Source: Candidatus Paceibacter sp.
GTDB taxonomy: Bacteria; Patescibacteriota; Minisyncoccia; UBA6257; 02-FULL-45-10c
Assembly: GCA_020724845.1 (NCBI GenBank)
Contig: DYGE01000004.1
Coordinates: forward strand, 29,751 to 93,750
Direction of reading: 5' to 3'
DNA: 64,000 nucleotides
Shown here: piece by piece, positions 1 to 64,000 of the stretch
How the letters are laid out: every line of letters begins with the position of its first letter
How positions within the stretch are numbered: position 1 is the stretch's first letter
The notes under the pieces: generated by a model
The model's database searches: none
Told to the model about the DNA's origin: nothing
Seen by the model: only the letters and a program-made list of their open reading frames with translations
Program-made: the position numbers and the translations under genes

Positions 1-74
1 GCCTGCCCGGCCAGGGAGCCACACGCGCGTACATACCAACTTTGCTACTTGCCACCGAGCCGCAAGAAAAGATA

Positions 75-269
75 TTACTCTATAATAGCCTCGGCTTTTT
101 CCAAGTTAAATCGCAGAGGGCTGGGCTGCTCTATGGAGTTAGCGCTAAAAGCCTCATCCAAATTAGTTAACAAAAACCTAATAGATGCGAATGTATAGGC
201 GATGACTATGAGTAACATTAAAATACCAATTGTTAAAAAAGTCAATTCCCTTTTCCTTTTTGTATCCAT
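75..269 (-). CDS. small hypothetical bitopic membrane protein (possibly pilus-assembly associated)
   Basis: 64-aa ORF with one hydrophobic TM segment, immediately downstream of the PilO-like gene. Confidence 0.3.
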   Translation of the reverse strand: MDTKRKRELTFLTIGILMLLIVIAYTFASIRFLLTNLDEAFSANSIEQPSPLRFNLEKAEAIIE

Positions 270-286
270 AGCGCAGAATAAGATAA

Positions 287-802
287 TTATCGCGAAAAAA
301 CCCGACCTTTCATCGTTATGGCGAACTCTCCATTCCTTGATGTTAGATCTATCAGGCTAAAACCTACAAAGTACCGGCTATCTTCCACCTCATTCAAAAA
401 ACGGACGAAATTCGCGTAAGTCCCTTGGCTGGTAATAGTAAAATTATTGATTCCCGGCGTCGTTTCTGTAGAAGCAGATTCCGACTCAAAAGAAAAGCCA
501 AACTCCAGCCCGTTATCGGTAGCAATTTCTTCCAAGGCGTTGGAAAAATTGATCAGCTGGTCCCTCGCCGGAAGAGAGTTCTCCAAGGAGATGGATAACT
601 CCTCTGCTCTCCCGACGTCAGAACGGAGCGCTGCTAAAGAGTCAAAAGCATGCAGGCGCAGCAGCAAGTCCTGCCGCTGACTCTTAATAAGCGCGACGCG
701 ATCGCTTACATCCATCCCAAGAAAAATTAAAAAGGCTATCATCAATATCAAAACTGCCGCGGACCAGCTTATATTTCTAACAAGCGCTTTTTTGAAATCC
801 AT
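287..802 (-). CDS. type IV pilus assembly PilO-like protein
   Basis: N-terminal TM helix, then a coiled-coil region, then a C-terminal region resembling PilO (…GLEFGFSFE…, ends …ITMKGRVF), by memory comparison to PilO. Confidence 0.45.
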   Translation of the reverse strand: MDFKKALVRNISWSAAVLILMIAFLIFLGMDVSDRVALIKSQRQDLLLRLHAFDSLAALRSDVGRAEELSISLENSLPARDQLINFSNALEEIATDNGLEFGFSFESESASTETTPGINNFTITSQGTYANFVRFLNEVEDSRYFVGFSLIDLTSRNGEFAITMKGRVFSR

Positions 803-850
803 ACCTTAATTATACAATAAGGCTAGCAGTCGCACACCACCATCCTTGAC

Positions 851-1927
851 TTGCCAAGTAATTCCGCTACCATATTATATCAATATACATATATGCTCAA
901 CTATTCCGGCAATGCCGCTAAGTATTATAACGCGCTCAATGTCGCGTACAAAGGAAGTTACTCTAAGCTTGGTAGATCTTGGGAGAAATTTAATGATTGG
1001 GAAACAGCCTGGAAAAATGATAAATCCGGCATCGACCCGGAGGAACAATGGCAGAAACTCTTGGATTTAGGCGTTGACCTTATTCTTCAAGCGGATCCCC
1101 GTTTCCCTCCACTTCTCAAGGAGATACCCTTGCCGCCGTTCGGCATTTATGTCCTCGGAGACATTAAGTACCAGGACCCAGCCATTGCTATCGTCGGAAC
1201 AAGGGCTGCCACCCCAGCCGGAAAAGAATTGGCCAGAACTTTCGCCGCCGAACTAAGCTCTGCTGGCATGCCCATTATTAGCGGCCTGGCCATGGGCATA
1301 GACGAAGCCGCCCATGGGGGAGCTGTGGAAAATGGCGGTAAAACCATCGCGGTTCTCGGAACGCCTTTAAACTACATTTACCCGAGGCAAAACCAGCAAC
1401 TAGCAGAAGAGATTCTTAGTAAAAATGGGGCTATTATTTCGGAGTTTCCGCTTAATCAAGAATACGGTCCGCAAAATTTCCTGATCAGAAATAGGATTAT
1501 AAGCGGCTTGTCCCGAGGAACGCTCATTATTGAAGCGCCGGAAAAATCCGGATCGTTGGCCACCGCGCGATTCACCATAGAACAAAACAGAGAGGCCTTC
1601 GTAATCCCGGGGCCGATCAATTCTCCCAATTACAAGGGGTCGAATCTTCTTATCAAGGAAGGAGCTAATCTAGTAACCTCTCCAAAGGACATAATTGACT
1701 TCTTTGGCCTGAACCCAGGAAGCCAAAGACAGCTGCCGCTAGAAGACGCGGGCAGCGGTCCCGTAGGCGAAATCATTAACTTTATAAAAAATAATCCCGA
1801 ACTTACCGCGGATAAAATTCAGGGCAGACTTGGCCTGAACATTTCTGAAATAAACACCCTACTCGCAACCCTGACTATAAAAGGTATAATAAAAGAAATT
1901 AACGGCAAGTATTCAATAGCTAGGTAA
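851..1927 (+). CDS. dprA: DNA processing protein DprA (Smf)
   Basis: Rossmann-like DprA core (GIYVLGD…IVGTRAATPAG…SGLAMGID…VLGTPL…); winged-helix-like C-terminus. Confidence 0.85.
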   Translation: MPSNSATILYQYTYMLNYSGNAAKYYNALNVAYKGSYSKLGRSWEKFNDWETAWKNDKSGIDPEEQWQKLLDLGVDLILQADPRFPPLLKEIPLPPFGIYVLGDIKYQDPAIAIVGTRAATPAGKELARTFAAELSSAGMPIISGLAMGIDEAAHGGAVENGGKTIAVLGTPLNYIYPRQNQQLAEEILSKNGAIISEFPLNQEYGPQNFLIRNRIISGLSRGTLIIEAPEKSGSLATARFTIEQNREAFVIPGPINSPNYKGSNLLIKEGANLVTSPKDIIDFFGLNPGSQRQLPLEDAGSGPVGEIINFIKNNPELTADKIQGRLGLNISEINTLLATLTIKGIIKEINGKYSIAR

Positions 1928-1929
1928 AT

Positions 1930-3987
1930 ATGAAACTAATCATCGTGGAATCGCCTACTAAGGCGAAGACAATTTCAAAATTCGTAGACAAAGGATTTAA
2001 AATAGAATCCTCTTACGGGCATATCCGCGATCTGCCAAAAAGCAAACTTGGCATAGACGTAGAAAATCAGTTTGAGCCCCAATACATCATACCGATGAAA
2101 TCCAAGAAGCTGGTTAACAGCTTAAAGAAGCTAAGCGACAAATCAGAGAAAGTTATCTTAGCTACCGACGAAGACCGAGAAGGAGAAGCTATCGCCTGGC
2201 ATCTTGCCCACGCCTTAAAAATATCGCCGGAAAAAACCGAAAGAATCGCGTTTCATGAGATTACCAAAGGCGCCATCCAGGAAGCGCTTCAAAACCCGAG
2301 GGAGCTAAAAATAGATCTAGTCAACGCCCAACAAGGCCGAAGAGTTCTGGATAGGTTGGTGGGCTACAAGCTCTCTCCTTTCTTGTGGAAAAAAATAGCC
2401 AGAGGCCTATCCGCCGGCCGAGTGCAATCTGTGGCCGTGCGCCTGATTGTAGAGAGGGAAGAAGAAATCAAAAAGTTCAAACCGGAAGAGTATTGGACGC
2501 TTTCACTGATATTCCAAAGACAAGACGGCAGTTTCTTTGAGGCCAACCTCTCCAAAATCAACGGCAAATCTATTGATAAGATGGAGCTGAAAGACAAAGC
2601 CTCGGTGGACAAGATACTCTCTGATTTAGAAAAAGGAAAGTTTGTGATATCTCATGTGGAGAAACGGGAGGCTCGAAAGAACCCCCCAACTCCATTCACC
2701 ACCAGCACCCTGCAACAGACCGCTTCAAAACGATTAGGGTTCTCCGCCAAAAAAACCATGTTAATGGCCCAGCGCCTTTATGAGAAGGGATTGATCACTT
2801 ATATGCGAACTGATTCCGTCAACCTTTCCAAAGAAGCCTTGGCCGCCGCCAAAACCTGGCTAAACAAAGAGCTTGGACCTGAATATTCCAGCGAGGCCCC
2901 AAGAGTATTTACGAAAAAATCCAGATTAGCCCAGGAGGCCCATGAGGCCATCCGCCCGACAGATATAAGTAAATCTCCAAGTCTGAAAAATATCATTGAG
3001 GGTTCGGCCGAAAAGAAATTGTACGATTTGATCTGGTCACGCTTCGTCGGATCGCAAATGCCAAGGGCGATCTTTGACGCCACCCAAATAGACATTGAAA
3101 GCGAAAGCGGAAATTATACTTTCCGCACCAGCGGCAGCATATTAAAATTCGACGGATTTTTAAAGGTTTGGGAGCAAAAATTTCTGGAGAAAGACTTGCC
3201 GAACGTTTCCGAAGGCGAAAATCTAACCGTGAAAGAAAAGCTTCCAAGCCAGCACTTTACGGAGCCGCCGCCGCGCTATAACGAAGCGAGTCTTATTAAA
3301 GCCCTGGAAGAATACGGGATTGGACGGCCGTCTACCTACGCGCCGATCATATCAGTCATCCAGGATCGCCATTACGTTGAAAAACAAAACGGGAGATTTA
3401 TGCCAACAGAAATGGGAAATCTGGTAAATAAGGTGCTGGTGGAAAATTTTCCGGAAATAGTAAACATCGGTTTTACTGCCGAACTAGAGGCCAAGCTGGA
3501 TGACATAGCCGAGGGAAATCAAGAATGGCAAAAGGTAATAAAGGATTTTTATGTTCCGTTCTCTAAAAATTTAGAGGAGAAGTACGAAGAGGTCTCCAAA
3601 GAGGACATTGTCAAGGATGAGGGCATGGAAGAGGTTAAGTGTGAAAAATGCGGCAAGCCAATGGTGGTTAAATTCAGCCGATTTGGAAAATTCCTAGCCT
3701 GTTCCGGATTTCCGGATTGCCGGAACACGAAACAATTAAAAGAAGGCCCCAAGAAGATAGGGATGAAATGCCCAAAATGCAATGAGGGCGAAATAGTGGA
3801 GAGGCGAGTTTCCCGGGGGAGGGTGAAGGGCAAAATATTCTGGGGCTGTGAAAGATATCCAAAATGCGACTATGCAAGCTGGACTAATCCGTTAAATCCT
3901 CCGGAAAATACTGAAAAAGAGAAAGCAACCGAAGAAAAAGGCGAGGACTCGAGTCAACCGGCTGGCGGGGAAAATCAAGAATCTTAA
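1930..3987 (+). CDS. topA: DNA topoisomerase I
   Basis: Toprim start MKLIIVESPTKAKTI…GHIRDLP; C-terminal C4 zinc ribbons (CEKCGKPM…CSGFPDC, CPKCNEG…CERYPKC). Confidence 0.95.
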   Translation: MKLIIVESPTKAKTISKFVDKGFKIESSYGHIRDLPKSKLGIDVENQFEPQYIIPMKSKKLVNSLKKLSDKSEKVILATDEDREGEAIAWHLAHALKISPEKTERIAFHEITKGAIQEALQNPRELKIDLVNAQQGRRVLDRLVGYKLSPFLWKKIARGLSAGRVQSVAVRLIVEREEEIKKFKPEEYWTLSLIFQRQDGSFFEANLSKINGKSIDKMELKDKASVDKILSDLEKGKFVISHVEKREARKNPPTPFTTSTLQQTASKRLGFSAKKTMLMAQRLYEKGLITYMRTDSVNLSKEALAAAKTWLNKELGPEYSSEAPRVFTKKSRLAQEAHEAIRPTDISKSPSLKNIIEGSAEKKLYDLIWSRFVGSQMPRAIFDATQIDIESESGNYTFRTSGSILKFDGFLKVWEQKFLEKDLPNVSEGENLTVKEKLPSQHFTEPPPRYNEASLIKALEEYGIGRPSTYAPIISVIQDRHYVEKQNGRFMPTEMGNLVNKVLVENFPEIVNIGFTAELEAKLDDIAEGNQEWQKVIKDFYVPFSKNLEEKYEEVSKEDIVKDEGMEEVKCEKCGKPMVVKFSRFGKFLACSGFPDCRNTKQLKEGPKKIGMKCPKCNEGEIVERRVSRGRVKGKIFWGCERYPKCDYASWTNPLNPPENTEKEKATEEKGEDSSQPAGGENQES

Positions 3988-3989
3988 TC

Positions 3990-5681
3990 ATGAAGACTCC
4001 CTTTATCGATAAGTTAGTGAAAGAAAACGAATTTATCAGAAGGGCTTATAACGTTGCTAAAAAAGCCCACGAAAACCAAAAAAGAAAGAGCGGCGAGCCT
4101 TATTTTAACCACGTCTTAGCAGCTGGAGAGTTTATTGCCGAATGGGGCTTAGATCAGACCAGCATAGCCGCCGCCCTATTGCATGATGTAGTGGAAGACA
4201 CCGGTTACCCGCTTGAAAAAATAGAGGCGGAATTTGGAAAGGAAGTAGCATTCATTGTAGACGGAGTAACTAAATTAGGAAAAATAAAATATCGCGGCAT
4301 TGAAAGGCAGGTGGAAAACCTGCGAAAAATGATCCTGGCCTTAAGCCAAGATATCCGGGTAATCATCGTGAAGCTCGCCGACCGGCTTCATAATATGCGG
4401 ACCCTTAGCGCCGTACCGCCGCAAAAACAAAAAAGGATAGCTTTGGAAACTATGGAAATTTATTCTCCGCTGGCTTACCGGCTGGGAATGCAAAGAATAA
4501 GCGGGGAACTGGAAGACCTCGCCTTTCCCTATATCTACCCGAAAGAATACCGCTGGCTGATCGATAATACTAAAGAGAAATATGAGGAAAGGGAGAAATA
4601 TATCAATAAAGTTAAACCGATAGTAATATCCGCCCTGGAAAAAGCCGGAATAGAAGTGCTGGCAGTAGACTCAAGAGCTAAGAGATATTCCAGTTTATAC
4701 AAGAAGCTTCTCCGCTACGATATGAATATAGAGAAAATCTATGATCTGGTGGCTTTAAGAATTATCGTAAAGAATGTTGAGGATTGCTACGCGGCTCTTG
4801 GAGTGATCCATAACCTCTGGCCCCCCCTCCCGAACCGAATTAAAGATTACATAGCTCTGCCGAAACCTAACGGCTACAGGAGCATCCACACTACCGTATT
4901 CTGTTTAGATGACAAAATTACCGAGATCCAGATAAGAACCCAAGAAATGCACGAGGAATCCGAAACCGGAATCGCCGCGCACTGGCTATATGAACAAACT
5001 AAAGGCTCTAAATCTTATAACGAGAAAAGGTCTGTTTCTGCCGACAAAAAAGAATTAGGATGGGTCCAACAATTGAGAAATTGGCAAAAAGAGCTCAGTA
5101 ATCCGGAAGAGTTTCTGGAGTCGCTCAAAATAGATTTTTTTCGAGATCGGATTTTCGCCATCACGCCCAAAGGAGAAGTTATTGATCTACCTTCCGGAGC
5201 AACGCCTATAGACTTTGCTTATCAGATCCACACCGAGATCGGAGATAGCTGTACCGGAGCCAGAGTTAATGGCAAAATCGTTCCGCTGGATTACGCATTA
5301 CGGTCCGGAGACATAGTAGAAATCATAAACCAAAAAAATAAGAAGCCATCTGAATCATGGCTGGGTTTTGTAAAAACTTCCACAGCCAGAGGCCGGATAC
5401 GATCGGCGCTAAAAAGTAAAGAAATACGCCTGACTAAAAAAGAGCCGACCGAAGTAGAGCTTAAGATTACAGTTGAAGACCGAGTCGGACTTTTAAAAGA
5501 TATAACCTTGATCATCTCGCGATCGCACGTCAACATCACTTCAGTAAATACGATCACTAACGCTAAATTCCCGATACTAAAAATACGCTCAGACGTGACT
5601 AACAAAAACAAAATCGAAAAGCTTATTTTAAAGCTAAAAAAACTTAAAGAAGTAAAGGAAATCAGCTATCAACTGACCTAA
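3990..5681 (+). CDS. rel: bifunctional (p)ppGpp synthetase/hydrolase Rel (RelA/SpoT family)
   Basis: HD hydrolase motif HDVVEDT, RelA/SpoT synthetase region, TGS and ACT-like C-terminus; start 3 nt after topA stop. Confidence 0.9.
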   Translation: MKTPFIDKLVKENEFIRRAYNVAKKAHENQKRKSGEPYFNHVLAAGEFIAEWGLDQTSIAAALLHDVVEDTGYPLEKIEAEFGKEVAFIVDGVTKLGKIKYRGIERQVENLRKMILALSQDIRVIIVKLADRLHNMRTLSAVPPQKQKRIALETMEIYSPLAYRLGMQRISGELEDLAFPYIYPKEYRWLIDNTKEKYEEREKYINKVKPIVISALEKAGIEVLAVDSRAKRYSSLYKKLLRYDMNIEKIYDLVALRIIVKNVEDCYAALGVIHNLWPPLPNRIKDYIALPKPNGYRSIHTTVFCLDDKITEIQIRTQEMHEESETGIAAHWLYEQTKGSKSYNEKRSVSADKKELGWVQQLRNWQKELSNPEEFLESLKIDFFRDRIFAITPKGEVIDLPSGATPIDFAYQIHTEIGDSCTGARVNGKIVPLDYALRSGDIVEIINQKNKKPSESWLGFVKTSTARGRIRSALKSKEIRLTKKEPTEVELKITVEDRVGLLKDITLIISRSHVNITSVNTITNAKFPILKIRSDVTNKNKIEKLILKLKKLKEVKEISYQLT

Positions 5682-5696
5682 GAGAGGGGATGCGAA

Positions 5697-6599
5697 CTAC
5701 ACCGAAAACTCTTGATTCTGATCGGGCGCCTCGGCAATTCCGGAGTCAGCTTCCGACAAGCGCTCATTAGTGAGTTTTTGAATTATCAGCCTCAATTCCT
5801 CCGGAGAATAAAAATTTATGGTCAGCTTTCCTCCGCCGCCTTCTTTTTGCAGCCTAACCTTAGTTCCTAGGACTTCCCGCAACTGTTCTTCCAAATGTTC
5901 GGTTTCCGGATCAGGGACGCTGACTGCGGCAGCGGCAGCATTTTCTTTCTTGGCCCTAATACGATTGCGAAGCTCCCGGACGCTTAAGTTATTTCTTATC
6001 AAATCCTCAAAGATCGCCTGCTGTTCCTGAATATCGGTAATCATCAAGAGAAGCCTAGCTTGGCTTTCGTTAATCTGAAGCTGAGCAACGGAGTCTTGGA
6101 TTTGCGATGGCAAATTTAGCAGCCGAACAGCGTTGGCAACCACTTCCCGGCTTTTGCCGACTCGCACGGCAACCTCTCTCTGGGTAAGACCAAATTGGTC
6201 TTGAAGCTTGGCATAAGCTCTCGCCGTTTCTATCGGATTTAAATTCTCTCTCTGGATATTTTCTATGATCGCCAGCTCCAACCTCTCTCGATCAGTGGGC
6301 ACTGCTTTAACTATGGCCGGCACCCTTTCCAAACCAGCCAATTTCGCGGCCTTCAGACGGCGCTCCCCGGAGATGAGATGATATTCTACGCTCGTTCCAA
6401 GATCAGTGGAGACTTCATGCTTGGTAACAACCAGAGGGTGCAGAATGCCAAATTCTCGTATGGAGCCCGCTAGCTCCTGAAGAGCCTCTTCATCAAAATT
6501 CCGCCTCGGCTGGAAGGGATTCGGCTTTATCTTTTCGGTCTCAATATGGAAAATCGGGTCAGGAACCCTGGGCTGCTGCGGCAATGGATTAGTTTGCAT
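5697..6599 (-). CDS. parB: chromosome partitioning protein ParB/Spo0J
   Basis: ParB box GERRLKAAKLAGLERVPAIV and HTH region. Confidence 0.9.
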   Translation of the reverse strand: MQTNPLPQQPRVPDPIFHIETEKIKPNPFQPRRNFDEEALQELAGSIREFGILHPLVVTKHEVSTDLGTSVEYHLISGERRLKAAKLAGLERVPAIVKAVPTDRERLELAIIENIQRENLNPIETARAYAKLQDQFGLTQREVAVRVGKSREVVANAVRLLNLPSQIQDSVAQLQINESQARLLLMITDIQEQQAIFEDLIRNNLSVRELRNRIRAKKENAAAAAVSVPDPETEHLEEQLREVLGTKVRLQKEGGGGKLTINFYSPEELRLIIQKLTNERLSEADSGIAEAPDQNQEFSV

Positions 6600-6631
6600 A
6601 AATATAAAATAAAGAAAACTTGTATCTAATA

Positions 6632-6660
6632 GCCACTTAAATTATAATATAGGTACGCAA
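6632..6660 (+). promoter_or_regulatory. sigma70-like promoter upstream of tRNA-Leu
   Basis: TTGTAT, 17-nt spacer, TATAAT; about 37 nt upstream of tRNA-Leu. Confidence 0.4.
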
Positions 6661-6696
6661 AAATTTGAACATGGGGTTCGAATCCCGACTTCCTAG

Positions 6697-6778
6697 GGGC
6701 GAGTGGCGGAACTGGCAGACGCATACGACTCAAAATCGTACGGAGAAATCCATGAGAGTTCGAGTCTCTCCTCGCCCA
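6697..6778 (+). tRNA. tRNA-Leu (anticodon CAA)
   Basis: Manual cloverleaf: acceptor GGGCGAG/CTCGCCC, anticodon loop CTCAAAA, long variable arm, T-loop TTCGAGT; no encoded CCA. Confidence 0.85.
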
Positions 6779-6805
6779 CAATTCTAATATAAAAACCCCC
6801 TAAAA

Positions 6806-8374
6806 TCAGGGAGTTTTTCCTTTTAAAATGATTTTTTGCAGCTCGTCTAAGCTGGGACTATCAGTAGAAAACGGATTTCCATCCTCGCCGAAATAGACAT
6901 TTATACTTCTGCCTCTGTGTCCTAAAACAGCATGGTCCCACTCTAGAAGCTCGAGCTTCTCTAAAAACCGTTTGTTCTTGCGAAGCAGCCTAATAAACCT
7001 GCCTCTGCTTTTAGCTCGTGTCCCCGGAGAAGTTGTAATAGCCCTTTTAATGTCCTCTTGGCTAACCAAGCGCCTAATAGTTCCCCTCTCTTCCAGCGCT
7101 GCATATAAGCTAATTCTGGGGTCGGCGCTGATGTTGTGGTAATCCCAGTCAATTCTCCAAGCCCGGTTATCTTCTAATCCGAATCCAAACTTTTTCATTC
7201 CCTTCTCCAAAAGATGCCGTTTGGTAACCCAATCCAGTTCGCCTACCAGCTTATCAAGCGCCTTGGCCTCCAGCAGCTCCAAAACCCTCTCCCATTCTTC
7301 CAGGCACCTCTTTTCTTCCGGAGACAAAGGGCGGAGCTGCTTGGCGGCATTAAGAAAGATGCGGTTGTAGCGAATAATGTTGGCCCGGGAAGTTCTGGTC
7401 CTCAAGCGATAATTCAAGTCAATGCCAAAGTTTAATTTGTGCAATTCTTTGACTGGATCTTCCAGTCTTAACGGAGCCGGCAAATTCCATCCTTCCTCTC
7501 CCAGCCGCAAAACAAGATGCGTTATAGTATCTACCAGCCAAGTCTGCAGCTCGCAACGAGTAGCGTCCCGAGACATCAAATGCAAGCGCCCAAGTGTTAA
7601 AGAGCTGTCGGCGCGATCTTCATTTTTGTAATCAATCAGAGGCCGCAGATTATCTCCGTCGGACATCTCTTTCACTAGAACATGCGGAGCCCGCTGGGAA
7701 AAATTAAAGACAAAACCGCCGTTTCTTTTTCTCGCCACATGCCCATTTCCGCTAAGAATCAAGGCTGCTGGAATAAAATTCCATAAAATATCGGAAATGC
7801 TCCTCTCCTTTGCAAGTAGATAGGAGTAATTATGGTGACATCCATAGGTAACTTCCCGCCTTAAATCAAGAACAGAATTCTGGGTATTCGTGAAGATATC
7901 CTCATCTTCGTCATCGCCGCGCCCTGGTCCCACGCTATTCTTATAAAGCTCGAATCTCCTCAATCCCCAAATCTTGGAAACTTGCTTAAGCGCTAAATTT
8001 AAAATTTGCTCCAAGGCCTTTTCCTGGGCAACGATATCAAGCGAACCAGCCAAACATTCCGCGGTATTGCTTTCTATTAACCTCCCTATATCAATGTAAA
8101 TCTTTGATCCATTGCCAAGCCACACCATCTCGGGCTTATCTTTGTTATTCAAGATCACAGAAGGAAATCGCTTGGAAATGGCGACAATAAGGCTTGAATA
8201 GATATCTCGATGCCATTCCCCAAACTGATCTCTATAATCCAGGTCAGGCACCGGGTCTATGAAAACCCCGAACTCCTGCTCCCTGCCGCACAAACGTTTC
8301 TGCACTTTTACCTCTTCAGCTATAAAAGAACATTGTAATAGTATAACAAAATACCCCGCTTTTATGCGAGGCAT
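6806..8374 (-). CDS. divergent PafA/Dop-family carboxylate-amine ligase paralog (Pup ligase-like)
   Basis: N-terminal CGREQEFG variant of the GIETEFG motif; LYKNN…GCHHNYS and LSQRA…RPLIDYKNED blocks align to Mtb PafA from memory; tandem with a close paralog. Confidence 0.7.
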   Translation of the reverse strand: MPRIKAGYFVILLQCSFIAEEVKVQKRLCGREQEFGVFIDPVPDLDYRDQFGEWHRDIYSSLIVAISKRFPSVILNNKDKPEMVWLGNGSKIYIDIGRLIESNTAECLAGSLDIVAQEKALEQILNLALKQVSKIWGLRRFELYKNSVGPGRGDDEDEDIFTNTQNSVLDLRREVTYGCHHNYSYLLAKERSISDILWNFIPAALILSGNGHVARKRNGGFVFNFSQRAPHVLVKEMSDGDNLRPLIDYKNEDRADSSLTLGRLHLMSRDATRCELQTWLVDTITHLVLRLGEEGWNLPAPLRLEDPVKELHKLNFGIDLNYRLRTRTSRANIIRYNRIFLNAAKQLRPLSPEEKRCLEEWERVLELLEAKALDKLVGELDWVTKRHLLEKGMKKFGFGLEDNRAWRIDWDYHNISADPRISLYAALEERGTIRRLVSQEDIKRAITTSPGTRAKSRGRFIRLLRKNKRFLEKLELLEWDHAVLGHRGRSINVYFGEDGNPFSTDSPSLDELQKIILKGKTP

Positions 8375-8379
8375 TATAT

Positions 8380-9906
8380 TTATAAACTTGAGATTCCCAA
8401 TTTTTTATACAATTCTTCTAGATCAGGATTTTCGGTTGAAAACGGATTGCCGCCTCCTCCGAATGGGATCACTAATGGCTTATCTGATTTTTCTAAGAGT
8501 TCTTTTCTAAGAATTACCTTTTGCCAGTCCATATCCGCCTTAGGAAAGGCGCTTCTTAATTTTTCTTCCTGCCGAAAGAGTTTCACGAACCTCCCTCGGC
8601 TCATGGCCCGGCTTTGAGGAGGCGTCAGAATGGTCTTCCTGATGTCCTCCTCGCTTACCAGGCGCCTGATAACGTCTTTCTGCTCCAGGGCGGCATAGAG
8701 GCTAATTCGAGGATCTGAGCTAATGTTGTGATAATCCCAATCCATCCTCCAGGCGCGTTTGTCTTCTAGCCCAAATCCAAATTTTTTCATCGCCTTTTCC
8801 AAAAGATGCCATTTGGTAACCCAATCCAGTTCGCCAACCAATTTCTCCAACGCGCCAGCCTCCAGCAGACTTAAGATTCTCTCCCACTCTTCCAAACACT
8901 TCTTCTCTCTGACGGAAAGCGGATTTAGCTGCTTCGCGGCATCAAGAAAGATGCGGTTATATCGGATTATGTTTAGACGGAAGCTCCCGGTATAGTCTCC
9001 GCAAAGGATCGAGTAATCAAGACCGGCCGCAAAAGAAAAGTTGACATTTCTCATTTCGCCGACCGGGTCCTGTATACTATAATTAGACGGTAGTTCCCAT
9101 CCCTCCTCCGCAAGGCGGAGGACCAGGTGAGTAACGCCATCCATCAACCAAGTCTGCAGCTCGCAACGGGTAGCGTCTCTGGAAATCAGATGCAGCCGAC
9201 TTAGTGATTCAAACCCGTCCATCAACGCCTCGTCTCTTGTATTAACTATCGGCCGATTGTTTGTGGAACTGTTATTCTCCCTGGCGACAATGTGATTAGC
9301 TCGCTGCGAAAGAAGGTAGAAAAAATTGCCGCCATACTTAAAAACATGCCCATTGCCGCTTAAAACCAAGCCGGCCGGAACAAAGCTCTCAAGAATCCGG
9401 AAGACCATACTTTGCTTGGAAGCCAAATAAGAATAATTATGGTGGCTGCCAAACGTGACTTCGTTAAAAAGATCCTTCGGACTAGCCGGCCCCACGTTAT
9501 TTTTATATAGATTCAAAGAATCTATTTTCCTAGACTCTACGGCAAGCAACAAGGCCTGGTTCAGCATCAACTCTGACGCCTTCTCTTGAAGAACTCCTTC
9601 TATAGAACATGGGCGAGACTCGGCATTAGCCGCTTCTAACAAGCTTTGGTCCTTATAAAATACGGCCCCATTCGCAGTCCAAAGACGCCCGTTTACGGAC
9701 CTAATGGCCGGAAAGTTATAGCTCAAGCACCGAAGAATTTCATCAATAATCCTGCCCCTCCAAATAGCATGATCGGCGGCTATCATCTGGTCCGGCGATT
9801 CCCCGGTTATGATTTGAGGTGAATAAATCTTTGGAGGCCGCCAACCAGGCTTAACTACCATGGCGAACTCCTGCTCCCTGCCGCAAAGCCGTTCTTGCAT
9901 TTCCAT
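8380..9906 (-). CDS. divergent PafA/Dop-family carboxylate-amine ligase paralog (Pup ligase-like)
   Basis: MQERLCGREQEFAM…, NGAVFYKD…, LYKNN…GSHHNYSYL, LSQRANH, RPIVNTRDE blocks; high similarity to the 6806..8374 product. Confidence 0.7.
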   Translation of the reverse strand: MEMQERLCGREQEFAMVVKPGWRPPKIYSPQIITGESPDQMIAADHAIWRGRIIDEILRCLSYNFPAIRSVNGRLWTANGAVFYKDQSLLEAANAESRPCSIEGVLQEKASELMLNQALLLAVESRKIDSLNLYKNNVGPASPKDLFNEVTFGSHHNYSYLASKQSMVFRILESFVPAGLVLSGNGHVFKYGGNFFYLLSQRANHIVARENNSSTNNRPIVNTRDEALMDGFESLSRLHLISRDATRCELQTWLMDGVTHLVLRLAEEGWELPSNYSIQDPVGEMRNVNFSFAAGLDYSILCGDYTGSFRLNIIRYNRIFLDAAKQLNPLSVREKKCLEEWERILSLLEAGALEKLVGELDWVTKWHLLEKAMKKFGFGLEDKRAWRMDWDYHNISSDPRISLYAALEQKDVIRRLVSEEDIRKTILTPPQSRAMSRGRFVKLFRQEEKLRSAFPKADMDWQKVILRKELLEKSDKPLVIPFGGGGNPFSTENPDLEELYKKLGISSL

Positions 9907-9960
9907 TATTCAAATGACAAACAAGCTAGTATCTACTATATGGTTATTCTTGGCAATTGG

Positions 9961-9990
9961 CAAATACAAAACCGCCTGAATGGCGGTTAT
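9961..9990 (-). terminator. intrinsic terminator / attenuator immediately after pup
   Basis: On the minus strand, hairpin AACCGCC-ATTCA-GGCGGTT followed by TTTTGTATTT. Confidence 0.5.
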
Positions 9991-10184
9991 TACTCACCCC
10001 CTTGCTGGGGAACGTCTTCGGGTTCCAGATCCTTTCCTACGCCGGCGTCGTTATAAAAATCTTCCAACACATCTTCAACGCCTTCAACATCTTGCTCTTC
10101 CTGCTCCTCTTCTTCCTGCTCTTCCTCTTCCTTCTTTTTCTTTTTATTCTTTTTCTTTTTCTTTACTTTATCCTGCTCGGACAT
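9990..10184 (-). CDS. pup: prokaryotic ubiquitin-like protein Pup (C-terminal GGE)
   Basis: 64 aa, highly charged and disordered; C-terminus …EDVPQQGGE; sits between the Dop-like and PafA-like genes as in canonical dop-pup synteny; poly-K/poly-E N-terminus. Confidence 0.7.
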   Translation of the reverse strand: MSEQDKVKKKKKNKKKKKEEEEQEEEEQEEQDVEGVEDVLEDFYNDAGVGKDLEPEDVPQQGGE

Positions 10185-10198
10185 CCAAACCTCAACTC

Positions 10199-11662
10199 TT
10201 AGCGATCTAATTCCGATAATATCATATCCGCCCCCAGTTTATCAAGCGACGGCTCATCAAAATCCAGATGTATCATTCTGTCGCCGCTTCTCATATAAGC
10301 AGAACCCCAATTCATATGCACGATTCCGGATCCAAATCTTTTGATAATTTCAGAACGCAGATAAGCCTTGGTGTCGTTCGGCGGATTAGATGTGGCCAAC
10401 TTGATAGAATCACTATCCAGCAGTTTGGCGCCTCTTACTTTTTCGGATAATTTCAAATGCGGATTGCGAGGATAAATCTCTCGAAAAGAACGGAGGTTCT
10501 TTTTAGCTTCGGCTGGACGGCTCTCCATTATTTTCCAGGCCGTTGCCCAGTCCAACCTGCCAAAGGCCAGAGCGGGATCCTTCTCTAAAATCTCTAATAA
10601 TTCTTCTGCTCGCTTTACGGCAAGCAAGTGCTGATCCGTCATCGGAGTGCCAGAAAGATAATCTCTGGCCTTCGATAAATAGTACCTAAGTATTTCCATG
10701 CCAGTCAGTTTTTTGCCATTTTCCATCCGAATCCGATCGCGGAATTTTAAATCGCGTGAAACCTTAATCATGGCTTCAACGGGCTTCCAAGGCATCATAT
10801 TCCTAGAAAGGAATTTATCCTCTATCATCGCTAGCACGACCTGGGTCAGGGCGACTTTCAAAAAAATAGCTTCTTCGCACAAAAGCGCGTCAGTGGAAAT
10901 ATCATGTAAGCGATAATATTTCCCAAAATCAGCATGGGGCTCGTCTCTAAGATTGAAAATAGGCCGTTCGCTGGTTGTGTTATATCCCACCAGATTTTCA
11001 AAAAAATCAGCCCTTTGAGAAATCTGAAAACGGCAGCTTGGCCGCTTGTTCTCCGATCCGAACTTGCCAGCCCCGATTAGAACCATCCTCGCAATCTGAA
11101 ATGGCATATAATGCCTGACGAGATAGGCGTGTCGGTCGTGTTCCACCGCGGCCCGATTAAGAAGCATGTTCAGGTGACAGCCATAACTATTACCCAACCC
11201 GTCGCTGTTATTCTTGTGCAAATAAAGAAGATATCCTTCCCGATCTTTTTGGCGGTAAAATAAATCCGCAGCGGCAAGCATAACTAGCTCGCTTGCCTTG
11301 TCATGGGCGACTAAATCCAGCGGCTTGAGGCATTCGGGAGTAGAATATTCCGGATGAGCGACATCCAGATAAAACCTGGCCCCATTATCCAAGAAGCCGT
11401 CGGCTGAATTGCCAGAGCGCTCAATAATGCCGCGATGCAGCTTCTCTATAAGAGTCTCTTCTTCATCATCGTCCGGCGGCCTTCTCGCCTCCCGGGACCT
11501 ATCGTAACGAGCGGCTTTCTGAAGGTTTAAGTAATCTCTTACAAAAGCATGAGAAAGCTCCGAATAAGCGCCTAAATCCACCGGATTCAATTCACTTCCA
11601 GATTTCCGAAGAATAGCAAAACCGAATTCGTTTTCTATTCCACAAACCTTAGGAACAGCCAT
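10199..11662 (-). CDS. dop: Dop/PafA-family enzyme, Dop-like (depupylase/deamidase candidate)
   Basis: VCGIENEFG, NGARFYLDVAHPEYSTPEC, HKNNSDGLGNSYGCHLN, IGAGKFG, ISQRADF, RPIFNLRDEPHAD match PafA/Dop; ~70-aa acidic insertion after the N-terminal motif resembles the Dop loop. Confidence 0.8.
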   Translation of the reverse strand: MAVPKVCGIENEFGFAILRKSGSELNPVDLGAYSELSHAFVRDYLNLQKAARYDRSREARRPPDDDEEETLIEKLHRGIIERSGNSADGFLDNGARFYLDVAHPEYSTPECLKPLDLVAHDKASELVMLAAADLFYRQKDREGYLLYLHKNNSDGLGNSYGCHLNMLLNRAAVEHDRHAYLVRHYMPFQIARMVLIGAGKFGSENKRPSCRFQISQRADFFENLVGYNTTSERPIFNLRDEPHADFGKYYRLHDISTDALLCEEAIFLKVALTQVVLAMIEDKFLSRNMMPWKPVEAMIKVSRDLKFRDRIRMENGKKLTGMEILRYYLSKARDYLSGTPMTDQHLLAVKRAEELLEILEKDPALAFGRLDWATAWKIMESRPAEAKKNLRSFREIYPRNPHLKLSEKVRGAKLLDSDSIKLATSNPPNDTKAYLRSEIIKRFGSGIVHMNWGSAYMRSGDRMIHLDFDEPSLDKLGADMILSELDR

Positions 11663-11753
11663 TTCATCTCCAAATAGCTGTCAAAGAGCAATTTAGTGTA
11701 TCTTAAAAGAATTAATCAATAATTACAAGAAAGCTTTAGAAGCCCAAAGCGGT

Positions 11754-11785
11754 GAATAAAAAATCTGCCGCTATGCGGCAGACTC
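11754..11785 (-). terminator. intrinsic terminator after the ARC/Mpa gene
   Basis: On the minus strand, hairpin TCTGCCGC-ATA-GCGGCAGA followed by TTTTTTATT. Confidence 0.6.
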
Positions 11786-11794
11786 AAACATAAT

Positions 11795-13642
11795 TTAATC
11801 CTCTTCTTTCGGCTTAAACCCGAGCGGCTTCTCCTTCACTTTTAGGAAACTATTCTTCAACCGTCGCATCTCCTCATCCACGGCCCGGAAAAAATCTTTC
11901 TTCATAACTTCTTCCTTCGCATTTGAAGGATTCTCTTCCCTTAAACGATTATACCTCTCCAACGCAATAAGCCTGGCGTTTTCTACAATACTGGCCAAAA
12001 TCGCTCCGGAGAGCCAATCCTTCAAATAGACATCCTCTTCGCCCTTTTGAGTAATGGCTCTAAACCTATTATCAACAATTGTGCTATCCGGCTCTCCATC
12101 CTCAAAATGCATTCTCACAGGAGAACCGGTATAAAGAATGCGATTAGTGATCATATCAATAATATGATTACGGACATTCTCTGGATCCTTCTTAAGCTCA
12201 ACTTTCTGTTCTTCTCCGCTGCCAAAATGGTCAATGTAAGTATAGGTATCTTGTTCAAAGTACTTGCTGGCAAATGGCATATCGGCAGTCAGATGAATCC
12301 TAAGGATTTCCTTGATATCCTTTTCAGACCGCGGCCTTGGGACTTCAACGTCAACACCTAGGCGCCCAGGGCGCAAGATCGCCTTGTCAATCAAATCTTT
12401 GCGGTTGGTAGCGCCAATAACTAGGACATTTCCGAGCGGATCCATCCCTTGCAGAATCGCGTTAAACTGCCCGATGTCAGTGCCCATCCAGGGCTCATGA
12501 GAAGCAGTGTCTCTGCTTCGCAGTAAAGAATCAATCTCATCAATAAAGACAATAACTAGCCACCCCTGACTGGCTAGCTCCTTAGCGCGAGCGAAAATCT
12601 CTCTCATCTTTCTGGCGGTTTCTCCAACAAACTTATCGGTCAAATCCGCTCCCGCAAACTGCATGAATCCGACTTTCAACCCCCTGGATTTGCCAACGTC
12701 AGCGGCAATAACCTGCGCAAGCAGAGTTTTGCCGCAACCTTCAGGACCGTGGAGAATAAGGCCCTTCGGCGGATTTTTGCCCTTGAATTTAGCGTATACC
12801 TCCGGAATCTTGAAAGGCAGTAAGCTTCGCTTAATCTTTTTAACCGCCCTGGAAAGTCCTCCGACATGAGACCAATCCTTGTCTCTGATCTCCTCAATGT
12901 CAAAAAATCTTTCCGCGCCCTCCACCTTCGGAAGAAGCTTTAGCAAAAGACCATTATAGTTAAGCAGATAATCGCCGTCCTTAAGCTTCTGGTCTTTGAG
13001 TTCCGGGCTGAGGAAGCACTGAAAGAGCGAGCCTCCTTCACCGCTGACCAAGGCCTCTTCGTCATTCAACTTTTCTTTGAAGCTGACCACCGAGCCTCGG
13101 AAATGGTGTTTTTTAGTAAGGCCAACTATATTTCCGGTTTCCGGATCTAAGAGCACCTCCCAACCGCACTTCAAATCTGCAGCAGATAACCCCGGCATGG
13201 CCAAATGCACTTTGCGCATTTCATCGTCAACCAGAATATCAACCTCATCAGCATCACCTCCAGGATGCGGCCGAATAAAAACTCCATACTTGCTGGCGGC
13301 GCCCTGCCTGCTCTTTTCCGCCTGCTCATGCTGTTTGGCAATCTTCGTTAATCGCTCCAAGGCCTTGGCGTACGCCTTATTCGCCCTATCCAGCTTCTGG
13401 CCGCGCTCCTCGCATTCCTTAATCCGCCTCCTAAGAGCTCGTATTATAATCTTGGAATTCTCTCTATCGGTCTCCAACTTTCTAAGCAAGTCCTCCAGGT
13501 CTTTATCGTCGCCATCTCCGGATTTCTTTCTCTTTTTACCGCTTAAAAATAACTCCAACAATTCGTCCAAGAAGTCTTTCGGGTCATTCTCTTGGTTCAT
13601 TTTCAATTTGCAAGGTTCAAGATTTTGAATAAAATATAGCAT
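11795..13642 (-). CDS. arc: ARC/Mpa-type AAA+ ATPase (proteasome-associated ATPase homolog)
   Basis: N-terminal coiled coil, OB-like interdomain (KYGVFIRP…), one AAA module (GPEGCGKTLLA…, VIVFIDEIDS); no C-terminal GQYL/HbYX; likely true start is MNQEN at 13600. Confidence 0.85.
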   Translation of the reverse strand: MLYFIQNLEPCKLKMNQENDPKDFLDELLELFLSGKKRKKSGDGDDKDLEDLLRKLETDRENSKIIIRALRRRIKECEERGQKLDRANKAYAKALERLTKIAKQHEQAEKSRQGAASKYGVFIRPHPGGDADEVDILVDDEMRKVHLAMPGLSAADLKCGWEVLLDPETGNIVGLTKKHHFRGSVVSFKEKLNDEEALVSGEGGSLFQCFLSPELKDQKLKDGDYLLNYNGLLLKLLPKVEGAERFFDIEEIRDKDWSHVGGLSRAVKKIKRSLLPFKIPEVYAKFKGKNPPKGLILHGPEGCGKTLLAQVIAADVGKSRGLKVGFMQFAGADLTDKFVGETARKMREIFARAKELASQGWLVIVFIDEIDSLLRSRDTASHEPWMGTDIGQFNAILQGMDPLGNVLVIGATNRKDLIDKAILRPGRLGVDVEVPRPRSEKDIKEILRIHLTADMPFASKYFEQDTYTYIDHFGSGEEQKVELKKDPENVRNHIIDMITNRILYTGSPVRMHFEDGEPDSTIVDNRFRAITQKGEEDVYLKDWLSGAILASIVENARLIALERYNRLREENPSNAKEEVMKKDFFRAVDEEMRRLKNSFLKVKEKPLGFKPKEED

Positions 13643-13685
13643 TTTCAGCTAAGTTATGACAAGGAGGCTTGGGTATCCTGGCCTC

Positions 13686-13716
13686 CTGGCAACAAAAAAC
13701 ACCGAATAAATCGGTG
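13686..13716 (-). terminator. intrinsic terminator after the 13717..14271 gene
   Basis: On the minus strand, hairpin AACACCGA-TTTAT-TCGGTGTT followed by TTTTTG. Confidence 0.5.
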
Positions 13717-14271
13717 TTACATAGTGCCAGCGGAAAGACAAGTCAGGATGGCCTGCCACGCCGATCTTCCAGTCGGCCTTAAATCGCTCTTTCTGACTTT
13801 AGATAAATAGACTCCTCCAGGGAAGGCCTGAATGGGGCAATGGACGGAACACCAGACAACCCCGCGCTCATCCGGCCCGGATTCATTAGTGACAATCCCC
13901 AAAGTATAACGCCCGCTTCCGGGAACTATTTCAAACTCAACCTCATAGGCGCCCTGCGTCTTTATTCTTTCCAAGAAATCCATGAATTTGATCAAAGACC
14001 CGACTAGCGGCAGATTGCCAAGTAAGCTAGATATTAGATCCTTGAAGCTGGGTAGATTCAGAAGGAATCCGGTTCCATAGGATGCCAAAGCTACGCAAAG
14101 AATATTCAGAAAAAAATTCAGAGTCTGATTTTCGTAAAAATGCCAGCCGACGGTATGTACTATATTCCAAACGCCATGGCCCAGGTAAGCGGCCACTATA
14201 AAAAGCAGGATAAATAAAAAGCCGTTTCGGAGAATGACGTAATGCTTGCTAAGAAAGCTCTCTTTTTCCAC
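13717..14271 (-). CDS. hypothetical membrane protein
   Basis: Several predicted TM helices; no recognised motif. Confidence 0.4.
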   Translation of the reverse strand: MEKESFLSKHYVILRNGFLFILLFIVAAYLGHGVWNIVHTVGWHFYENQTLNFFLNILCVALASYGTGFLLNLPSFKDLISSLLGNLPLVGSLIKFMDFLERIKTQGAYEVEFEIVPGSGRYTLGIVTNESGPDERGVVWCSVHCPIQAFPGGVYLSKVRKSDLRPTGRSAWQAILTCLSAGTM

Positions 14272-14806
14272 TCTGACCAGCCAAAACCGGTTTGTAGGGA
14301 CCTAAGAGTAAATTTACTATAAAAACACTCAAAATACCAACTATTAATCCTCCTAAAATGTCTGTCGGCCAATGGATTCCTACGAAAACTCTGGCAAGGC
14401 CCATAACAAAGACTACCGCAAAAACATACCACGACAACCTTCGATTGATTAAAAATATGACACCGGCCAAAGCAAAATAAAAAGAAGCGTGCCCGGAAGG
14501 AAAGGCGCCTTTTTCAACTTGCTCAATTAAAGGAACTATATCTAATACAGAGAAAGGCCGGGGGCGATAATAGAAAAACCGAATCACCTCGGTTATAAGC
14601 CCGCGCGACAAAATGGCGGCAAGAACGAAGATAGAAAAATAATGAAATCTTTCCTTCCGGCTCTCAAAACCGAACAAAAGAAAAATCGCCAACGCGACAA
14701 GCAGATACCCAGAATATTCGGCAAAAAAGATGCCCCAAAAATCCAATAACTGGCTTTTGCCAGCTAGATTATTAACAAGCGCGAATATCGATTGATCGAA
14801 ACCCAA
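14249..14806 (-). CDS. PAP2-family phosphatase (undecaprenyl-diphosphatase / phosphatidate phosphatase-like)
   Basis: PAP2 motifs (…PSGHASF…), multi-TM. Confidence 0.7.
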   Translation of the reverse strand: MGFDQSIFALVNNLAGKSQLLDFWGIFFAEYSGYLLVALAIFLLFGFESRKERFHYFSIFVLAAILSRGLITEVIRFFYYRPRPFSVLDIVPLIEQVEKGAFPSGHASFYFALAGVIFLINRRLSWYVFAVVFVMGLARVFVGIHWPTDILGGLIVGILSVFIVNLLLGPYKPVLAGQSGKRELS

Positions 14807-14824
14807 TGTTGAGATTCTTAATAG

Positions 14825-15025
14825 TTATCGCCTGGTAAAAGGAAGCAATCCTAAATATCGAGAACGCTTTATGGCCCGAGCTAAGTTCCGCTGGTGCTTG
14901 GCGCAAGTGCCGGAAAATTTGGGGTCAATAATTTTTGCCTGACCGGAAATGAACTTCTTAAGAAGCTCTGAATCTTTGTAATCAATCTCGTTTAGGTTCT
15001 GTGAGCAAAAATAGCACTGTTTCAT
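14825..15025 (-). CDS. rpsR: 30S ribosomal protein S18
   Basis: CYFCSQN…RYLGLLPF typical bS18; downstream of ssb. Confidence 0.85.
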   Translation of the reverse strand: MKQCYFCSQNLNEIDYKDSELLKKFISGQAKIIDPKFSGTCAKHQRNLARAIKRSRYLGLLPFTRR

Positions 15026-15030
15026 ATCAG

Positions 15031-15459
15031 TTAGAATGGCAAGTCTTCTGCCTTAATTTCATCATCTTCAACATCTACCGTCGGCAAAGATTCGGATTTT
15101 TCGGAAGCGGTGCTTGACCTTCCGCCTCCTGCCGGGCGCGGACCCAATTGCATCCGCTCACAAATAACTTCAGTTGTTTTCCGCTTTTGGCCGTCCTTTC
15201 CTTCCCAATCCCTAGTCTGAAGCCTGCCCTCTATTAAAACCAAGCTCCCCTTAACTAGAAAACGGCTGGCAACTTCTGCTTGGCGGCCCCAAACCACTAT
15301 ATTATGAAATTCAGTGCTTTCCTTTTTCGCCCCAGAAGGATCGTTCCAAACCCTATTAGTGGCAACGGAAAAACTGGTTACTTGAGCGCCCCCCTGAGTA
15401 GAACGAAGCTGAGGGTCCGCCGTAACTCTGCCTAAAATAAATACTTTGTTTAAATTCAT
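15031..15459 (-). CDS. ssb: single-stranded DNA-binding protein
   Basis: OB fold (MNLNKVFILGRVTADP…IVVWGRQAE), acidic C-terminal tail ending EDLPF. Confidence 0.9.
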   Translation of the reverse strand: MNLNKVFILGRVTADPQLRSTQGGAQVTSFSVATNRVWNDPSGAKKESTEFHNIVVWGRQAEVASRFLVKGSLVLIEGRLQTRDWEGKDGQKRKTTEVICERMQLGPRPAGGGRSSTASEKSESLPTVDVEDDEIKAEDLPF

Positions 15460-15464
15460 ATTTT

Positions 15465-15905
15465 TTATTTTAAAATCTCCTCTAATTTTTCTTCCAACGC
15501 CTCATTAGTCAGAACTCCGCCGCTTTTCGAAGGAGCCACGGTTGCCAAATCAGCGCCTGCTCCGATTTTTTGATCTTTCATTTCCTTTCTTGGAGATCTT
15601 TGCGGCTTGCCGCCTTTGGAAATCGGCGGCGTCACCAACAGGGTGCGCAAAACGGCCGGCTTCAATTTGAGCGACTGAGTTACCTTCTCTACCACTTCAG
15701 GAGAAGAACGGAAATGGAGAAAGCCAAAATAGGCATGGCTAGTTTTCTTGATAGGATACGCCAATCTGATCTCTGCCACAGGAGAGCTGTAAAAAACCTC
15801 CCCCCCATATTGATTAAGGATAGTTTTTATATCATCCCCGGCCTCTTGATTGGCCACCACAAAGGAAATTTCGTATTCTTTTGTATCTTTATTGCCTTGA
15901 TTCAT
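15465..15905 (-). CDS. rpsF: 30S ribosomal protein S6
   Basis: N-terminal bS6-like region (YEISFVV…), conserved rpsF-ssb-rpsR order; C-terminal extension. Confidence 0.75.
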   Translation of the reverse strand: MNQGNKDTKEYEISFVVANQEAGDDIKTILNQYGGEVFYSSPVAEIRLAYPIKKTSHAYFGFLHFRSSPEVVEKVTQSLKLKPAVLRTLLVTPPISKGGKPQRSPRKEMKDQKIGAGADLATVAPSKSGGVLTNEALEEKLEEILK

Positions 15906-15945
15906 TAGTATCTTATACTAGCAGAATCCCGATAATATGTCTAGC

Positions 15946-18900
15946 TTAATCTTTGTCAGAGTCGGGGTCGGTGCCTGAAGATTCTCCGGCCGGATTTTCC
16001 TCCTTGTTATAGCCGGTTCCTACTGGTATCAACTTACCGATAATTACGTTTTCCTTCAGGCCGCGGAGAGAGTCTTCTCTGCCTTCGCTGGCAGCTGTAA
16101 TAAGCACTCTGGCTGTTTCTTGGAATGAAGCGGCGGACAGAAAACTCTGGGTGGACAAAGCTACCTTGGTTATTCCTAGCAGCAACTGTTGGGCTTTTGC
16201 CGGCTGCTTCCCGGCTTTTTTTGCTTCGCGGTTGACCTCCAGAAAACGCGACTTTTCTATGATCTCGCCGCCAACCAAGTCTGTATCACCGGATTCTTTG
16301 ACTTTGACTCTGGAGAACATTTGTCTGACGATAATCTCAATATGCTTGTTATTGATTGAAGCTCCTTCCGAAATATAGATCCTCAAAACTTCGTTGGTAA
16401 TATATTTTTCTACCGCTTTATTGCCTCTCAAGAGGAATAGGTCTTTCAAATCCAGCGCGCCTTCGGAAAGTTGGTCACCCTTTTTAACAGAATCTCCAAC
16501 TTTAACGAATACAGCAGAAAGGCGCGGAATCAAATATTCATAAACTTTCTCTTTTTTGCCCTTGGCAGCGGCTTTCAGACGGATGAGCTTGAGCGGACCC
16601 CGCTCTTCAATGCCGTCAATCGTGCCATCATCCTCCGCTAAAAAAGCGCGGCCCTTCGGCGGACGGCTTTCAAAAAGCTCTTCCACCCGAGGCAAACCAT
16701 GAGTAATGTCTCCTCCGGCGACTCCGCCAGTGTGGAAAGTTCTCATAGTTAACTGGGTGCCAGGCTCTCCGATTGATTGAGCGGCGACTATACCAACAGA
16801 AGCCCCTAGTTTAACCGGCTGGTTATTACCAAGATCGAAACCATAGCACTTGGAACAAATGCCATAGAGCGTCTTACAGGTAATCGGGGAACGAACTTTG
16901 ACCGTTTCCAACTTAGTGTCTTGTAATTCTCTAGCGATTTCCCGATTTATTATTTCTCCCGCCTTAACAACAGTCTTTCGGTCTACTTTAACATCTTCCA
17001 AAGCAGTGCGAGAAAATAGCTGATCGCTAAAATTCAAGCCAAACTGGGCCCCTTCCGACCTGCTAAGCTCAATTCCCTCTTTAGTCTTACAATCTAATTC
17101 CTTAATAACTAAGTCTTGAGAAACATCAACCAGCCGCCTGGTCAAATAACCGGCTGAAGCGGTTTTCAGAGCGGTGTCAGTAGTTCCCTTTCTGGCTCCG
17201 TGAGTAGAAATGAAGTATTCCAGAACGCTCAATCCTTCTTTCAAAGAGGATTTTACCGGAAGTTCAATAGTTTCATTTTTCGGATTTGCCACCAAGCCCT
17301 TCATTCCAATCATTTGCACCGGCTGAGACCAAGTACCTCTAGCCCCAGAATCAATAATGGAAAAAATCGGATTTTCGTCAGATAAGGACTGGGGAACCAA
17401 TTTACTAACCGTCTCTTTTACTTTCTCCCAAACGCTAAGCACCCTGGCCCTTCTCTCAGAGTTAGTCAAAAGGCCATCCTCGTATTGGGATCTGATAACC
17501 GCTACTTCTTCGTTAGCTTTTTCCAATAAAGCTTGCTTGTCTTCCGGCGTCTTAAGGTCGCTCATAGACCAAGTAATGCCGGAGCGAGTCGCGTACTCAA
17601 AACCAAGCTTTTTCATCGCGTCAAGATAATGGCTGGACTCCTCATTTCCATATCGATGGATAATTTCTCCGACCAGATTGGTAACATCCTTTTTGCGAAG
17701 AGTTTTATTAACAAAACCGAGGTTCTCCGGGAGGATGTCGTTAAAAATAATCCGGCCGCAAGATGTTTCGACTCTTTTATTTTCGATCCTGACTTGAACA
17801 GGAGAATTAATATCAATTACTCCATTCTCATAGGCAACAATGGCGTCATTGATTCCGTAAAACTCCTTGCCAGCGCCCTTGCCTTTTTTATTTAACTTGG
17901 TTAGGAAATAAATTCCTAAAATTATATCTTGAGTCGGGTGAGCAATAGGATCACCGGTAGCCGGCTTCAATAAATTTCGACTGGAAAGCATTATTTCAGA
18001 GGCCTCTTTCTGGGCGCCTTCGGACAAAGGCAAATGAACAGCCATTTGGTCTCCGTCAAAGTCCGCGTTAAAAGCGGTAGTAACCATCGGAGGGATGCGA
18101 ATAGCTAAATCTTCAATTAAAACCGGCTTAAAGGCCTGGACGCCGAGACGATGGAGGGTCGGAGCGCGGTTAAGCAAAACCTTCCGGTCCGCAATAACTT
18201 CTTCCAAAATAGCCCAAATTTCCGGAGGAGTTTGTTCAATCAACCTGTTAGAATTTCTAATGTTATGAGCAAGGCCTCTCTCAATAATCTTATTGATTAC
18301 GAAGGGTTTAAAAAGCTCCAGAGCCAACTTCTTCGGCAATCCGCATTCGTGGAGCTTGAGATTAGGGCCGATAGCAATAACCGATCTTCCAGAATAGTCA
18401 ACTCTTTTACCAAGCAAGTTCTGCCTGAACCTTCCCTGTTTGCCCTTAAGCATGTCGGAAATTGACCTCAATGGGCGGCGCTGGCTGGACATTTGCTGGG
18501 TTCCAAATCTCACAGAGTTATCAAATAAAGCATCCACGGACTCTTGGAGCATTCTTTTCTCGTTAACAACGATTACATCCGGGGCGTTAAGCTCAAGAAG
18601 CTTCTTTAATCGATTATTTCTGTTGATCACTCTGCGGTATAAATCATTCAGGTCGGAAGTAGCATAGCGGCCGCCGTCTAAAGCAACCATCGGTCGAAGT
18701 TCCGGAGGCAGGACTGGCAGAACATTCAAAATCATCCACTCTGGGCGCATATTCTCGGCATGCATTGACTTAACAAGCTTTAAGCGCTTCAAAAGCCGCT
18801 TCTCATGGACGGTATCCTTGCTGGTTTCCAGCTCTTTTTGAATTTCTTTTGTCAGCTGATTTAAATTGACTTGCTCCAAAATCTTTTGCAGCGCCTCCGC

Positions 18901-19530
18901 TCCCGTTCCAGCCTCAAAGACATCGCCGAACTTTCTAGCTAAATTGTGGAATTCTGTCTGGGTCAAAATAGTCCCAACCTTCAGCGACTCAACTGCCTTC
19001 TTGCTCTCTGACAATCCGGACCGCAGCTCGGCAGTCTTCACCCCCTCCTTTCTGGCAGTTTTTTTCCTGGCTTCAAACTCCTTTTCCAAATCTTTAAGAA
19101 CCCGATCTTTATTCTCCTGATTGACAGAGGTGATGATATAAGAAATGTAATAAACAACCTTTTCCAATTTTGGGACCGGCACATCCAAAACCAAGCTCAG
19201 CTTGGAAGGCGTGCTTCGCAAAAACCAAATATGGGCTACCGGCGTAGCCAGTTTAATATGCCCCATCCGTTCACGGCGTACGATTGAACGAGTAACTTCC
19301 ACCCCGCAACGATCGCAAACTATTCCCTTGTAACGGATCCTTCGGTATTTACCGCAATAACATTCCCAATCCTTGGTAGGGCCGAAAATTCTTTCGGAGA
19401 ATAAACCGTCTTTTTCCGGACGCTGCGTTCGATAATTAATAGTTTCCGGCTTAATCACTTCGCCATAAGACCAGCGAAGAATGTCGTCTGGAGATGCAAT
19501 TTTAAGTTTTAACGCTTTTAGATTATCCAT
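15946..19530 (-). CDS. rpoC: DNA-directed RNA polymerase subunit beta'
   Basis: Zn-binding CX2C…CX2C, NADFDGDQM catalytic motif, trigger-loop region. Confidence 0.97.
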   Translation of the reverse strand: MDNLKALKLKIASPDDILRWSYGEVIKPETINYRTQRPEKDGLFSERIFGPTKDWECYCGKYRRIRYKGIVCDRCGVEVTRSIVRRERMGHIKLATPVAHIWFLRSTPSKLSLVLDVPVPKLEKVVYYISYIITSVNQENKDRVLKDLEKEFEARKKTARKEGVKTAELRSGLSESKKAVESLKVGTILTQTEFHNLARKFGDVFEAGTGAEALQKILEQVNLNQLTKEIQKELETSKDTVHEKRLLKRLKLVKSMHAENMRPEWMILNVLPVLPPELRPMVALDGGRYATSDLNDLYRRVINRNNRLKKLLELNAPDVIVVNEKRMLQESVDALFDNSVRFGTQQMSSQRRPLRSISDMLKGKQGRFRQNLLGKRVDYSGRSVIAIGPNLKLHECGLPKKLALELFKPFVINKIIERGLAHNIRNSNRLIEQTPPEIWAILEEVIADRKVLLNRAPTLHRLGVQAFKPVLIEDLAIRIPPMVTTAFNADFDGDQMAVHLPLSEGAQKEASEIMLSSRNLLKPATGDPIAHPTQDIILGIYFLTKLNKKGKGAGKEFYGINDAIVAYENGVIDINSPVQVRIENKRVETSCGRIIFNDILPENLGFVNKTLRKKDVTNLVGEIIHRYGNEESSHYLDAMKKLGFEYATRSGITWSMSDLKTPEDKQALLEKANEEVAVIRSQYEDGLLTNSERRARVLSVWEKVKETVSKLVPQSLSDENPIFSIIDSGARGTWSQPVQMIGMKGLVANPKNETIELPVKSSLKEGLSVLEYFISTHGARKGTTDTALKTASAGYLTRRLVDVSQDLVIKELDCKTKEGIELSRSEGAQFGLNFSDQLFSRTALEDVKVDRKTVVKAGEIINREIARELQDTKLETVKVRSPITCKTLYGICSKCYGFDLGNNQPVKLGASVGIVAAQSIGEPGTQLTMRTFHTGGVAGGDITHGLPRVEELFESRPPKGRAFLAEDDGTIDGIEERGPLKLIRLKAAAKGKKEKVYEYLIPRLSAVFVKVGDSVKKGDQLSEGALDLKDLFLLRGNKAVEKYITNEVLRIYISEGASINNKHIEIIVRQMFSRVKVKESGDTDLVGGEIIEKSRFLEVNREAKKAGKQPAKAQQLLLGITKVALSTQSFLSAASFQETARVLITAASEGREDSLRGLKENVIIGKLIPVGTGYNKEENPAGESSGTDPDSDKD

Positions 19531-19540
19531 AGTAATTTTA

Positions 19541-22500
19541 TTATTCTTCGCTTAATTTGCTTCTGGATGCGCGAGGCGACTTTTTCGGCTTATTGCTGCT
19601 GCGGTCAATAGCTTGTCCCCGCTCGTCTAATAATTCAACATTTAATCCCAGCGCCTTCAGCTCGCTGACCAAAACATTGAAGGATGCGGGTATATTCGGG
19701 CTACGAATTGGTTCCCCGCGAATGATTGATTCATAGGCGGCAGAGCGGCCCAAAACGTCATCAGACTTAATAGTCAGCATTTCCTGCAAAGTATGCGCGG
19801 CGCCGTATCCTTCTAAAGCCCAAACTTCCATTTCTCCAAAACGCTGGCCTCCAAATTGAGCTTTTCCTCCAAGCGGCTGTTGGGTGATCAGAGAATAAGG
19901 CCCGATGGAACGCATATGGATTTTATCCTCAACTAAGTGATTGAGTTTCAACATGTAAATCATTCCAACGGTAACCTCCTGATGGAACGATTTCCCGCTT
20001 CTGCCGTCATAAAGCTTAACCTTGCCAGACTTCGGCAAACCAGCTTTTTCCAACTCTGCTTGGATTTCTTCCCAAGACGGTCCGGTCAAAGCCGGCGTGT
20101 AAGCGCGATATCCCAACTTAGAAGCCGCCCAACCAAGGTGGGTTTCCAATATTTGTCCAAGATTCATACGAGAAGCAACACCGAGAGGATTAAGGACGAT
20201 ATCCACCGGCGTACCGTCTTCCAAATAAGGCATGTCTTCTACCGGCCGGACTTGAGAAATAACACCCTTGTTTCCATGCCTTCCGGCCAATTTGTCTCCA
20301 GCTCTTATTTTGCGCAGCTGCGCAACCTCAACCTGAACCCTCTTTATAATTCCCGGCTCCAATTTATCGCCCCTCTCTCGATCAAAAATCTTGATGCCGA
20401 CGACGTGGCCTACTTTTCCGTGCGGCATGGTCAAGGAAGTGTCCTTGACATCTCTCGCTTTTTCTCCAAAGATTGCCCGGAGCAATCTCTCTTCGGCCGT
20501 TAACTCGCTTTCGCCCTTGGGAGAAATTTTTCCAACTAAAATATCGCCGGATCGCACTTCGGCTCCGATTCTGATGATTCCTTCTTCATCCAAATTCTTA
20601 AGCTTTTCTTCAGAAACGTTCGGAATATCCGGCGTAGTTACTTCCGGGCCAAGTTTAGTGTCTCGAACATCAATATAAAAATCTTCAATATGAATAGAAG
20701 TGAACTTGTCATCCTGAACTACCCTTTCCGATAGAACTATCGCATCTTCAAAGTTGGCTCCCTCCCAAGAAACGAAGGCTACCAATAAGTTCTGGCCAAG
20801 CGCTAGAACGCCGTTTTCAATTGATGGGCCGTCAGCCAGCACATCTCCCTTTTTCACTGTCTGGCCCCTCTTTACTATTGGCCTGTGTGAGATAGAAGTG
20901 TATTGGTTAGATCGCTTAAATTTGTTTAAAGCATATTTTTTTATTCCAGATTTCGTCTTCAGAACTATCTCTCTTCCATCCACCGCAGTAATTTCTCCAG
21001 GAGCGTCAGCAACAATCAAGTGCCCGGAATCGCGCGCGGCTCTTTCTTCCATGCCGGTTCCGACATAAGGAGCATCCGCCTTTACCGAAACCACCGCCTG
21101 CCTCTGCATGTTAGATCCCATCAAAGCGCGGTTAGCGTCATCATGTTCCAAAAACGGAATCAAAGCGGTGGCCACGCTGATAAGTTGAGTCGGGGCAACA
21201 TCAATGTAATCAACTTCCTTGCGGTTGCAAGTTCCCGGCTCGCCGTTAATTCTTGCCCCTACCACCCCTTGAACTATCTGCCTGGTTTTCGGATCAACCT
21301 GAACCCCAGCGTGGGCAATCTTGTATTTTTCCTCCTCTAAAGCATTCAGCCAGACAATTTTGGAAGTTACCTTGCCATTTTCCACAACTGCGTAAGGAGT
21401 CTCTAAGAAGCCAAGATCATTAACCCTGGCATAGCCGGCCAAGTGATTCACCAAACCGATATTAGAACCTTCCGGAGTTTCAATCGGGCAGATTCTGCCG
21501 TAGTGAGAACTGTGCACATCGCGAACCTCAAAACCGGCCCGCTCCCTGGTTAAGCCTCCTGGGCCCATAGCTGAAATTCTCCTTTTGTGTTCCAATTCCG
21601 CCAGCGGGTTAATTTGATCCATGAACTGCGACAGCTGGGAAGAAGAAAAGAATTCCTTGACGACAGAAATAATCGGCCTAGAATTAACCAATTGCACCGA
21701 GGTCAAGGTGTTAATGTCCAAAGTAGACATTCTATCCTGGACAATGCGTCGGAGCCTGGCCAAACCAACGCGAAGCTTGTTTTGCAAAAGCTCGCCTACC
21801 GGGCGGACCCGCCTGTTGCCCAAATGGTCAATATCATCAGGCTCAACGTTGGATTGGTTGTTGTTTAGCCGGATAACCTCCTTCAAAATTGCTATCAAGT
21901 CATTAAGCTCCAGCAAACGGCCGCTGCTATTTAAGCCCAATCGCTGGTTTACCTTAAACCTGCCTACTTGAGAAAGGTCATATCGGTCAAATCGGGTAAG
22001 CATTGCGTCAATCAAGCTCTTGGCATTATCAACAGTCGCTAAATCTCCCGGCCTAATGCGTTTATAAATTTCGATATAGGAATCATCAGCGCTCTTAGCC
22101 GGATCCTTGCGCAAAGTGGCGTCTATATACTTTATTTCTCCGGTATCAACATCACTGAAGGTATCCTTAATTTCCTCCGCGTCCTCCATGCCGAAAATTC
22201 TTAACAGAGAAGTGGCCGGCGCTTTGCGCTTTCGGTCGATTTTAATACCGATAAACCCGTCGGAATCTGTTTCAAACTCAATCCAAACTCCGCGGTTAGG
22301 AATAATCTTGGCGCCGAAAAGCTTTTTGCCCTTCCAAACATTAGCGGTAAAGTAAACCCCGGACGAGCGGATCAACTGGGAGACCACGACGCGCTCTACT
22401 CCGTTAATAATAAAAGTTCCCCGCTCGGTCATGACGGGAAAATCGCCAAGATAAACTTCCTGCTCCTTTTTATCTTTGGTCCTTCTATTGATGAGTTGAA

Positions 22501-22768
22501 ATTTTACGCGGAGAGCGGCCTCATAGGTTAAATCTTTGTAACGAGAATACTCTTCGTCGTACTTCGGTTCGTCGAAATAAAAATCTTTGAAGTGAAGCTC
22601 TAACTCTTTTCCGGTGTAATCCTTGATCGGAGAAACTTCTTCAAAAAGTTCTTTTAATCCTTTTTTCAAAAACCACTCGTAAGAAGCAGTTTGAATTTCG
22701 ACGAGGTTTGGCTGGGAGATCAATGCTCCCGGGTGAGAAGAAAAAGTCTTTGCTGGTAATTTTGGCAT
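19541..22768 (-). CDS. rpoB: DNA-directed RNA polymerase subunit beta
   Basis: Conserved beta blocks ([13 protein letters not shown]…, rif region). Confidence 0.97.
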
Positions 22769-23076
22769 AAAAATTTACGTAAGCAAACAAATACCCCTCC
22801 CGCTAAGTAGCAGGCTGATTAATTATAAAAAAATAAATTTTATTTGGTGGGCTGCCGCATTAAAATTTACTCAAATTTGCCCTTATCACTCTCTATCTGG
22901 GAAAGGCGCGCTCCTGAACTTATTTGTGCCAAAAAACCGGCACAAAACACGTATGAAACATTATACCGCAGGTACCCTAAATTTGTCAAGCCCCCCCGCG
23001 ATGGCTCAACGCATTAATTTGACAATAGGTAAATTTTGGATTATTTTATGGTTAGTAATCCAAATTCGGAGGCCCG

Positions 23077-23484
23077 ATGGCAAAGAGAATCAGCTTGAGA
23101 GAATTTAGAAAAATTCTCCCATTGATCTGCGATAAAAAGACTGCTTACTGCGCGAGAGAATGGAGCAAAAACAACCCTCTCTGGGGCCATTGCGCGGTAG
23201 TAGCATTGCTGATTCAGGAAATCTTTGGCGGAGACATCTTAAGGGCTTCCCTTAAAGGAACAGAGTTCGCCAAAGCGCGATTCCATTTCTGGAACCTTTT
23301 ACCTGACAAGCAAGAAGCAGACGAGACCAGAATACAATTTCGAGGTAAGTTCCCTAAGGGACTCAAGACAATATCGCGAAAACGCAACCAGCTCTTGCGT
23401 ATTGAGCAGGTGGCCCAACGATACAATTTAATCCGAAACCGACTAAAAAAAGAGTTGGCCAAAAGAAAAATCCGCTTCGAGTGA
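23077..23484 (+). CDS. hypothetical protein
   Basis: 135-aa basic protein; upstream TTGACA-like promoter; no recognised motif. Confidence 0.4.
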   Translation: MAKRISLREFRKILPLICDKKTAYCAREWSKNNPLWGHCAVVALLIQEIFGGDILRASLKGTEFAKARFHFWNLLPDKQEADETRIQFRGKFPKGLKTISRKRNQLLRIEQVAQRYNLIRNRLKKELAKRKIRFE

Positions 23485-23499
23485 GCGGATTTCTTATTT

Positions 23500-24690
23500 T
23501 TAAGCAAACAGAGGGAGTTCCGACTTGGTGCGAGTAGTGTGCTGAACCGGAAACTCGGTCATCACAAAACGCATCGCCGCAAGCAGCTTCTTAGAGTCCT
23601 TCCGGATCTTAAGTTCAATTATGCAGCCATCTTGTCCCTTGTAAGGCGTATCAATTGCCACGTAGAGCGCCTCATCCTCGTCAAGAAGAATGGTGCGTCG
23701 GAAAAAAAGTTCTTTGTCATGCTCGCCGGCGCGAATCAGACGCCGGACCTCTTTCGGTAGCTCACTGGCGCAATCCGGCATTCCTACTTCGTCGATAAAC
23801 CAATAAAATTTGTCTTTGCGAACCGGAAAGAATCTGAACTGGTCAAACCGGGTTGTGAATTCCTCCTGCGGCCGAGTATAAACCGCCTGGACGGTCTGCA
23901 TATTGCCGGTTGAAAGCATCTTCGCGAGATTTTCAATCAGCTTATTCTTCCGAGGCCCAAGCGTGCGCTGCCGTAACCGGACAACCGGATCCCGGCCGGA
24001 AAAACTCGGCAAACTATTGCCGAAATATCGGTCATGGTAATCAAGGGTTTCTATAAACTTAAGATTCAAGCCAGAACGCAGTCTCGATAAAATCTCTTCT
24101 CTATCAGCGTGCGACTGAATAAGAAATCTTGCTTCAAGATAACTGTCAACGCCGAATCCGCTTTTGAGCATCCTCCTCTTAAAAAACGCGTAACGCGCTT
24201 CCGTCACGCCTACCTCCAGCCAGGCGACTATGACAACCGCTACCAGAAAGCTGGTTGACGCGGCCAGCCAAAGCGGTACGCCGGGATAAAAAGAGAGCCC
24301 GAAGAACAGAAGCACATAGACCGGATCATGGACAAGAAGATCTTCGATCAAGCTCACTGATCCATTTTTTAGCGCCCTGATAAAATAGGAAAGAAAAGAT
24401 TTCCGATCCTTCGGCGTTGTCGCTCGATATAGCCCGGTCGCTTCGTAAATATGAGCTGGAAAAAAGCCGATCTTTTCAACTACCGGTCCGACAAAAGCAA
24501 GAATCACTGTTGAGGCTGTAAACAAGCCGACCAAGGTCGTGCCGACGACGCTAATCGCAAGCGCGATCATCTCGTCTCTGCCAAAACGCTTGAAGACGTT
24601 CCAAAAAGGGCTCCCCGGAAGCCTGATCAGCTCGCCATCACGATATTCGGTCCGCTCATGATGGCCATGAGCGTGTCCATGATGATGCAC
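23500..24690 (-). CDS. hypothetical membrane protein with His-rich N-terminus
   Basis: MHHHGHAHGHH… start, several TM helices, soluble C-terminal domain. Confidence 0.5.
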   Translation of the reverse strand: MHHHGHAHGHHERTEYRDGELIRLPGSPFWNVFKRFGRDEMIALAISVVGTTLVGLFTASTVILAFVGPVVEKIGFFPAHIYEATGLYRATTPKDRKSFLSYFIRALKNGSVSLIEDLLVHDPVYVLLFFGLSFYPGVPLWLAASTSFLVAVVIVAWLEVGVTEARYAFFKRRMLKSGFGVDSYLEARFLIQSHADREEILSRLRSGLNLKFIETLDYHDRYFGNSLPSFSGRDPVVRLRQRTLGPRKNKLIENLAKMLSTGNMQTVQAVYTRPQEEFTTRFDQFRFFPVRKDKFYWFIDEVGMPDCASELPKEVRRLIRAGEHDKELFFRRTILLDEDEALYVAIDTPYKGQDGCIIELKIRKDSKKLLAAMRFVMTEFPVQHTTRTKSELPLFA

Positions 24691-24894
24691 GCAACCTCTA
24701 TAAGTAAATGAGCCATATTATTTATATACCTGATCAGAGCGGGAGTCAATTGAAAACTACAAAATTTCCTTCAGAGAGGCAATCTTTATTGTTCCCGGCA
24801 TCTCCCCGGAATTTTCGTTTGACTCGCTACTGGCTTGGCTATATCATAATAAACGGTACACCTAATCAAAATTTGGAAGAAAGGGGGTCGTGCG

Positions 24895-25176
24895 ATGAAA
24901 AAAATATTCACGCTCGTTTTAGCTATCTGCCTGATATTGCCAATGTCCGGGTGCGGAGACACGAAGGTCATTAAAGGCGTTGGGTACGATACCTACGGCT
25001 TAATCAACGAGGACGAAAAGAAAAATCCCGACATCCAGTATGAGCCCGTCTGGGGAAATATCATCTGGGGAATACTTCTGGTTGAAACCGTCGTCGCGCC
25101 CATCTACTTTTTCGGTTTCAGCATGTTTGAGCCGGTTGGAGAGAAGCCAAAAATCAAAGGCCAAGTCACCAAGTAA
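24895..25176 (+). CDS. small lipoprotein
   Basis: Signal peptide plus lipobox LPMSGC; followed by a terminator. Confidence 0.55.
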   Translation: MKKIFTLVLAICLILPMSGCGDTKVIKGVGYDTYGLINEDEKKNPDIQYEPVWGNIIWGILLVETVVAPIYFFGFSMFEPVGEKPKIKGQVTK

Positions 25177-25185
25177 AAATAACAA

Positions 25186-25217
25186 AACCGCTTTTCGCAA
25201 GCGGTCTTTTCTTTTCA
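25186..25217. terminator. bidirectional intrinsic terminator
   Basis: Hairpin CCGCTT-TTCGC-AAGCGG with an A-run before and a T-run after; lies between the convergent lipoprotein gene and mltG. Confidence 0.6.
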
Positions 25218-25238
25218 AATTATTTTTTACGAGAACAA

Positions 25239-26270
25239 TCAAACCCCGAGATACTTAGCCCGGTTATCGTTGTGCTCATTCAATGTCCGACTGAAAATAG
25301 TCTTTTTAGTCTTGGGATCAGACAAGTAATACAGGTATTCAGACGCGATCGGATCTAAAGCCGCCTTGATTGACTCCAGTCCAGGATTTCCAATGGGTCC
25401 CGGAGGAAGCTGGTTGTGCGTGTAGGTATTGTATAAAGAAGAAAATTCTAAATCCCTCCGATAAACTTTCGGATCAGCGCAAGTCACGAAAGCTCCTTCG
25501 CATTTCGCGTAAGTAATAGTGGAGTCCACCTGAAGGGCTATGCCAAGTTTTAGGCGCTTATATAATATGCCGGCAATCAGCTGACGATCACGGAACTCCG
25601 GCGCCTCCTTTTCTAATAAAGAAGCGATGGTTAGGACCTCCATCAAATTGTTGGTTGTTGGTTGTTGGTTGTTGGCCATCAATATCGGCCAGGCCTTTTG
25701 TTCAAATGCATCTAAGAATTTTCTTGCTACTACTTCGGTATTACTGCCTAAGAAAAATCTGTAAGTATCCGGGAATAAAAACCCCTCCAGGTCGGAGTTG
25801 GGATTTAAAAATTCATACCCATCCGCTAATCCAGCAACCTCAAAACTAACCAGCGCTCCAGCGGGCAAAATTCCGTTCTTAGCTAAAATAGCGTCAATAT
25901 CTTTGACTGTTACACCTTCTGGAAGCGTAACCGCTACATCAACAACCGGACCGCGGACAATGGACCTTAGTATGGCCGGTGTGCTAGATCCGGGACTCAA
26001 AAGATAATTCCCCGGTTTAAGCTGATGAGCTGATCCGGAAAAAACGCCATACACCAAGAAAGCTTCTCGGGAGCGGATGAAGTTATTTTCTTCCAGTATG
26101 GCCGCCACCTCCCGGAATCCGTCGCCTCCTTTTATCTCTAAAGATTTATATTGGCTTGAGCTGGAGGCCGGGGTGAGTAGAAACAAAAATAAAGCGATAA
26201 TTATGCTTAGTCCCGACCAGAACGCGAATGCTAGTTTTTGCATAGTTCTAAAATCTTTTATACACAACAA
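25239..26270 (-). CDS. mltG: endolytic murein transglycosylase MltG (YceG family)
   Basis: N-terminal TM, YceG-like core (…LLEKEAPEF…IAGILYKRL…LQVDSTITYA). Confidence 0.85.
   Translation of the reverse strand: MLCIKDFRTMQKLAFAFWSGLSIIIALFLFLLTPASSSSQYKSLEIKGGDGFREVAAILEENNFIRSREAFLVYGVFSGSAHQLKPGNYLLSPGSSTPAILRSIVRGPVVDVAVTLPEGVTVKDIDAILAKNGILPAGALVSFEVAGLADGYEFLNPNSDLEGFLFPDTYRFFLGSNTEVVARKFLDAFEQKAWPILMANNQQPTTNNLMEVLTIASLLEKEAPEFRDRQLIAGILYKRLKLGIALQVDSTITYAKCEGAFVTCADPKVYRRDLEFSSLYNTYTHNQLPPGPIGNPGLESIKAALDPIASEYLYYLSDPKTKKTIFSRTLNEHNDNRAKYLGV
25648..25675. repeat. heptanucleotide tandem repeat (TTGTTGG)x4 inside the mltG CDS
   Basis: Direct read of four perfect 7-nt units; encodes NNQQPTTNN in frame. 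Confidence 0.9.
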
Positions 26271-27321
26271 TACCCTGAATCATTCCAATTAACAAAGCGC
26301 TTATTAGAAAATTTGAGCCGCCGTAACTCAAAAACGGGAATGGCACTCCGATAACCGGCAAAAGGCCTAGATTAGATCCTACATTCAAGACGAAATGGAG
26401 TAAAAACATAATTACAACCCCTAAGCATACTAGCTTGCCAAAATTGTTGTCCGCCCCAATGCCTATGTAAATAATGCGCAGTACAATAAGTAAAAATGCC
26501 AGCACGACTGCCAGCCCGCCAAAAGCTCCCCACTCCTCAATAAAGGCGGCGAAAATAAAGTCTGTCTGCGCCTCCGGCAAAAATCCAAGCTGGACTTGGG
26601 TGCCCTGCCCGAAGCCCTTACCCCAAAATCCAGCCGATCCGATGGCTATTTTAGATTGAATGACGCTATAATTCACCCCCAATGGATCCCGCGACGGATC
26701 AAATAGGCCCAAAATACGCTCTTTCTGATATTCTTGTAAAACACTGGTCCACAAAAATGCGAATCCTACCAAAAATAACAGGGAGGCCAGAAAAATATGC
26801 TTCCAGCGAAGGCCGCTGACCAGCAGATAGCCGAACCAGATTCCGAACATAATTAGGGCTGTTCCCATGTCCGGCTGTAAAACCACCAAGCCAACCGGGA
26901 AAACAAGATAAAGAAAGGATTTGAAAATATTTTTTAGGTGCGCGATACCGATATGCGCTTTGGCAAAAAATGAAGAGTAAATAACTATTAGGGCGAATTT
27001 GGCGAATTCAGAGGTCTGGAATTGAAGCCCGAAGATCGGAAGCCAGGCCCGAATCCCGCGAATCGTTGGGGCGAATAAGTAAGTGATCACTAATAGCAGG
27101 ATGGCAAATAGATAAATCCCGAACAGGAAACGATTATTACTGGCAAACGAACGCCAGTCAAAGTTAGCAACCGAAAAAATAATCCCGAACCCTATAACAA
27201 ACCAAACGAACTGCCACCAGGCAAGACCAGGGGCAGTGCTAGCAAGCGAAAGCAAGCTTGCTAAAGCAAGAAAGATAATCCCGCCGTTCAAAGTCCAGTC
27301 TAGTTTTTTTAAGTAGGCCAT
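26248..27321 (-). CDS. ftsW: SEDS-family peptidoglycan glycosyltransferase FtsW/RodA
   Basis: 10-TM SEDS pattern; conserved FtsW/RodA blocks. Confidence 0.9.
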   Translation of the reverse strand: MAYLKKLDWTLNGGIIFLALASLLSLASTAPGLAWWQFVWFVIGFGIIFSVANFDWRSFASNNRFLFGIYLFAILLLVITYLFAPTIRGIRAWLPIFGLQFQTSEFAKFALIVIYSSFFAKAHIGIAHLKNIFKSFLYLVFPVGLVVLQPDMGTALIMFGIWFGYLLVSGLRWKHIFLASLLFLVGFAFLWTSVLQEYQKERILGLFDPSRDPLGVNYSVIQSKIAIGSAGFWGKGFGQGTQVQLGFLPEAQTDFIFAAFIEEWGAFGGLAVVLAFLLIVLRIIYIGIGADNNFGKLVCLGVVIMFLLHFVLNVGSNLGLLPVIGVPFPFLSYGGSNFLISALLIGMIQGIVVYKRF

Positions 27322-27397
27322 ATTGACAAATATTTATAATTTTGCTAGTATAAGAACACTAATATAGTAGCAGATTCCGCTTGCGCGGGATCCTGTT

Positions 27398-27428
27398 CCC
27401 CCGACTTCGGTCGGGGGCTTTTTTTATC
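27398..27428 (+). terminator. orphan plus-strand intrinsic terminator
   Basis: Hairpin CCCCCGAC-TTCG-GTCGGGGG followed by CTTTTTTTAT; TTGACA/TAGTAT promoter-like pair about 50 nt upstream. Confidence 0.55.
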
Positions 27429-27618
27429 TTCCCAACCAAGCAATTGAGTGAAACTTGTTTTCGAGCCAACATTAGCGAAGCTTGATTATAAATAAATGAG
27501 CGAATAGGAAATTTATCGGGATACCCAGGAAGGATGACTAGGGTGATAAATTTCCGTATATGAGCGAATATTATTTATTCGAGCGAGAGCGTCCGTTGGC
27601 GAGAAAATCAGTTGAACG

Positions 27619-28395
27619 TTACTTTAATATTTCCATAAACACACTCCTCCCAGTCGCTTCCGCGTCTACCGTTTCCAGCACCTCCCTATCTGCCGGAATG
27701 AAAATCCTGAAACTTTCCACCCGGAACGCTCCGATATTATTCAAAACGGTCTTGGAGGCCCCGACTCGCTTGCCAGTATTATCAACTAAAAAAGCATTGA
27801 CAGTTAATCGAGAAACAATGTAGTTGTTCAGATTAGCGGCGCTGCCATTCACTACTACCTGATCTCTTTCCACGGAAACATTGACGTCTTTAAGCTCTAC
27901 TGAAGGCCGGAAAAATTCCTCCGGAGATTCCCAGACAATGCTCTCGGCATTAAGTTTGAAATCCGCCCGCGCTGGTATGCCGGTAGCAATTCTTATCCCT
28001 GCCTCAATAATATTCTTAGTCTCTCCAGGATAGAGGAAGGAGGTATTATTTATAGTGCGAAGCAGGTTACCGGACCCATCATAGATGTCTATGGAGTATC
28101 CGAATGACTTAGCTCCGAAGTTTATATTGGGGTTAGTCACTTGGGCGCTTATAGAGAAAAGACGGTCGGCGCTGTATAAAACTGCCTGACTGGCAGAGAG
28201 CGGCCGTAAATTTTTGATTTCGCAGGGAATGCAGGGGCCGCCGCAATCAATCCCGGTTTCTCCCTGATTCTGCCTATTATCAAAACAAGTCGGCGCCGGA
28301 CGCAAAGCCACAAAATAAATTCCCCAGGCTACCGCTCCGAGCAGGACCAAGTACATAAATCCATAAAGTAATTGTTTCCCTAAACGCGCTGACAT
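27619..28395 (-). CDS. hypothetical secreted/membrane-anchored protein
   Basis: ORF-track ORF 27619..28512 overlaps the 5S gene. The internal Met (MSARLGKQ…) at 28395 precedes a signal-anchor helix and has a TATAAT upstream, so it is the likely start. Confidence 0.5.
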   Translation of the reverse strand: MSARLGKQLLYGFMYLVLLGAVAWGIYFVALRPAPTCFDNRQNQGETGIDCGGPCIPCEIKNLRPLSASQAVLYSADRLFSISAQVTNPNINFGAKSFGYSIDIYDGSGNLLRTINNTSFLYPGETKNIIEAGIRIATGIPARADFKLNAESIVWESPEEFFRPSVELKDVNVSVERDQVVVNGSAANLNNYIVSRLTVNAFLVDNTGKRVGASKTVLNNIGAFRVESFRIFIPADREVLETVDAEATGRSVFMEILK

Positions 28396-28437
28396 ATAAA
28401 AATTATACAATATAACGCTGGATAAAAAAATAAAATA

Positions 28438-28574
28438 CACCCTTAGTTGTTGGCACATCCTACTTTCTCGTCCGCCGAAGCAGATAATATCATCGGATTT
28501 AAACGCTTTCACTTCTCTGTTCGGAATGGGAAGAGGTGGGCCACGTTTAGATAAAGCACCAACAACTAAGGGTG
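28438..28574 (-). rRNA. rrf: 5S rRNA
   Basis: Reverse complement contains CCCATTCCGAACAGAGAAGTGAAA; extended terminal helix CACCCTTAGTTGTTGG/CCAACAACTAAGGGTG; ~25 nt downstream of the 23S 3' end. Confidence 0.7.
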
Positions 28575-28603
28575 TATTTTACAAAGGTAATCAAATAAAT
28601 ACT

Positions 28604-31792
<3,189 letters not shown>

Positions 31793-32054
31793 TCGGTACG
31801 TTCTGACCTCTTAAGTCAGTATTTATTAAGTTGATTTTACCCACATGTAAAATCTACGGCACGCTGTTTAGCTTATATATATAAGCCGATGAAAATGCAT
31901 TATTTTTCAGCATGCCGATTAAAATCTCCTATTTAGCTTTCCGCTTTCGGCAGATCGCTTTCTCAAAATTCTGGAATCTCTCTCATAACTGTTAATCTCT
32001 CCCGCAATCTTCCAAATTTTTCAGAAAATTGCGGGAAGGATTAAGAGAACAAAA

Positions 32055-32085
32055 AACTGCGCGAGCAGCGCAGCTTTCTAGATAT
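32055..32085 (-). terminator. intrinsic terminator after the 32293..32973 gene
   Basis: On the minus strand, hairpin CTGCGC-TGCTC-GCGCAG followed by TTTTTTG. Confidence 0.5.
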
Positions 32086-32292
32086 ACTAAAAAGTCCCGA
32101 TCACCAATCTGCGCTGTTTTTGATATGTAACTTGATACTCATTAGTTGTACTAAACAGTATAGCTATACCAGAAATAATGTCAATACCCAATAAAAAACT
32201 CCGGCCTGGCGCTCCGATACCTCACATACCAGAGCGTCATTCCGGAAGTTTTTTATTTTCATTTGCCAGTTACTAGTGACCAGCTTATGAAT

Positions 32293-32973
32293 TTATGCCT
32301 CCAATTCGTTTTGGAGTTTTTGCATCAAGTGAGCAGCATAATCTCTGCCGCCCAGACCAAATGCCAAACCGCCGGCAAGAGCCAGCATAGCAATAAAGCC
32401 GGTGATCAAGGTATTGATTATGGAGACGGCTATGCCAAGTTGCACCAAGGCAGCCAACCCACCGAATACCATCACTGTCCACCAGGCTGCCGATCCCAAG
32501 AATTTAGCAGCGTGCAGCTTCGCGCTCATTACTGAAGCTCTAACCAAGTGCCTTGCAAAGTTAGCAACGACAAAAGCCGCTACCATTATAAGCACAGCGA
32601 TTACCAAGTTAGGAATGTATAAGAGAACATCCCTCAAGAAGCTTGATAAAGCGAAGAAGCCGAGAATATCAGATGCCGCCAACAAGAAAGCAAGGAGCAA
32701 GAACCAATACACTACTTCGCCGAGAAAATGACCGGAGTTTAACTCCATATTCGCTCGCTTAGTATATTCTTCCAAGCCGAACTTCCTTAGAAGAGCGTCT
32801 AATTTCAAGGCTCCTACCAACTTCTCGACCAAAGAACCAATGCCCGCGGCAACGATTAAGCCAACCACGAAAACCAGGAGCGCGCCCAATAAAGACGGCA
32901 ACCAGGCGACTACTTGAGTCCAAAGGTTTTGCAAGGAGCTAACAAGAACGTCTGTCCAAGTTTGAATTAACAT
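32293..32973 (-). CDS. membrane protein with repeated TM helices (MscS-N-terminal-like / conserved TM-helix repeat family)
   Basis: Hydrophobic repeats, no soluble domain; weak family assignment. Confidence 0.45.
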   Translation of the reverse strand: MLIQTWTDVLVSSLQNLWTQVVAWLPSLLGALLVFVVGLIVAAGIGSLVEKLVGALKLDALLRKFGLEEYTKRANMELNSGHFLGEVVYWFLLLAFLLAASDILGFFALSSFLRDVLLYIPNLVIAVLIMVAAFVVANFARHLVRASVMSAKLHAAKFLGSAAWWTVMVFGGLAALVQLGIAVSIINTLITGFIAMLALAGGLAFGLGGRDYAAHLMQKLQNELEA

Positions 32974-33131
32974 TTATTTTAAAAACTTTAATTACTTTTA
33001 GCTTGTCGACCTTTAAATTGCAATTTAAAGGCTGCCTTCAGGCAACCTAATTTAATTATAGCAAACTATATACTTTTGATATTTTAAAGTTGTGGAAAAC
33101 TAAAAATCCCGATTGTCTCGGGATTTACCAG

Positions 33132-33686
33132 TTATTCCATACCTCGCGCTTTCATCAAGCTTTCAAAAAGGGATTGAAGGTTTTTAGGGGTGAACTCCGC
33201 GCTTAAATGAGAAGAGCGCTTGTCACTCTCATCGCAATGAGCGAGAAAAGCGCCTGCGTCTTCATCAAATTCACGAAAACGCACAGTGGCTTGATCGCAA
33301 TAAACCCGCAGACCAGATTTAAAAGGACAGGAATGGTTGGGGAAATATCCGTATTCTAGATAGTATCCCCAGGAACGATCGCCTATGTAGTGCAGCAAAG
33401 GATATTTCCAAAGGATTGCCGCCGCACGATTACGCCATTTCTTATTCTCATTTTCAGCGATCTTCTTAAGCTCCGCTTCCGCAGCCTCAAACTCCTCCAA
33501 AGAAAGATTTCCGTGCTTCATGCCTAAACCAACGGTTAGGAAGTGATAGACCGAGAATATAGACTTTAACAATCTGCACTTTCCTCGCTCCCTATTCGTA
33601 ACTCTGCTCTCATCCTCAATTCGTTTCAAAACCTTCTCAAATCCGGTATTTTTAACTAGAGCCGTCTCGGACGCGCTGTCCCGCAT
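33132..33686 (-). CDS. hypothetical protein
   Basis: No recognised motif. Confidence 0.4.
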   Translation of the reverse strand: MRDSASETALVKNTGFEKVLKRIEDESRVTNRERGKCRLLKSIFSVYHFLTVGLGMKHGNLSLEEFEAAEAELKKIAENENKKWRNRAAAILWKYPLLHYIGDRSWGYYLEYGYFPNHSCPFKSGLRVYCDQATVRFREFDEDAGAFLAHCDESDKRSSHLSAEFTPKNLQSLFESLMKARGME

Positions 33687-33744
33687 TCTAAACTCCTCCT
33701 TGTTAGGCGAACTACCGAAGATTATAACAAAAATCTGCGAAATG

Positions 33745-50233: not shown

Positions 50234-52375
50234 ATGGATTTAAATACAGAACTTTCAGCTATCCAAGGCGTCGGAGAGAAATTTTCCGCCAAACTTCAAA
50301 AACTTAACATTAGAACAGTCCGCGACCTTCTTTGGCATTTCCCTTTTCGTTACGAAGATTATTCAAGAGTCCTGCCAATCGGCGAACTGGAAGTAGGCCA
50401 AACAGCCACTGTCCAAGGGCGCATCCACCAGCTGAATACTCGCAGAACTTGGAAAAAGAATCTGCTTATAACCGAGGCAATAATCGTAGATGATACTGGC
50501 GGCATCAAAGCGGTCTGGTTTAACCAGCCATACATTAATAATGTACTAAGGGAGGGCGGACAATATAATTTTGCCGGGAAGGTAACTGGGTCAAAACGAG
50601 AAGTCTATTTGGCCAGCCCGTCCTATGAACCGCTAAATAAACTAGGCAGGGGAGAAACAAAGCACACCGCCGGCCTAATTCCTATCTATCCAGAAACCAG
50701 GGGATTGACATCCAAGGGCCTTAGATACTTAGTTAAGCCGATTTTAAAAAGCGTCGGCGCCATTGAGGACTTTATCCCGCAAGAAATATTGAGAGAGAAT
50801 AAGCTCCCCGACTTAAGCGTTGCTCTGCGGCGCATCCATTTTCCGCTGAAGCTGGAAGACGCGGAGATCGCTAAAAAACGATTTGCATTTGAGGATTTAT
50901 TCTTGCTACAGCTGAATAACCTGAAATTAAAATCGCAATTGTCGCAGAAACAAGCCATTCCGCTAAAAATAGAGGAGCAGGAATTAGCTAATCTTATTGA
51001 GCAGCTGCCTTTTAAGCTCACTTCCTCGCAAAAAGAAAGTTTAGGCGAAATTATTTCAGATCTTCAAAATCCGCATCCAATGAACCGGCTCCTTCAGGGA
51101 GACGTAGGGTCTGGAAAAACAGTGATTGCCGCGGTTGCCGCGATCGTGGCCGCAAAAAACGGCCACCAAGCAGTATTTATGGCTCCGACCGAAGTCTTAG
51201 CCGGCCAACACTACAGGACCATCACTAATATTTTTGATGACTTCCAGGAAGGGATAGCTCTGCTGACCGCTAACAAGGCCGAAGTTTTCTACGGTCGAAA
51301 CTTAGGCGCTAAGACCTCCAAAGCCAAACTATTAAAAGAAGCAGCTGATGGGAAAATAAAGATTATTATCGGAACCCACGCGGTCATCCAAAAAGGCGTC
51401 AGTTTTAACCGACTGGCCTTAGCAATCGTGGACGAACAGCATCGCTTTGGAGTAGCCCAAAGGGCAATGCTGGCAACGGGCGAGAAAAAGGCGGCGCCAG
51501 ACTCGGATTTGTTGCCTCATTTCTTATCAATGTCCGCCACGCCGATACCAAGAACTCTTTCCTTAACGGTTTTCGGCGATCTTGATCTATCCACCATAAC
51601 GGAATTGCCAGCCGGGCGAAAAGAAATCATCACCAAAGTCGTTGATCCAAAAAACCGCGCCAAGGCCTACGACTTCATTCGAGAGCAGATACAAAAGGGC
51701 AGGCAAGCTTTCGTTATCTGCCCAAGGATAGAGCCGGGCGCCGTCAAAGAGGGAGAAATATTAAGCGAGGCCAAAAAGAAAGCCCTGGAACTGAAATCGG
51801 TGAAGGAAGAATTTGAAAAACTATCCAAAAAAATCTTCCCGGATCTTAGAGTAGTCATGCTCCACGGCAAGATGAAGGGGAAAGAAAAAGATCAAATTAT
51901 GAAAGAATTTCAGGATCACAAACACGATATCTTGATCTCCACTTCCGTGATTGAAGTCGGAGTAGATGTGCCAAATGCCACTATTATGATGATTGAGGGA
52001 TCGGATCGATTTGGGCTTGCGCAACTGTATCAGTTTCGCGGACGAGTCGGCAGAGGCGAACACCAATCCTTCTGCTTACTATTCACCGACTCCGATTCCG
52101 CCAACGCGCAAAAAAGATTGAATTTTCTGGTAAAAGCAAAAAATGGTTTTGAGTTGGCGGAAAAAGACCTTCAGTTGAGGGGCCCAGGCCAGTTCCTGGG
52201 AGAAAGCCAGGCGGGATTGCCAGACGTAGCCATGGACGCCCTTAAAGATATCCAATTAGTAAAGGCGACCAGGGATGCCGCCAAAAAAATACTTTCTGAC
52301 GATCCGGAATTCAGTGCGTACCCTTTATTAAAAAAACGCTTTCAAGAATTTCAGAAAGAAATTCACTTGGAATAA
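50234..52375 (+). CDS. recG: ATP-dependent DNA helicase RecG
   Basis: Wedge-domain N-terminus; helicase motifs GDVGSGKT, DEQHRFG, TATPIPRT; C-terminal RecG tail. Confidence 0.9.
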   Translation: MDLNTELSAIQGVGEKFSAKLQKLNIRTVRDLLWHFPFRYEDYSRVLPIGELEVGQTATVQGRIHQLNTRRTWKKNLLITEAIIVDDTGGIKAVWFNQPYINNVLREGGQYNFAGKVTGSKREVYLASPSYEPLNKLGRGETKHTAGLIPIYPETRGLTSKGLRYLVKPILKSVGAIEDFIPQEILRENKLPDLSVALRRIHFPLKLEDAEIAKKRFAFEDLFLLQLNNLKLKSQLSQKQAIPLKIEEQELANLIEQLPFKLTSSQKESLGEIISDLQNPHPMNRLLQGDVGSGKTVIAAVAAIVAAKNGHQAVFMAPTEVLAGQHYRTITNIFDDFQEGIALLTANKAEVFYGRNLGAKTSKAKLLKEAADGKIKIIIGTHAVIQKGVSFNRLALAIVDEQHRFGVAQRAMLATGEKKAAPDSDLLPHFLSMSATPIPRTLSLTVFGDLDLSTITELPAGRKEIITKVVDPKNRAKAYDFIREQIQKGRQAFVICPRIEPGAVKEGEILSEAKKKALELKSVKEEFEKLSKKIFPDLRVVMLHGKMKGKEKDQIMKEFQDHKHDILISTSVIEVGVDVPNATIMMIEGSDRFGLAQLYQFRGRVGRGEHQSFCLLFTDSDSANAQKRLNFLVKAKNGFELAEKDLQLRGPGQFLGESQAGLPDVAMDALKDIQLVKATRDAAKKILSDDPEFSAYPLLKKRFQEFQKEIHLE

Positions 52376-52405
52376 CAAAGAGCCTCTTAGCGAGGCTCTT
52401 GCAAC

Positions 52406-52714
52406 TTAAACAGGAGGATCGAAGATGTCATATTTCGGCGGCACAATCAACTTCATAACAAGCCGCGGATCATCGGAACCCATCTCTTTGGCGATAGCGC
52501 CCAAAGACGCCTTCACCCTTGTCAACGGATTACCCGGCTCTGATTCGTTATAATAACGAAAGAATCTGACCGTTACTTCCGGGCCATAGACCACTCCATT
52601 ATCCGGAGTAAGATCTCGCGGCTTCAAATTACAGGCAACGCTTTCCACCCCCGGCAGCAAGGCCACTCTGGACATAACCAACTCTTGCAACGCCGCGAAC
52701 TTCTCTTCGGACAT
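52406..52714 (-). CDS. hypothetical protein
   Basis: 102 aa; no recognised motif. Confidence 0.35.
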   Translation of the reverse strand: MSEEKFAALQELVMSRVALLPGVESVACNLKPRDLTPDNGVVYGPEVTVRFFRYYNESEPGNPLTRVKASLGAIAKEMGSDDPRLVMKLIVPPKYDIFDPPV

Positions 52715-52783
52715 GCATCCTCCTTATAGGTGCGCTAGGAAATAATATAAAGCATTGCTTTAATATTGTCAAAAAAATTCCAG

Positions 52784-54253
52784 CTAACGCCCCTTAGGCG
52801 TTATCCAGAATCCCAACCTGAATTTCCCGCCAATCATCAATCGAGTCTGCGATTCCAGAGCCGGAAGAGAGCCGAACAATATCAAAGTTATCGGGAGTAA
52901 AGCCCACTGTACGATATATAATAAATAATGCCGCCACCTTAAGCCCTCCGGCTTTGGCGGAAGAAGCATAACGCTAAGGATGGCAGAGCTGGCAATGCCC
53001 ACGGTCGCGAAAAGCAGAATATATCTGGTAATTGTCGGCAGATTATACGACAAAACAGTTTGGCTGAAACCTTCCTTTCCTATCAACAACGGAAGCCAGC
53101 CAAGGGCAAAAATAAGAATGGAATTCGTGGCCCAAGAATGAAAACCCTCAATCGCGTTAAAGGACCAATAAATTTTGGATTTTAGGGGAATCAACTTATT
53201 TTTCAAAAAACCCTCTATCATATATGGAATATTTTCCACACCCCACCCCCAGCGCCGCTGCTGCTTATAAATATTGATCATGGTCCGCCAAAAAGTCGGA
53301 GCGACATTGGCGTCCATAGACACTGGATAAAACAGCGGCACCGCCCGCCAATCTCCGTTGTAATGAAGATAGCATTGCCAGAAAATCCTAGAATCTTCTG
53401 AAACAATATCTTTCTGCCAATAGCCTATTTCTACCAAGGCTCTGAAAGGCATGGCATGGGAAGAAAAGGTAGTCAGTCTTTCCGGCCTGGATTGCTGCAT
53501 CATCTGCCAAAAAGTAGCGGAAAAAGAGATAATTCTTGCTAGGGCTGGCGCCTGATAAATATTGTTCGTGAAAAGAGGGATCGGCTGATAGCTGGAGCGC
53601 TGCGGCTCGTCAGTGGTAAGAAAATGATAAGTCAGGCAACCAAAATACTCTTGATATATTTGAGTGTCAACATCAAAGACAGAGACGACAATTTTTTCAT
53701 AAGGGATGTGAAGCTTATCAATTATTTCTTCTTTGGCGCGCTTAGCGGCCCATGCTTCGTTTGACCCCTTGCCGGGAATCTCTCCGGACAGGCCATCCGG
53801 ATGCCTGGTTACAAGAAAGTTTGGGAATTCCAAGGAAAACTCCTTAGAGATTCTTTCCGCAACCTCCTTCGCGCCAGGCCCAGCCCTCTCTTCAGTGGCC
53901 AAGACTACCAACAATTTTTCCTTTGGGTAATTGGTATTTTTTAAACTTTCAAAGGTTTCCCTCACTACTTCGTATGGCTCGGTGGCCATAGGCAGAATTA
54001 TCAAATGATAAATTGATTGCCAGTCAGCTAAAATCTCTAGCCTTTCCCTCCATGGAACTTTGATGTTGTCTTTCATTTTCTTGAAAGCCACCCTTAAGTG
54101 CAACGAGAAATAGATTGATTTCAACAGCCAATAAATATCAAAAAGGATAATGAAAATAGCTATCCAAACCGGCCTTTGCCAGGACAAAAACACGACCAGA
54201 ATCAAGGTCGTCCAAGAAAGAAATCCTGGAATTATTTCTAAAGCGCGCTGCAT
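52784..54253 (-). CDS. processive family-2 glycosyltransferase (cellulose/chitin-synthase-like), membrane-integrated
   Basis: GT2 D…DxD region and QQRRW motif; N- and C-terminal TM helices. Confidence 0.75.
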   Translation of the reverse strand: MQRALEIIPGFLSWTTLILVVFLSWQRPVWIAIFIILFDIYWLLKSIYFSLHLRVAFKKMKDNIKVPWRERLEILADWQSIYHLIILPMATEPYEVVRETFESLKNTNYPKEKLLVVLATEERAGPGAKEVAERISKEFSLEFPNFLVTRHPDGLSGEIPGKGSNEAWAAKRAKEEIIDKLHIPYEKIVVSVFDVDTQIYQEYFGCLTYHFLTTDEPQRSSYQPIPLFTNNIYQAPALARIISFSATFWQMMQQSRPERLTTFSSHAMPFRALVEIGYWQKDIVSEDSRIFWQCYLHYNGDWRAVPLFYPVSMDANVAPTFWRTMINIYKQQRRWGWGVENIPYMIEGFLKNKLIPLKSKIYWSFNAIEGFHSWATNSILIFALGWLPLLIGKEGFSQTVLSYNLPTITRYILLFATVGIASSAILSVMLLPPKPEGLRWRHYLLYIVQWALLPITLILFGSLPALESQTRLMIGGKFRLGFWITPKGR

Positions 54254-54328
54254 TGCTTAAGTAATATTGTAATTCAAAAGCTACCCGCAGGGTAGCTTTC
54301 AGGTCATTTGCTAAATTTAATATCTACA

Positions 54329-54727
54329 TTAAAACAGAAACGCGAACTGTCCACCTCCCATTGTGGCCAAAATGAGCCCGGAGACGAAAAGCAGCAGATC
54401 CAGTTCATAATCTCCTAGTAATTTCTGGCCATTGATTTTCTTCCAGCAGATAATCACGAACATTTCGGCCGAAAGCAGCAAGCCGGCGATTTGCGTGCCA
54501 AATCCCAGAAGAAAAAGCAGGGCGCCAATAGTTTCAAAAAAGGCGGCATAAGATCCCCAAAACCAGCCAGGACGAAATCCCATATTATTAAAGCTCTCCG
54601 CATTGGCGCTCAAATTTCTCAATTTTGGCCAACCATGGACCCATAAGATTGCCGCCACGACAAGCCGTAAAGCAAGCAAGGCCCAATTTTGGAAAGCAAG
54701 AAGTGGTAAAATCATATGTTCAATCAT
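54329..54727 (-). CDS. DoxX-family membrane protein
   Basis: 4-TM, DoxX-like N-terminal pattern. Confidence 0.55.
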   Translation of the reverse strand: MIEHMILPLLAFQNWALLALRLVVAAILWVHGWPKLRNLSANAESFNNMGFRPGWFWGSYAAFFETIGALLFLLGFGTQIAGLLLSAEMFVIICWKKINGQKLLGDYELDLLLFVSGLILATMGGGQFAFLF

Positions 54728-54785
54728 AACATATTTTAATCGTAATCTGAAAGGATTGAAAAATTGTTATCTGTGATATAATATA

Positions 54786-54860
54786 TAAATCGATTGCTCT
54801 CATCGTCTAGCCTGGTCTAGGACGCCTCCCTTTCACGGAGGAAACTCGGGTTCAAATCCC
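54786..54860 (+). tRNA. tRNA-Glu (anticodon TTC)
   Basis: Manual cloverleaf: acceptor GCTCTCA/TGAGAGC, anticodon loop CTTTCAC, T-loop TTCAAAT. Confidence 0.85.
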
Positions 54861-55005
54861 GATGAGAGCACCGAATGGGAACTGGAACTAAAAACATACT
54901 TAGCGTAGAAACTTCCTGCGATCCCGCACTAAAAAGAGCATTGCTCAACGGCCTAACCGGCCTAGAGATAAATAATGCTCTTTTAGTGACGGAACAAGTG
55001 AAACT

Positions 55006-56139
55006 GTGATTATGAAAATCTTGGCAATAGAAACGTCTTGTGATGAAACATCGATAGCGATCGTAAAATCCAGCGGCACGTTAAGGGCGCCGAAATTTGA
55101 AGTGCTGGAAAATGTTGTTTCTTCGCAGATTGCCATACATCGGCCTTTCGGGGGCGTGGTGCCGAATCTTGCCAAAAGAGAACACATCAAAAATTTGCCA
55201 AAAATTTTAAAAGGAATAATGAATAATGAATTAAGAATTAAGCGTAAGGGCAAAAAATCCATAATTCATAATTCTAAATTCATAATTCCAAAAATAGATT
55301 ATATCGCTGTGACAGTAGGCCCCGGGCTGGAACCGGCGCTTTGGACTGGAATTAATTTTGCAGAAGAGCTGGCGGAAAAATGGAAAAAGCCGCTTTTGGG
55401 CGCTAATCATATGGAAGGACATCTCTACTCGAATTGGCTTCCGCAGCGTTCAGCGTTCAGCGTTCAGCGTAAAGGGGAAAATACAAAAACCCTAAACGCT
55501 AACCGCTATACGCTAAACCCTAAAATATCGTTTCCCGCCATTGCCCTGATCGTCAGTGGAGGACATACAATACTGCTTCATATGACTGCGGTCAATAAAT
55601 GGACGAAACTCGGCGAAACAGTTGATGATGCGGCTGGCGAAGCGTTTGATAAAGTCGCGCGCATGCTTGACTTGCCTTATCCCGGAGGCCCGGAGATTCA
55701 GAAGCTTGCCGCCAAAGGCGATCCTAACACCATCAAATTCCCCCGCCCGATGCTTAATAAAAAGAATTTCGATTTTAGTTTTTCCGGACTAAAAACCTCT
55801 GTTCTTTACTATTTGCGCGACAATCCTAAAGCAAATAAAGCGGATGTGGCCGCGAGTTTCCAGCAGGCAGTAATTGACGTACTTGTCAAAAAAACTATCC
55901 GCGCAGCGGAAGAATTTGGAGCAAAAACAGTTTTGCTTTGCGGAGGCGTGTCCGCGAATAAACCACTACAGAGCACATTGCGACAATTAGCCAACGATAA
56001 AAACCTGAAATTTAACGTTCCGGAATTCCAATTCAATACCGACAACGCCGCCATGATTGCCGCCGCGGCATATATCAATTTGCTGCAAAAAAACGAAAAA
56101 CCGCTCCCAATAGAAGCGGATTCGAATTTGAATCTTTAA
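55006..56139 (+). CDS. tsaD: tRNA N6-adenosine threonylcarbamoyltransferase TsaD (Kae1/YgjD) with ~35-aa low-complexity insertion
   Basis: MKILAIETSCDETSIAIV…, HMEGH metal motif, GPG…, LCGGVSAN; insertion encoded by (CAGCGTT) repeats and a CGCTAA-rich segment. Confidence 0.9.
   Translation: MIMKILAIETSCDETSIAIVKSSGTLRAPKFEVLENVVSSQIAIHRPFGGVVPNLAKREHIKNLPKILKGIMNNELRIKRKGKKSIIHNSKFIIPKIDYIAVTVGPGLEPALWTGINFAEELAEKWKKPLLGANHMEGHLYSNWLPQRSAFSVQRKGENTKTLNANRYTLNPKISFPAIALIVSGGHTILLHMTAVNKWTKLGETVDDAAGEAFDKVARMLDLPYPGGPEIQKLAAKGDPNTIKFPRPMLNKKNFDFSFSGLKTSVLYYLRDNPKANKADVAASFQQAVIDVLVKKTIRAAEEFGAKTVLLCGGVSANKPLQSTLRQLANDKNLKFNVPEFQFNTDNAAMIAAAAYINLLQKNEKPLPIEADSNLNL
55444..55470. repeat. heptanucleotide tandem repeat (CAGCGTT)x~3.9 inside tsaD
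   Basis: Direct read; in-frame insertion encoding QRSAFSVQR. Confidence 0.9.
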
Positions 56140-56152
56140 ACTCCAACAATAA

Positions 56153-56752
56153 TTACATGCGGCGCGGGGATTTTATCTTGCCAGCTATTTCCATAGCTGC
56201 AAGGGCCTCCTCCCCCACCAACTCGGCAGTCAAATCCTTTCCCGATTCTAATGCCTTAGTTAAAAGATTATCCAAGCAGACTAAGAAAATATCCGATTTT
56301 ATAGCTGACATCCTTTTTGCGTATTCAACCGGCTCGTGAGTTAATAGAGAACCGCCCGCGGCTTTAACCAGCTCCTTTTCGTGTTCTAAAGATTTAAAAT
56401 CTCCATGAAGCAGCTCGGAATAATACTCTGCCCTCTTTTTATATTTATCGGCGTTATAGAGATACCTATCGATTCTAAACCCAAACTCTTCGGAGCCTTC
56501 CGGCAAGCGGCCTTTTGGCCACCCCGTTTCGGCCAAATCAATTCCATGTTCAGCGGCTAATTTTTGAGCTCTTTCTCTGTACTGCAGAGAAAGATCATAA
56601 AAGCTTTTAACGCTATCAGCAATTTCCTTAGCGGTTTCCGGATCGCCAACAAGCTCGGCGGTCAGAATAGCGTCAAGCCTTTCATTAAGCTCGATAATTT
56701 CTTTTGACTGACCGACTTGGGTATTCTGAAATTTTTCTTCTTTCATAATCAA
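56153..56752 (-). CDS. hypothetical protein
   Basis: 199 aa; no recognised motif. Confidence 0.4.
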   Translation of the reverse strand: MIMKEEKFQNTQVGQSKEIIELNERLDAILTAELVGDPETAKEIADSVKSFYDLSLQYRERAQKLAAEHGIDLAETGWPKGRLPEGSEEFGFRIDRYLYNADKYKKRAEYYSELLHGDFKSLEHEKELVKAAGGSLLTHEPVEYAKRMSAIKSDIFLVCLDNLLTKALESGKDLTAELVGEEALAAMEIAGKIKSPRRM

Positions 56753-56758
56753 TTATTA

Positions 56759-57697
56759 TTAGCTCAATTCTCTATTTTTACTTTCATAGACACCGGCTTT
56801 GATTTCTTCTATCCTGTCCTCTGGGATTTTATATTCATCAATTTGATGCCTGTATACTGCATTAAAGACCTCTTTTAAATTTTCCACATCCTCGTCCTCT
56901 TCTGACCCTTCAGTGACCCGGTCAATAGTAAACCGGCATTTAGCAAATTTCTGGGCCAATTTCTCAAGCGCCTCTTCGCGCTTTTCCGGACTGTCCAGCT
57001 TGGCGGTCAAATATTCTATATCGGACAAATCATCAATCCTGTCTAGTTCTTCAGCTAAAACAATAGCTCGCTTTCTGCCTTCCGGCACCCCTTCCGCGGC
57101 GCGCAGCTGGCGGACAAACTTTACTAAATCCATATCCCGGTCTTCGCTCTCGTCCCTTTTTTCTGTCATAACTAGCGCAAACTTTGAAAAATCCGCGCCA
57201 ATTTTCTCATCTAGGAGTCGAAGATCTTCCAGAGTGGCGTCGGTATCTTCCATTGTGTCGTGCAGCAACACAGTTGCGTGGACATCTAAATCTTCAATGC
57301 CAAGCGACTTCGCTTTCTTGTAAAGCTCCAGAGAATGTGTAGCTAACAGGCTTCCATCCTTGCGAAGGGGAGCCTTCCTGAAGGCTTCCAGCGCAAATAA
57401 TAAAACGCCCCTCAGCTTTTCTTGTCCAGGAGCAACTTCAAACATGGCCTCCAACTCGCTCACCATCTCCGCAGACGGCTCTTTGCCTGCCTGGACGGAT
57501 TCATAAAAATCTTTGCAAAAATCATTGAGCTTCTTTTTCCTTTCAGCCCGATCTTTTAATAGCGCCTTGGCCGAAGAAGGCATTTTCTCATTACGAGTCA
57601 AAAGGCCGCGGGCTTTTTCAATGCCCTTTTCAAGCTTTTCTCCGAAAGATTCTGGTTTTCTTTCTGGTCCTCTTGGCATAAATTTACGCAAATTCAC
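56759..57697 (-). CDS. HD-domain phosphohydrolase (RelA/SpoT-hydrolase-like)
   Basis: …HATVLLHDTMEDTDATLEDL… resembles the SpoT/Mesh1 HD motif; long N-terminal extension. Confidence 0.5.
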   Translation of the reverse strand: MNLRKFMPRGPERKPESFGEKLEKGIEKARGLLTRNEKMPSSAKALLKDRAERKKKLNDFCKDFYESVQAGKEPSAEMVSELEAMFEVAPGQEKLRGVLLFALEAFRKAPLRKDGSLLATHSLELYKKAKSLGIEDLDVHATVLLHDTMEDTDATLEDLRLLDEKIGADFSKFALVMTEKRDESEDRDMDLVKFVRQLRAAEGVPEGRKRAIVLAEELDRIDDLSDIEYLTAKLDSPEKREEALEKLAQKFAKCRFTIDRVTEGSEEDEDVENLKEVFNAVYRHQIDEYKIPEDRIEEIKAGVYESKNRELS

Positions 57698-57854
57698 CTA
57701 CTCATTATTACTATAAGCGCGCTAATAACACCTTGTCAATTTTAAGAAATGATAAGCCGCCCTCAATGGAAATGAATTCCAATTTGGACATATAAGCATT
57801 TTCAATTACTGTTATTTATTGTTAAAGGGCTAAAAATCTAATAAGATTAGAATT

Positions 57855-60074
57855 ATGCAAAAGGAACTTGGAAAGTCATACGACCCAAAACAGGTTGAGG
57901 ATAAAATCTACCAAATATGGGAAGACTCCGGATACTTCAATCCGGATAATTTGCCAGCTAGGCACAAAAAACCATTTACGATTATCATGCCTCCGCCGAA
58001 TGCGAATGGCTCGCTCCATATCGGCCATGCGCTCTTTGTGACATTGGAAGACATCATGATCCGCTACCAACGGATGCAAGGCAGAAAAGCGCTCTGGCTT
58101 CCCGGCGCAGACCACGCCGGCTTTGAAACGCAAGTGGTATACAACAAAAAGCTGGAAAAAGAAGGCAGATCCTTCTGGGAAATTCCGCGCGAACAGCTTT
58201 ATGAAGAAATCAAGAAATTCACCCTGGACAACAAGCAATATATGGAAGGCCAGCTGCGGAAGCTCGGCGCAAGCTGCGACTGGTCGCGCGAAAAGTTCAC
58301 TTTAGATGAAGATATTAAAAAGGTTGTCTATGAAACCTTCAAAATGCTCTACGACGACGGCTTGGTGTATCGCGCCGAACGGCCGGTAAGCTGGTGCACG
58401 AAGCATCAGACCACCCTTTCCGACCTGGAAATTAAGCATGAAGAAAGGCAAGACAAGCTCTACTACGTAAATTATCAATTAGAAGCTTCAGGCGAAAACA
58501 TTGAGGTTGCAACTACTCGGCCGGAAACTATACCGGCGGATATCGCGATTGCTGTCCACTCAAAATCAAAATGGAGAAAATATATCGGCAAGAATGTAAT
58601 TAATCCGATCAACGGACAGAAATTGCCGGTGATTGCCGACGAGAATGTTGATCCGGAATTCGGAACCGGCGCCTTGAAAATTACCCCGCACCACGATCCT
58701 TTGGACTTTAAAATTTACAATGACCACAAAGGAGAAATCCCCGGAAAGCCGATTTCGGTTATTAATCAATACGGAAAACTGACCGAAGCGGCCGGAAAAG
58801 ATTTGGCAGGATTCAAAGTGAAAGACGCGCGAGTCAAAGCGGCGGAAATTTTGAGCGCCAGCTTTTCCAAGGAACCTGAAGATTACACTCACCAAGTTTC
58901 TGTCTGCTACAAATGCGGAACTACCATTGAACCGCGGGTGATGATGCAGTGGTTCGTGAAGATGACGGAGAAGTCAATTAACAGAGAAACAGAGAAACAG
59001 AGAAACAGAGAAACGTCATTGCGGGATTTGGCAGTGGACGCGGTGAAAAGCAAAAAAATAAAATTTATTCCGCATAGATTTGAAAAGATTTTTATGCACT
59101 GGATGAAAAATCTATATGACTGGAATATTTCCCGGCAGATCGTCTGGGGCATCAGAATCCCCGCCTGGTATCATGAGCCGAAATGCATACCGAAAGTTGG
59201 ACACGAGGGCGATGTCGTGAAATGCAAAGAGATGGTGATTTCGGAAACCGAGCCGAAGTGCGAGTTCTGCAACGCCAAATTCGTCCAGGAAACCGACGTG
59301 TTTGACACCTGGTTTTCTTCCGGGCAATGGCCCTTTGCGACATTGATGACGACTAAAAAAGGAGATTTTGAAAAATACTATCCTACGGACGTAATGGCAA
59401 CAGCTTATGACATTCTTTTCTTCTGGGTGACCCGCATGATAATGTTTGGTACTTACCGCACAAAGAAAGCTCCGTTTCATACTGTGTATCTTCATGGATT
59501 AGTGCGAGACAAAGACAGGCAGAAAATGTCCAAATCCAAAGGGAATGTAATCAATCCGCTGGAGGTGGCCGACGTCTATGGGACTGACGCAGTCCGCATG
59601 GCCTTGGTAATCGGCACAACTGCCGGCAACGACCCGATTATTTCCGAGGACAAAATCCGAGGATATAGGAATTTCGCCACGAAAATCTGGAATGCCTCCC
59701 GGTTCGTTTTGATGAATTATCGCGAATTAAAAGCCAAGCCGAAATTCACTTCTGCCGACAAAAAAAATCTGAAAGATCTGCAGACAGCAAAAAAGAAAAT
59801 AACCGCCTATATGGATAAATACGATTTCAACCACGCGGCGGAAACCGCCTATCATTACTTCTGGCACACTTTTGCCGACAAAGTCATAGAAAGCTCTAAA
59901 GATCGCCTGCGCTCGGAAAATGAGGCTGATACGGCAGCGGCCCAATCAGTGCTTTTGGAGATTCTCGGAGAATCAATGAAGTTCTTGCATCCATTCATGC
60001 CGTTCATAACAGAGGAGATTTACCAAAACCTGCCTAACAAGAGGAAAAGTCTTATAATGATAGCGAAATGGTAA
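57855..60074 (+). CDS. valS: valyl-tRNA synthetase (short form)
   Basis: HIGH-class motif PPPNANGSLHIGHA, KMSKSKGN, editing domain; contains an octamer-repeat-encoded insertion. Confidence 0.9.
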   Translation: MQKELGKSYDPKQVEDKIYQIWEDSGYFNPDNLPARHKKPFTIIMPPPNANGSLHIGHALFVTLEDIMIRYQRMQGRKALWLPGADHAGFETQVVYNKKLEKEGRSFWEIPREQLYEEIKKFTLDNKQYMEGQLRKLGASCDWSREKFTLDEDIKKVVYETFKMLYDDGLVYRAERPVSWCTKHQTTLSDLEIKHEERQDKLYYVNYQLEASGENIEVATTRPETIPADIAIAVHSKSKWRKYIGKNVINPINGQKLPVIADENVDPEFGTGALKITPHHDPLDFKIYNDHKGEIPGKPISVINQYGKLTEAAGKDLAGFKVKDARVKAAEILSASFSKEPEDYTHQVSVCYKCGTTIEPRVMMQWFVKMTEKSINRETEKQRNRETSLRDLAVDAVKSKKIKFIPHRFEKIFMHWMKNLYDWNISRQIVWGIRIPAWYHEPKCIPKVGHEGDVVKCKEMVISETEPKCEFCNAKFVQETDVFDTWFSSGQWPFATLMTTKKGDFEKYYPTDVMATAYDILFFWVTRMIMFGTYRTKKAPFHTVYLHGLVRDKDRQKMSKSKGNVINPLEVADVYGTDAVRMALVIGTTAGNDPIISEDKIRGYRNFATKIWNASRFVLMNYRELKAKPKFTSADKKNLKDLQTAKKKITAYMDKYDFNHAAETAYHYFWHTFADKVIESSKDRLRSENEADTAAAQSVLLEILGESMKFLHPFMPFITEEIYQNLPNKRKSLIMIAKW
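58981..59012. repeat. octanucleotide tandem repeat (ACAGAGAA)x4 inside valS
   Basis: Direct read; encodes NRETEKQRNRET in frame. Confidence 0.9.
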
Positions 60075-60727
60075 CTGATTATCTGCCAATCGTACTTGGA
60101 CTGCTTCCTGGGTTCGCCTGGCTAATTTTCTATTTAGAAGAAGATCCGCACCCGGAACCAAAGAAGTTGATATTTGAGACTTTCCTGGCCGGAGCCGCAA
60201 GCACCTTCATAGTCCTCGCGCTTCAAACGGCTTTTAATGATTGGGGATCTCTCAGGGGAATTATCCGATACAGCTTCCTGTCTTTTCTGGTTCTGTCAGC
60301 CATTGAAGAGATTTTCAAATTCGCCGCTGCCCGCTTAGTAATAGGAGAGCATCCCAAGGAATTTGATGAGCCGGTTGATGCCATGATCTATCTGATTATA
60401 GCCTCATTGGGGTTCGCGACCATTGAAAATGTTGCTGCTGCCTTCAATGCTCAATCAGCCGCTCTGGAAACTACCACCCTGCGGTTCATCGGAGCCACCC
60501 TCCTTCACACGCTAAGTTCCGGGCTTCTGGGATACTATTGGGCGCAATCTTTAATAAAACAAAATTCCAGGATGTTATTAATGGGATTCGTTCTTGCCAC
60601 CCTGTTGCACACAATTTTTAACTATCTTATAATTAGATTTGAACCTGTAGTTATTCCAACCACCTTCCTCATCGTATTTGCTCTGTTCGTGCTATACGAT
60701 TTTGAAAGGCTAAAACAATTAAAATAA
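60068..60727 (+). CDS. PrsW-like intramembrane protease family membrane protein
   Basis: Multi-TM protein with an EE…FK motif region (…SAIEEIFKFAAARL…) resembling PrsW. Confidence 0.45.
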   Translation: MVTDYLPIVLGLLPGFAWLIFYLEEDPHPEPKKLIFETFLAGAASTFIVLALQTAFNDWGSLRGIIRYSFLSFLVLSAIEEIFKFAAARLVIGEHPKEFDEPVDAMIYLIIASLGFATIENVAAAFNAQSAALETTTLRFIGATLLHTLSSGLLGYYWAQSLIKQNSRMLLMGFVLATLLHTIFNYLIIRFEPVVIPTTFLIVFALFVLYDFERLKQLK

Positions 60728-60733
60728 AAAAAT

Positions 60734-61243
60734 ATGGATAACGACGCAAAGAGATTTTTCGAAGAATTATCACACTCTTCCGAAGAGGAAGTTGAAATCG
60801 AGCCCCATATAGAGCTCGCAAAAACCGCTTCGGCGCCCCCCGCTCAAGCAGCTAAAAAAACAAAAGTGGATAAAAAGCCGGCATCAGATCTTTCCGAGCT
60901 GATGGAGGAAGGAGAAGGCCAGCTTACCATCGACGTCTATCAAACTCCGGAGGAAATAGTAGTTGAATCCACCATCGCCGGCGTGAATCCGGAAGATTTG
61001 GATATTGATATCAGCAGCGAAGCGGTAACCATCCGAGGAAAGAGAACTAAAGAAAAGAAAATATCCGATGAAGATTATTTCTATCAGGAATGTTACTGGG
61101 GCAAATTCTCCAGATCCGTCATACTTCCGCAGGAAGTAGATCCGGATGCCGCTGTCGCCTCGCTCAAAAATGGGGTTCTCACCATCCGATTGCCGAAAAT
61201 AAACCGGCAGAAATCCAAAAAGCTGAAAGTTAACTTCAGTTAA
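60734..61243 (+). CDS. Hsp20/alpha-crystallin small heat-shock protein
   Basis: Alpha-crystallin domain (…DVYQTPEEIVVE…AVTIRGKR…GKFSRS…LKNGVLTIRLPK). Confidence 0.85.
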   Translation: MDNDAKRFFEELSHSSEEEVEIEPHIELAKTASAPPAQAAKKTKVDKKPASDLSELMEEGEGQLTIDVYQTPEEIVVESTIAGVNPEDLDIDISSEAVTIRGKRTKEKKISDEDYFYQECYWGKFSRSVILPQEVDPDAAVASLKNGVLTIRLPKINRQKSKKLKVNFS

Positions 61244-61250
61244 GAAAATC

Positions 61251-61285
61251 AAAAACCTCCGCAGCCCGGGGGTTTTTGATTTGAA
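61251..61285 (+). terminator. probable intrinsic terminator after hsp20
   Basis: GC-rich palindromic segment (CCTCCGCAGCCCGGGGG) followed by TTTTTGATTTG. Confidence 0.4.
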
Positions 61286-61341
61286 ATTTATTCAAAAATC
61301 GATTATTTTCTAAGTAAGCACCTTAAAAGTCAAAGAGATGG

Positions 61342-62343
61342 ATGGCTAACCTAGGGAAGGTTGGGCTAATTGAAAACGGCGGCGGATTTTCAGCGGCTTT
61401 CAGCGTGGGCTCCACTAAAGCTATCTATAAGTGCGGCATTCAGCCACAAGTGATTCAAGGAGTTTCAGCAGGAGCACTCACTGCCACTAAAATTGTTGAG
61501 GGCGGTATAGAAGAGGCGGAGAAGGTTTGGTTGGAAATTGAAAGACAAGGGCCGAAGACGATATTTAACTGGTGGGATCTTCTTACCTCTGTCAAAAACC
61601 TGGTGATACACAAAATTCCAATACAATCCTTTTTTAGAAATGAAGGCCTCAAGAGATTGATAGATTCCGCGGATATGGAGAAAGTGGTTCAAGCTAAAGA
61701 ACTGTTCCAGATCGTAACCAGAAACGAATCAAGGGGATGGATCCCGCACATCTTCACTAATCATGAGGAACGCTTCCTGCAAAACCCGAAACTATTTAGA
61801 AAACCAATCCTGGCGACGACCGCCCTGCAGGGGGCCTTTGACAGCGTTGAGATAGACAGCGAGATGCACTCTGATGGCATTTTTTATAACCTTCGCGCCG
61901 TAATTGAAGAAGGGTGTGACACGGTCTTTATACTGCTAAATGACCAATCGGATGAGAACCAAAATCGCTTCGACCAGCGACTCTCTAAGGCAAAGCACGC
62001 CTTATATGAAGAAGCTATGGCTCTGCGATTAGAAAAAATTTTAGAAAAGTATCCGGACTATGACGTAATCTCGGACCACGAGAGCGAAGAGGAAGCCCCA
62101 TCGCTCATTAAGGCCTTTAAGAGAGCGGCAAAAAATGCCAAAAGCGTAATGAGTTCGGTGGCTAAAGGAGATGATATTGGAAACCTGTTGGTCCCGCACC
62201 GCATCATAGTGATAATCCCCAGAAAACCGATCTCCACCCTGCACACATTCGGATTTGAGAGAGGCGACATCAAGGCCGCCATTGAGCAAGGAGAAGATCA
62301 AGCTAAGCTTCTCATTAAAAAAGTTTTAAAAATGAGCTACTAA
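61342..62343 (+). CDS. patatin-like phospholipase
   Basis: Oxyanion GGG (…ENGGGFS…), GVSAG (GxSxG), and DGI (DGA/G-type) catalytic-dyad motifs. Confidence 0.7.
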   Translation: MANLGKVGLIENGGGFSAAFSVGSTKAIYKCGIQPQVIQGVSAGALTATKIVEGGIEEAEKVWLEIERQGPKTIFNWWDLLTSVKNLVIHKIPIQSFFRNEGLKRLIDSADMEKVVQAKELFQIVTRNESRGWIPHIFTNHEERFLQNPKLFRKPILATTALQGAFDSVEIDSEMHSDGIFYNLRAVIEEGCDTVFILLNDQSDENQNRFDQRLSKAKHALYEEAMALRLEKILEKYPDYDVISDHESEEEAPSLIKAFKRAAKNAKSVMSSVAKGDDIGNLLVPHRIIVIIPRKPISTLHTFGFERGDIKAAIEQGEDQAKLLIKKVLKMSY

Positions 62344-62360
62344 GTAGCTCATTTTTTAAT

Positions 62361-62447
62361 TGGTGCTCGGGGTGGGAGTTGAACCCACACGACATTGCTG
62401 TCGGAGGATCTTAAGTCCTCTGCGTCTGCCAGTTCCGCCACCCGAGC
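62361..62447 (-). tRNA. tRNA-Leu (anticodon TAA), CCA encoded
   Basis: Manual cloverleaf: acceptor GCTCGGG/CCCGAGC, anticodon loop CTTAAGA, long variable arm, T-loop TTCAACT. Confidence 0.85.
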
Positions 62448-62451
62448 ATGG

Positions 62452-62523
62452 AGGCCTAGGCCGGAATCGAACCGGCGTATAAGAGTTTTGCAGACTCCTG
62501 CCTTACCACTTGGCTACTAGGCC
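62452..62523 (-). tRNA. tRNA-Cys (anticodon GCA)
   Basis: Manual cloverleaf: acceptor GGCCTAG/CTAGGCC, anticodon loop CTGCAAA, T-loop TTCGATT. Confidence 0.8.
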
Positions 62524-62534
62524 ATAAAAGTATT

Positions 62535-62972
62535 TTATTCGCCCGAACTTTCTTTTTCAAGCTCCAAAAACTTTTTTTCTATCTCCGCGGCCTTTTCCAA
62601 ACCAACATCTTCGCGAAAGCGCAGCTCCGGCATCGGCTTGATATTTATCTTCCTGAGAAGCAAATGCTGCAGCCTGCCGCGGTTCTTATTAAGAATTTCC
62701 AGGGCCTCCGAAAGTTTCTCGCCGGGAATTGCCGAAACGCCGACTGACACATAATCCAGGTCTTTTTGGACATCTATCCTGGTTATAGTTACAAGCGCGC
62801 CCGGGAATTCTAGTTCCCGTAGGATGAGCTTATTCAGTTCGCCTTCAATAAGACTTTCCACCCGCTGATGCCTTTGATACGCCATTTTATTTGCCAAGCA
62901 ATTTATCCCCTGCTTCAATTTTAATTTCAGAATCAAAAATAAGTCCGCATTCGCTTCCCTCATTAACAGCAT
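62535..62972 (-). CDS. rbfA: ribosome-binding factor A
   Basis: RbfA KH-like core (MAYQRHQRVESLI…VTITRIDV…D…V…); likely start at the internal Met (62885); downstream of infB as usual. Confidence 0.8.
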   Translation of the reverse strand: MLLMREANADLFLILKLKLKQGINCLANKMAYQRHQRVESLIEGELNKLILRELEFPGALVTITRIDVQKDLDYVSVGVSAIPGEKLSEALEILNKNRGRLQHLLLRKINIKPMPELRFREDVGLEKAAEIEKKFLELEKESSGE

Positions 62973-64000
62973 TGGTTTGCTTTTTGGCCTGCTGCAGGCT
63001 TAATACCCTTCCAGAGCCGATAATCTTCTCTCCCTGATCAGGCAGACTTCGCTGAATCTCTAATCTGGATTTAATTCTTATCTGCCCTCTGTTCACCCGG
63101 CCGCCGATTGTCTGCTTATTGCCCTTTGAGCTGAAAACAGCCAGAATCTCCAGCTCGCTGCTAAACTTACTCTTCCCCATTTCCGCGAAGGTGTTGGAAA
63201 TGCCTTCCACTAGCTTATAAATAATCTCATCAGTCACGATAGTTACCTCTTGAGCCCGGGCCAGATTTTCAGCCGCCTTATTGGGATAGGTATTAAATCC
63301 CAAGATTATTGCTCCGGTTGCGACGGCGTCTTTTACATCGCCATCCGTTATCTCCCCGACCGACTGACTGATAATATCTAAGGCCTGATTTTCTTTAAGC
63401 GGTATATTTTTCAGAATATCTCGCAAGGCCTCCAGAGATCCGGCGGTGTCCGCCTTTAATATCACTCTAATTGTTTGCTTGTCCTCTGCCGAAGCAGTCT
63501 CCAATCTCCTGGCCGCAACTTTTTTGACTTTTGCCAAATCCTCTTCGGATAATTTTCCTGCTAGAAATTCCTCGCCGACTTCCGGCAAACTTTCAAATCC
63601 CAAAATAACCGCGGGACTGGACGGCAGAAGCTCGGCAGCCGCTTTTCCAAGAAAATCTTCCAGAATTTTAACTTTGCCTTTGGTAGTCGGAGTGGCTATT
63701 AGGTCTCCCCGCCTCAAAGTCCCGTCTTTTAAGATAACCGTCACCGAATTGCCGCGCTTCTTATCCAGCCTAGTTTCCAAAACTACTCCCGCCGCTTTGT
63801 TAGTCGGATTATAAGTCAGATCTTCCACGTCAGCCGCCAATAGGACCAGATCAAGCAATTCGGCGACGCCCTCTCCAGTTTTGGAAGAAACCCCTTGATA
63901 GCTGGTACTGCCGCCATAACCCTCAAGCAAGACATTGTTGCTGGTCAAGTCGTTTTTCACCCGTTCCAAGTCCGCGTTAGATTTATCAACCTTAGTAAGC
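62887..64000 (-). CDS. infB: translation initiation factor IF-2 (C-terminal part; 5' end beyond window)
   Basis: IF-2 domains III/IV (…ILKADTAGSLEAL…, …RVLSLQQAKK… region); the frame is open to the window edge, so the ORF-track Met at 63969 is internal. Confidence 0.85.
   Translation of the reverse strand, partial: LTKVDKSNADLERVKNDLTSNNVLLEGYGGSTSYQGVSSKTGEGVAELLDLVLLAADVEDLTYNPTNKAAGVVLETRLDKKRGNSVTVILKDGTLRRGDLIATPTTKGKVKILEDFLGKAAAELLPSSPAVILGFESLPEVGEEFLAGKLSEEDLAKVKKVAARRLETASAEDKQTIRVILKADTAGSLEALRDILKNIPLKENQALDIISQSVGEITDGDVKDAVATGAIILGFNTYPNKAAENLARAQEVTIVTDEIIYKLVEGISNTFAEMGKSKFSSELEILAVFSSKGNKQTIGGRVNRGQIRIKSRLEIQRSLPDQGEKIIGSGRVLSLQQAKKQTNAVNEGSECGLIFDSEIKIEAGDKLLGK

Follow-up and report, generated by a model that had tools for sequence, protein, structure and literature searches.

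A predicted proteasome-independent pupylation locus in Harrisonbacteria-type CPR bacteria

Introduction

Most accounts present pupylation as the way in which actinobacteria direct proteins to the proteasome. UBact/Pup systems are found sporadically outside the Actinobacteria, in Nitrospirae, Verrucomicrobia, Planctomycetes and others, with divergent tags ending in G[EQ]. These traits are shared by the locus described here, which differs in that most UBact/Pup loci of those groups keep prcBA. Candidate phyla are reportedly also among the hosts listed in the 2017 UBact paper. Some non-actinobacterial UBact/Pup systems are unlinked to proteasome genes (PMC2588565), and corynebacteria have arc, dop, pup and pafA but no 20S genes; in them, pup lies directly before pafA and ARC is devoid of the docking motif (PMC3511204).

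Here, we analyse a 64-kb stretch of DNA (the window) carrying a five-gene locus. It probably encodes a functional pupylation system that acts without a proteasome and is kept by vertical descent in CPR bacteria of a Harrisonbacteria-type lineage. It is a derived variant of the known system, of the Corynebacterium type, and not a new kind. As in Corynebacterium, the order is arc-dop-pup-ligase without prcBA, pup lies immediately ahead of a ligase gene, ARC lacks the proteasome-docking motif, the tag of the window ends in GGE, and the enzymes diverge more than in proteasome-bearing lineages (PMC3511204). Unlike in Corynebacterium, the host belongs to the CPR/Patescibacteria and is not an actinobacterium, the presumed ligase is tandem-duplicated and forms a separate CPR clade, the tag misses the Pfam Pup model and ends in S/P/A-G-[EQ] in most relatives, and ARC has acquired a tail with an invariant (I/L)GF. 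With the mycobacterial Pup-proteasome system (Mpa, Dop, Pup, PrcBA, PafA) the locus shares the domain order and fold of Mpa, a Dop with its Dop-loop, and the fold, Mg ligands and catalytic Asp of the PafA/Dop family, but 20S genes, GQYL and PafBC are missing from it, and its ligase-like genes number two, not one.

Results and Discussion

Organisation, host and distribution of the locus

The list of open reading frames (ORFs) places five co-directional genes, for ARC, Dop, a 64-aa tag, X1 and X2, on the minus strand at 6806-13642. A preliminary description of this DNA gave the same genes in mpa-dop-pup order, and both points hold, all five ORFs being found on that strand where it had placed them. 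The features are:

13633-13662, minus strand: promoter-like site ahead of the ARC gene (10/12 consensus, extended TG; consensus match only)
11795-13600, minus strand: ARC/Mpa-type AAA+ unfoldase, 601 aa (profile, fold, motifs; ORF reaches 13642)
11761-11785, minus strand: terminator-like hairpin just past the ARC stop (11-bp stem, 6 GC pairs, then a T run)
10199-11662, minus strand: Dop orthologue, predicted depupylase (PF03136 339 bits, Dop model best)
9990-10184, minus strand: Pup-like tag, 64 aa, ending in QQGGE (position, size, C-terminus, profile comparison)
9970-9988, minus strand: terminator-like hairpin directly past the stop of the Pup-like gene (7-bp stem, 5 GC pairs, T run)
8380-9900, minus strand: X1, divergent PafA/Dop-family enzyme, presumed Pup ligase (PF03136 217 bits; ORF reaches 9906)
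8350-8375, minus strand: terminator-like hairpin in the X1/X2 gap (10-bp stem)
6806-8305, minus strand: X2, paralogue in tandem with X1 and presumably a second ligase or the partner of one (PF03136 208 bits; ORF reaches 8374)
6796-6812, minus strand: terminator-like hairpin where X2 and the locus end (hairpin scan)

From family consensus, the likely true start of ARC is at 13600 and that of X1 at 9900 (MQERLCGREQEF); for X2, consensus points to a GTG at 8305 (MQKRLCGREQEF), a choice supported by the hairpin at 8350-8375. The hairpin at 9970-9988 might keep tag expression above ligase expression. A tRNA-Leu gene follows the end of X2 on the opposite strand, and the locus is flanked by rpoBC-S6-SSB-S18-PAP2 on one side and ParB-RelA-TopA on the other, as in its relatives.

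The complete locus occurs in identical placement on seven fully gene-called contigs, and eight further, partial contigs have the small ORF; these contigs derive from different samples. Those that are named belong to Candidatus Harrisonbacteria (Patescibacteria/CPR). The suspected CPR host is borne out, since the nearest NCBI-named homologues come from Candidatus Harrisonbacteria (Patescibacteria/Parcubacteria group) with identical synteny. The phyletic occurrence had been called unusual; the CPR host stands, but the surprise is smaller than assumed because CPR ‘Pup-protein ligase’ entries from Azambacteria and Woesebacteria (e.g. KKS74917.1) date back, in public databases, to the GW2011 genomes. 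The Azambacteria locus also holds ARC, a Dop-like gene, Pup and two more Pup_ligase paralogues, with no 20S gene within 10 kb; the three ligase-family paralogues pointed out for the window are indeed present, but not unique to it. The Azambacteria locus differs in that its ARC passes TIGR03689 (589 bits) and ends in GHYL, its Pup is canonical and passes PF05639 (64 bits), and its three paralogues fall into three different clades, one of them encoded before pup. Moreover, it sits at another genomic site, between TsaD/ProDH and GT2-RecG.

The Dop orthologue

The gene at 10199-11662 is a clear Dop orthologue, predicted to act as a depupylase and, in relatives with a Gln-ending tag, also as a deamidase. 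It scores 303 bits with TIGR03688 (Dop) versus 244 bits with TIGR03686 (PafA); TIGR03688 outscores all other models and its alignment is full-length, but the score is under the 492-bit equivalog cutoff. In the PDB, A. cellulolyticus Dop is matched full-length at 258 bits and PafA at 143 bits. The nearest non-CPR kin are Dop proteins of Actinomycetota (37-41% identity). The Mg ligands E8, E10, Y92, E99, H155 and H241 and the catalytic D94 (A. cellulolyticus Dop numbering, PMC8599861) are all present in 7/7 homologues, each of which also carries the Dop-type alpha-loop ‘SQRADFFE’. The window Dop is altered at E156 (to L) and at the W/K/YH residues of the C-domain.

A Dop-like acidic loop had been proposed. 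The Dop-loop is there, the spacer between GxExE and NG..Y.D being 81 residues long (71 in Dop, 40 in PafA), but the acidic run is confined to this genome. The conserved part is [AI]R[YHF][DN]xSxE, which aligns with ARWD[FY]EEE of Dop; the ARYD of the window thus falls on ARWD, and the aromatic residue at the W47 position is Y, H or F, not W, in the seven homologues.

The Pup-like tag

The tag gene starts 14 nt past dop and ends 83 nt ahead of X1, a position that is the same in all loci. Its disordered product has a Lys-rich N-terminus, an acidic middle, a VEDVLED helix motif and a C-terminal QQGGE. When ORFs were filtered on position, size and C-terminus, one per locus passed. The small ORF is conserved across 15 distinct loci, 12-22 nt after dop, with 60-72 aa and a C-terminal Q[KRQ]xG[EQ] in which the final G[EQ] never varies. 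Iyer et al. (2008) defined Pup by a length of 50-90 residues, disorder and a C-terminal G-[EQ] (PMC2588565), a description that covers both the window tag (64 aa, GGE) and its relatives (60-72 aa, G[EQ]).

Nonetheless, the Pfam Pup model PF05639 (gathering threshold 27 bits) matched neither the window ORF nor any of six relatives, even with the E-value limit relaxed to 10, versus 63.7 bits for the Azambacteria Pup and 67.7 bits for an actinobacterial Pup used as controls. The earlier reading of this ORF as Pup thus holds for size, disorder, GGE end and neighbouring gene, but not for the Pfam model. In a search of the whole PDB, the top three or four matches of the tag family profile were Pup, with alignments that extend to the final residue but E-values of just 0.13-1.3. 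With hhalign, the family alignment matched canonical Pups over 30 columns that run right up to the C-terminus (E 1.1e-4, probability 57%). The C-terminal ~30 residues may be homologous to the bihelical region of Pup that binds PafA, Dop and Mpa. Besides the window, 7/14 related loci encode tags ending in Gln. Such tags need a deamidase, which couples Dop functionally to the tag. One relative’s tag ends in YRQKGGQ (compare YVQKGGQ in M. tuberculosis), and most end in S/P/A-G-[EQ], not G-G-[EQ]. ‘Pup’ and ‘PafA’ are used here as functional calls, the tag missing PF05639 and X1 and X2 missing both NCBIfam equivalog cutoffs.

X1 and X2, presumed Pup ligases

X1 and X2 are 51% identical. All three ligase-family proteins of the locus lie inside the PafA/Dop clade, as had been supposed, and not among generic GCS2 ligases: the X1 fold search returned PafA and Dop at E 1e-29 to 1e-22 and YbdK at 1e-7, a gap of 20 orders between PafA/Dop and GCS2 enzymes. 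The AF2 model of X1 (pLDDT 91.3) has Dop and PafA as its best 11 fold matches (TM 0.68-0.78), reaching 0.76-0.78 with either. X1 and X2 had further been called PafA-like. Their family holds, but they are equally close to Dop: X1 scores 162 bits with TIGR03686 (PafA) and 172 with the Dop model, X2 157 and 144, both missing the PafA cutoff of 551 bits. Mean distances in an unrooted NJ tree are 1.83 to PafA and 1.87 to Dop, and grouping with PafA over Dop was not obtained. In this tree, X1 and X2 make up a clade by themselves (100/100 bootstraps), sister (88/100) to the CPR clade of the post-pup paralogue of Azambacteria.

X1 and X2 retain the Mg ligands and the catalytic Asp; across Dop, X1 and X2, the single exception in 19 sequences is an E10 to Q change in the X2 of locus L020. 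They have the PafA/Dop fold with the C-terminal domain specific to pupylation enzymes. Neither has a Dop-loop, residues 38-64 of X1 forming an ordered helix instead in the AF2 model, and the PafA-type ‘SQRAxH’ reads ‘SQRANH’ in X1 and ‘SQRAPH’ in X2. Both lack H97, R180 and H231, have His for E156 and vary at R90; R90 excepted, these sites are otherwise 90-99% conserved in the family. By elimination and from two short motifs, we presume that X1 and X2 are the ligases.

The two may not both be Pup ligases. One could be a pseudo-enzyme or regulatory partner in a heteromer, or a second depupylase, or could perform Pup transfer or non-protein amine ligation. Every locus retains both genes, yet neither all X1 nor all X2 were monophyletic (0/100), so that there are no two orthologous groups; X1 and X2 are instead sisters within the window (90/100) and within locus L019 (100/100). 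This suggests that the two have to remain matched and that the pair has been duplicated, or homogenised by gene conversion, more than once. These patterns, together with the equal closeness to Dop and PafA and the loss or variability of R90, R180 and H231 in the nucleotide pocket, fit such a division of roles, and heterodimeric Pup ligases were proposed on general grounds by Iyer et al. (PMC2588565). On the other hand, the complete Mg ligands and catalytic Asp of both paralogues in nearly all genomes argue against a dead subunit, characterised PafA is a single enzyme (PMC3511204) and no sequence feature points to another substrate. We regard this alternative as unlikely.

The ARC/Mpa-type unfoldase

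ARC matches Pfam AAA (106 bits) and, as best NCBIfam model, TIGR03689 ‘proteasome ATPase’ (263 bits, under the 505-bit equivalog cutoff), and its residues 42-457 match Mpa of the PDB in a single stretch. PF16450 matches it weakly, and PF17758 is matched by several of its homologues. In the AF2 model (pLDDT 82.7), a long helix at the N-terminus is followed by two beta domains of OB-like type and then by an AAA module, with a beta insert in its lid. This order fits the Mpa/ARC layout, in which a coiled-coil helix and a double OB precede a single AAA module with a beta-grasp insert. With Foldseek, M. tuberculosis Mpa takes all of the best 30 places in the PDB (E-values from 3e-36 to 2e-29). Walker A (GPEGCGKT), Walker B (DEID), the pore loop (KFVG), RPGR and the Arg finger are intact in the sequence.

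The C-terminus reads ...KPLGFKPKEED and, as had been noticed, lacks GQYL, with which the control Mpa ends. Such a loss is expected in the ARC of proteasome-less species (PMC3511204). The tail is disordered and carries an invariant LGF; G594 and F595 are invariant in 24 homologues, all 24 Harrisonbacteria-type ARCs having exchanged GQYL for (I/L)GF. ClpX/ClpC-type unfoldases dock on ClpP via the same tripeptide. ARC might have swapped its partner, with GQYL giving way to (I/L)GF, Pup-tagged proteins being degraded by ARC-ClpP or another non-20S peptidase, and X1 and X2 providing two substrate specificities. We consider this quite unlikely; if true, it would be a new tag-unfoldase-protease combination.

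Absence of nearby 20S genes and maintenance of the locus

In agreement with the preliminary description, PF00227 is unmatched in all window ORFs of suitable size. PF00227 and jackhmmer searches over 423 kb (the window plus related loci) found no 20S subunit; neither the window nor any of 27 CPR loci has prcB or prcA, and neither gene adjoins any homologous locus. In an actinobacterial control locus, by contrast, Pup and two Proteasome genes lie where they are expected.

This could still be an ordinary Pup-proteasome system in which ARC feeds a 20S core as in mycobacteria and prcB/prcA lie elsewhere in the genome: the search spanned the 64-kb window and ±10 kb around related loci, and the Azambacteria ARC ends in STGHYL, near GQYL, so that some CPR may have, or may recently have had, a 20S partner. 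We judge it very unlikely, given the 423 kb free of any match, the replacement of GQYL by another invariant motif in 24/24 Harrisonbacteria-type ARCs, and the ligase genes found directly after pup in every related locus, where proteasome-bearing lineages have prcBA (PMC2588565; control locus).

Among relatives, the five intact ORFs, their order and their site are kept at only 41-59% identity, which requires purifying selection; GCA_016192685.1 is an exception, with X1 truncated and X2 frameshifted. That the locus is a decaying, non-working relic of a horizontally acquired actinobacterial system is barely credible: the strong divergence, with every curated equivalog threshold and PF05639 missed, the disrupted X genes of that one MAG and the actinomycetotal kin of Dop would fit, but order and place are conserved, catalytic residues and the tag’s G[EQ] (15 loci) are invariant, and genomes of ~0.6 Mb are prone to shed dispensable genes.

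Proposed mode of action

For the proteasome-independent system that we favour, we propose the following scheme, in which the identity of the ligating paralogue, the targets and the fate of substrates are what we infer. The 64-aa disordered protein would be a diverged Pup, the side chain of its C-terminal Glu being phosphorylated with ATP. X1 and/or X2, as PafA-type gamma-glutamyl-amine ligases of a CPR-specific subfamily, would join this Glu to lysines of target proteins. The Dop orthologue would take the tag off and, in sister genomes with a Gln end, also deamidate it. An ARC hexamer would bind the tag on its N-terminal coiled coils and thread it, so that the tagged protein is unfolded or disassembled. 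With no 20S genes near the locus, the outcome would be remodelling or inactivation, or hand-over to another peptidase. For Corynebacterium ferritin, remodelling or inactivation has reportedly been proposed as the outcome of pupylation.

Conclusions

CPR genomes of ~0.6 Mb devote ~7 kb to a tag, a ligase, a de-tagging enzyme and an unfoldase, with no proteasome nearby. That this locus is kept beside core information-processing genes across deep divergence argues that proteasome-independent pupylation is important in its own right. PF05639 and TIGR03686/88/89 miss this CPR branch, and model-based surveys therefore undercount pupylation. The locus also offers natural variants, namely a tag ending in S/P/A-G-E/Q, ligase-like enzymes without H97, E156 and R180, and an ARC with an IGF-like tail, which bear on the distinction between ligase and depupylase and on the role of ARC without a 20S core.

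A conserved five-gene locus in Harrisonbacteria

The locus at 6806-13642, preliminarily described as a pupylation locus, comprises five co-directional ORFs separated by intergenic gaps of 132, 14, 83 and 5-74 nt:

11795-13600/13642, minus strand, Mpa-type AAA unfoldase (ARC), 615 aa
10199-11662, minus strand, Dop-like protein (Dop), 487 aa
9990-10184, minus strand, small Pup-like ORF (tag), 64 aa
8380-9900/9906, minus strand, divergent PafA/Dop-family paralogue (X1), 508 aa
6806-8305/8374, minus strand, tandem paralogue of the same family (X2), 522 aa

Pfam assigns the 615-aa protein to AAA and detects Pup_ligase (PF03136, cutoff 25 bits) in Dop (339 bits), X1 (217 bits) and X2 (208 bits). In NCBIfam, the top model for the AAA protein is TIGR03689 'proteasome ATPase' (263 bits), and the 487-aa protein scores higher with Dop (303 bits) than with PafA (244 bits); these scores, like every NCBIfam score of the AAA and Pup_ligase proteins of the window, lie below the equivalog cutoffs. 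A consensus scan returned, as pattern matches only, a promoter-like site 5′ of the AAA gene and hairpin plus T-run sites 3′ of the AAA gene, the small ORF, X1 and X2, all on the minus strand. The 184-aa ORF at 13717-14271 was rejected as a sixth component, being hydrophobic, devoid of Pfam match and missing from four of seven loci.

The homologues of X1 and X2 form a tight group of ~54 proteins (38-52% identity, ordinary Dop and PafA dropping to ~30%), whose members are named 'Candidatus Harrisonbacteria' (Patescibacteria/Parcubacteria group) at NCBI. Seven loci are complete, come from different samples and have the same gene order: rpoB-rpoC-S6-SSB-(S18)-PAP2, then AAA-Dop-small ORF-X-X, then ParB-RelA/SpoT-TopA-DprA. 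By exhaustive HMM search, the X clade amounts to ~19 representatives at 50% identity among 767 family members (E<1e-30). A contig scan of genomes with a single protein query gave no match; the later alignment-based scan of ~186,000 GTDB species representatives found the motifs of the clade in only two, both Harrisonbacteria. Neither the 508-aa X1 ORF nor a 563-aa protein of the window had an exact-protein match, because gene callers chose other starts. Altogether, the gene set, its conservation and the folds described below uphold the pupylation reading of this locus.

Elsewhere in the window, at 28448-31792, the minus strand carries a 23S and a 5S rRNA that have no 16S next to them; the next gene encodes a mechanosensitive-channel protein. 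CPR bacteria typically have unlinked rRNA genes with insertions. The 23S rRNA is 3178 nt long against 2925 nt for the model, and thus probably carries insertions.

The tag, a probable diverged Pup

Scanning all retrieved loci for acidic ORFs of 45-100 aa ending in G[EQ] yielded exactly one ORF per locus and 15 distinct Harrisonbacteria-type sequences of 60-72 aa, the small ORF being conserved in these loci. They are rich in Lys at the N-terminus and acidic in the middle, and share a helix motif resembling [DE][DE]IGDIL[DN]D and the C-terminal pattern [FY]RQ[KR]xG[EQ]. The window tag ends in QQGGE; tails elsewhere vary (QKGGQ, as in M. tuberculosis, QKSGE, QKPGQ, QKAGE), the last residue of the relatives being Gln in seven and Glu in seven. 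PF05639 matched none of seven Harrisonbacteria-type tags, whereas it recognized one Azambacteria and one actinobacterial Pup (64 and 68 bits). When tag family profiles were compared with 177,635 PDB sequences, Pup chains came out as the top 3-4, aligned flush to the last residue, with an E-value of only 0.13-1.3; profile alignment of the family with canonical Pups (hhalign) reached E 1.1e-4. On these sequence comparisons, we read the small protein of the window as a strongly diverged Pup.

The N-terminal halves of the CPR tags are very Lys-rich (e.g. KKKKKNKKKKK), unlike M. tuberculosis Pup. These lysines could serve tag chains or self-modification, or help in pore engagement.

An Mpa-type unfoldase with a different tail

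The AF2 model of ARC (pLDDT 82.7) comprises a helix of 67 residues (32-98), a pair of beta domains (104-161, 170-237), the AAA module, a lid beta insert (452-525) and a disordered tail. In the PDB, M. tuberculosis Mpa accounts for all of its best 30 fold matches (E 3e-36 to 2e-29, ~30% identity), and Rpt subunits come next. ARC has intact Walker A/B motifs, an intact pore loop (KFVG) and an intact RPGR. As previously noticed, the C-terminal GQYL is missing; the actinobacterial control ends in NTGQYL. In its place, within the low-confidence tail, is a G-F (11795-11830) that is invariant in 24 of 24 Harrisonbacteria-type ARCs, mostly as (I/L)GF, 1-11 residues from the end (alignment A3).

The (I/L)GF is similar to the IGF tripeptide with which ClpX docks onto ClpP. 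In one ARC homologue it reads IGFGA, as in the IGF loop of E. coli ClpX.

The claim that the 64 kb hold no 20S genes was likewise borne out: a PF00227 scan of 30 ORFs of the window gave no match, and the Pfam tables precomputed for the related loci contain no Proteasome genes. In the control actinobacterial locus, Pup and two Proteasome genes were found exactly at the expected place. Used as jackhmmer queries on the complete ORF set of the window and 28 loci (423 kb), the control PrcA and PrcB recovered only themselves; the sensitivity of this search is low, because PrcA and PrcB miss each other, so that the absence of 20S genes in the window and related loci rests on the Pfam results rather than on jackhmmer.

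Dop and the X1/X2 paralogues

The Dop of the window aligns full-length to A. cellulolyticus Dop, Dop-loop region included (258 bits vs 143 bits for PafA), falls among Dop sequences in an NJ tree and has Actinomycetota Dop as its closest non-CPR relatives (37-41% identity). It retains the Mg ligands E8, E10, Y92, E99, H155 and H241 (A. cellulolyticus Dop numbering), the catalytic D94 and a Dop-type alpha-loop 'SQRADFFE'. Its oddities are W47 (Y/H/F), three altered C-domain positions that are near-invariant elsewhere (W, K, YH) and E156 in the GCHENY motif, a position with 98% conservation across the family that is Leu in all seven Harrisonbacteria-type Dop.

X1 and X2 were previously assigned to the PafA/Dop family. 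Indeed, Dop and PafA are equally good fold matches to the AF2 model of X1, which has a pLDDT of 91.3 (TM 0.76-0.78, E 1e-29 to 1e-22). YbdK, a GCS2 enzyme, and its relatives come next at 1e-7, so that a placement outside the PafA/Dop clade is not borne out. In NJ bootstraps, the X clade is recovered in 100/100 replicates and its grouping with a CPR clade that contains the Azambacteria/Woesebacteria 'Pup-protein ligase' in 88/100. X1 and X2 of the window are sisters (90/100), as are those of locus L019 (100/100), and neither all X1 nor all X2 are monophyletic (0/100), a pattern consistent with lineage-specific duplication or gene conversion.

Both paralogues retain all Mg ligands and D94, with the sole exception of E10Q in one X2. 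H97, R180 and H231 are lost, R90 is variable and E156 is replaced (E156H; His or Gln in 12 of 12); the sister CPR clade instead shows H241 to Q and D246 to E. A co-variation of the E156 change with a Gly to Ser substitution at the third-from-last tag residue (GGE to SGE) was rejected, the same enzyme substitutions occurring in the window (GGE) and in locus L012 (GGQ).

Whether X1 and X2 act as ligases or depupylases is not decided by global HMM scores, PDB sequence scores or fold TM-scores. Only four columns discriminate PafA from Dop, and these weakly, not decisively, favour PafA in the case of X and Dop in that of the Dop-like gene. In the X1 model, the alpha-loop region is a strand and a loop; since it has no PafA-type helix, this helix was dropped as a structural criterion. 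X1 and X2 lack the Dop-loop, having an ordered helix at residues 38-64 (X1 model), and carry 'SQRAxH', comparable to 'SQRAEH' of PafA. In proteasome-less corynebacteria, pafA lies directly 3′ of pup (PMC3511204). By elimination, and from gene position, absence of the Dop-loop and 'SQRAxH', we infer that X1 and X2 would be the ligases of the system.

A public JGI call of X1 (locus L001, 10001-11482) starts at an internal Met and is 493 aa long, dropping the conserved MQxRLCGREQEF that contains two Mg-binding glutamates; the longer ORF (8380-9906 in the window) is almost certainly correct. For X2, the start is most likely the GTG at 8305. In a Harrisonbacteria MAG (GCA_016192685.1, 608-kb contig; locus L003, 10001-12749), X1 ends after ~364 residues and X2 is frameshift-split near 12456-12460, ARC, Dop and tag being intact. 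This could be an assembly error or ligase pseudogenisation.

A related layout in Azambacteria

The locus of Candidatus Azambacteria (GCA_000998845.1) comprises an ARC that passes the cutoff at 589 bits and a Dop-like gene, as well as a paralogue, a Pup of textbook type ending in ...LIDEIDDVLEENAEEFVQNYVQRGGE and another paralogue. Three ligase-family genes beside ARC and Pup are therefore a recurring CPR layout, of which the Harrisonbacteria version is the most derived. The 520-aa Azambacteria neighbour is a GT2 glycosyltransferase and was rejected as a fourth paralogue. The Azambacteria ARC (L024/L025, 4404-6296) ends in STGHYL, near the GQYL 20S-docking motif, and the 10 kb around the locus contain no 20S gene; a proteasome may be encoded elsewhere in the genome or have been recently lost.

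The Azambacteria flanks (PrsW-LeuRS-TsaD-ProDH-[Pup locus]-GT2-RecG) are matched in the window at 50234-60727 (RecG-GT2-DoxX-tRNA-Glu-TsaD-...-LeuRS-PrsW). Because this block is devoid of Pup genes, the position of the Pup system on the chromosome differs between the two CPR lineages.

A possible second tagging cassette

The minus-strand region 36047-38446, between ORFs 35522-35998 and 38481-39812, may encode a second protein-tagging cassette:

37160-38446, minus strand, Prok-JAB protein (PF14464, 9e-7; TIGR03735 PRTRC protein A, 46 bits, below cutoff)
36480-37160, minus strand, ThiF-family E1-like protein (PF00899, 6e-16; TIGR03736 PRTRC ThiF, 33 bits, below cutoff)
36109-36360, minus strand, 83-aa ORF ending in ...SGRKG

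The 83-aa ORF could be a ThiS/ubiquitin-like partner. Two neighbouring ORFs have no Pfam or NCBIfam match.

Pupylation in CPR bacteria

CPR pupylation homologues are already annotated in public databases. Our search on pupylation in CPR, Patescibacteria or Parcubacteria found no relevant paper in the searchable literature; a 2017 UBact paper reportedly listed some candidate phyla. Sporadic non-actinobacterial Pup systems, some not proteasome-linked, have been on record since 2008 (PMC2588565), and pupylation without a proteasome, with an ARC lacking the docking motif, is known from corynebacteria (PMC3511204). Three features are distinctive here: the tag is diverged, the putative ligases are duplicated and form a CPR-specific clade, and the ARC tail has an invariant (I/L)GF in place of GQYL.

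Follow-up and report, generated by a model that had tools for sequence, protein, structure and literature searches.

The two adjacent minus-strand genes described here are probably the two ligases of a pupylation-type operon in a Harrisonbacteria-like CPR bacterium, forming a distinct, fast-evolving branch that would go back to an early duplication of a single PafA-type gene. They are indeed tandem paralogs within the Pup-ligase family, with the two-domain PafA/Dop fold and its beta-sheet cradle, and both copies are most likely active Pup ligases. Because both keep the catalytic core, this pair from a tiny groundwater bacterium of the Candidatus Harrisonbacteria type amounts to a genuine variation, though a moderate one, on a known system.

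Within the window, by which we mean the whole 64,000-nucleotide stretch of DNA analysed, the first-position copy (ligase paralog 1, here A; 8380..9906, minus strand) has a longest open reading frame of 508 residues and matches PF03136 (Pup_ligase) over profile positions 53-440 of 441 with 217 bits (E 6e-64), and the second-position copy (ligase paralog 2, here B; 6806..8374, minus strand) has a longest frame of 522 residues and matches the same family with 208 bits (E 3.5e-61), both against a cut-off of 25 bits. The two are 48% identical (E 2e-158), in agreement with the original prediction of tandem and highly divergent paralogs. Their true starts probably lie inside these longest frames, that of A at ATG 9900 (MQERLCGREQEF...) or ATG 9906 and that of B at GTG 8305 (499 residues), the latter preceded at 5 nt by a GAGG ribosome-binding site. 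With the shorter starts, both proteins begin with MQxRLCGREQE, as does the rest of their clade; the public annotation of A (493 residues) starts too late and drops the GREQE motif. The AF2 model of A (pLDDT 92.6) was matched by Foldseek to Dop structures at a TM of 0.78-0.86 and to PafA structures at 0.77-0.79, while the model of B (pLDDT 89.4), in which residues 127-146 form a disordered acidic loop, gave 0.77-0.85 to Dop and PafA, with E values of 1e-27 to 1e-30 for the two models. A PADLOC search for defence systems returned no match for the three ligase-family proteins of the operon and only generic AAA matches for its ATPase.

It had been proposed that the family-defining motifs of the active site are replaced in both proteins. 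We found instead that GREQE (9868..9882 in A and 8273..8287 in B, both on the minus strand), which about 50 of 54 clade members share, still fits GhExE, the ATP-binding motif of the family (PMC7947786), with both ATP/Mg glutamates kept, h being an arginine rather than a hydrophobic residue and x a glutamine. The catalytic aspartate, whose role in the loop after strand 3 has been described (PMC3511204, PMC8599861) and which corresponds to Dop D94 and PafA D57/D64, is D86 counted from M1 in A (9649..9651, minus strand) and D72 counted from the GTG start in B (8090..8092, minus strand), and is an aspartate in 54/54 members. With residue roles taken from PMC8599861, PMC7947786, PMC10465538 and PMC3511204, the positions that are invariant or nearly so in A and B types across the 54 homologs are, in Dop numbering, E8, E10, Y92, D94, E99, E104, K142, H155, N157, R205, R221, R239, H241 and D246, with Arg or Lys at R227; the arginine paired with the C-terminus of Pup (PafA R201 / Dop R221) is found in 53/54. 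The glutamate of HPEY is likewise retained in A and B. As for the motifs quoted in the original prediction, they are present, but their exact forms differ between the copies: CGREQEFA in A and CGREQEFG in B, NGAVFYKDQSLLEA in A and NGSKIYIDIGRLIES in B, and RPIVNTRDE in A only, its counterpart in B being RPLIDYKNE.

Around this core only a few positions have changed. Neither H97 of HPEY nor D207 remains, His or Gln takes the place of E156 of HENY, H231, which stacks in the nucleotide pocket, is a leucine in most clade members, and the equivalent of R90, which in Dop contacts the ATP alpha-phosphate, has become Leu, Val or Gln in 19 of the 24 first-position g1 copies (Val in A). B departs further at N144S, N225D, R227K and D228N. 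The changes at R90, H97, D207, H231 and E156 could thus modify or weaken ATP binding, and we surmise that the remodelling of R90, H97 and H231, some of which lie in the nucleotide pocket, could mean altered nucleotide use.

These changes bear on the alternative that one copy is non-catalytic, serving as a pseudo-enzyme, adaptor or regulator, possibly in a heteromer with the active copy. Such an arrangement would explain why both copies are always kept together, and it would sit well with their strict co-occurrence in fixed order, with the missing arginine at R90 in most first-position g1 copies, with four conservative departures near strand 7 in B and with the gene conversion, described below, that holds part of both proteins alike. 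However, the loss of R90 is not universal, since the arginine is present in 4/24 first-position g1 copies and in 7/7 g3 first copies, and the metal-binding glutamates, the catalytic aspartate and the histidines and arginines for phosphate and Pup tail (Arg or Lys at R227) are kept in both copies; a core kept over such deep divergence is not expected of a dead enzyme. We therefore regard a non-catalytic copy as unlikely, and the earlier suggestion of an altered active site or of one inactive copy finds little in an alignment of 54 homologs whose core residues show little or no variation in either copy. As to a division of labor between active copies, a search for specificity positions between first and second copies yielded only two weak differently conserved positions, so that a fixed split of function is not visible in the sequence. 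A one-residue insertion after the aspartate (IDLGxILE vs. KDQxx-LE) was considered as a marker of paralog type and was discarded, as it varies within both groups.

Both copies belong to a branch that is neither ordinary PafA nor Dop. On the PafA equivalog model (TIGR03686; cut-off 551 bits) the score is 161.9 bits for A and 156.5 bits for B, and on the Dop equivalog model (TIGR03688; cut-off 492 bits) 171.7 and 143.7 bits, respectively; in the family search the scores fall from 516-690 bits to 284 bits or less at the edge of the clade, which also stands by itself in NJ trees, simple distance trees in which deep nodes such as the monophyly of all first-position copies are not resolved. The GTDB scan contributed only 3 species genomes, the taxonomic breadth of the clade coming mostly from metagenome contigs. 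In an exhaustive search, the closest proteins outside the clade were from the CPR Azambacteria and Woesebacteria (264-284 bits), and the Azambacteria gene that follows pup is equally similar to A (158 bits) and to B (155 bits). Of the two departures from PafA that had been anticipated, the one in phylogeny is thus borne out, as the proteins do not branch as ordinary PafA, and the one in the catalytic residues is not, as the core is kept.

The earlier assignment of the pair as PafA-like rather than Dop-like agrees with the residues at several of the positions known to tell ligase and hydrolase apart (Hecht et al. 2020, Table 1; PMC7947786). Among the 54 members, alanine stands at Dop S101 in 47 and at P103 in 45, and histidine at F208 in 45, with an aromatic residue at the I84/F position; the alpha-loop and the residues beside the aspartate are too variable to score. 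In addition, no Dop-loop separates helix 1 from strand 2 in the AF2 models of A and B, helix 1 (residues 36-62 in A and 25-46 in B) continuing straight into the strand-2 region, with the extra residues preceding helix 1. A further point is gene position, directly after a pup-like gene.

That position is part of a conserved operon, in which an Mpa-like AAA ATPase is followed by a Dop-like gene, a Pup-like gene and the two ligases, A and B being last. The order is syntenic between the window and eight other Harrisonbacteria-type loci (L003, L005, L007, L008, L009, L010, L013 and L014), although in L005 both ligase copies look truncated or frameshifted. The ATPase (11795..13642, minus strand; 601 residues from the called start) has coiled-coil, OB and AAA parts and matches PF00004, with 263 bits on TIGR03689 (pup_AAA), which is below the cut-off, and a weak OB_C match. 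The Dop-like member of the Pup_ligase family (10199..11662, minus strand; 487 residues) has a Dop-loop-type insertion and an STPE/F208-type Dop signature. In line with its earlier description as Dop-like, it aligns to A. cellulolyticus Dop (4b0r) with 258 bits, the Dop-loop region included, vs. 143 bits to PafA (4b0t), and scores 303 bits on TIGR03688, below the cut-off given above.

Between the Dop-like gene and A lies a gene for a putative Pup-like modifier of 64 residues (9990..10184, minus strand), with a low-complexity N-terminal part, Lys-rich and then acidic, and the ending ...VPQQGGE. This gene was absent from the original prediction. A frame of 60-78 residues is called at the same position in every locus that reaches it, and the six translated orthologs (62-70 residues) end in [FY]RQK[SP]G[EQ] in 5/6 cases and in RKRQKSGE in L010, the former ending resembling the YVQKGG[QE] of Pup. 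A profile of the seven sequences had the Pup C-terminus as 4 of its 5 best PDB matches, weakly so (E 0.08-0.7); Pfam and NCBIfam searches gave no Pup match for the window protein or its orthologs, only low-complexity noise. The Azambacteria counterpart is a bona fide Pup by Pfam (3e-17).

No proteasome-family gene was found within 6-10 kb at 11 loci with gene lists, two of them from Azambacteria, a tblastn search with an approximate PrcB query, which is a weak test, gave 0 matches in the window, and the C-termini of the ATPases are without GQYL, the proteasome-docking motif (PMC8755798), or a penultimate tyrosine. A consensus scan alone placed a terminator-like hairpin between A and B (8350..8375, minus strand) and similar hairpins after the pup-like gene (9970-9988), after B (6796-6812) and after the ATPase gene (11761-11785). 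A 520-residue gene after the ligase in Azambacteria was considered as a hidden paralog and turned out to be a glycosyltransferase.

We also weighed whether A and B might not ligate a Pup-like tag at all, acting as extra depupylases or deamidases or as amide ligases for another carboxylate. The nearly equal scores on the Dop and PafA equivalog models, the slightly higher Foldseek ranking of Dop over PafA structures and a Pup_ligase family far broader than PafA and Dop (4523 representatives at E <=1e-3) would be compatible with this. Set against it are the PafA-type residues at the discriminating positions, the missing Dop-loop, the presence of a separate Dop-like gene in the same operon, the fact that the ligase genes always follow the pup-like gene and the near-universal arginine for the Pup C-terminus, and these make such a role for the pair distinctly improbable.

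The history of the pair differs between the two ends of the genes. The earlier observation of very similar C-terminal halves is correct, A and B being 69% identical in the C-terminal part and only 40% in the N-terminal part, but the recent tandem duplication read from it is not. All 9 loci, every one that is long enough, carry both copies in the same order; A and B are sisters in only 1/60 bootstraps of the N-part tree, where same-position genes of different genomes pair in 60/60, and are sisters in 53/60 bootstraps of the C-part tree. Identity, bootstraps and a direct-repeat match delimit an old gene-conversion tract at about residues 301-420 of A (8647..9006, minus strand) and a matching one in B (7055..7414, minus strand). 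Within it, A-B identity (0.71-0.83) exceeds that to any ortholog (maximum 0.61-0.68), and identities at the amino acid, nucleotide and third-position levels are 0.79, 0.73 and 0.52, compared with 0.47-0.59, 0.49-0.62 and 0.26-0.47 in unconverted pairs. In L007, the two copies share a tract of about 600 nt at 100% identity, with sharp edges and flanks that are about 45% identical, which is a conversion signature. Gene conversion thus accounts best for the C-terminal similarity of A and B, being old in the window pair, with its 73% DNA identity, and recent in L007; it is the repeated conversion of the C-terminal block that makes these halves look recently duplicated. That A and B are young copies whose N-terminal halves diverged very fast afterwards is hardly tenable and was rejected on the half-gene trees, the bootstraps and the codon-level identity: the C-part identity and sisterhood that would favor it are outweighed by the conserved order, the N-part tree, the modest DNA identity of the tract, the L007 block and the baseline C-part identity (0.47-0.62) between the copies of other genomes.

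The reading that we favor is an early duplication that left two Pup ligases. In this scenario, the clade would derive from the single PafA-type gene that follows pup in related CPR bacteria, duplicated early in the Harrisonbacteria-type lineage. As each copy keeps a glutamine-synthetase-like core, we infer that each binds the Pup-like protein by its C-terminal [GS]G[EQ] tail and ligates it: the gamma-carboxylate of the terminal glutamate of the tag would be phosphorylated with ATP/Mg, and a substrate lysine, with the conserved aspartate as the base, would then attack the phosphorylated tag. In some relatives the tag ends in Gln and would be deamidated by the Dop-like enzyme, which would also take tags off. 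Conversion has evened out the C-terminal block time and again; the freely diverging N-terminal halves and surface loops may be the substrate-facing parts, and diverged substrate specificity of A and B, as suggested earlier, is plausible. Going further, we tentatively entertain pupylation that is independent of the proteasome and employs two PafA-type ligases retained side by side, the first natural system, if so, to have more than one Pup ligase, the conversion-uniform C-terminal block being combined with fast N-terminal halves and loops that would serve different substrates or an obligate pair; we consider this full picture possible rather than probable.

In the pupylation papers that we retrieved, PafA is a single ligase that tags hundreds of substrates, the source of this breadth being an open question, and our literature search returned nothing relevant on pupylation in CPR, Patescibacteria or Harrisonbacteria, on UBact or on PafA2. 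A lineage that has long kept two ligase copies would offer a natural experiment on how the specificity of a Pup ligase can be divided. The case also extends pupylation-type systems to small-genome CPR bacteria, in which the role of tagging would have to lie in unfolding or regulation and not in 20S degradation. In practice the yield is modest, comprising better annotation (gene starts and a pup-like gene that had been overlooked) and candidate enzymes to compare biochemically.

Among known systems, actinobacterial PafA (4B0T, 4BJR; TIGR03686) shares with A and B the PF03136 family, the two-domain fold, GhExE, the catalytic aspartate and the full core, the lack of a Dop-loop, several PafA-type discriminating residues and a place beside pup, dop and an Mpa-like ATPase. 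A and B differ from it in several respects: 1) they are only 22-23% identical to Cgl PafA structures in the Foldseek alignments; 2) they carry GREQE for G[IL]ETE, xLE for HPEY and HHNY for HENY, are changed at R90, D207 and H231 and have lost the site-2 arginine R218, which in PafA binds substrate; 3) there are two copies here, whereas the papers retrieved give PafA as the sole Pup ligase; 4) their operon has no prcBA proteasome genes. Dop (4B0R, 7OXY; TIGR03688) is of the same family and fold (TM up to 0.86) and gives similar HMM scores, but A and B lack the Dop-loop as well as the Dop-type STP, F208 and G214. The pattern of descent is that of concerted evolution by gene conversion, in which the N part groups by ortholog and the C part by genome, with a sharp-edged tract in L007 and tract ages that differ among lineages, and in this there is nothing unusual. 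The nearest relatives are the "Pup-protein ligase" genes of Azambacteria and Woesebacteria (KKR90945.1 / KKS74917.1), which likewise follow pup and share their operon with an Mpa-like ATPase and further Pup_ligase paralogs. In those operons, however, the gene after pup is single, two paralogs precede pup, the Pup tail is the canonical YVQRGGE and the motifs are of the HPE/HLE type, whereas the gene in the Harrisonbacteria clade is duplicated and strongly diverged.

The two tandem genes, paralog A (8380-9906, minus strand, an ORF of 508 aa) and the adjoining paralog B (6806-8374, minus strand, an ORF of 522 aa and the last gene of the cluster), form a divergent pair of probable PafA-type ligases that is specific to one lineage and has long been kept there, within a pupylation-type operon of the candidate phyla radiation (CPR); a literature search found no paper describing this ligase pair. 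Both belong to Pfam Pup_ligase PF03136 (217 bits for A and 208 bits for B against a cut-off of 25 bits), with scores far under the NCBI equivalog cut-offs for PafA (162 and 157 bits vs. 551) and Dop (172 and 144 bits vs. 492), and they share 48% identity with each other (E 2e-158). Proteins of this type are named 'PafA2 family' or 'proteasome accessory factor A' in public annotation, where A is given a start 15 codons too far downstream, so that its N-terminal motif is lost. Based on the consensus MQxRLCGREQE[FY]G at the N-terminus of the clade (A, B and their homologs, 54 members), we surmise that A likely starts at ATG 9900 or 9906 and B at GTG 8305, with GAGG 5 nt before it. Residues 127-146 of B form a disordered acidic loop (GRGDDEDEDIF..., pLDDT <50) past the KNS motif, and some second copies related to B (P0051-P0053) carry a Pro-rich insertion of ~60-90 residues ahead of strand 2.

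The cluster begins with a gene for an Mpa/ARC-like AAA ATPase (11795-13642, minus strand), followed on the same strand by a Dop-like family member (10199-11662; 258 bits to Dop 4b0r, with the Dop-loop region aligned) and, between this gene and A, by a Pup-like ORF of 64 aa (9990-10184). The Dop-like protein has GCHLNML vs. G.HENY in the family (E156 to Leu, Y158 to Met) and ARYD at the site of the Dop-loop ARWD. Among related loci on other contigs, the gene order rpoC, rpsF, ssb, PAP2, AAA, Dop-like, Pup-like, ligase 1, ligase 2, ParB, RelA is found at L003, L005, L007, L008 and L010; the L009 contig stops just past ligase 2, short of ParB, the L014 contig is cut inside ligase 2, and L013 differs in its upstream flank. 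Two of the syntenic contigs bear the name Candidatus Harrisonbacteria, and RelA of the window shares 80-83% identity with its counterparts at four syntenic loci, two of them on these contigs, which places the window in a bacterium of this kind. Identity between genomes (window vs. L003-L010) is 42-59% for the pupylation genes, as compared with 64-86% for RelA, rpoC, TopA and ParB, so the pupylation module outpaces most flanking housekeeping genes in evolution; rpsF and PAP2 diverge about as fast as the module. Terminator-like hairpins 3' of the AAA, pup-like, A and B genes (11761-11785, 9970-9988, 8350-8375 and 6796-6812, minus strand) and promoter-like hexamer pairs ahead of them (13633-13662, 10216-10245, 9935-9963 and 8373-8400, minus strand), all consensus matches only, suggest that the operon genes may be transcribed separately. 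A predicted membrane protein of 184 aa (13717-14271, minus strand) between PAP2 and the ATPase has no match in Pfam or PADLOC; a similar-sized gene lacking a Pfam match is called at the corresponding position of L003 and L008 and at that of none of L007, L009 and L010. On the opposite strand, a tRNA-Leu (CAA) gene (6697-6779, plus strand) lies between B and parB.

The 64-aa protein is of low complexity, Lys-rich and then acidic, ending in VPQQGGE, and its ORF was overlooked in the original prediction; all related loci extending that far have a short predicted ORF at the matching site. Pfam and NCBIfam recognized neither this protein nor its orthologs. The six translated orthologs comprise 62-70 aa, with the tail [FY]RQK[SP]G[EQ] in five and RKRQKSGE in L010, and Gln-ending tags occur in L005, L008 and L009; these tails closely resemble YVQKGG[QE] of Pup, with the tail in the window being further diverged. 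When a profile of the seven sequences was searched against the PDB, Pup accounted for four of the five best matches, with C-termini aligned end to end and marginal E values (0.08-0.7).

To assess the active site, we aligned the 54 clade members with ~65 other family members, numbering columns via the alignment to Acidothermus cellulolyticus Dop. Intact in both copies are E8 and E10 of the ATP-binding motif GhExE (PMC7947786), here GREQE, as well as N87, Y92, the catalytic D94 (PMC3511204, PMC8599861), E99 (HPEY), E104, K142, N143, N144, H155, N157, Y158, the Trp of the C-terminal domain, R205, R221 (PafA R201, with which the C-terminus of Pup pairs), R239, H241 and D246, with R227 (PafA R207, the key Arg for substrate binding) being Arg or Lys. 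R227 and H241 hold the active-site phosphate while R90 and Y92 contact the nucleotide (PMC8599861). Of the 24 first-position copies in one group (g1), 19 have Leu, Val or Gln at R90; A has Val there, B has Lys, and most second copies have Arg or Lys. Neither H97 nor D207 is retained, Leu mostly takes the place of H231, the Glu of HENY (E156) gives way to His or Gln, and the site-2 Arg R218 of PafA is absent. AF2 models of A and B (pLDDT 92.6 and 89.4, respectively) superposed equally well on Dop and PafA structures (TM 0.77-0.86). Judging from residue conservation in the clade, the chemistry-bearing residues are intact, with only a few positions remodelled, some of them in the nucleotide pocket. 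The original observation is real, but its claim of an altered active site is overstated; of the two findings named as telling against it, intact catalytic ligands are seen in both copies, and branching as ordinary PafA is not.

We consider it reasonably probable that A and B are both active ligases for a Pup-like tag. That one of them is a non-catalytic partner is rather unlikely, given that the chemistry-bearing residues are preserved in both copies, and that the pair has another activity altogether is more doubtful still. If both are indeed ligases, each would, by homology, bind the Pup-like protein through its C-terminal helices and [GS]G[EQ] tail, phosphorylate the side chain of its terminal Glu with ATP/Mg, and pass the tag on to a lysine of the substrate, the conserved Asp serving as base; Gln-ending tags would be deamidated, and tagging reversed, by the Dop-like enzyme, and the AAA ATPase would recognize and unfold tagged proteins. 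Features of this ATPase are a region of coiled-coil type at the N-terminus, a KFVG pore loop and a weak match to OB. We found no proteasome genes in or near the operon at any locus, the tblastn of the window having used an approximate query, and the ATPases of the window, L003, L005 and L007-L010 are devoid of a GQYL or penultimate-Tyr proteasome-docking tail; at their C-termini, a conserved [IPM]GF precedes a tail that varies.

The C-terminal halves are more alike, as originally predicted, with A-B identity in residues 301-420 (0.71-0.83) exceeding that to the best ortholog (0.61-0.68); the two copies within most other genomes share 0.37-0.68 here, and the converted L007 and L005 pairs 0.61-1.00. 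This raised identity explains why A and B are sisters for residues 233-420 (53 of 60 bootstraps; 60 of 60 for the L007 pair). Over A residues 1-232, the N-terminal part, genes of equal position in different genomes paired in 60 of 60 bootstraps, with no pairing within genomes and A and B sisters in only 1 of 60; deep relationships among the copy groups are beyond the resolution of these distance trees. Both copies are present in identical order at every locus long enough to show them. A recent tandem duplication, as had been proposed, deserves almost no credence in light of this pairing across genomes, the shared order and a DNA identity in the window tract of just 73% (third positions 52%; unconverted pairs 49-62% and 26-47%). 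Rather, the pair is a clear case of partial gene conversion, in which the C-terminal block of old tandem paralogs was repeatedly converted, the event in the window being old. The homogenised block (residues 233-420) may be where the ligases touch their common tag. In L007, ~600 nt are 100% identical with sharp edges (approximately 7641-8270 and 9181-9810) while the rest of both genes is ~45% identical, which indicates a very recent conversion, an assembly effect being possible; L005 has blocks 89-91% identical between copies. Both ligase genes of L005 (8001-10749, on a 608-kb Harrisonbacteria contig) seem truncated or frameshifted (380 aa; 363 + 99 aa), and the Dop-like gene of L013 (4263-5723) is in two pieces (403 aa + 78 aa); either pseudogenization or misassembly near the converted repeats could account for this.

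The Azambacteria operon (L011/L012, 2400-9500) runs AAA, Pup_ligase, Pup_ligase, Pup (Pfam Pup, 3e-17), Pup_ligase, so that a canonical Pup follows two of its three ligase paralogs and precedes the third. Its ATPase has clear proteasomal OB domains, and the second paralog carries SEEIEW instead of GhExE[YF]. Because the post-pup ligase is equally similar to A (158 bits) and B (155 bits), the duplication may have arisen in the Harrisonbacteria-type lineage. First and second copies show different conservation at just two positions, and the parts that vary are loops together with the N-terminal half; as a reason for keeping two ligases, a fixed functional split therefore fits less well than diversifying substrate-facing surfaces or a paired function, which we speculate to be the better reading.

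A profile search run exhaustively over 1.84 billion representatives set full-length clade members (516-690 bits) apart from the next full-length proteins (at most 284 bits), with the nearest outgroup proteins coming from Azambacteria and Woesebacteria, both CPR. In an NJ tree, the clade was long-branched and apart from the DVGSHPE (PafA) and DHAHPE (Dop) groups. At several of the ligase/hydrolase-discriminating positions of Hecht et al., the clade is PafA-like, mostly with Ala at Dop S101 (47 of 54) and P103 (45 of 54) and His at F208 (45 of 54), and with an aromatic residue at I84; the alpha-loop and the neighbors of the Asp vary too much for scoring. Nothing is inserted between helix 1 and strand 2 in the AF2 models, hence no Dop-loop in A or B, and the Dop signature is carried by the upstream neighbor (10199-11662). 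These features bear out the proposal of highly divergent PafA-like proteins and argue that the clade is PafA-like but other than ordinary PafA. From Dop, A and B differ in being without the Dop-loop and without Ser, Pro and Phe at the equivalents of S101, P103 and F208; PafA they resemble at these positions, while forming a long-branched group of their own.

Follow-up and report, generated by a model that had tools for sequence, protein, structure and literature searches.

Gene Content of the Locus

The window, which here means the whole 64-kb stretch of DNA that was analyzed, carries a cluster of five genes that includes a small open reading frame (ORF). On both sides of this ORF lie Pup_ligase-family genes, here and in every related locus covered. 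The features of the cluster are listed by coordinate.

6806..8305, minus strand: PafA-like paralogue 3, 499 aa from a GTG at 8305 (Pup_ligase family by profile comparison)
8350..8375, minus strand: terminator-like hairpin past PafA-like paralogue 2 (scan; 2 of 5 loci)
8380..9900, minus strand: PafA-like paralogue 2, 506 aa from an ATG at 9900; it starts MQERLCGREQEF, which bears the GxExE motif
9935..9963, minus strand: promoter-like TTGCCA-17 nt-TATAGT for the PafA-like genes; its -35 box overlaps the terminator T-tail
9960..9988, minus strand: intrinsic-terminator-like hairpin and T-rich tail (terminator scan, folding)
9990..10184, minus strand: Pup-like gene (ORF and translation; syntenic homologues in 8 distinct loci)
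10090..10169, minus strand: purine-rich tract coding for a K-block (KKKKKNKKKKK) and an E/Q-block (composition)
10190..10193, minus strand: Shine-Dalgarno GAGG, 5 nt ahead of the ATG of the small ORF (sequence reading)
10199..11662, minus strand: Dop-type paralogue (paralogue 1), 487 aa (Pfam Pup_ligase, E 8e-101)
11761..11785, minus strand: terminator-like hairpin past the ATPase gene (scan; 4 of 5 loci)
11795..13600, minus strand: Mpa/ARC-like AAA ATPase, 601 aa, with an N-terminal coiled coil, an OB region, and an AAA module

The small ORF encodes 64 aa ending in ...QQGGE (translation MSEQDKVKKKKKNKKKKKEEEEQEEEEQEEQDVEGVEDVLEDFYNDAGVGKDLEPEDVPQQGGE) and is annotated as 'hypothetical protein'. 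Two TAA stops in tandem (9990-9992 and 9987-9989) close it, and its ATG is separated from the stop of the Dop-type gene by 14 nt. Three independent assemblies encode the identical 64-aa protein. An earlier note on this DNA had described a Pup-like ORF here, and its frame, translation, and position at 9990..10184 on the minus strand are all borne out.

The frame is also conserved in related genomes, a point on which the note had let its proposal depend. A homologous small ORF of 60-71 aa occupies the matching syntenic slot in eight distinct Patescibacteria-type metagenome loci, one of which comes from Candidatus Harrisonbacteria. The gene order AAA ATPase, Dop-type gene, small ORF, two PafA-like genes, ParB is kept in every covered locus. 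The family, referred to here as the tag family, comprises 18 distinct small ORFs of 57-71 aa. The sequences stand at 27-52% identity, and frame, length, start context, and C-terminal motif are kept. The window copy shares 52% identity over its full length with P0144, a member with the canonical FRQKGGE end. On this comparative evidence, the window ORF is a real, conserved gene. Two plus-strand ORFs antisense to it (9957..10202 and 9980..10210) were rejected as by-products of the purine-rich coding strand.

Terminator and Promoter-Like Sequences

The hairpin past the tag gene, AACCGCC-ATTCA-GGCGGTT (9988..9970), is composed of a 7-bp stem with five G-C pairs and a 5-nt loop. It is followed by TTGTATTT, and the T-rich tail lies at 9969-9960. 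The 51-nt stretch 9950..10000, which holds the gene end, the hairpin, and the spacer, has a folding energy of -19.1 kcal/mol (z = -2.8 against shuffles). The earlier note had placed a hairpin and T-run right after the stop; such a structure is indeed present there and is kept directly past the small-ORF stop in 8/8 loci, with stem sequences that differ.

All eight loci also contain a TTGnnn-(17 or 18 nt)-TATAnT sequence between the terminator and the next gene. This promoter-like site lies 27-51 nt past the terminator in seven of the eight, with the -35 box often overlapping the T-tail. Upstream, the small ORF follows the Dop-type gene after a gap of 5-18 nt that is terminator-free in 5/5 loci. 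Paralogue 1 is likely co-transcribed with the small ORF. The Dop-type and tag genes would form one transcription unit that ends at the conserved intrinsic terminator, and the PafA-like genes would restart from their own predicted promoter.

The earlier note had assigned the hairpin an attenuator-like role. In such a role, the hairpin would be regulated or leaky, and partial read-through would keep the tag at a constant, high level relative to the ligase. Its conservation in all eight loci is compatible with such a role. In the window, moreover, the stem spans just 7 bp and the T-run is broken (TTTTGTATTT), which might leave termination incomplete. However, a conserved TTGnnn-17-TATAnT site follows the hairpin, and because of it the downstream PafA-like genes need no read-through. 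Hairpins are also found past the ATPase gene, past paralogue 3 (4/5 loci), and sometimes past paralogue 2, a pattern that resembles general gene punctuation. An attenuator is therefore unlikely. Because the promoter-like site directly follows and other cluster genes bear similar hairpins, the structure looks like the end of an operon next to a new promoter.

PafA/Dop-Family Enzymes

Paralogue 1, the gene directly upstream of the tag, has Dop (TIGR03688) as its top NCBIfam model, at 302.8 bits against a cut-off of 492.3. It aligns with A. cellulolyticus Dop over residues 5-456, unbroken through the Dop-loop, and PafA aligns to it just from residue 71 onward. The Dop-loop is an insertion before strand beta2 that all Dop have and all PafA lack (PMC8599861). 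Paralogue 1 contains this loop, with its conserved Trp replaced by Tyr, and its alpha-loop is of the Dop type (QRADFFExxVGxxTT).

Paralogues 2 and 3 carry GREQEF (GxExE), the catalytic-strand Asp in NG..Y.D, and a PafA-like alpha-loop, QRA[NP]H[IV] instead of QRADFFE. They score 161.9 and 156.5 bits, respectively, against TIGR03686 (cut-off 551.3), with Dop scores that are about equal, and ahead of beta2 they bear a separate insertion of about 25 residues. For paralogue 2, the later start chosen by gene callers (493 aa) would remove the GxExE motif. Paralogue 3 shows mosaic similarity to paralogue 2, with identity ranging from 31 to 82% along the length. GxExE and the catalytic Asp are kept in all three paralogues, and the HENY strand motif is altered to HLNM in paralogue 1 and to HHNY in paralogues 2 and 3. 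The earlier note had taken the adjacent genes for ligases. This fits the two downstream PafA-like genes, whereas the gene directly upstream is of the Dop type (depupylase/deamidase-like).

ATPase and Proteasome Genes

The ATPase aligns with M. tuberculosis Mpa residues 28-443, from the coiled coil onward, and scores 263 bits against TIGR03689 (cut-off 504.75). It lacks the C-terminal GQYL proteasome-docking motif and ends in ...KPLGFKPKEED. The ATPases of the clade (n = 5) end in P[IL]xGF plus 1-6 residues, and the actinobacterial ones (n = 3) end in GQYL. A tblastn search with actinobacterial PrcA and PrcB returned nothing better than E = 0.03 in the 64-kb window and eight partial related loci. 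Pupylation loci without a proteasome are a published pattern, and the window cluster agrees with it (PMC3511204).

Charged N-Terminus of the Tag

The 80-nt tract at 10090..10169 is 93.75% pyrimidine on the plus strand, in agreement with the run of about 80 nt that had been claimed, and its longest perfect run is 27 nt. Just one other polypyrimidine stretch of this kind occurs in the 64-kb window. The K-block codons alternate between AAA and AAG. No A run in this block exceeds 5, which led to the rejection of a slippery poly-A tract.

All 18 tag-family members share one layout, in which a K-block leads into a D/E-block and a short helix follows. The charge maximum per 12 residues is 11 K/R and 12 D/E in the tag family, compared with 6 and 8 in 64 actinobacterial Pups. 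The statement that the N-terminus is more extreme than in known Pups is therefore correct against these 64; the trait is clade-wide and not a peculiarity of the window gene.

Pup is a disordered protein that forms two helices and an extended tail on its enzyme. The AlphaFold2 monomer of the window tag, whose confidence is doubtful in such low-complexity sequence, has a helix at residues 3-33 (the charged blocks), a second at 36-46, and coil at 47-64. With the same reservation about low-complexity sequence, a single helix (36-46) precedes the tail, compared with two in bound Pup.

Comparison with Pup and UBact Profiles

The curated models do not recognize the tag. Pfam Pup and TIGR03687 gave no match even at E ≤ 10 with the window ORF and 11 tag-family members. 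The NCBIfam UBact model NF033388 matched one of the 11 members at E = 1.3 and did not match the window ORF. Scans of the window ORF, its C-terminal 33 residues, and the 11 relatives against Pfam and NCBIfam otherwise gave low-complexity noise only. The alignment to Pup family profiles suggested earlier thus comes out negative for the window ORF, with no significant match to Pfam Pup, TIGR03687, or NCBIfam UBact.

An actinobacterial reference set of Pup, Dop, PafA, Mpa, and PrcAB was taken from loci found by a contig profile search with the Dop-type alignment. Actinobacterial Dop dominates that search, and no close clade relative is among the matches listed. An HMM built from the 64 actinobacterial Pups scores single tag-family members at 0-16 bits, much of it from the charged N-terminus, and was set aside as stand-alone proof.

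Family-to-family comparison with hhalign gave a match between the tag family and the 64 actinobacterial Pups at 92% probability (E 5.5e-7, score 35.3). The match spans the C-terminal 30 columns, in register. As controls, 200 column shuffles averaged 8.6 and never exceeded 13.4, and the score of the reversed alignment was 19.4. With the window sequence left out, the score is still 30.9.

According to a published definition (Iyer et al. 2008, PMC2588565), a Pup has 50-90 aa, ends in G[EQ], and is encoded next to a PafA gene. The window tag fits this definition, with 64 aa, a GGE end, and Pup_ligase-family genes on both sides.

Conservation of the Tag C-Terminus

The tag family has the consensus end [FY][RK]Q[KR]xG[E/Q]. 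The last residue is E in 9 of the 18 members and Q in the other 9, and nothing else. Counting back from this residue, neither Q at -4 nor G at -1 varies within the tag family (n = 18) or the 64 actinobacterial Pups. A Pup that ends in E is ready for ligation, and one that ends in Q first needs deamidation.

The window copy is the outlier of the family. Its end, VPQQGGE, keeps Q at -4, G at -2 and -1, and the terminal E, and lacks the family aromatic at -6 and the basic residues at -5 and -3. Its last 32 residues score 4.3 bits against the family profile (leave-one-out), and shuffles reach 7.8. The claim that this C-terminus matches the terminal helix of Pup is therefore unsupported at the level of the single sequence. 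The C-terminal residues are conserved across the family, a point that the earlier note had proposed to check, and the window copy departs from it at the aromatic and basic positions.

From the window tag, trypsin would leave DLEPEDVPQQGGE on Lys; for relatives cleaved after K at -3, the remnant would be GGE, SGE, or PGE.

The small protein might instead be conserved yet unconjugated. It would then be a non-covalent cofactor, a pseudo-substrate, or a regulator of the ATPase or the PafA/Dop-like enzymes, for example a charged adaptor or inhibitor. Most of the recognition residues before GGE are lost in the window copy, the catalytic-strand motif of the PafA/Dop-like enzymes departs from the canonical one, and the curated Pup models find no match, all of which would suit such a protein. 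Yet 18/18 members are restricted to E or Q at the end, and the Q (-4) and G (-1) before it never vary; unless the reactive group is the terminal side chain, this is difficult to account for. The Dop-type gene shares the predicted transcription unit of the small ORF in all loci, and the three paralogues retain GxExE and the catalytic Asp. These features make an unconjugated protein improbable.

Decay of the tag gene in the window genome is about equally improbable. The window copy would then be relaxed or non-functional, with only the charged N-terminus and GGE left. In its favor, V, P, and Q at -6, -5, and -3 occur in the window copy alone (1/18), and its C-terminal half scores within the shuffles against the family profile. 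However, the ORF is intact and of family-typical length, with a Shine-Dalgarno sequence and a double stop, and the same protein is found in three assemblies. The four neighboring enzyme genes are also intact. The window copy retains Q at -4, G at -1, and the final E, and its full-length identity to the FRQKGGE-ended P0144 is 52%.

The reading that the ORF opened by chance in a purine-rich spacer, with no gene at all, is effectively refuted by the comparative data: low-complexity purine-rich DNA does open several frames on both strands, and a search of the single ORF against 5.8 billion proteins matched only itself (the word index fails on low-complexity sequence), but the frame is conserved in 8 syntenic loci and 18 sequences, and the window ORF scores 27.0 bits against the leave-one-out family profile, compared with -7.2 +/- 3.1 when shuffled (about 11 SD above the mean).

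A Probable Pup-Type Modifier in a Five-Gene Cluster

The central proposal of the earlier note, a Pup-type modifier gene that ends in a ligation-ready Glu, agrees with the synteny, the family conservation, the E/Q-only C-terminus, and the profile-profile match. The tag is Pup-like in architecture and C-terminal logic, and its neighbors are homologues of PafA, Dop, and Mpa. The tag ORF probably encodes the Pup-type modifier of a pupylation-like cluster of five genes that seems to work without a proteasome, in a Patescibacteria (CPR, Parcubacteria-group) bacterium. The conjugation chemistry, the division of labor among the paralogues, the ATPase binding, and the proteasome independence are those that we infer by analogy.

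In this Pup-type scheme, the tag would be disordered and already Glu-ended, as is actinobacterial PupE. [quoted passage not shown] Removal of the tag would fall to the upstream Dop-type enzyme, which for Gln-ended relatives would first deamidate the Gln. The acidic helix of the tag (about residues 32-46) would dock on the coiled coil of the Mpa/ARC-like ATPase, which would then pull on the charged N-terminal tail. The searches of the window and related loci found no 20S genes, and GQYL is missing from the ATPase. The probable outcome is therefore unfolding, disassembly, or regulation, as in proteasome-less corynebacteria, and not proteasomal degradation.

A bolder version is unlikely. It holds that a narrow Parcubacteria-group clade has a complete proteasome-free pupylation system of a distinct type, with a K-block tag and a sequence-exchanging PafA-like pair that is perhaps a heterodimeric ligase. 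The lysine block could make the tag itself the preferred acceptor, with poly-tag chains that resemble polyubiquitin as the result, or else the GQYL-less ATPase could use the charge blocks as a handle.

Pupylation is textbook biology in Actinobacteria and is sporadic elsewhere. With their small genomes, Patescibacteria-type organisms usually lose pathways that are not essential. The full set of an ATPase, a Dop-type enzyme, a tag, and two ligase-like enzymes appears here in a conserved core region of Patescibacteria-type genomes. The retention of about 7.5 kb for the cluster, together with the failure to find proteasome genes in the sequence searched, suggests that protein tagging serves these organisms independently of a proteasome. 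Among the papers searched, none ties pupylation to CPR/Patescibacteria. The tag is invisible to Pfam, TIGRFAM, and NCBIfam models, so surveys undercount the system; the 18-sequence alignment of the tag family would permit a model to be built. The extreme tail of K-block and E-block and the duplicated, recombining ligase genes provide concrete, testable hypotheses. If true, poly-tag chains or a charge-block handle for the ATPase would represent a novel way for bacteria to tag proteins.

Comparison with Known Systems

The tag family is most likely a divergent, highly charged relative of Pup from an ultra-small Patescibacteria-type bacterium, and the window tag is a novel sequence variant of the already known Pup kind. 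Actinobacterial Pup (PupE, Corynebacterium arc-dop-pup-pafA) is alike in size, at about 64 aa (64 sampled) compared with 64 aa here, and its gene likewise lies between an upstream dop-type gene and a downstream PafA-like gene. The tail Q-x-G-G-E is alike, and the tag family has both E and Q ends. An acidic helix precedes the tail in both. Proteasome-less Corynebacterium-type loci have an ATPase without the docking motif and no 20S genes in the locus, as here.

The differences from actinobacterial Pup begin at the tail, which is [FY][RK]Q[KR][SPG]G[EQ] in the tag family and [YF][VI]QKGG[EQ] in actinobacteria. The segment from helix 1 to the tail is shorter in the tag family and contains proline. 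The tag escapes the Pfam and TIGRFAM Pup models, and its N-terminus is a K-block followed by a D/E-block. Two PafA-like paralogues are present here and one in actinobacterial loci, and the host here is of the Patescibacteria type.

UBact is also a short Pup-like ORF with an E/Q end that is syntenic to Dop/PafA homologues outside Actinobacteria. In the 2017 report, it is said to be a modifier of Gram-negative bacteria and candidate phyla, with Parcubacteria-group phyla among the hosts and tails like ...RQ[KR]xGE. Proteasome subunit genes reportedly lie between the modifier and PafA. In the window, two PafA-like genes occupy that position, and the tblastn search found no 20S genes; the comparison with UBact draws on one NCBIfam model (NF033388) and this description of the locus.

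Plesiocystis and Rhodopirellula have Pup and PafA-family genes that are unlinked to a proteasome, with a G[EQ] end (PMC2588565). They have two PafA paralogues, for which a heterodimer was proposed (Iyer, Burroughs and Aravind 2008, PMC2588565). The window cluster shares the proteasome-unlinked Pup and PafA genes, the two PafA paralogues, and the G[EQ] terminus with these loci. Their ligases have inserted transmembrane segments and a linked membrane-protein gene, whereas the window enzymes are of the soluble type and are linked to an Mpa-like ATPase. In further contrast to these loci, the window cluster belongs to a core part of the chromosome, flanked by rpoC-S6-SSB and ParB.

Organization of the gene cluster

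All genes of the cluster lie on the minus strand. The order is rpoC, S6, SSB, and a PAP2 gene, followed by the AAA ATPase gene, the Dop-type gene, the small ORF, two ligase-like genes, and then a tRNA and ParB.

Features of the cluster
11795..13600, minus strand: AAA ATPase gene
10199..11662, minus strand: Pup_ligase-family gene, best NCBIfam match Dop (paralogue 1)
5 nucleotides upstream of the small-ORF ATG, minus strand: Shine-Dalgarno sequence GAGG
9990..10184, minus strand: small ORF, 64 codons, reads MSEQDKVKKKKKNKKKKKEEEEQEEEEQEEQDVEGVEDVLEDFYNDAGVGKDLEPEDVPQQGGE, with two stop codons at its end
9988..9970: hairpin, 7 bp and G+C-rich, beginning within the second stop codon of the small ORF and followed by TTGTATTT
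9963..9935, minus strand: promoter-like site TTGCCA-17-TATAGT, its -35 box overlapping the T-tail of the terminator
8380..9900, minus strand: Pup_ligase-family gene downstream of the small ORF (paralogue 2)
6806..8305, minus strand: Pup_ligase-family gene downstream of the small ORF (paralogue 3)

Paralogues 2 and 3 both start at M-Q-x-R-L-C-G-R-E-Q-E-F, which contains the GxExE motif; this start is removed by some gene callers. The closest homologues of the Dop-type gene are MAG proteins with 47-59% identity, one of them from Candidatus Harrisonbacteria (Parcubacteria group), and the next best matches are actinobacterial Dop with 37-41% identity. The window appears to derive from a Patescibacteria (CPR) genome.

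An ORF of 66 amino acids, located between the SSB and PAP2 genes (14825..15025, minus strand), resembles ribosomal protein S18 (...RYLGLLPFTRR). The contig's JGI record lacks this call, although S18 is called at the corresponding position in L085, a related locus. The 23S rRNA gene (28615..31792, minus strand) is 3178 nucleotides in length against 2925 model positions, with approximately 250 nucleotides of insertions. Insertions in 23S rRNA are common among CPR bacteria.

The small ORF and its conservation

Re-reading of the sequence bore out, at the coordinates given, the earlier note, which had described a Pup-like ORF with a polypyrimidine tract and a hairpin with a T-run. The ORF starts 14 nucleotides past the stop of the upstream gene. 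Its K/E part is encoded by an 80-nucleotide tract (10090..10169) with 93.75% pyrimidines on the plus strand, and its AAA and AAG codons alternate so that the longest A run is 5. Only one other such 80-nucleotide tract (at least 90% pyrimidine or purine) exists in the whole window. Read by eye, it holds a 31-amino-acid all-acidic mini-ORF, MDEEKDLGTEGEEEEMEEEAEEEGEGEEESE (39939..40034, minus strand), after which comes a long hairpin with a T-run.

An identical small-ORF protein is present in three independent assemblies. The frame, whose lack of conservation in related genomes had been named as a ground for refutation, is conserved: an ORF of 60-71 amino acids occupies the same slot in 8 distinct related loci, and the order ATPase, Dop-type, small ORF, two ligase-like genes, ParB is kept wherever the related contigs reach. 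With members from profile searches added, the family contains 18 distinct sequences. The family is small: of 1.84 billion cluster representatives scanned in full with HMMER, only 12 matched below E = 0.001. Against a leave-one-out family profile, the window ORF scores 27.0 bits, compared with -7.2 +/- 3.1 for shuffles. The small ORF is a genuine gene. The family copy in Harrisonbacteria is annotated "hypothetical protein" at NCBI. Open antisense frames opposite the small ORF were rejected as genes and are a by-product of purine-rich coding.

Family architecture and relationship to Pup

All family members share one plan. After an initial M-x-E-Q comes a block with 6-11 K/R in 12 residues, then one with 9-12 D/E in 12; a short segment that is acidic and amphipathic (D-D-I-G-D-I-L-D-D-L) and a linker containing Pro follow. 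For comparison, 64 distinct actinobacterial Pups were drawn from loci among the listed matches to the Dop-type query. The K and E blocks of the family are more extreme than in any of these 64, in agreement with the earlier claim of low complexity beyond that of known Pups.

The family tail is [FY][RK]Q[KR][SPG]G[EQ]. Neither the family (n = 18) nor the actinobacterial Pups (n = 64) show any variation in the Q at -4 or the G at -1. An aromatic residue stands at -6 in 15 of the 18 family members and in all 64 Pups; at -3, 17 of the 18 have K or R and all 64 Pups have K. The terminal residue is only E or Q, at ratios of 9:9 in the family and 39:25 in the actinobacterial set.

Curated profiles gave no support: neither the window ORF nor any of 11 relatives is matched significantly by Pfam Pup, TIGR03687, or NCBIfam UBact. 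An HMM of the 64 actinobacterial Pups matches single family members weakly (0-16 bits). Aligned with hhalign, the family and the actinobacterial Pups match over the last 30 columns with the C-terminus in register (92% probability, E 5.5e-7, score 35.3). The score is 30.9 without the window sequence, 8.6 +/- 1.7 (maximum 13.4) for 200 column shuffles, and 19.4 for the reversed alignment. The Pup-like C-terminus proposed earlier is supported for the family, and the window copy by itself gives no such support. That copy, ending V-P-Q-Q-G-G-E, is the family outlier; taken alone, its last 32 residues score no higher than shuffles against the leave-one-out family profile. Over its full length it is 52% identical to P0144, a family member ending ...GVGKVPEEFRQKGGE.

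The 2008 operational definition of Pup asks for a length of 50-90 residues, a terminal G[EQ], and a neighbouring PafA gene (PMC2588565). The window ORF falls within this definition, and the family is therefore filed as a putative divergent Pup-type modifier.

A different Pup-like ORF follows a Dop homologue in a Blastocatellaceae MAG (L081, 7778..8002). It is 74 amino acids in length with a K/R-rich N-terminus, and its tail, ...RENIQTSGE, is non-canonical and differs from QKGG[EQ].

Dop- and PafA-like enzymes

According to published work, Dop and PafA can be told apart by the Dop-loop and the alpha-loop (PMC8599861). The alignment of paralogue 1 with the sequence of the A. cellulolyticus Dop crystal structure covers residues 5-456 and crosses the Dop-loop, while that with PafA begins only past this loop. 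Its alpha-loop, QRADFFExxVGxxTT, is of the Dop type, and the upstream paralogue is classed by sequence as Dop-type. Paralogues 2 and 3 are roughly equally distant from Dop and PafA. Both retain the strand Asp as well as GxExE; their alpha-loop, QRAxH[IV], resembles that of PafA, and they contain an insertion of approximately 25 residues of their own. The HPEYxTPE motif is replaced by LLEAANAE and LIESNTAE in paralogues 2 and 3.

We infer a depupylase/deamidase upstream and ligase(s) downstream. These roles are provisional because all three paralogues score far under the NCBIfam equivalog cut-offs and HENY, within the SYGCHENY strand motif of actinobacterial PafA/Dop, is altered in all three (HLNM in the Dop-type paralogue, HHNY in both PafA-like ones).

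Paralogues 2 and 3 of the window form a mosaic, with 31-41% identity N-terminally and 68-82% in columns 250-450. The paralogue pair of the related locus L084 (8802..10268 and 10366..11793) is 100% identical over approximately 150 columns. This pattern suggests gene conversion between the two copies of a genome, or assembly collapse in L084.

Terminators, promoter-like sites, and proposed transcription units

The hairpin and T-run directly 3' of the small ORF are present in 8 of 8 loci; because the stem sequences vary among loci, conservation is at the level of structure. Similar terminator-like elements follow the ATPase gene (4/5), paralogue 3 (4/5), and paralogue 2 (2/5); none was found between the Dop-type gene and the small ORF (0/5 loci). 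The earlier note read the element as an attenuator. The element is real, but attenuation is not required, as a TTGnnn-(17 or 18 nt)-TATAnT promoter-like site lies downstream of it in 8 of 8 loci. A comparable site lies upstream of the Dop-type gene. The simplest reading would be three or four transcription units: the ATPase, the Dop-type gene with the tag, and ligase-like 2 (with or without 3). The cell may well make more tag than ligase.

A box with the sequence CTCTTTGACAGCT (CTCTTTGATAAAT in locus L086) is conserved between the start of the Dop-type gene and the promoter-like site ahead of it (window 11670..11700, minus strand; L084 and L086, each ~6965..6995), and may serve as an operator or as a 5'-UTR element. 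In locus L087 only, an inverted CCCTCACTCTT...AAGAGTGAGGGA element is repeated in intergenic regions around the cluster (8700..8840 and 6820..6960) and may be a small repeat element.

The ATPase and comparison with known systems

M. tuberculosis Mpa can be aligned with the ATPase over the region that starts at the coiled coil and includes the AAA module. ATPases of the window clade (n = 5; window end 11795..11830, minus strand, and loci L084-L087) end in P[IL]xGF plus 1-6 residues, while actinobacterial ones end in GQYL. This conserved end could serve for docking to a different partner. Neither PrcB nor PrcA was found by tblastn with actinobacterial queries in the window and the eight related loci. 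Proteasome-less pupylation loci such as that of Corynebacterium have pup directly before pafA and an ATPase without the docking motif (PMC3511204); the lack of PrcB and PrcA in the window and these related loci matches this published signature.

No account of pupylation in CPR was found in the literature searched. The 2017 report of UBact reportedly lists Parcubacteria-group candidate phyla. Pup-like tags outside Actinobacteria are already known (PMC2588565; PMC7947786), so this kind of tag is not new. The sequence type is new and is unrecognised by any curated model. Its new features are the extreme K-block/E-block tail and a duplicated PafA-like gene, with mosaicism suggesting sequence exchange between copies within genomes. 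Also new are the occurrence of the system without 20S proteasome genes in the window or related loci and its placement within a core region of the chromosome in small genomes.
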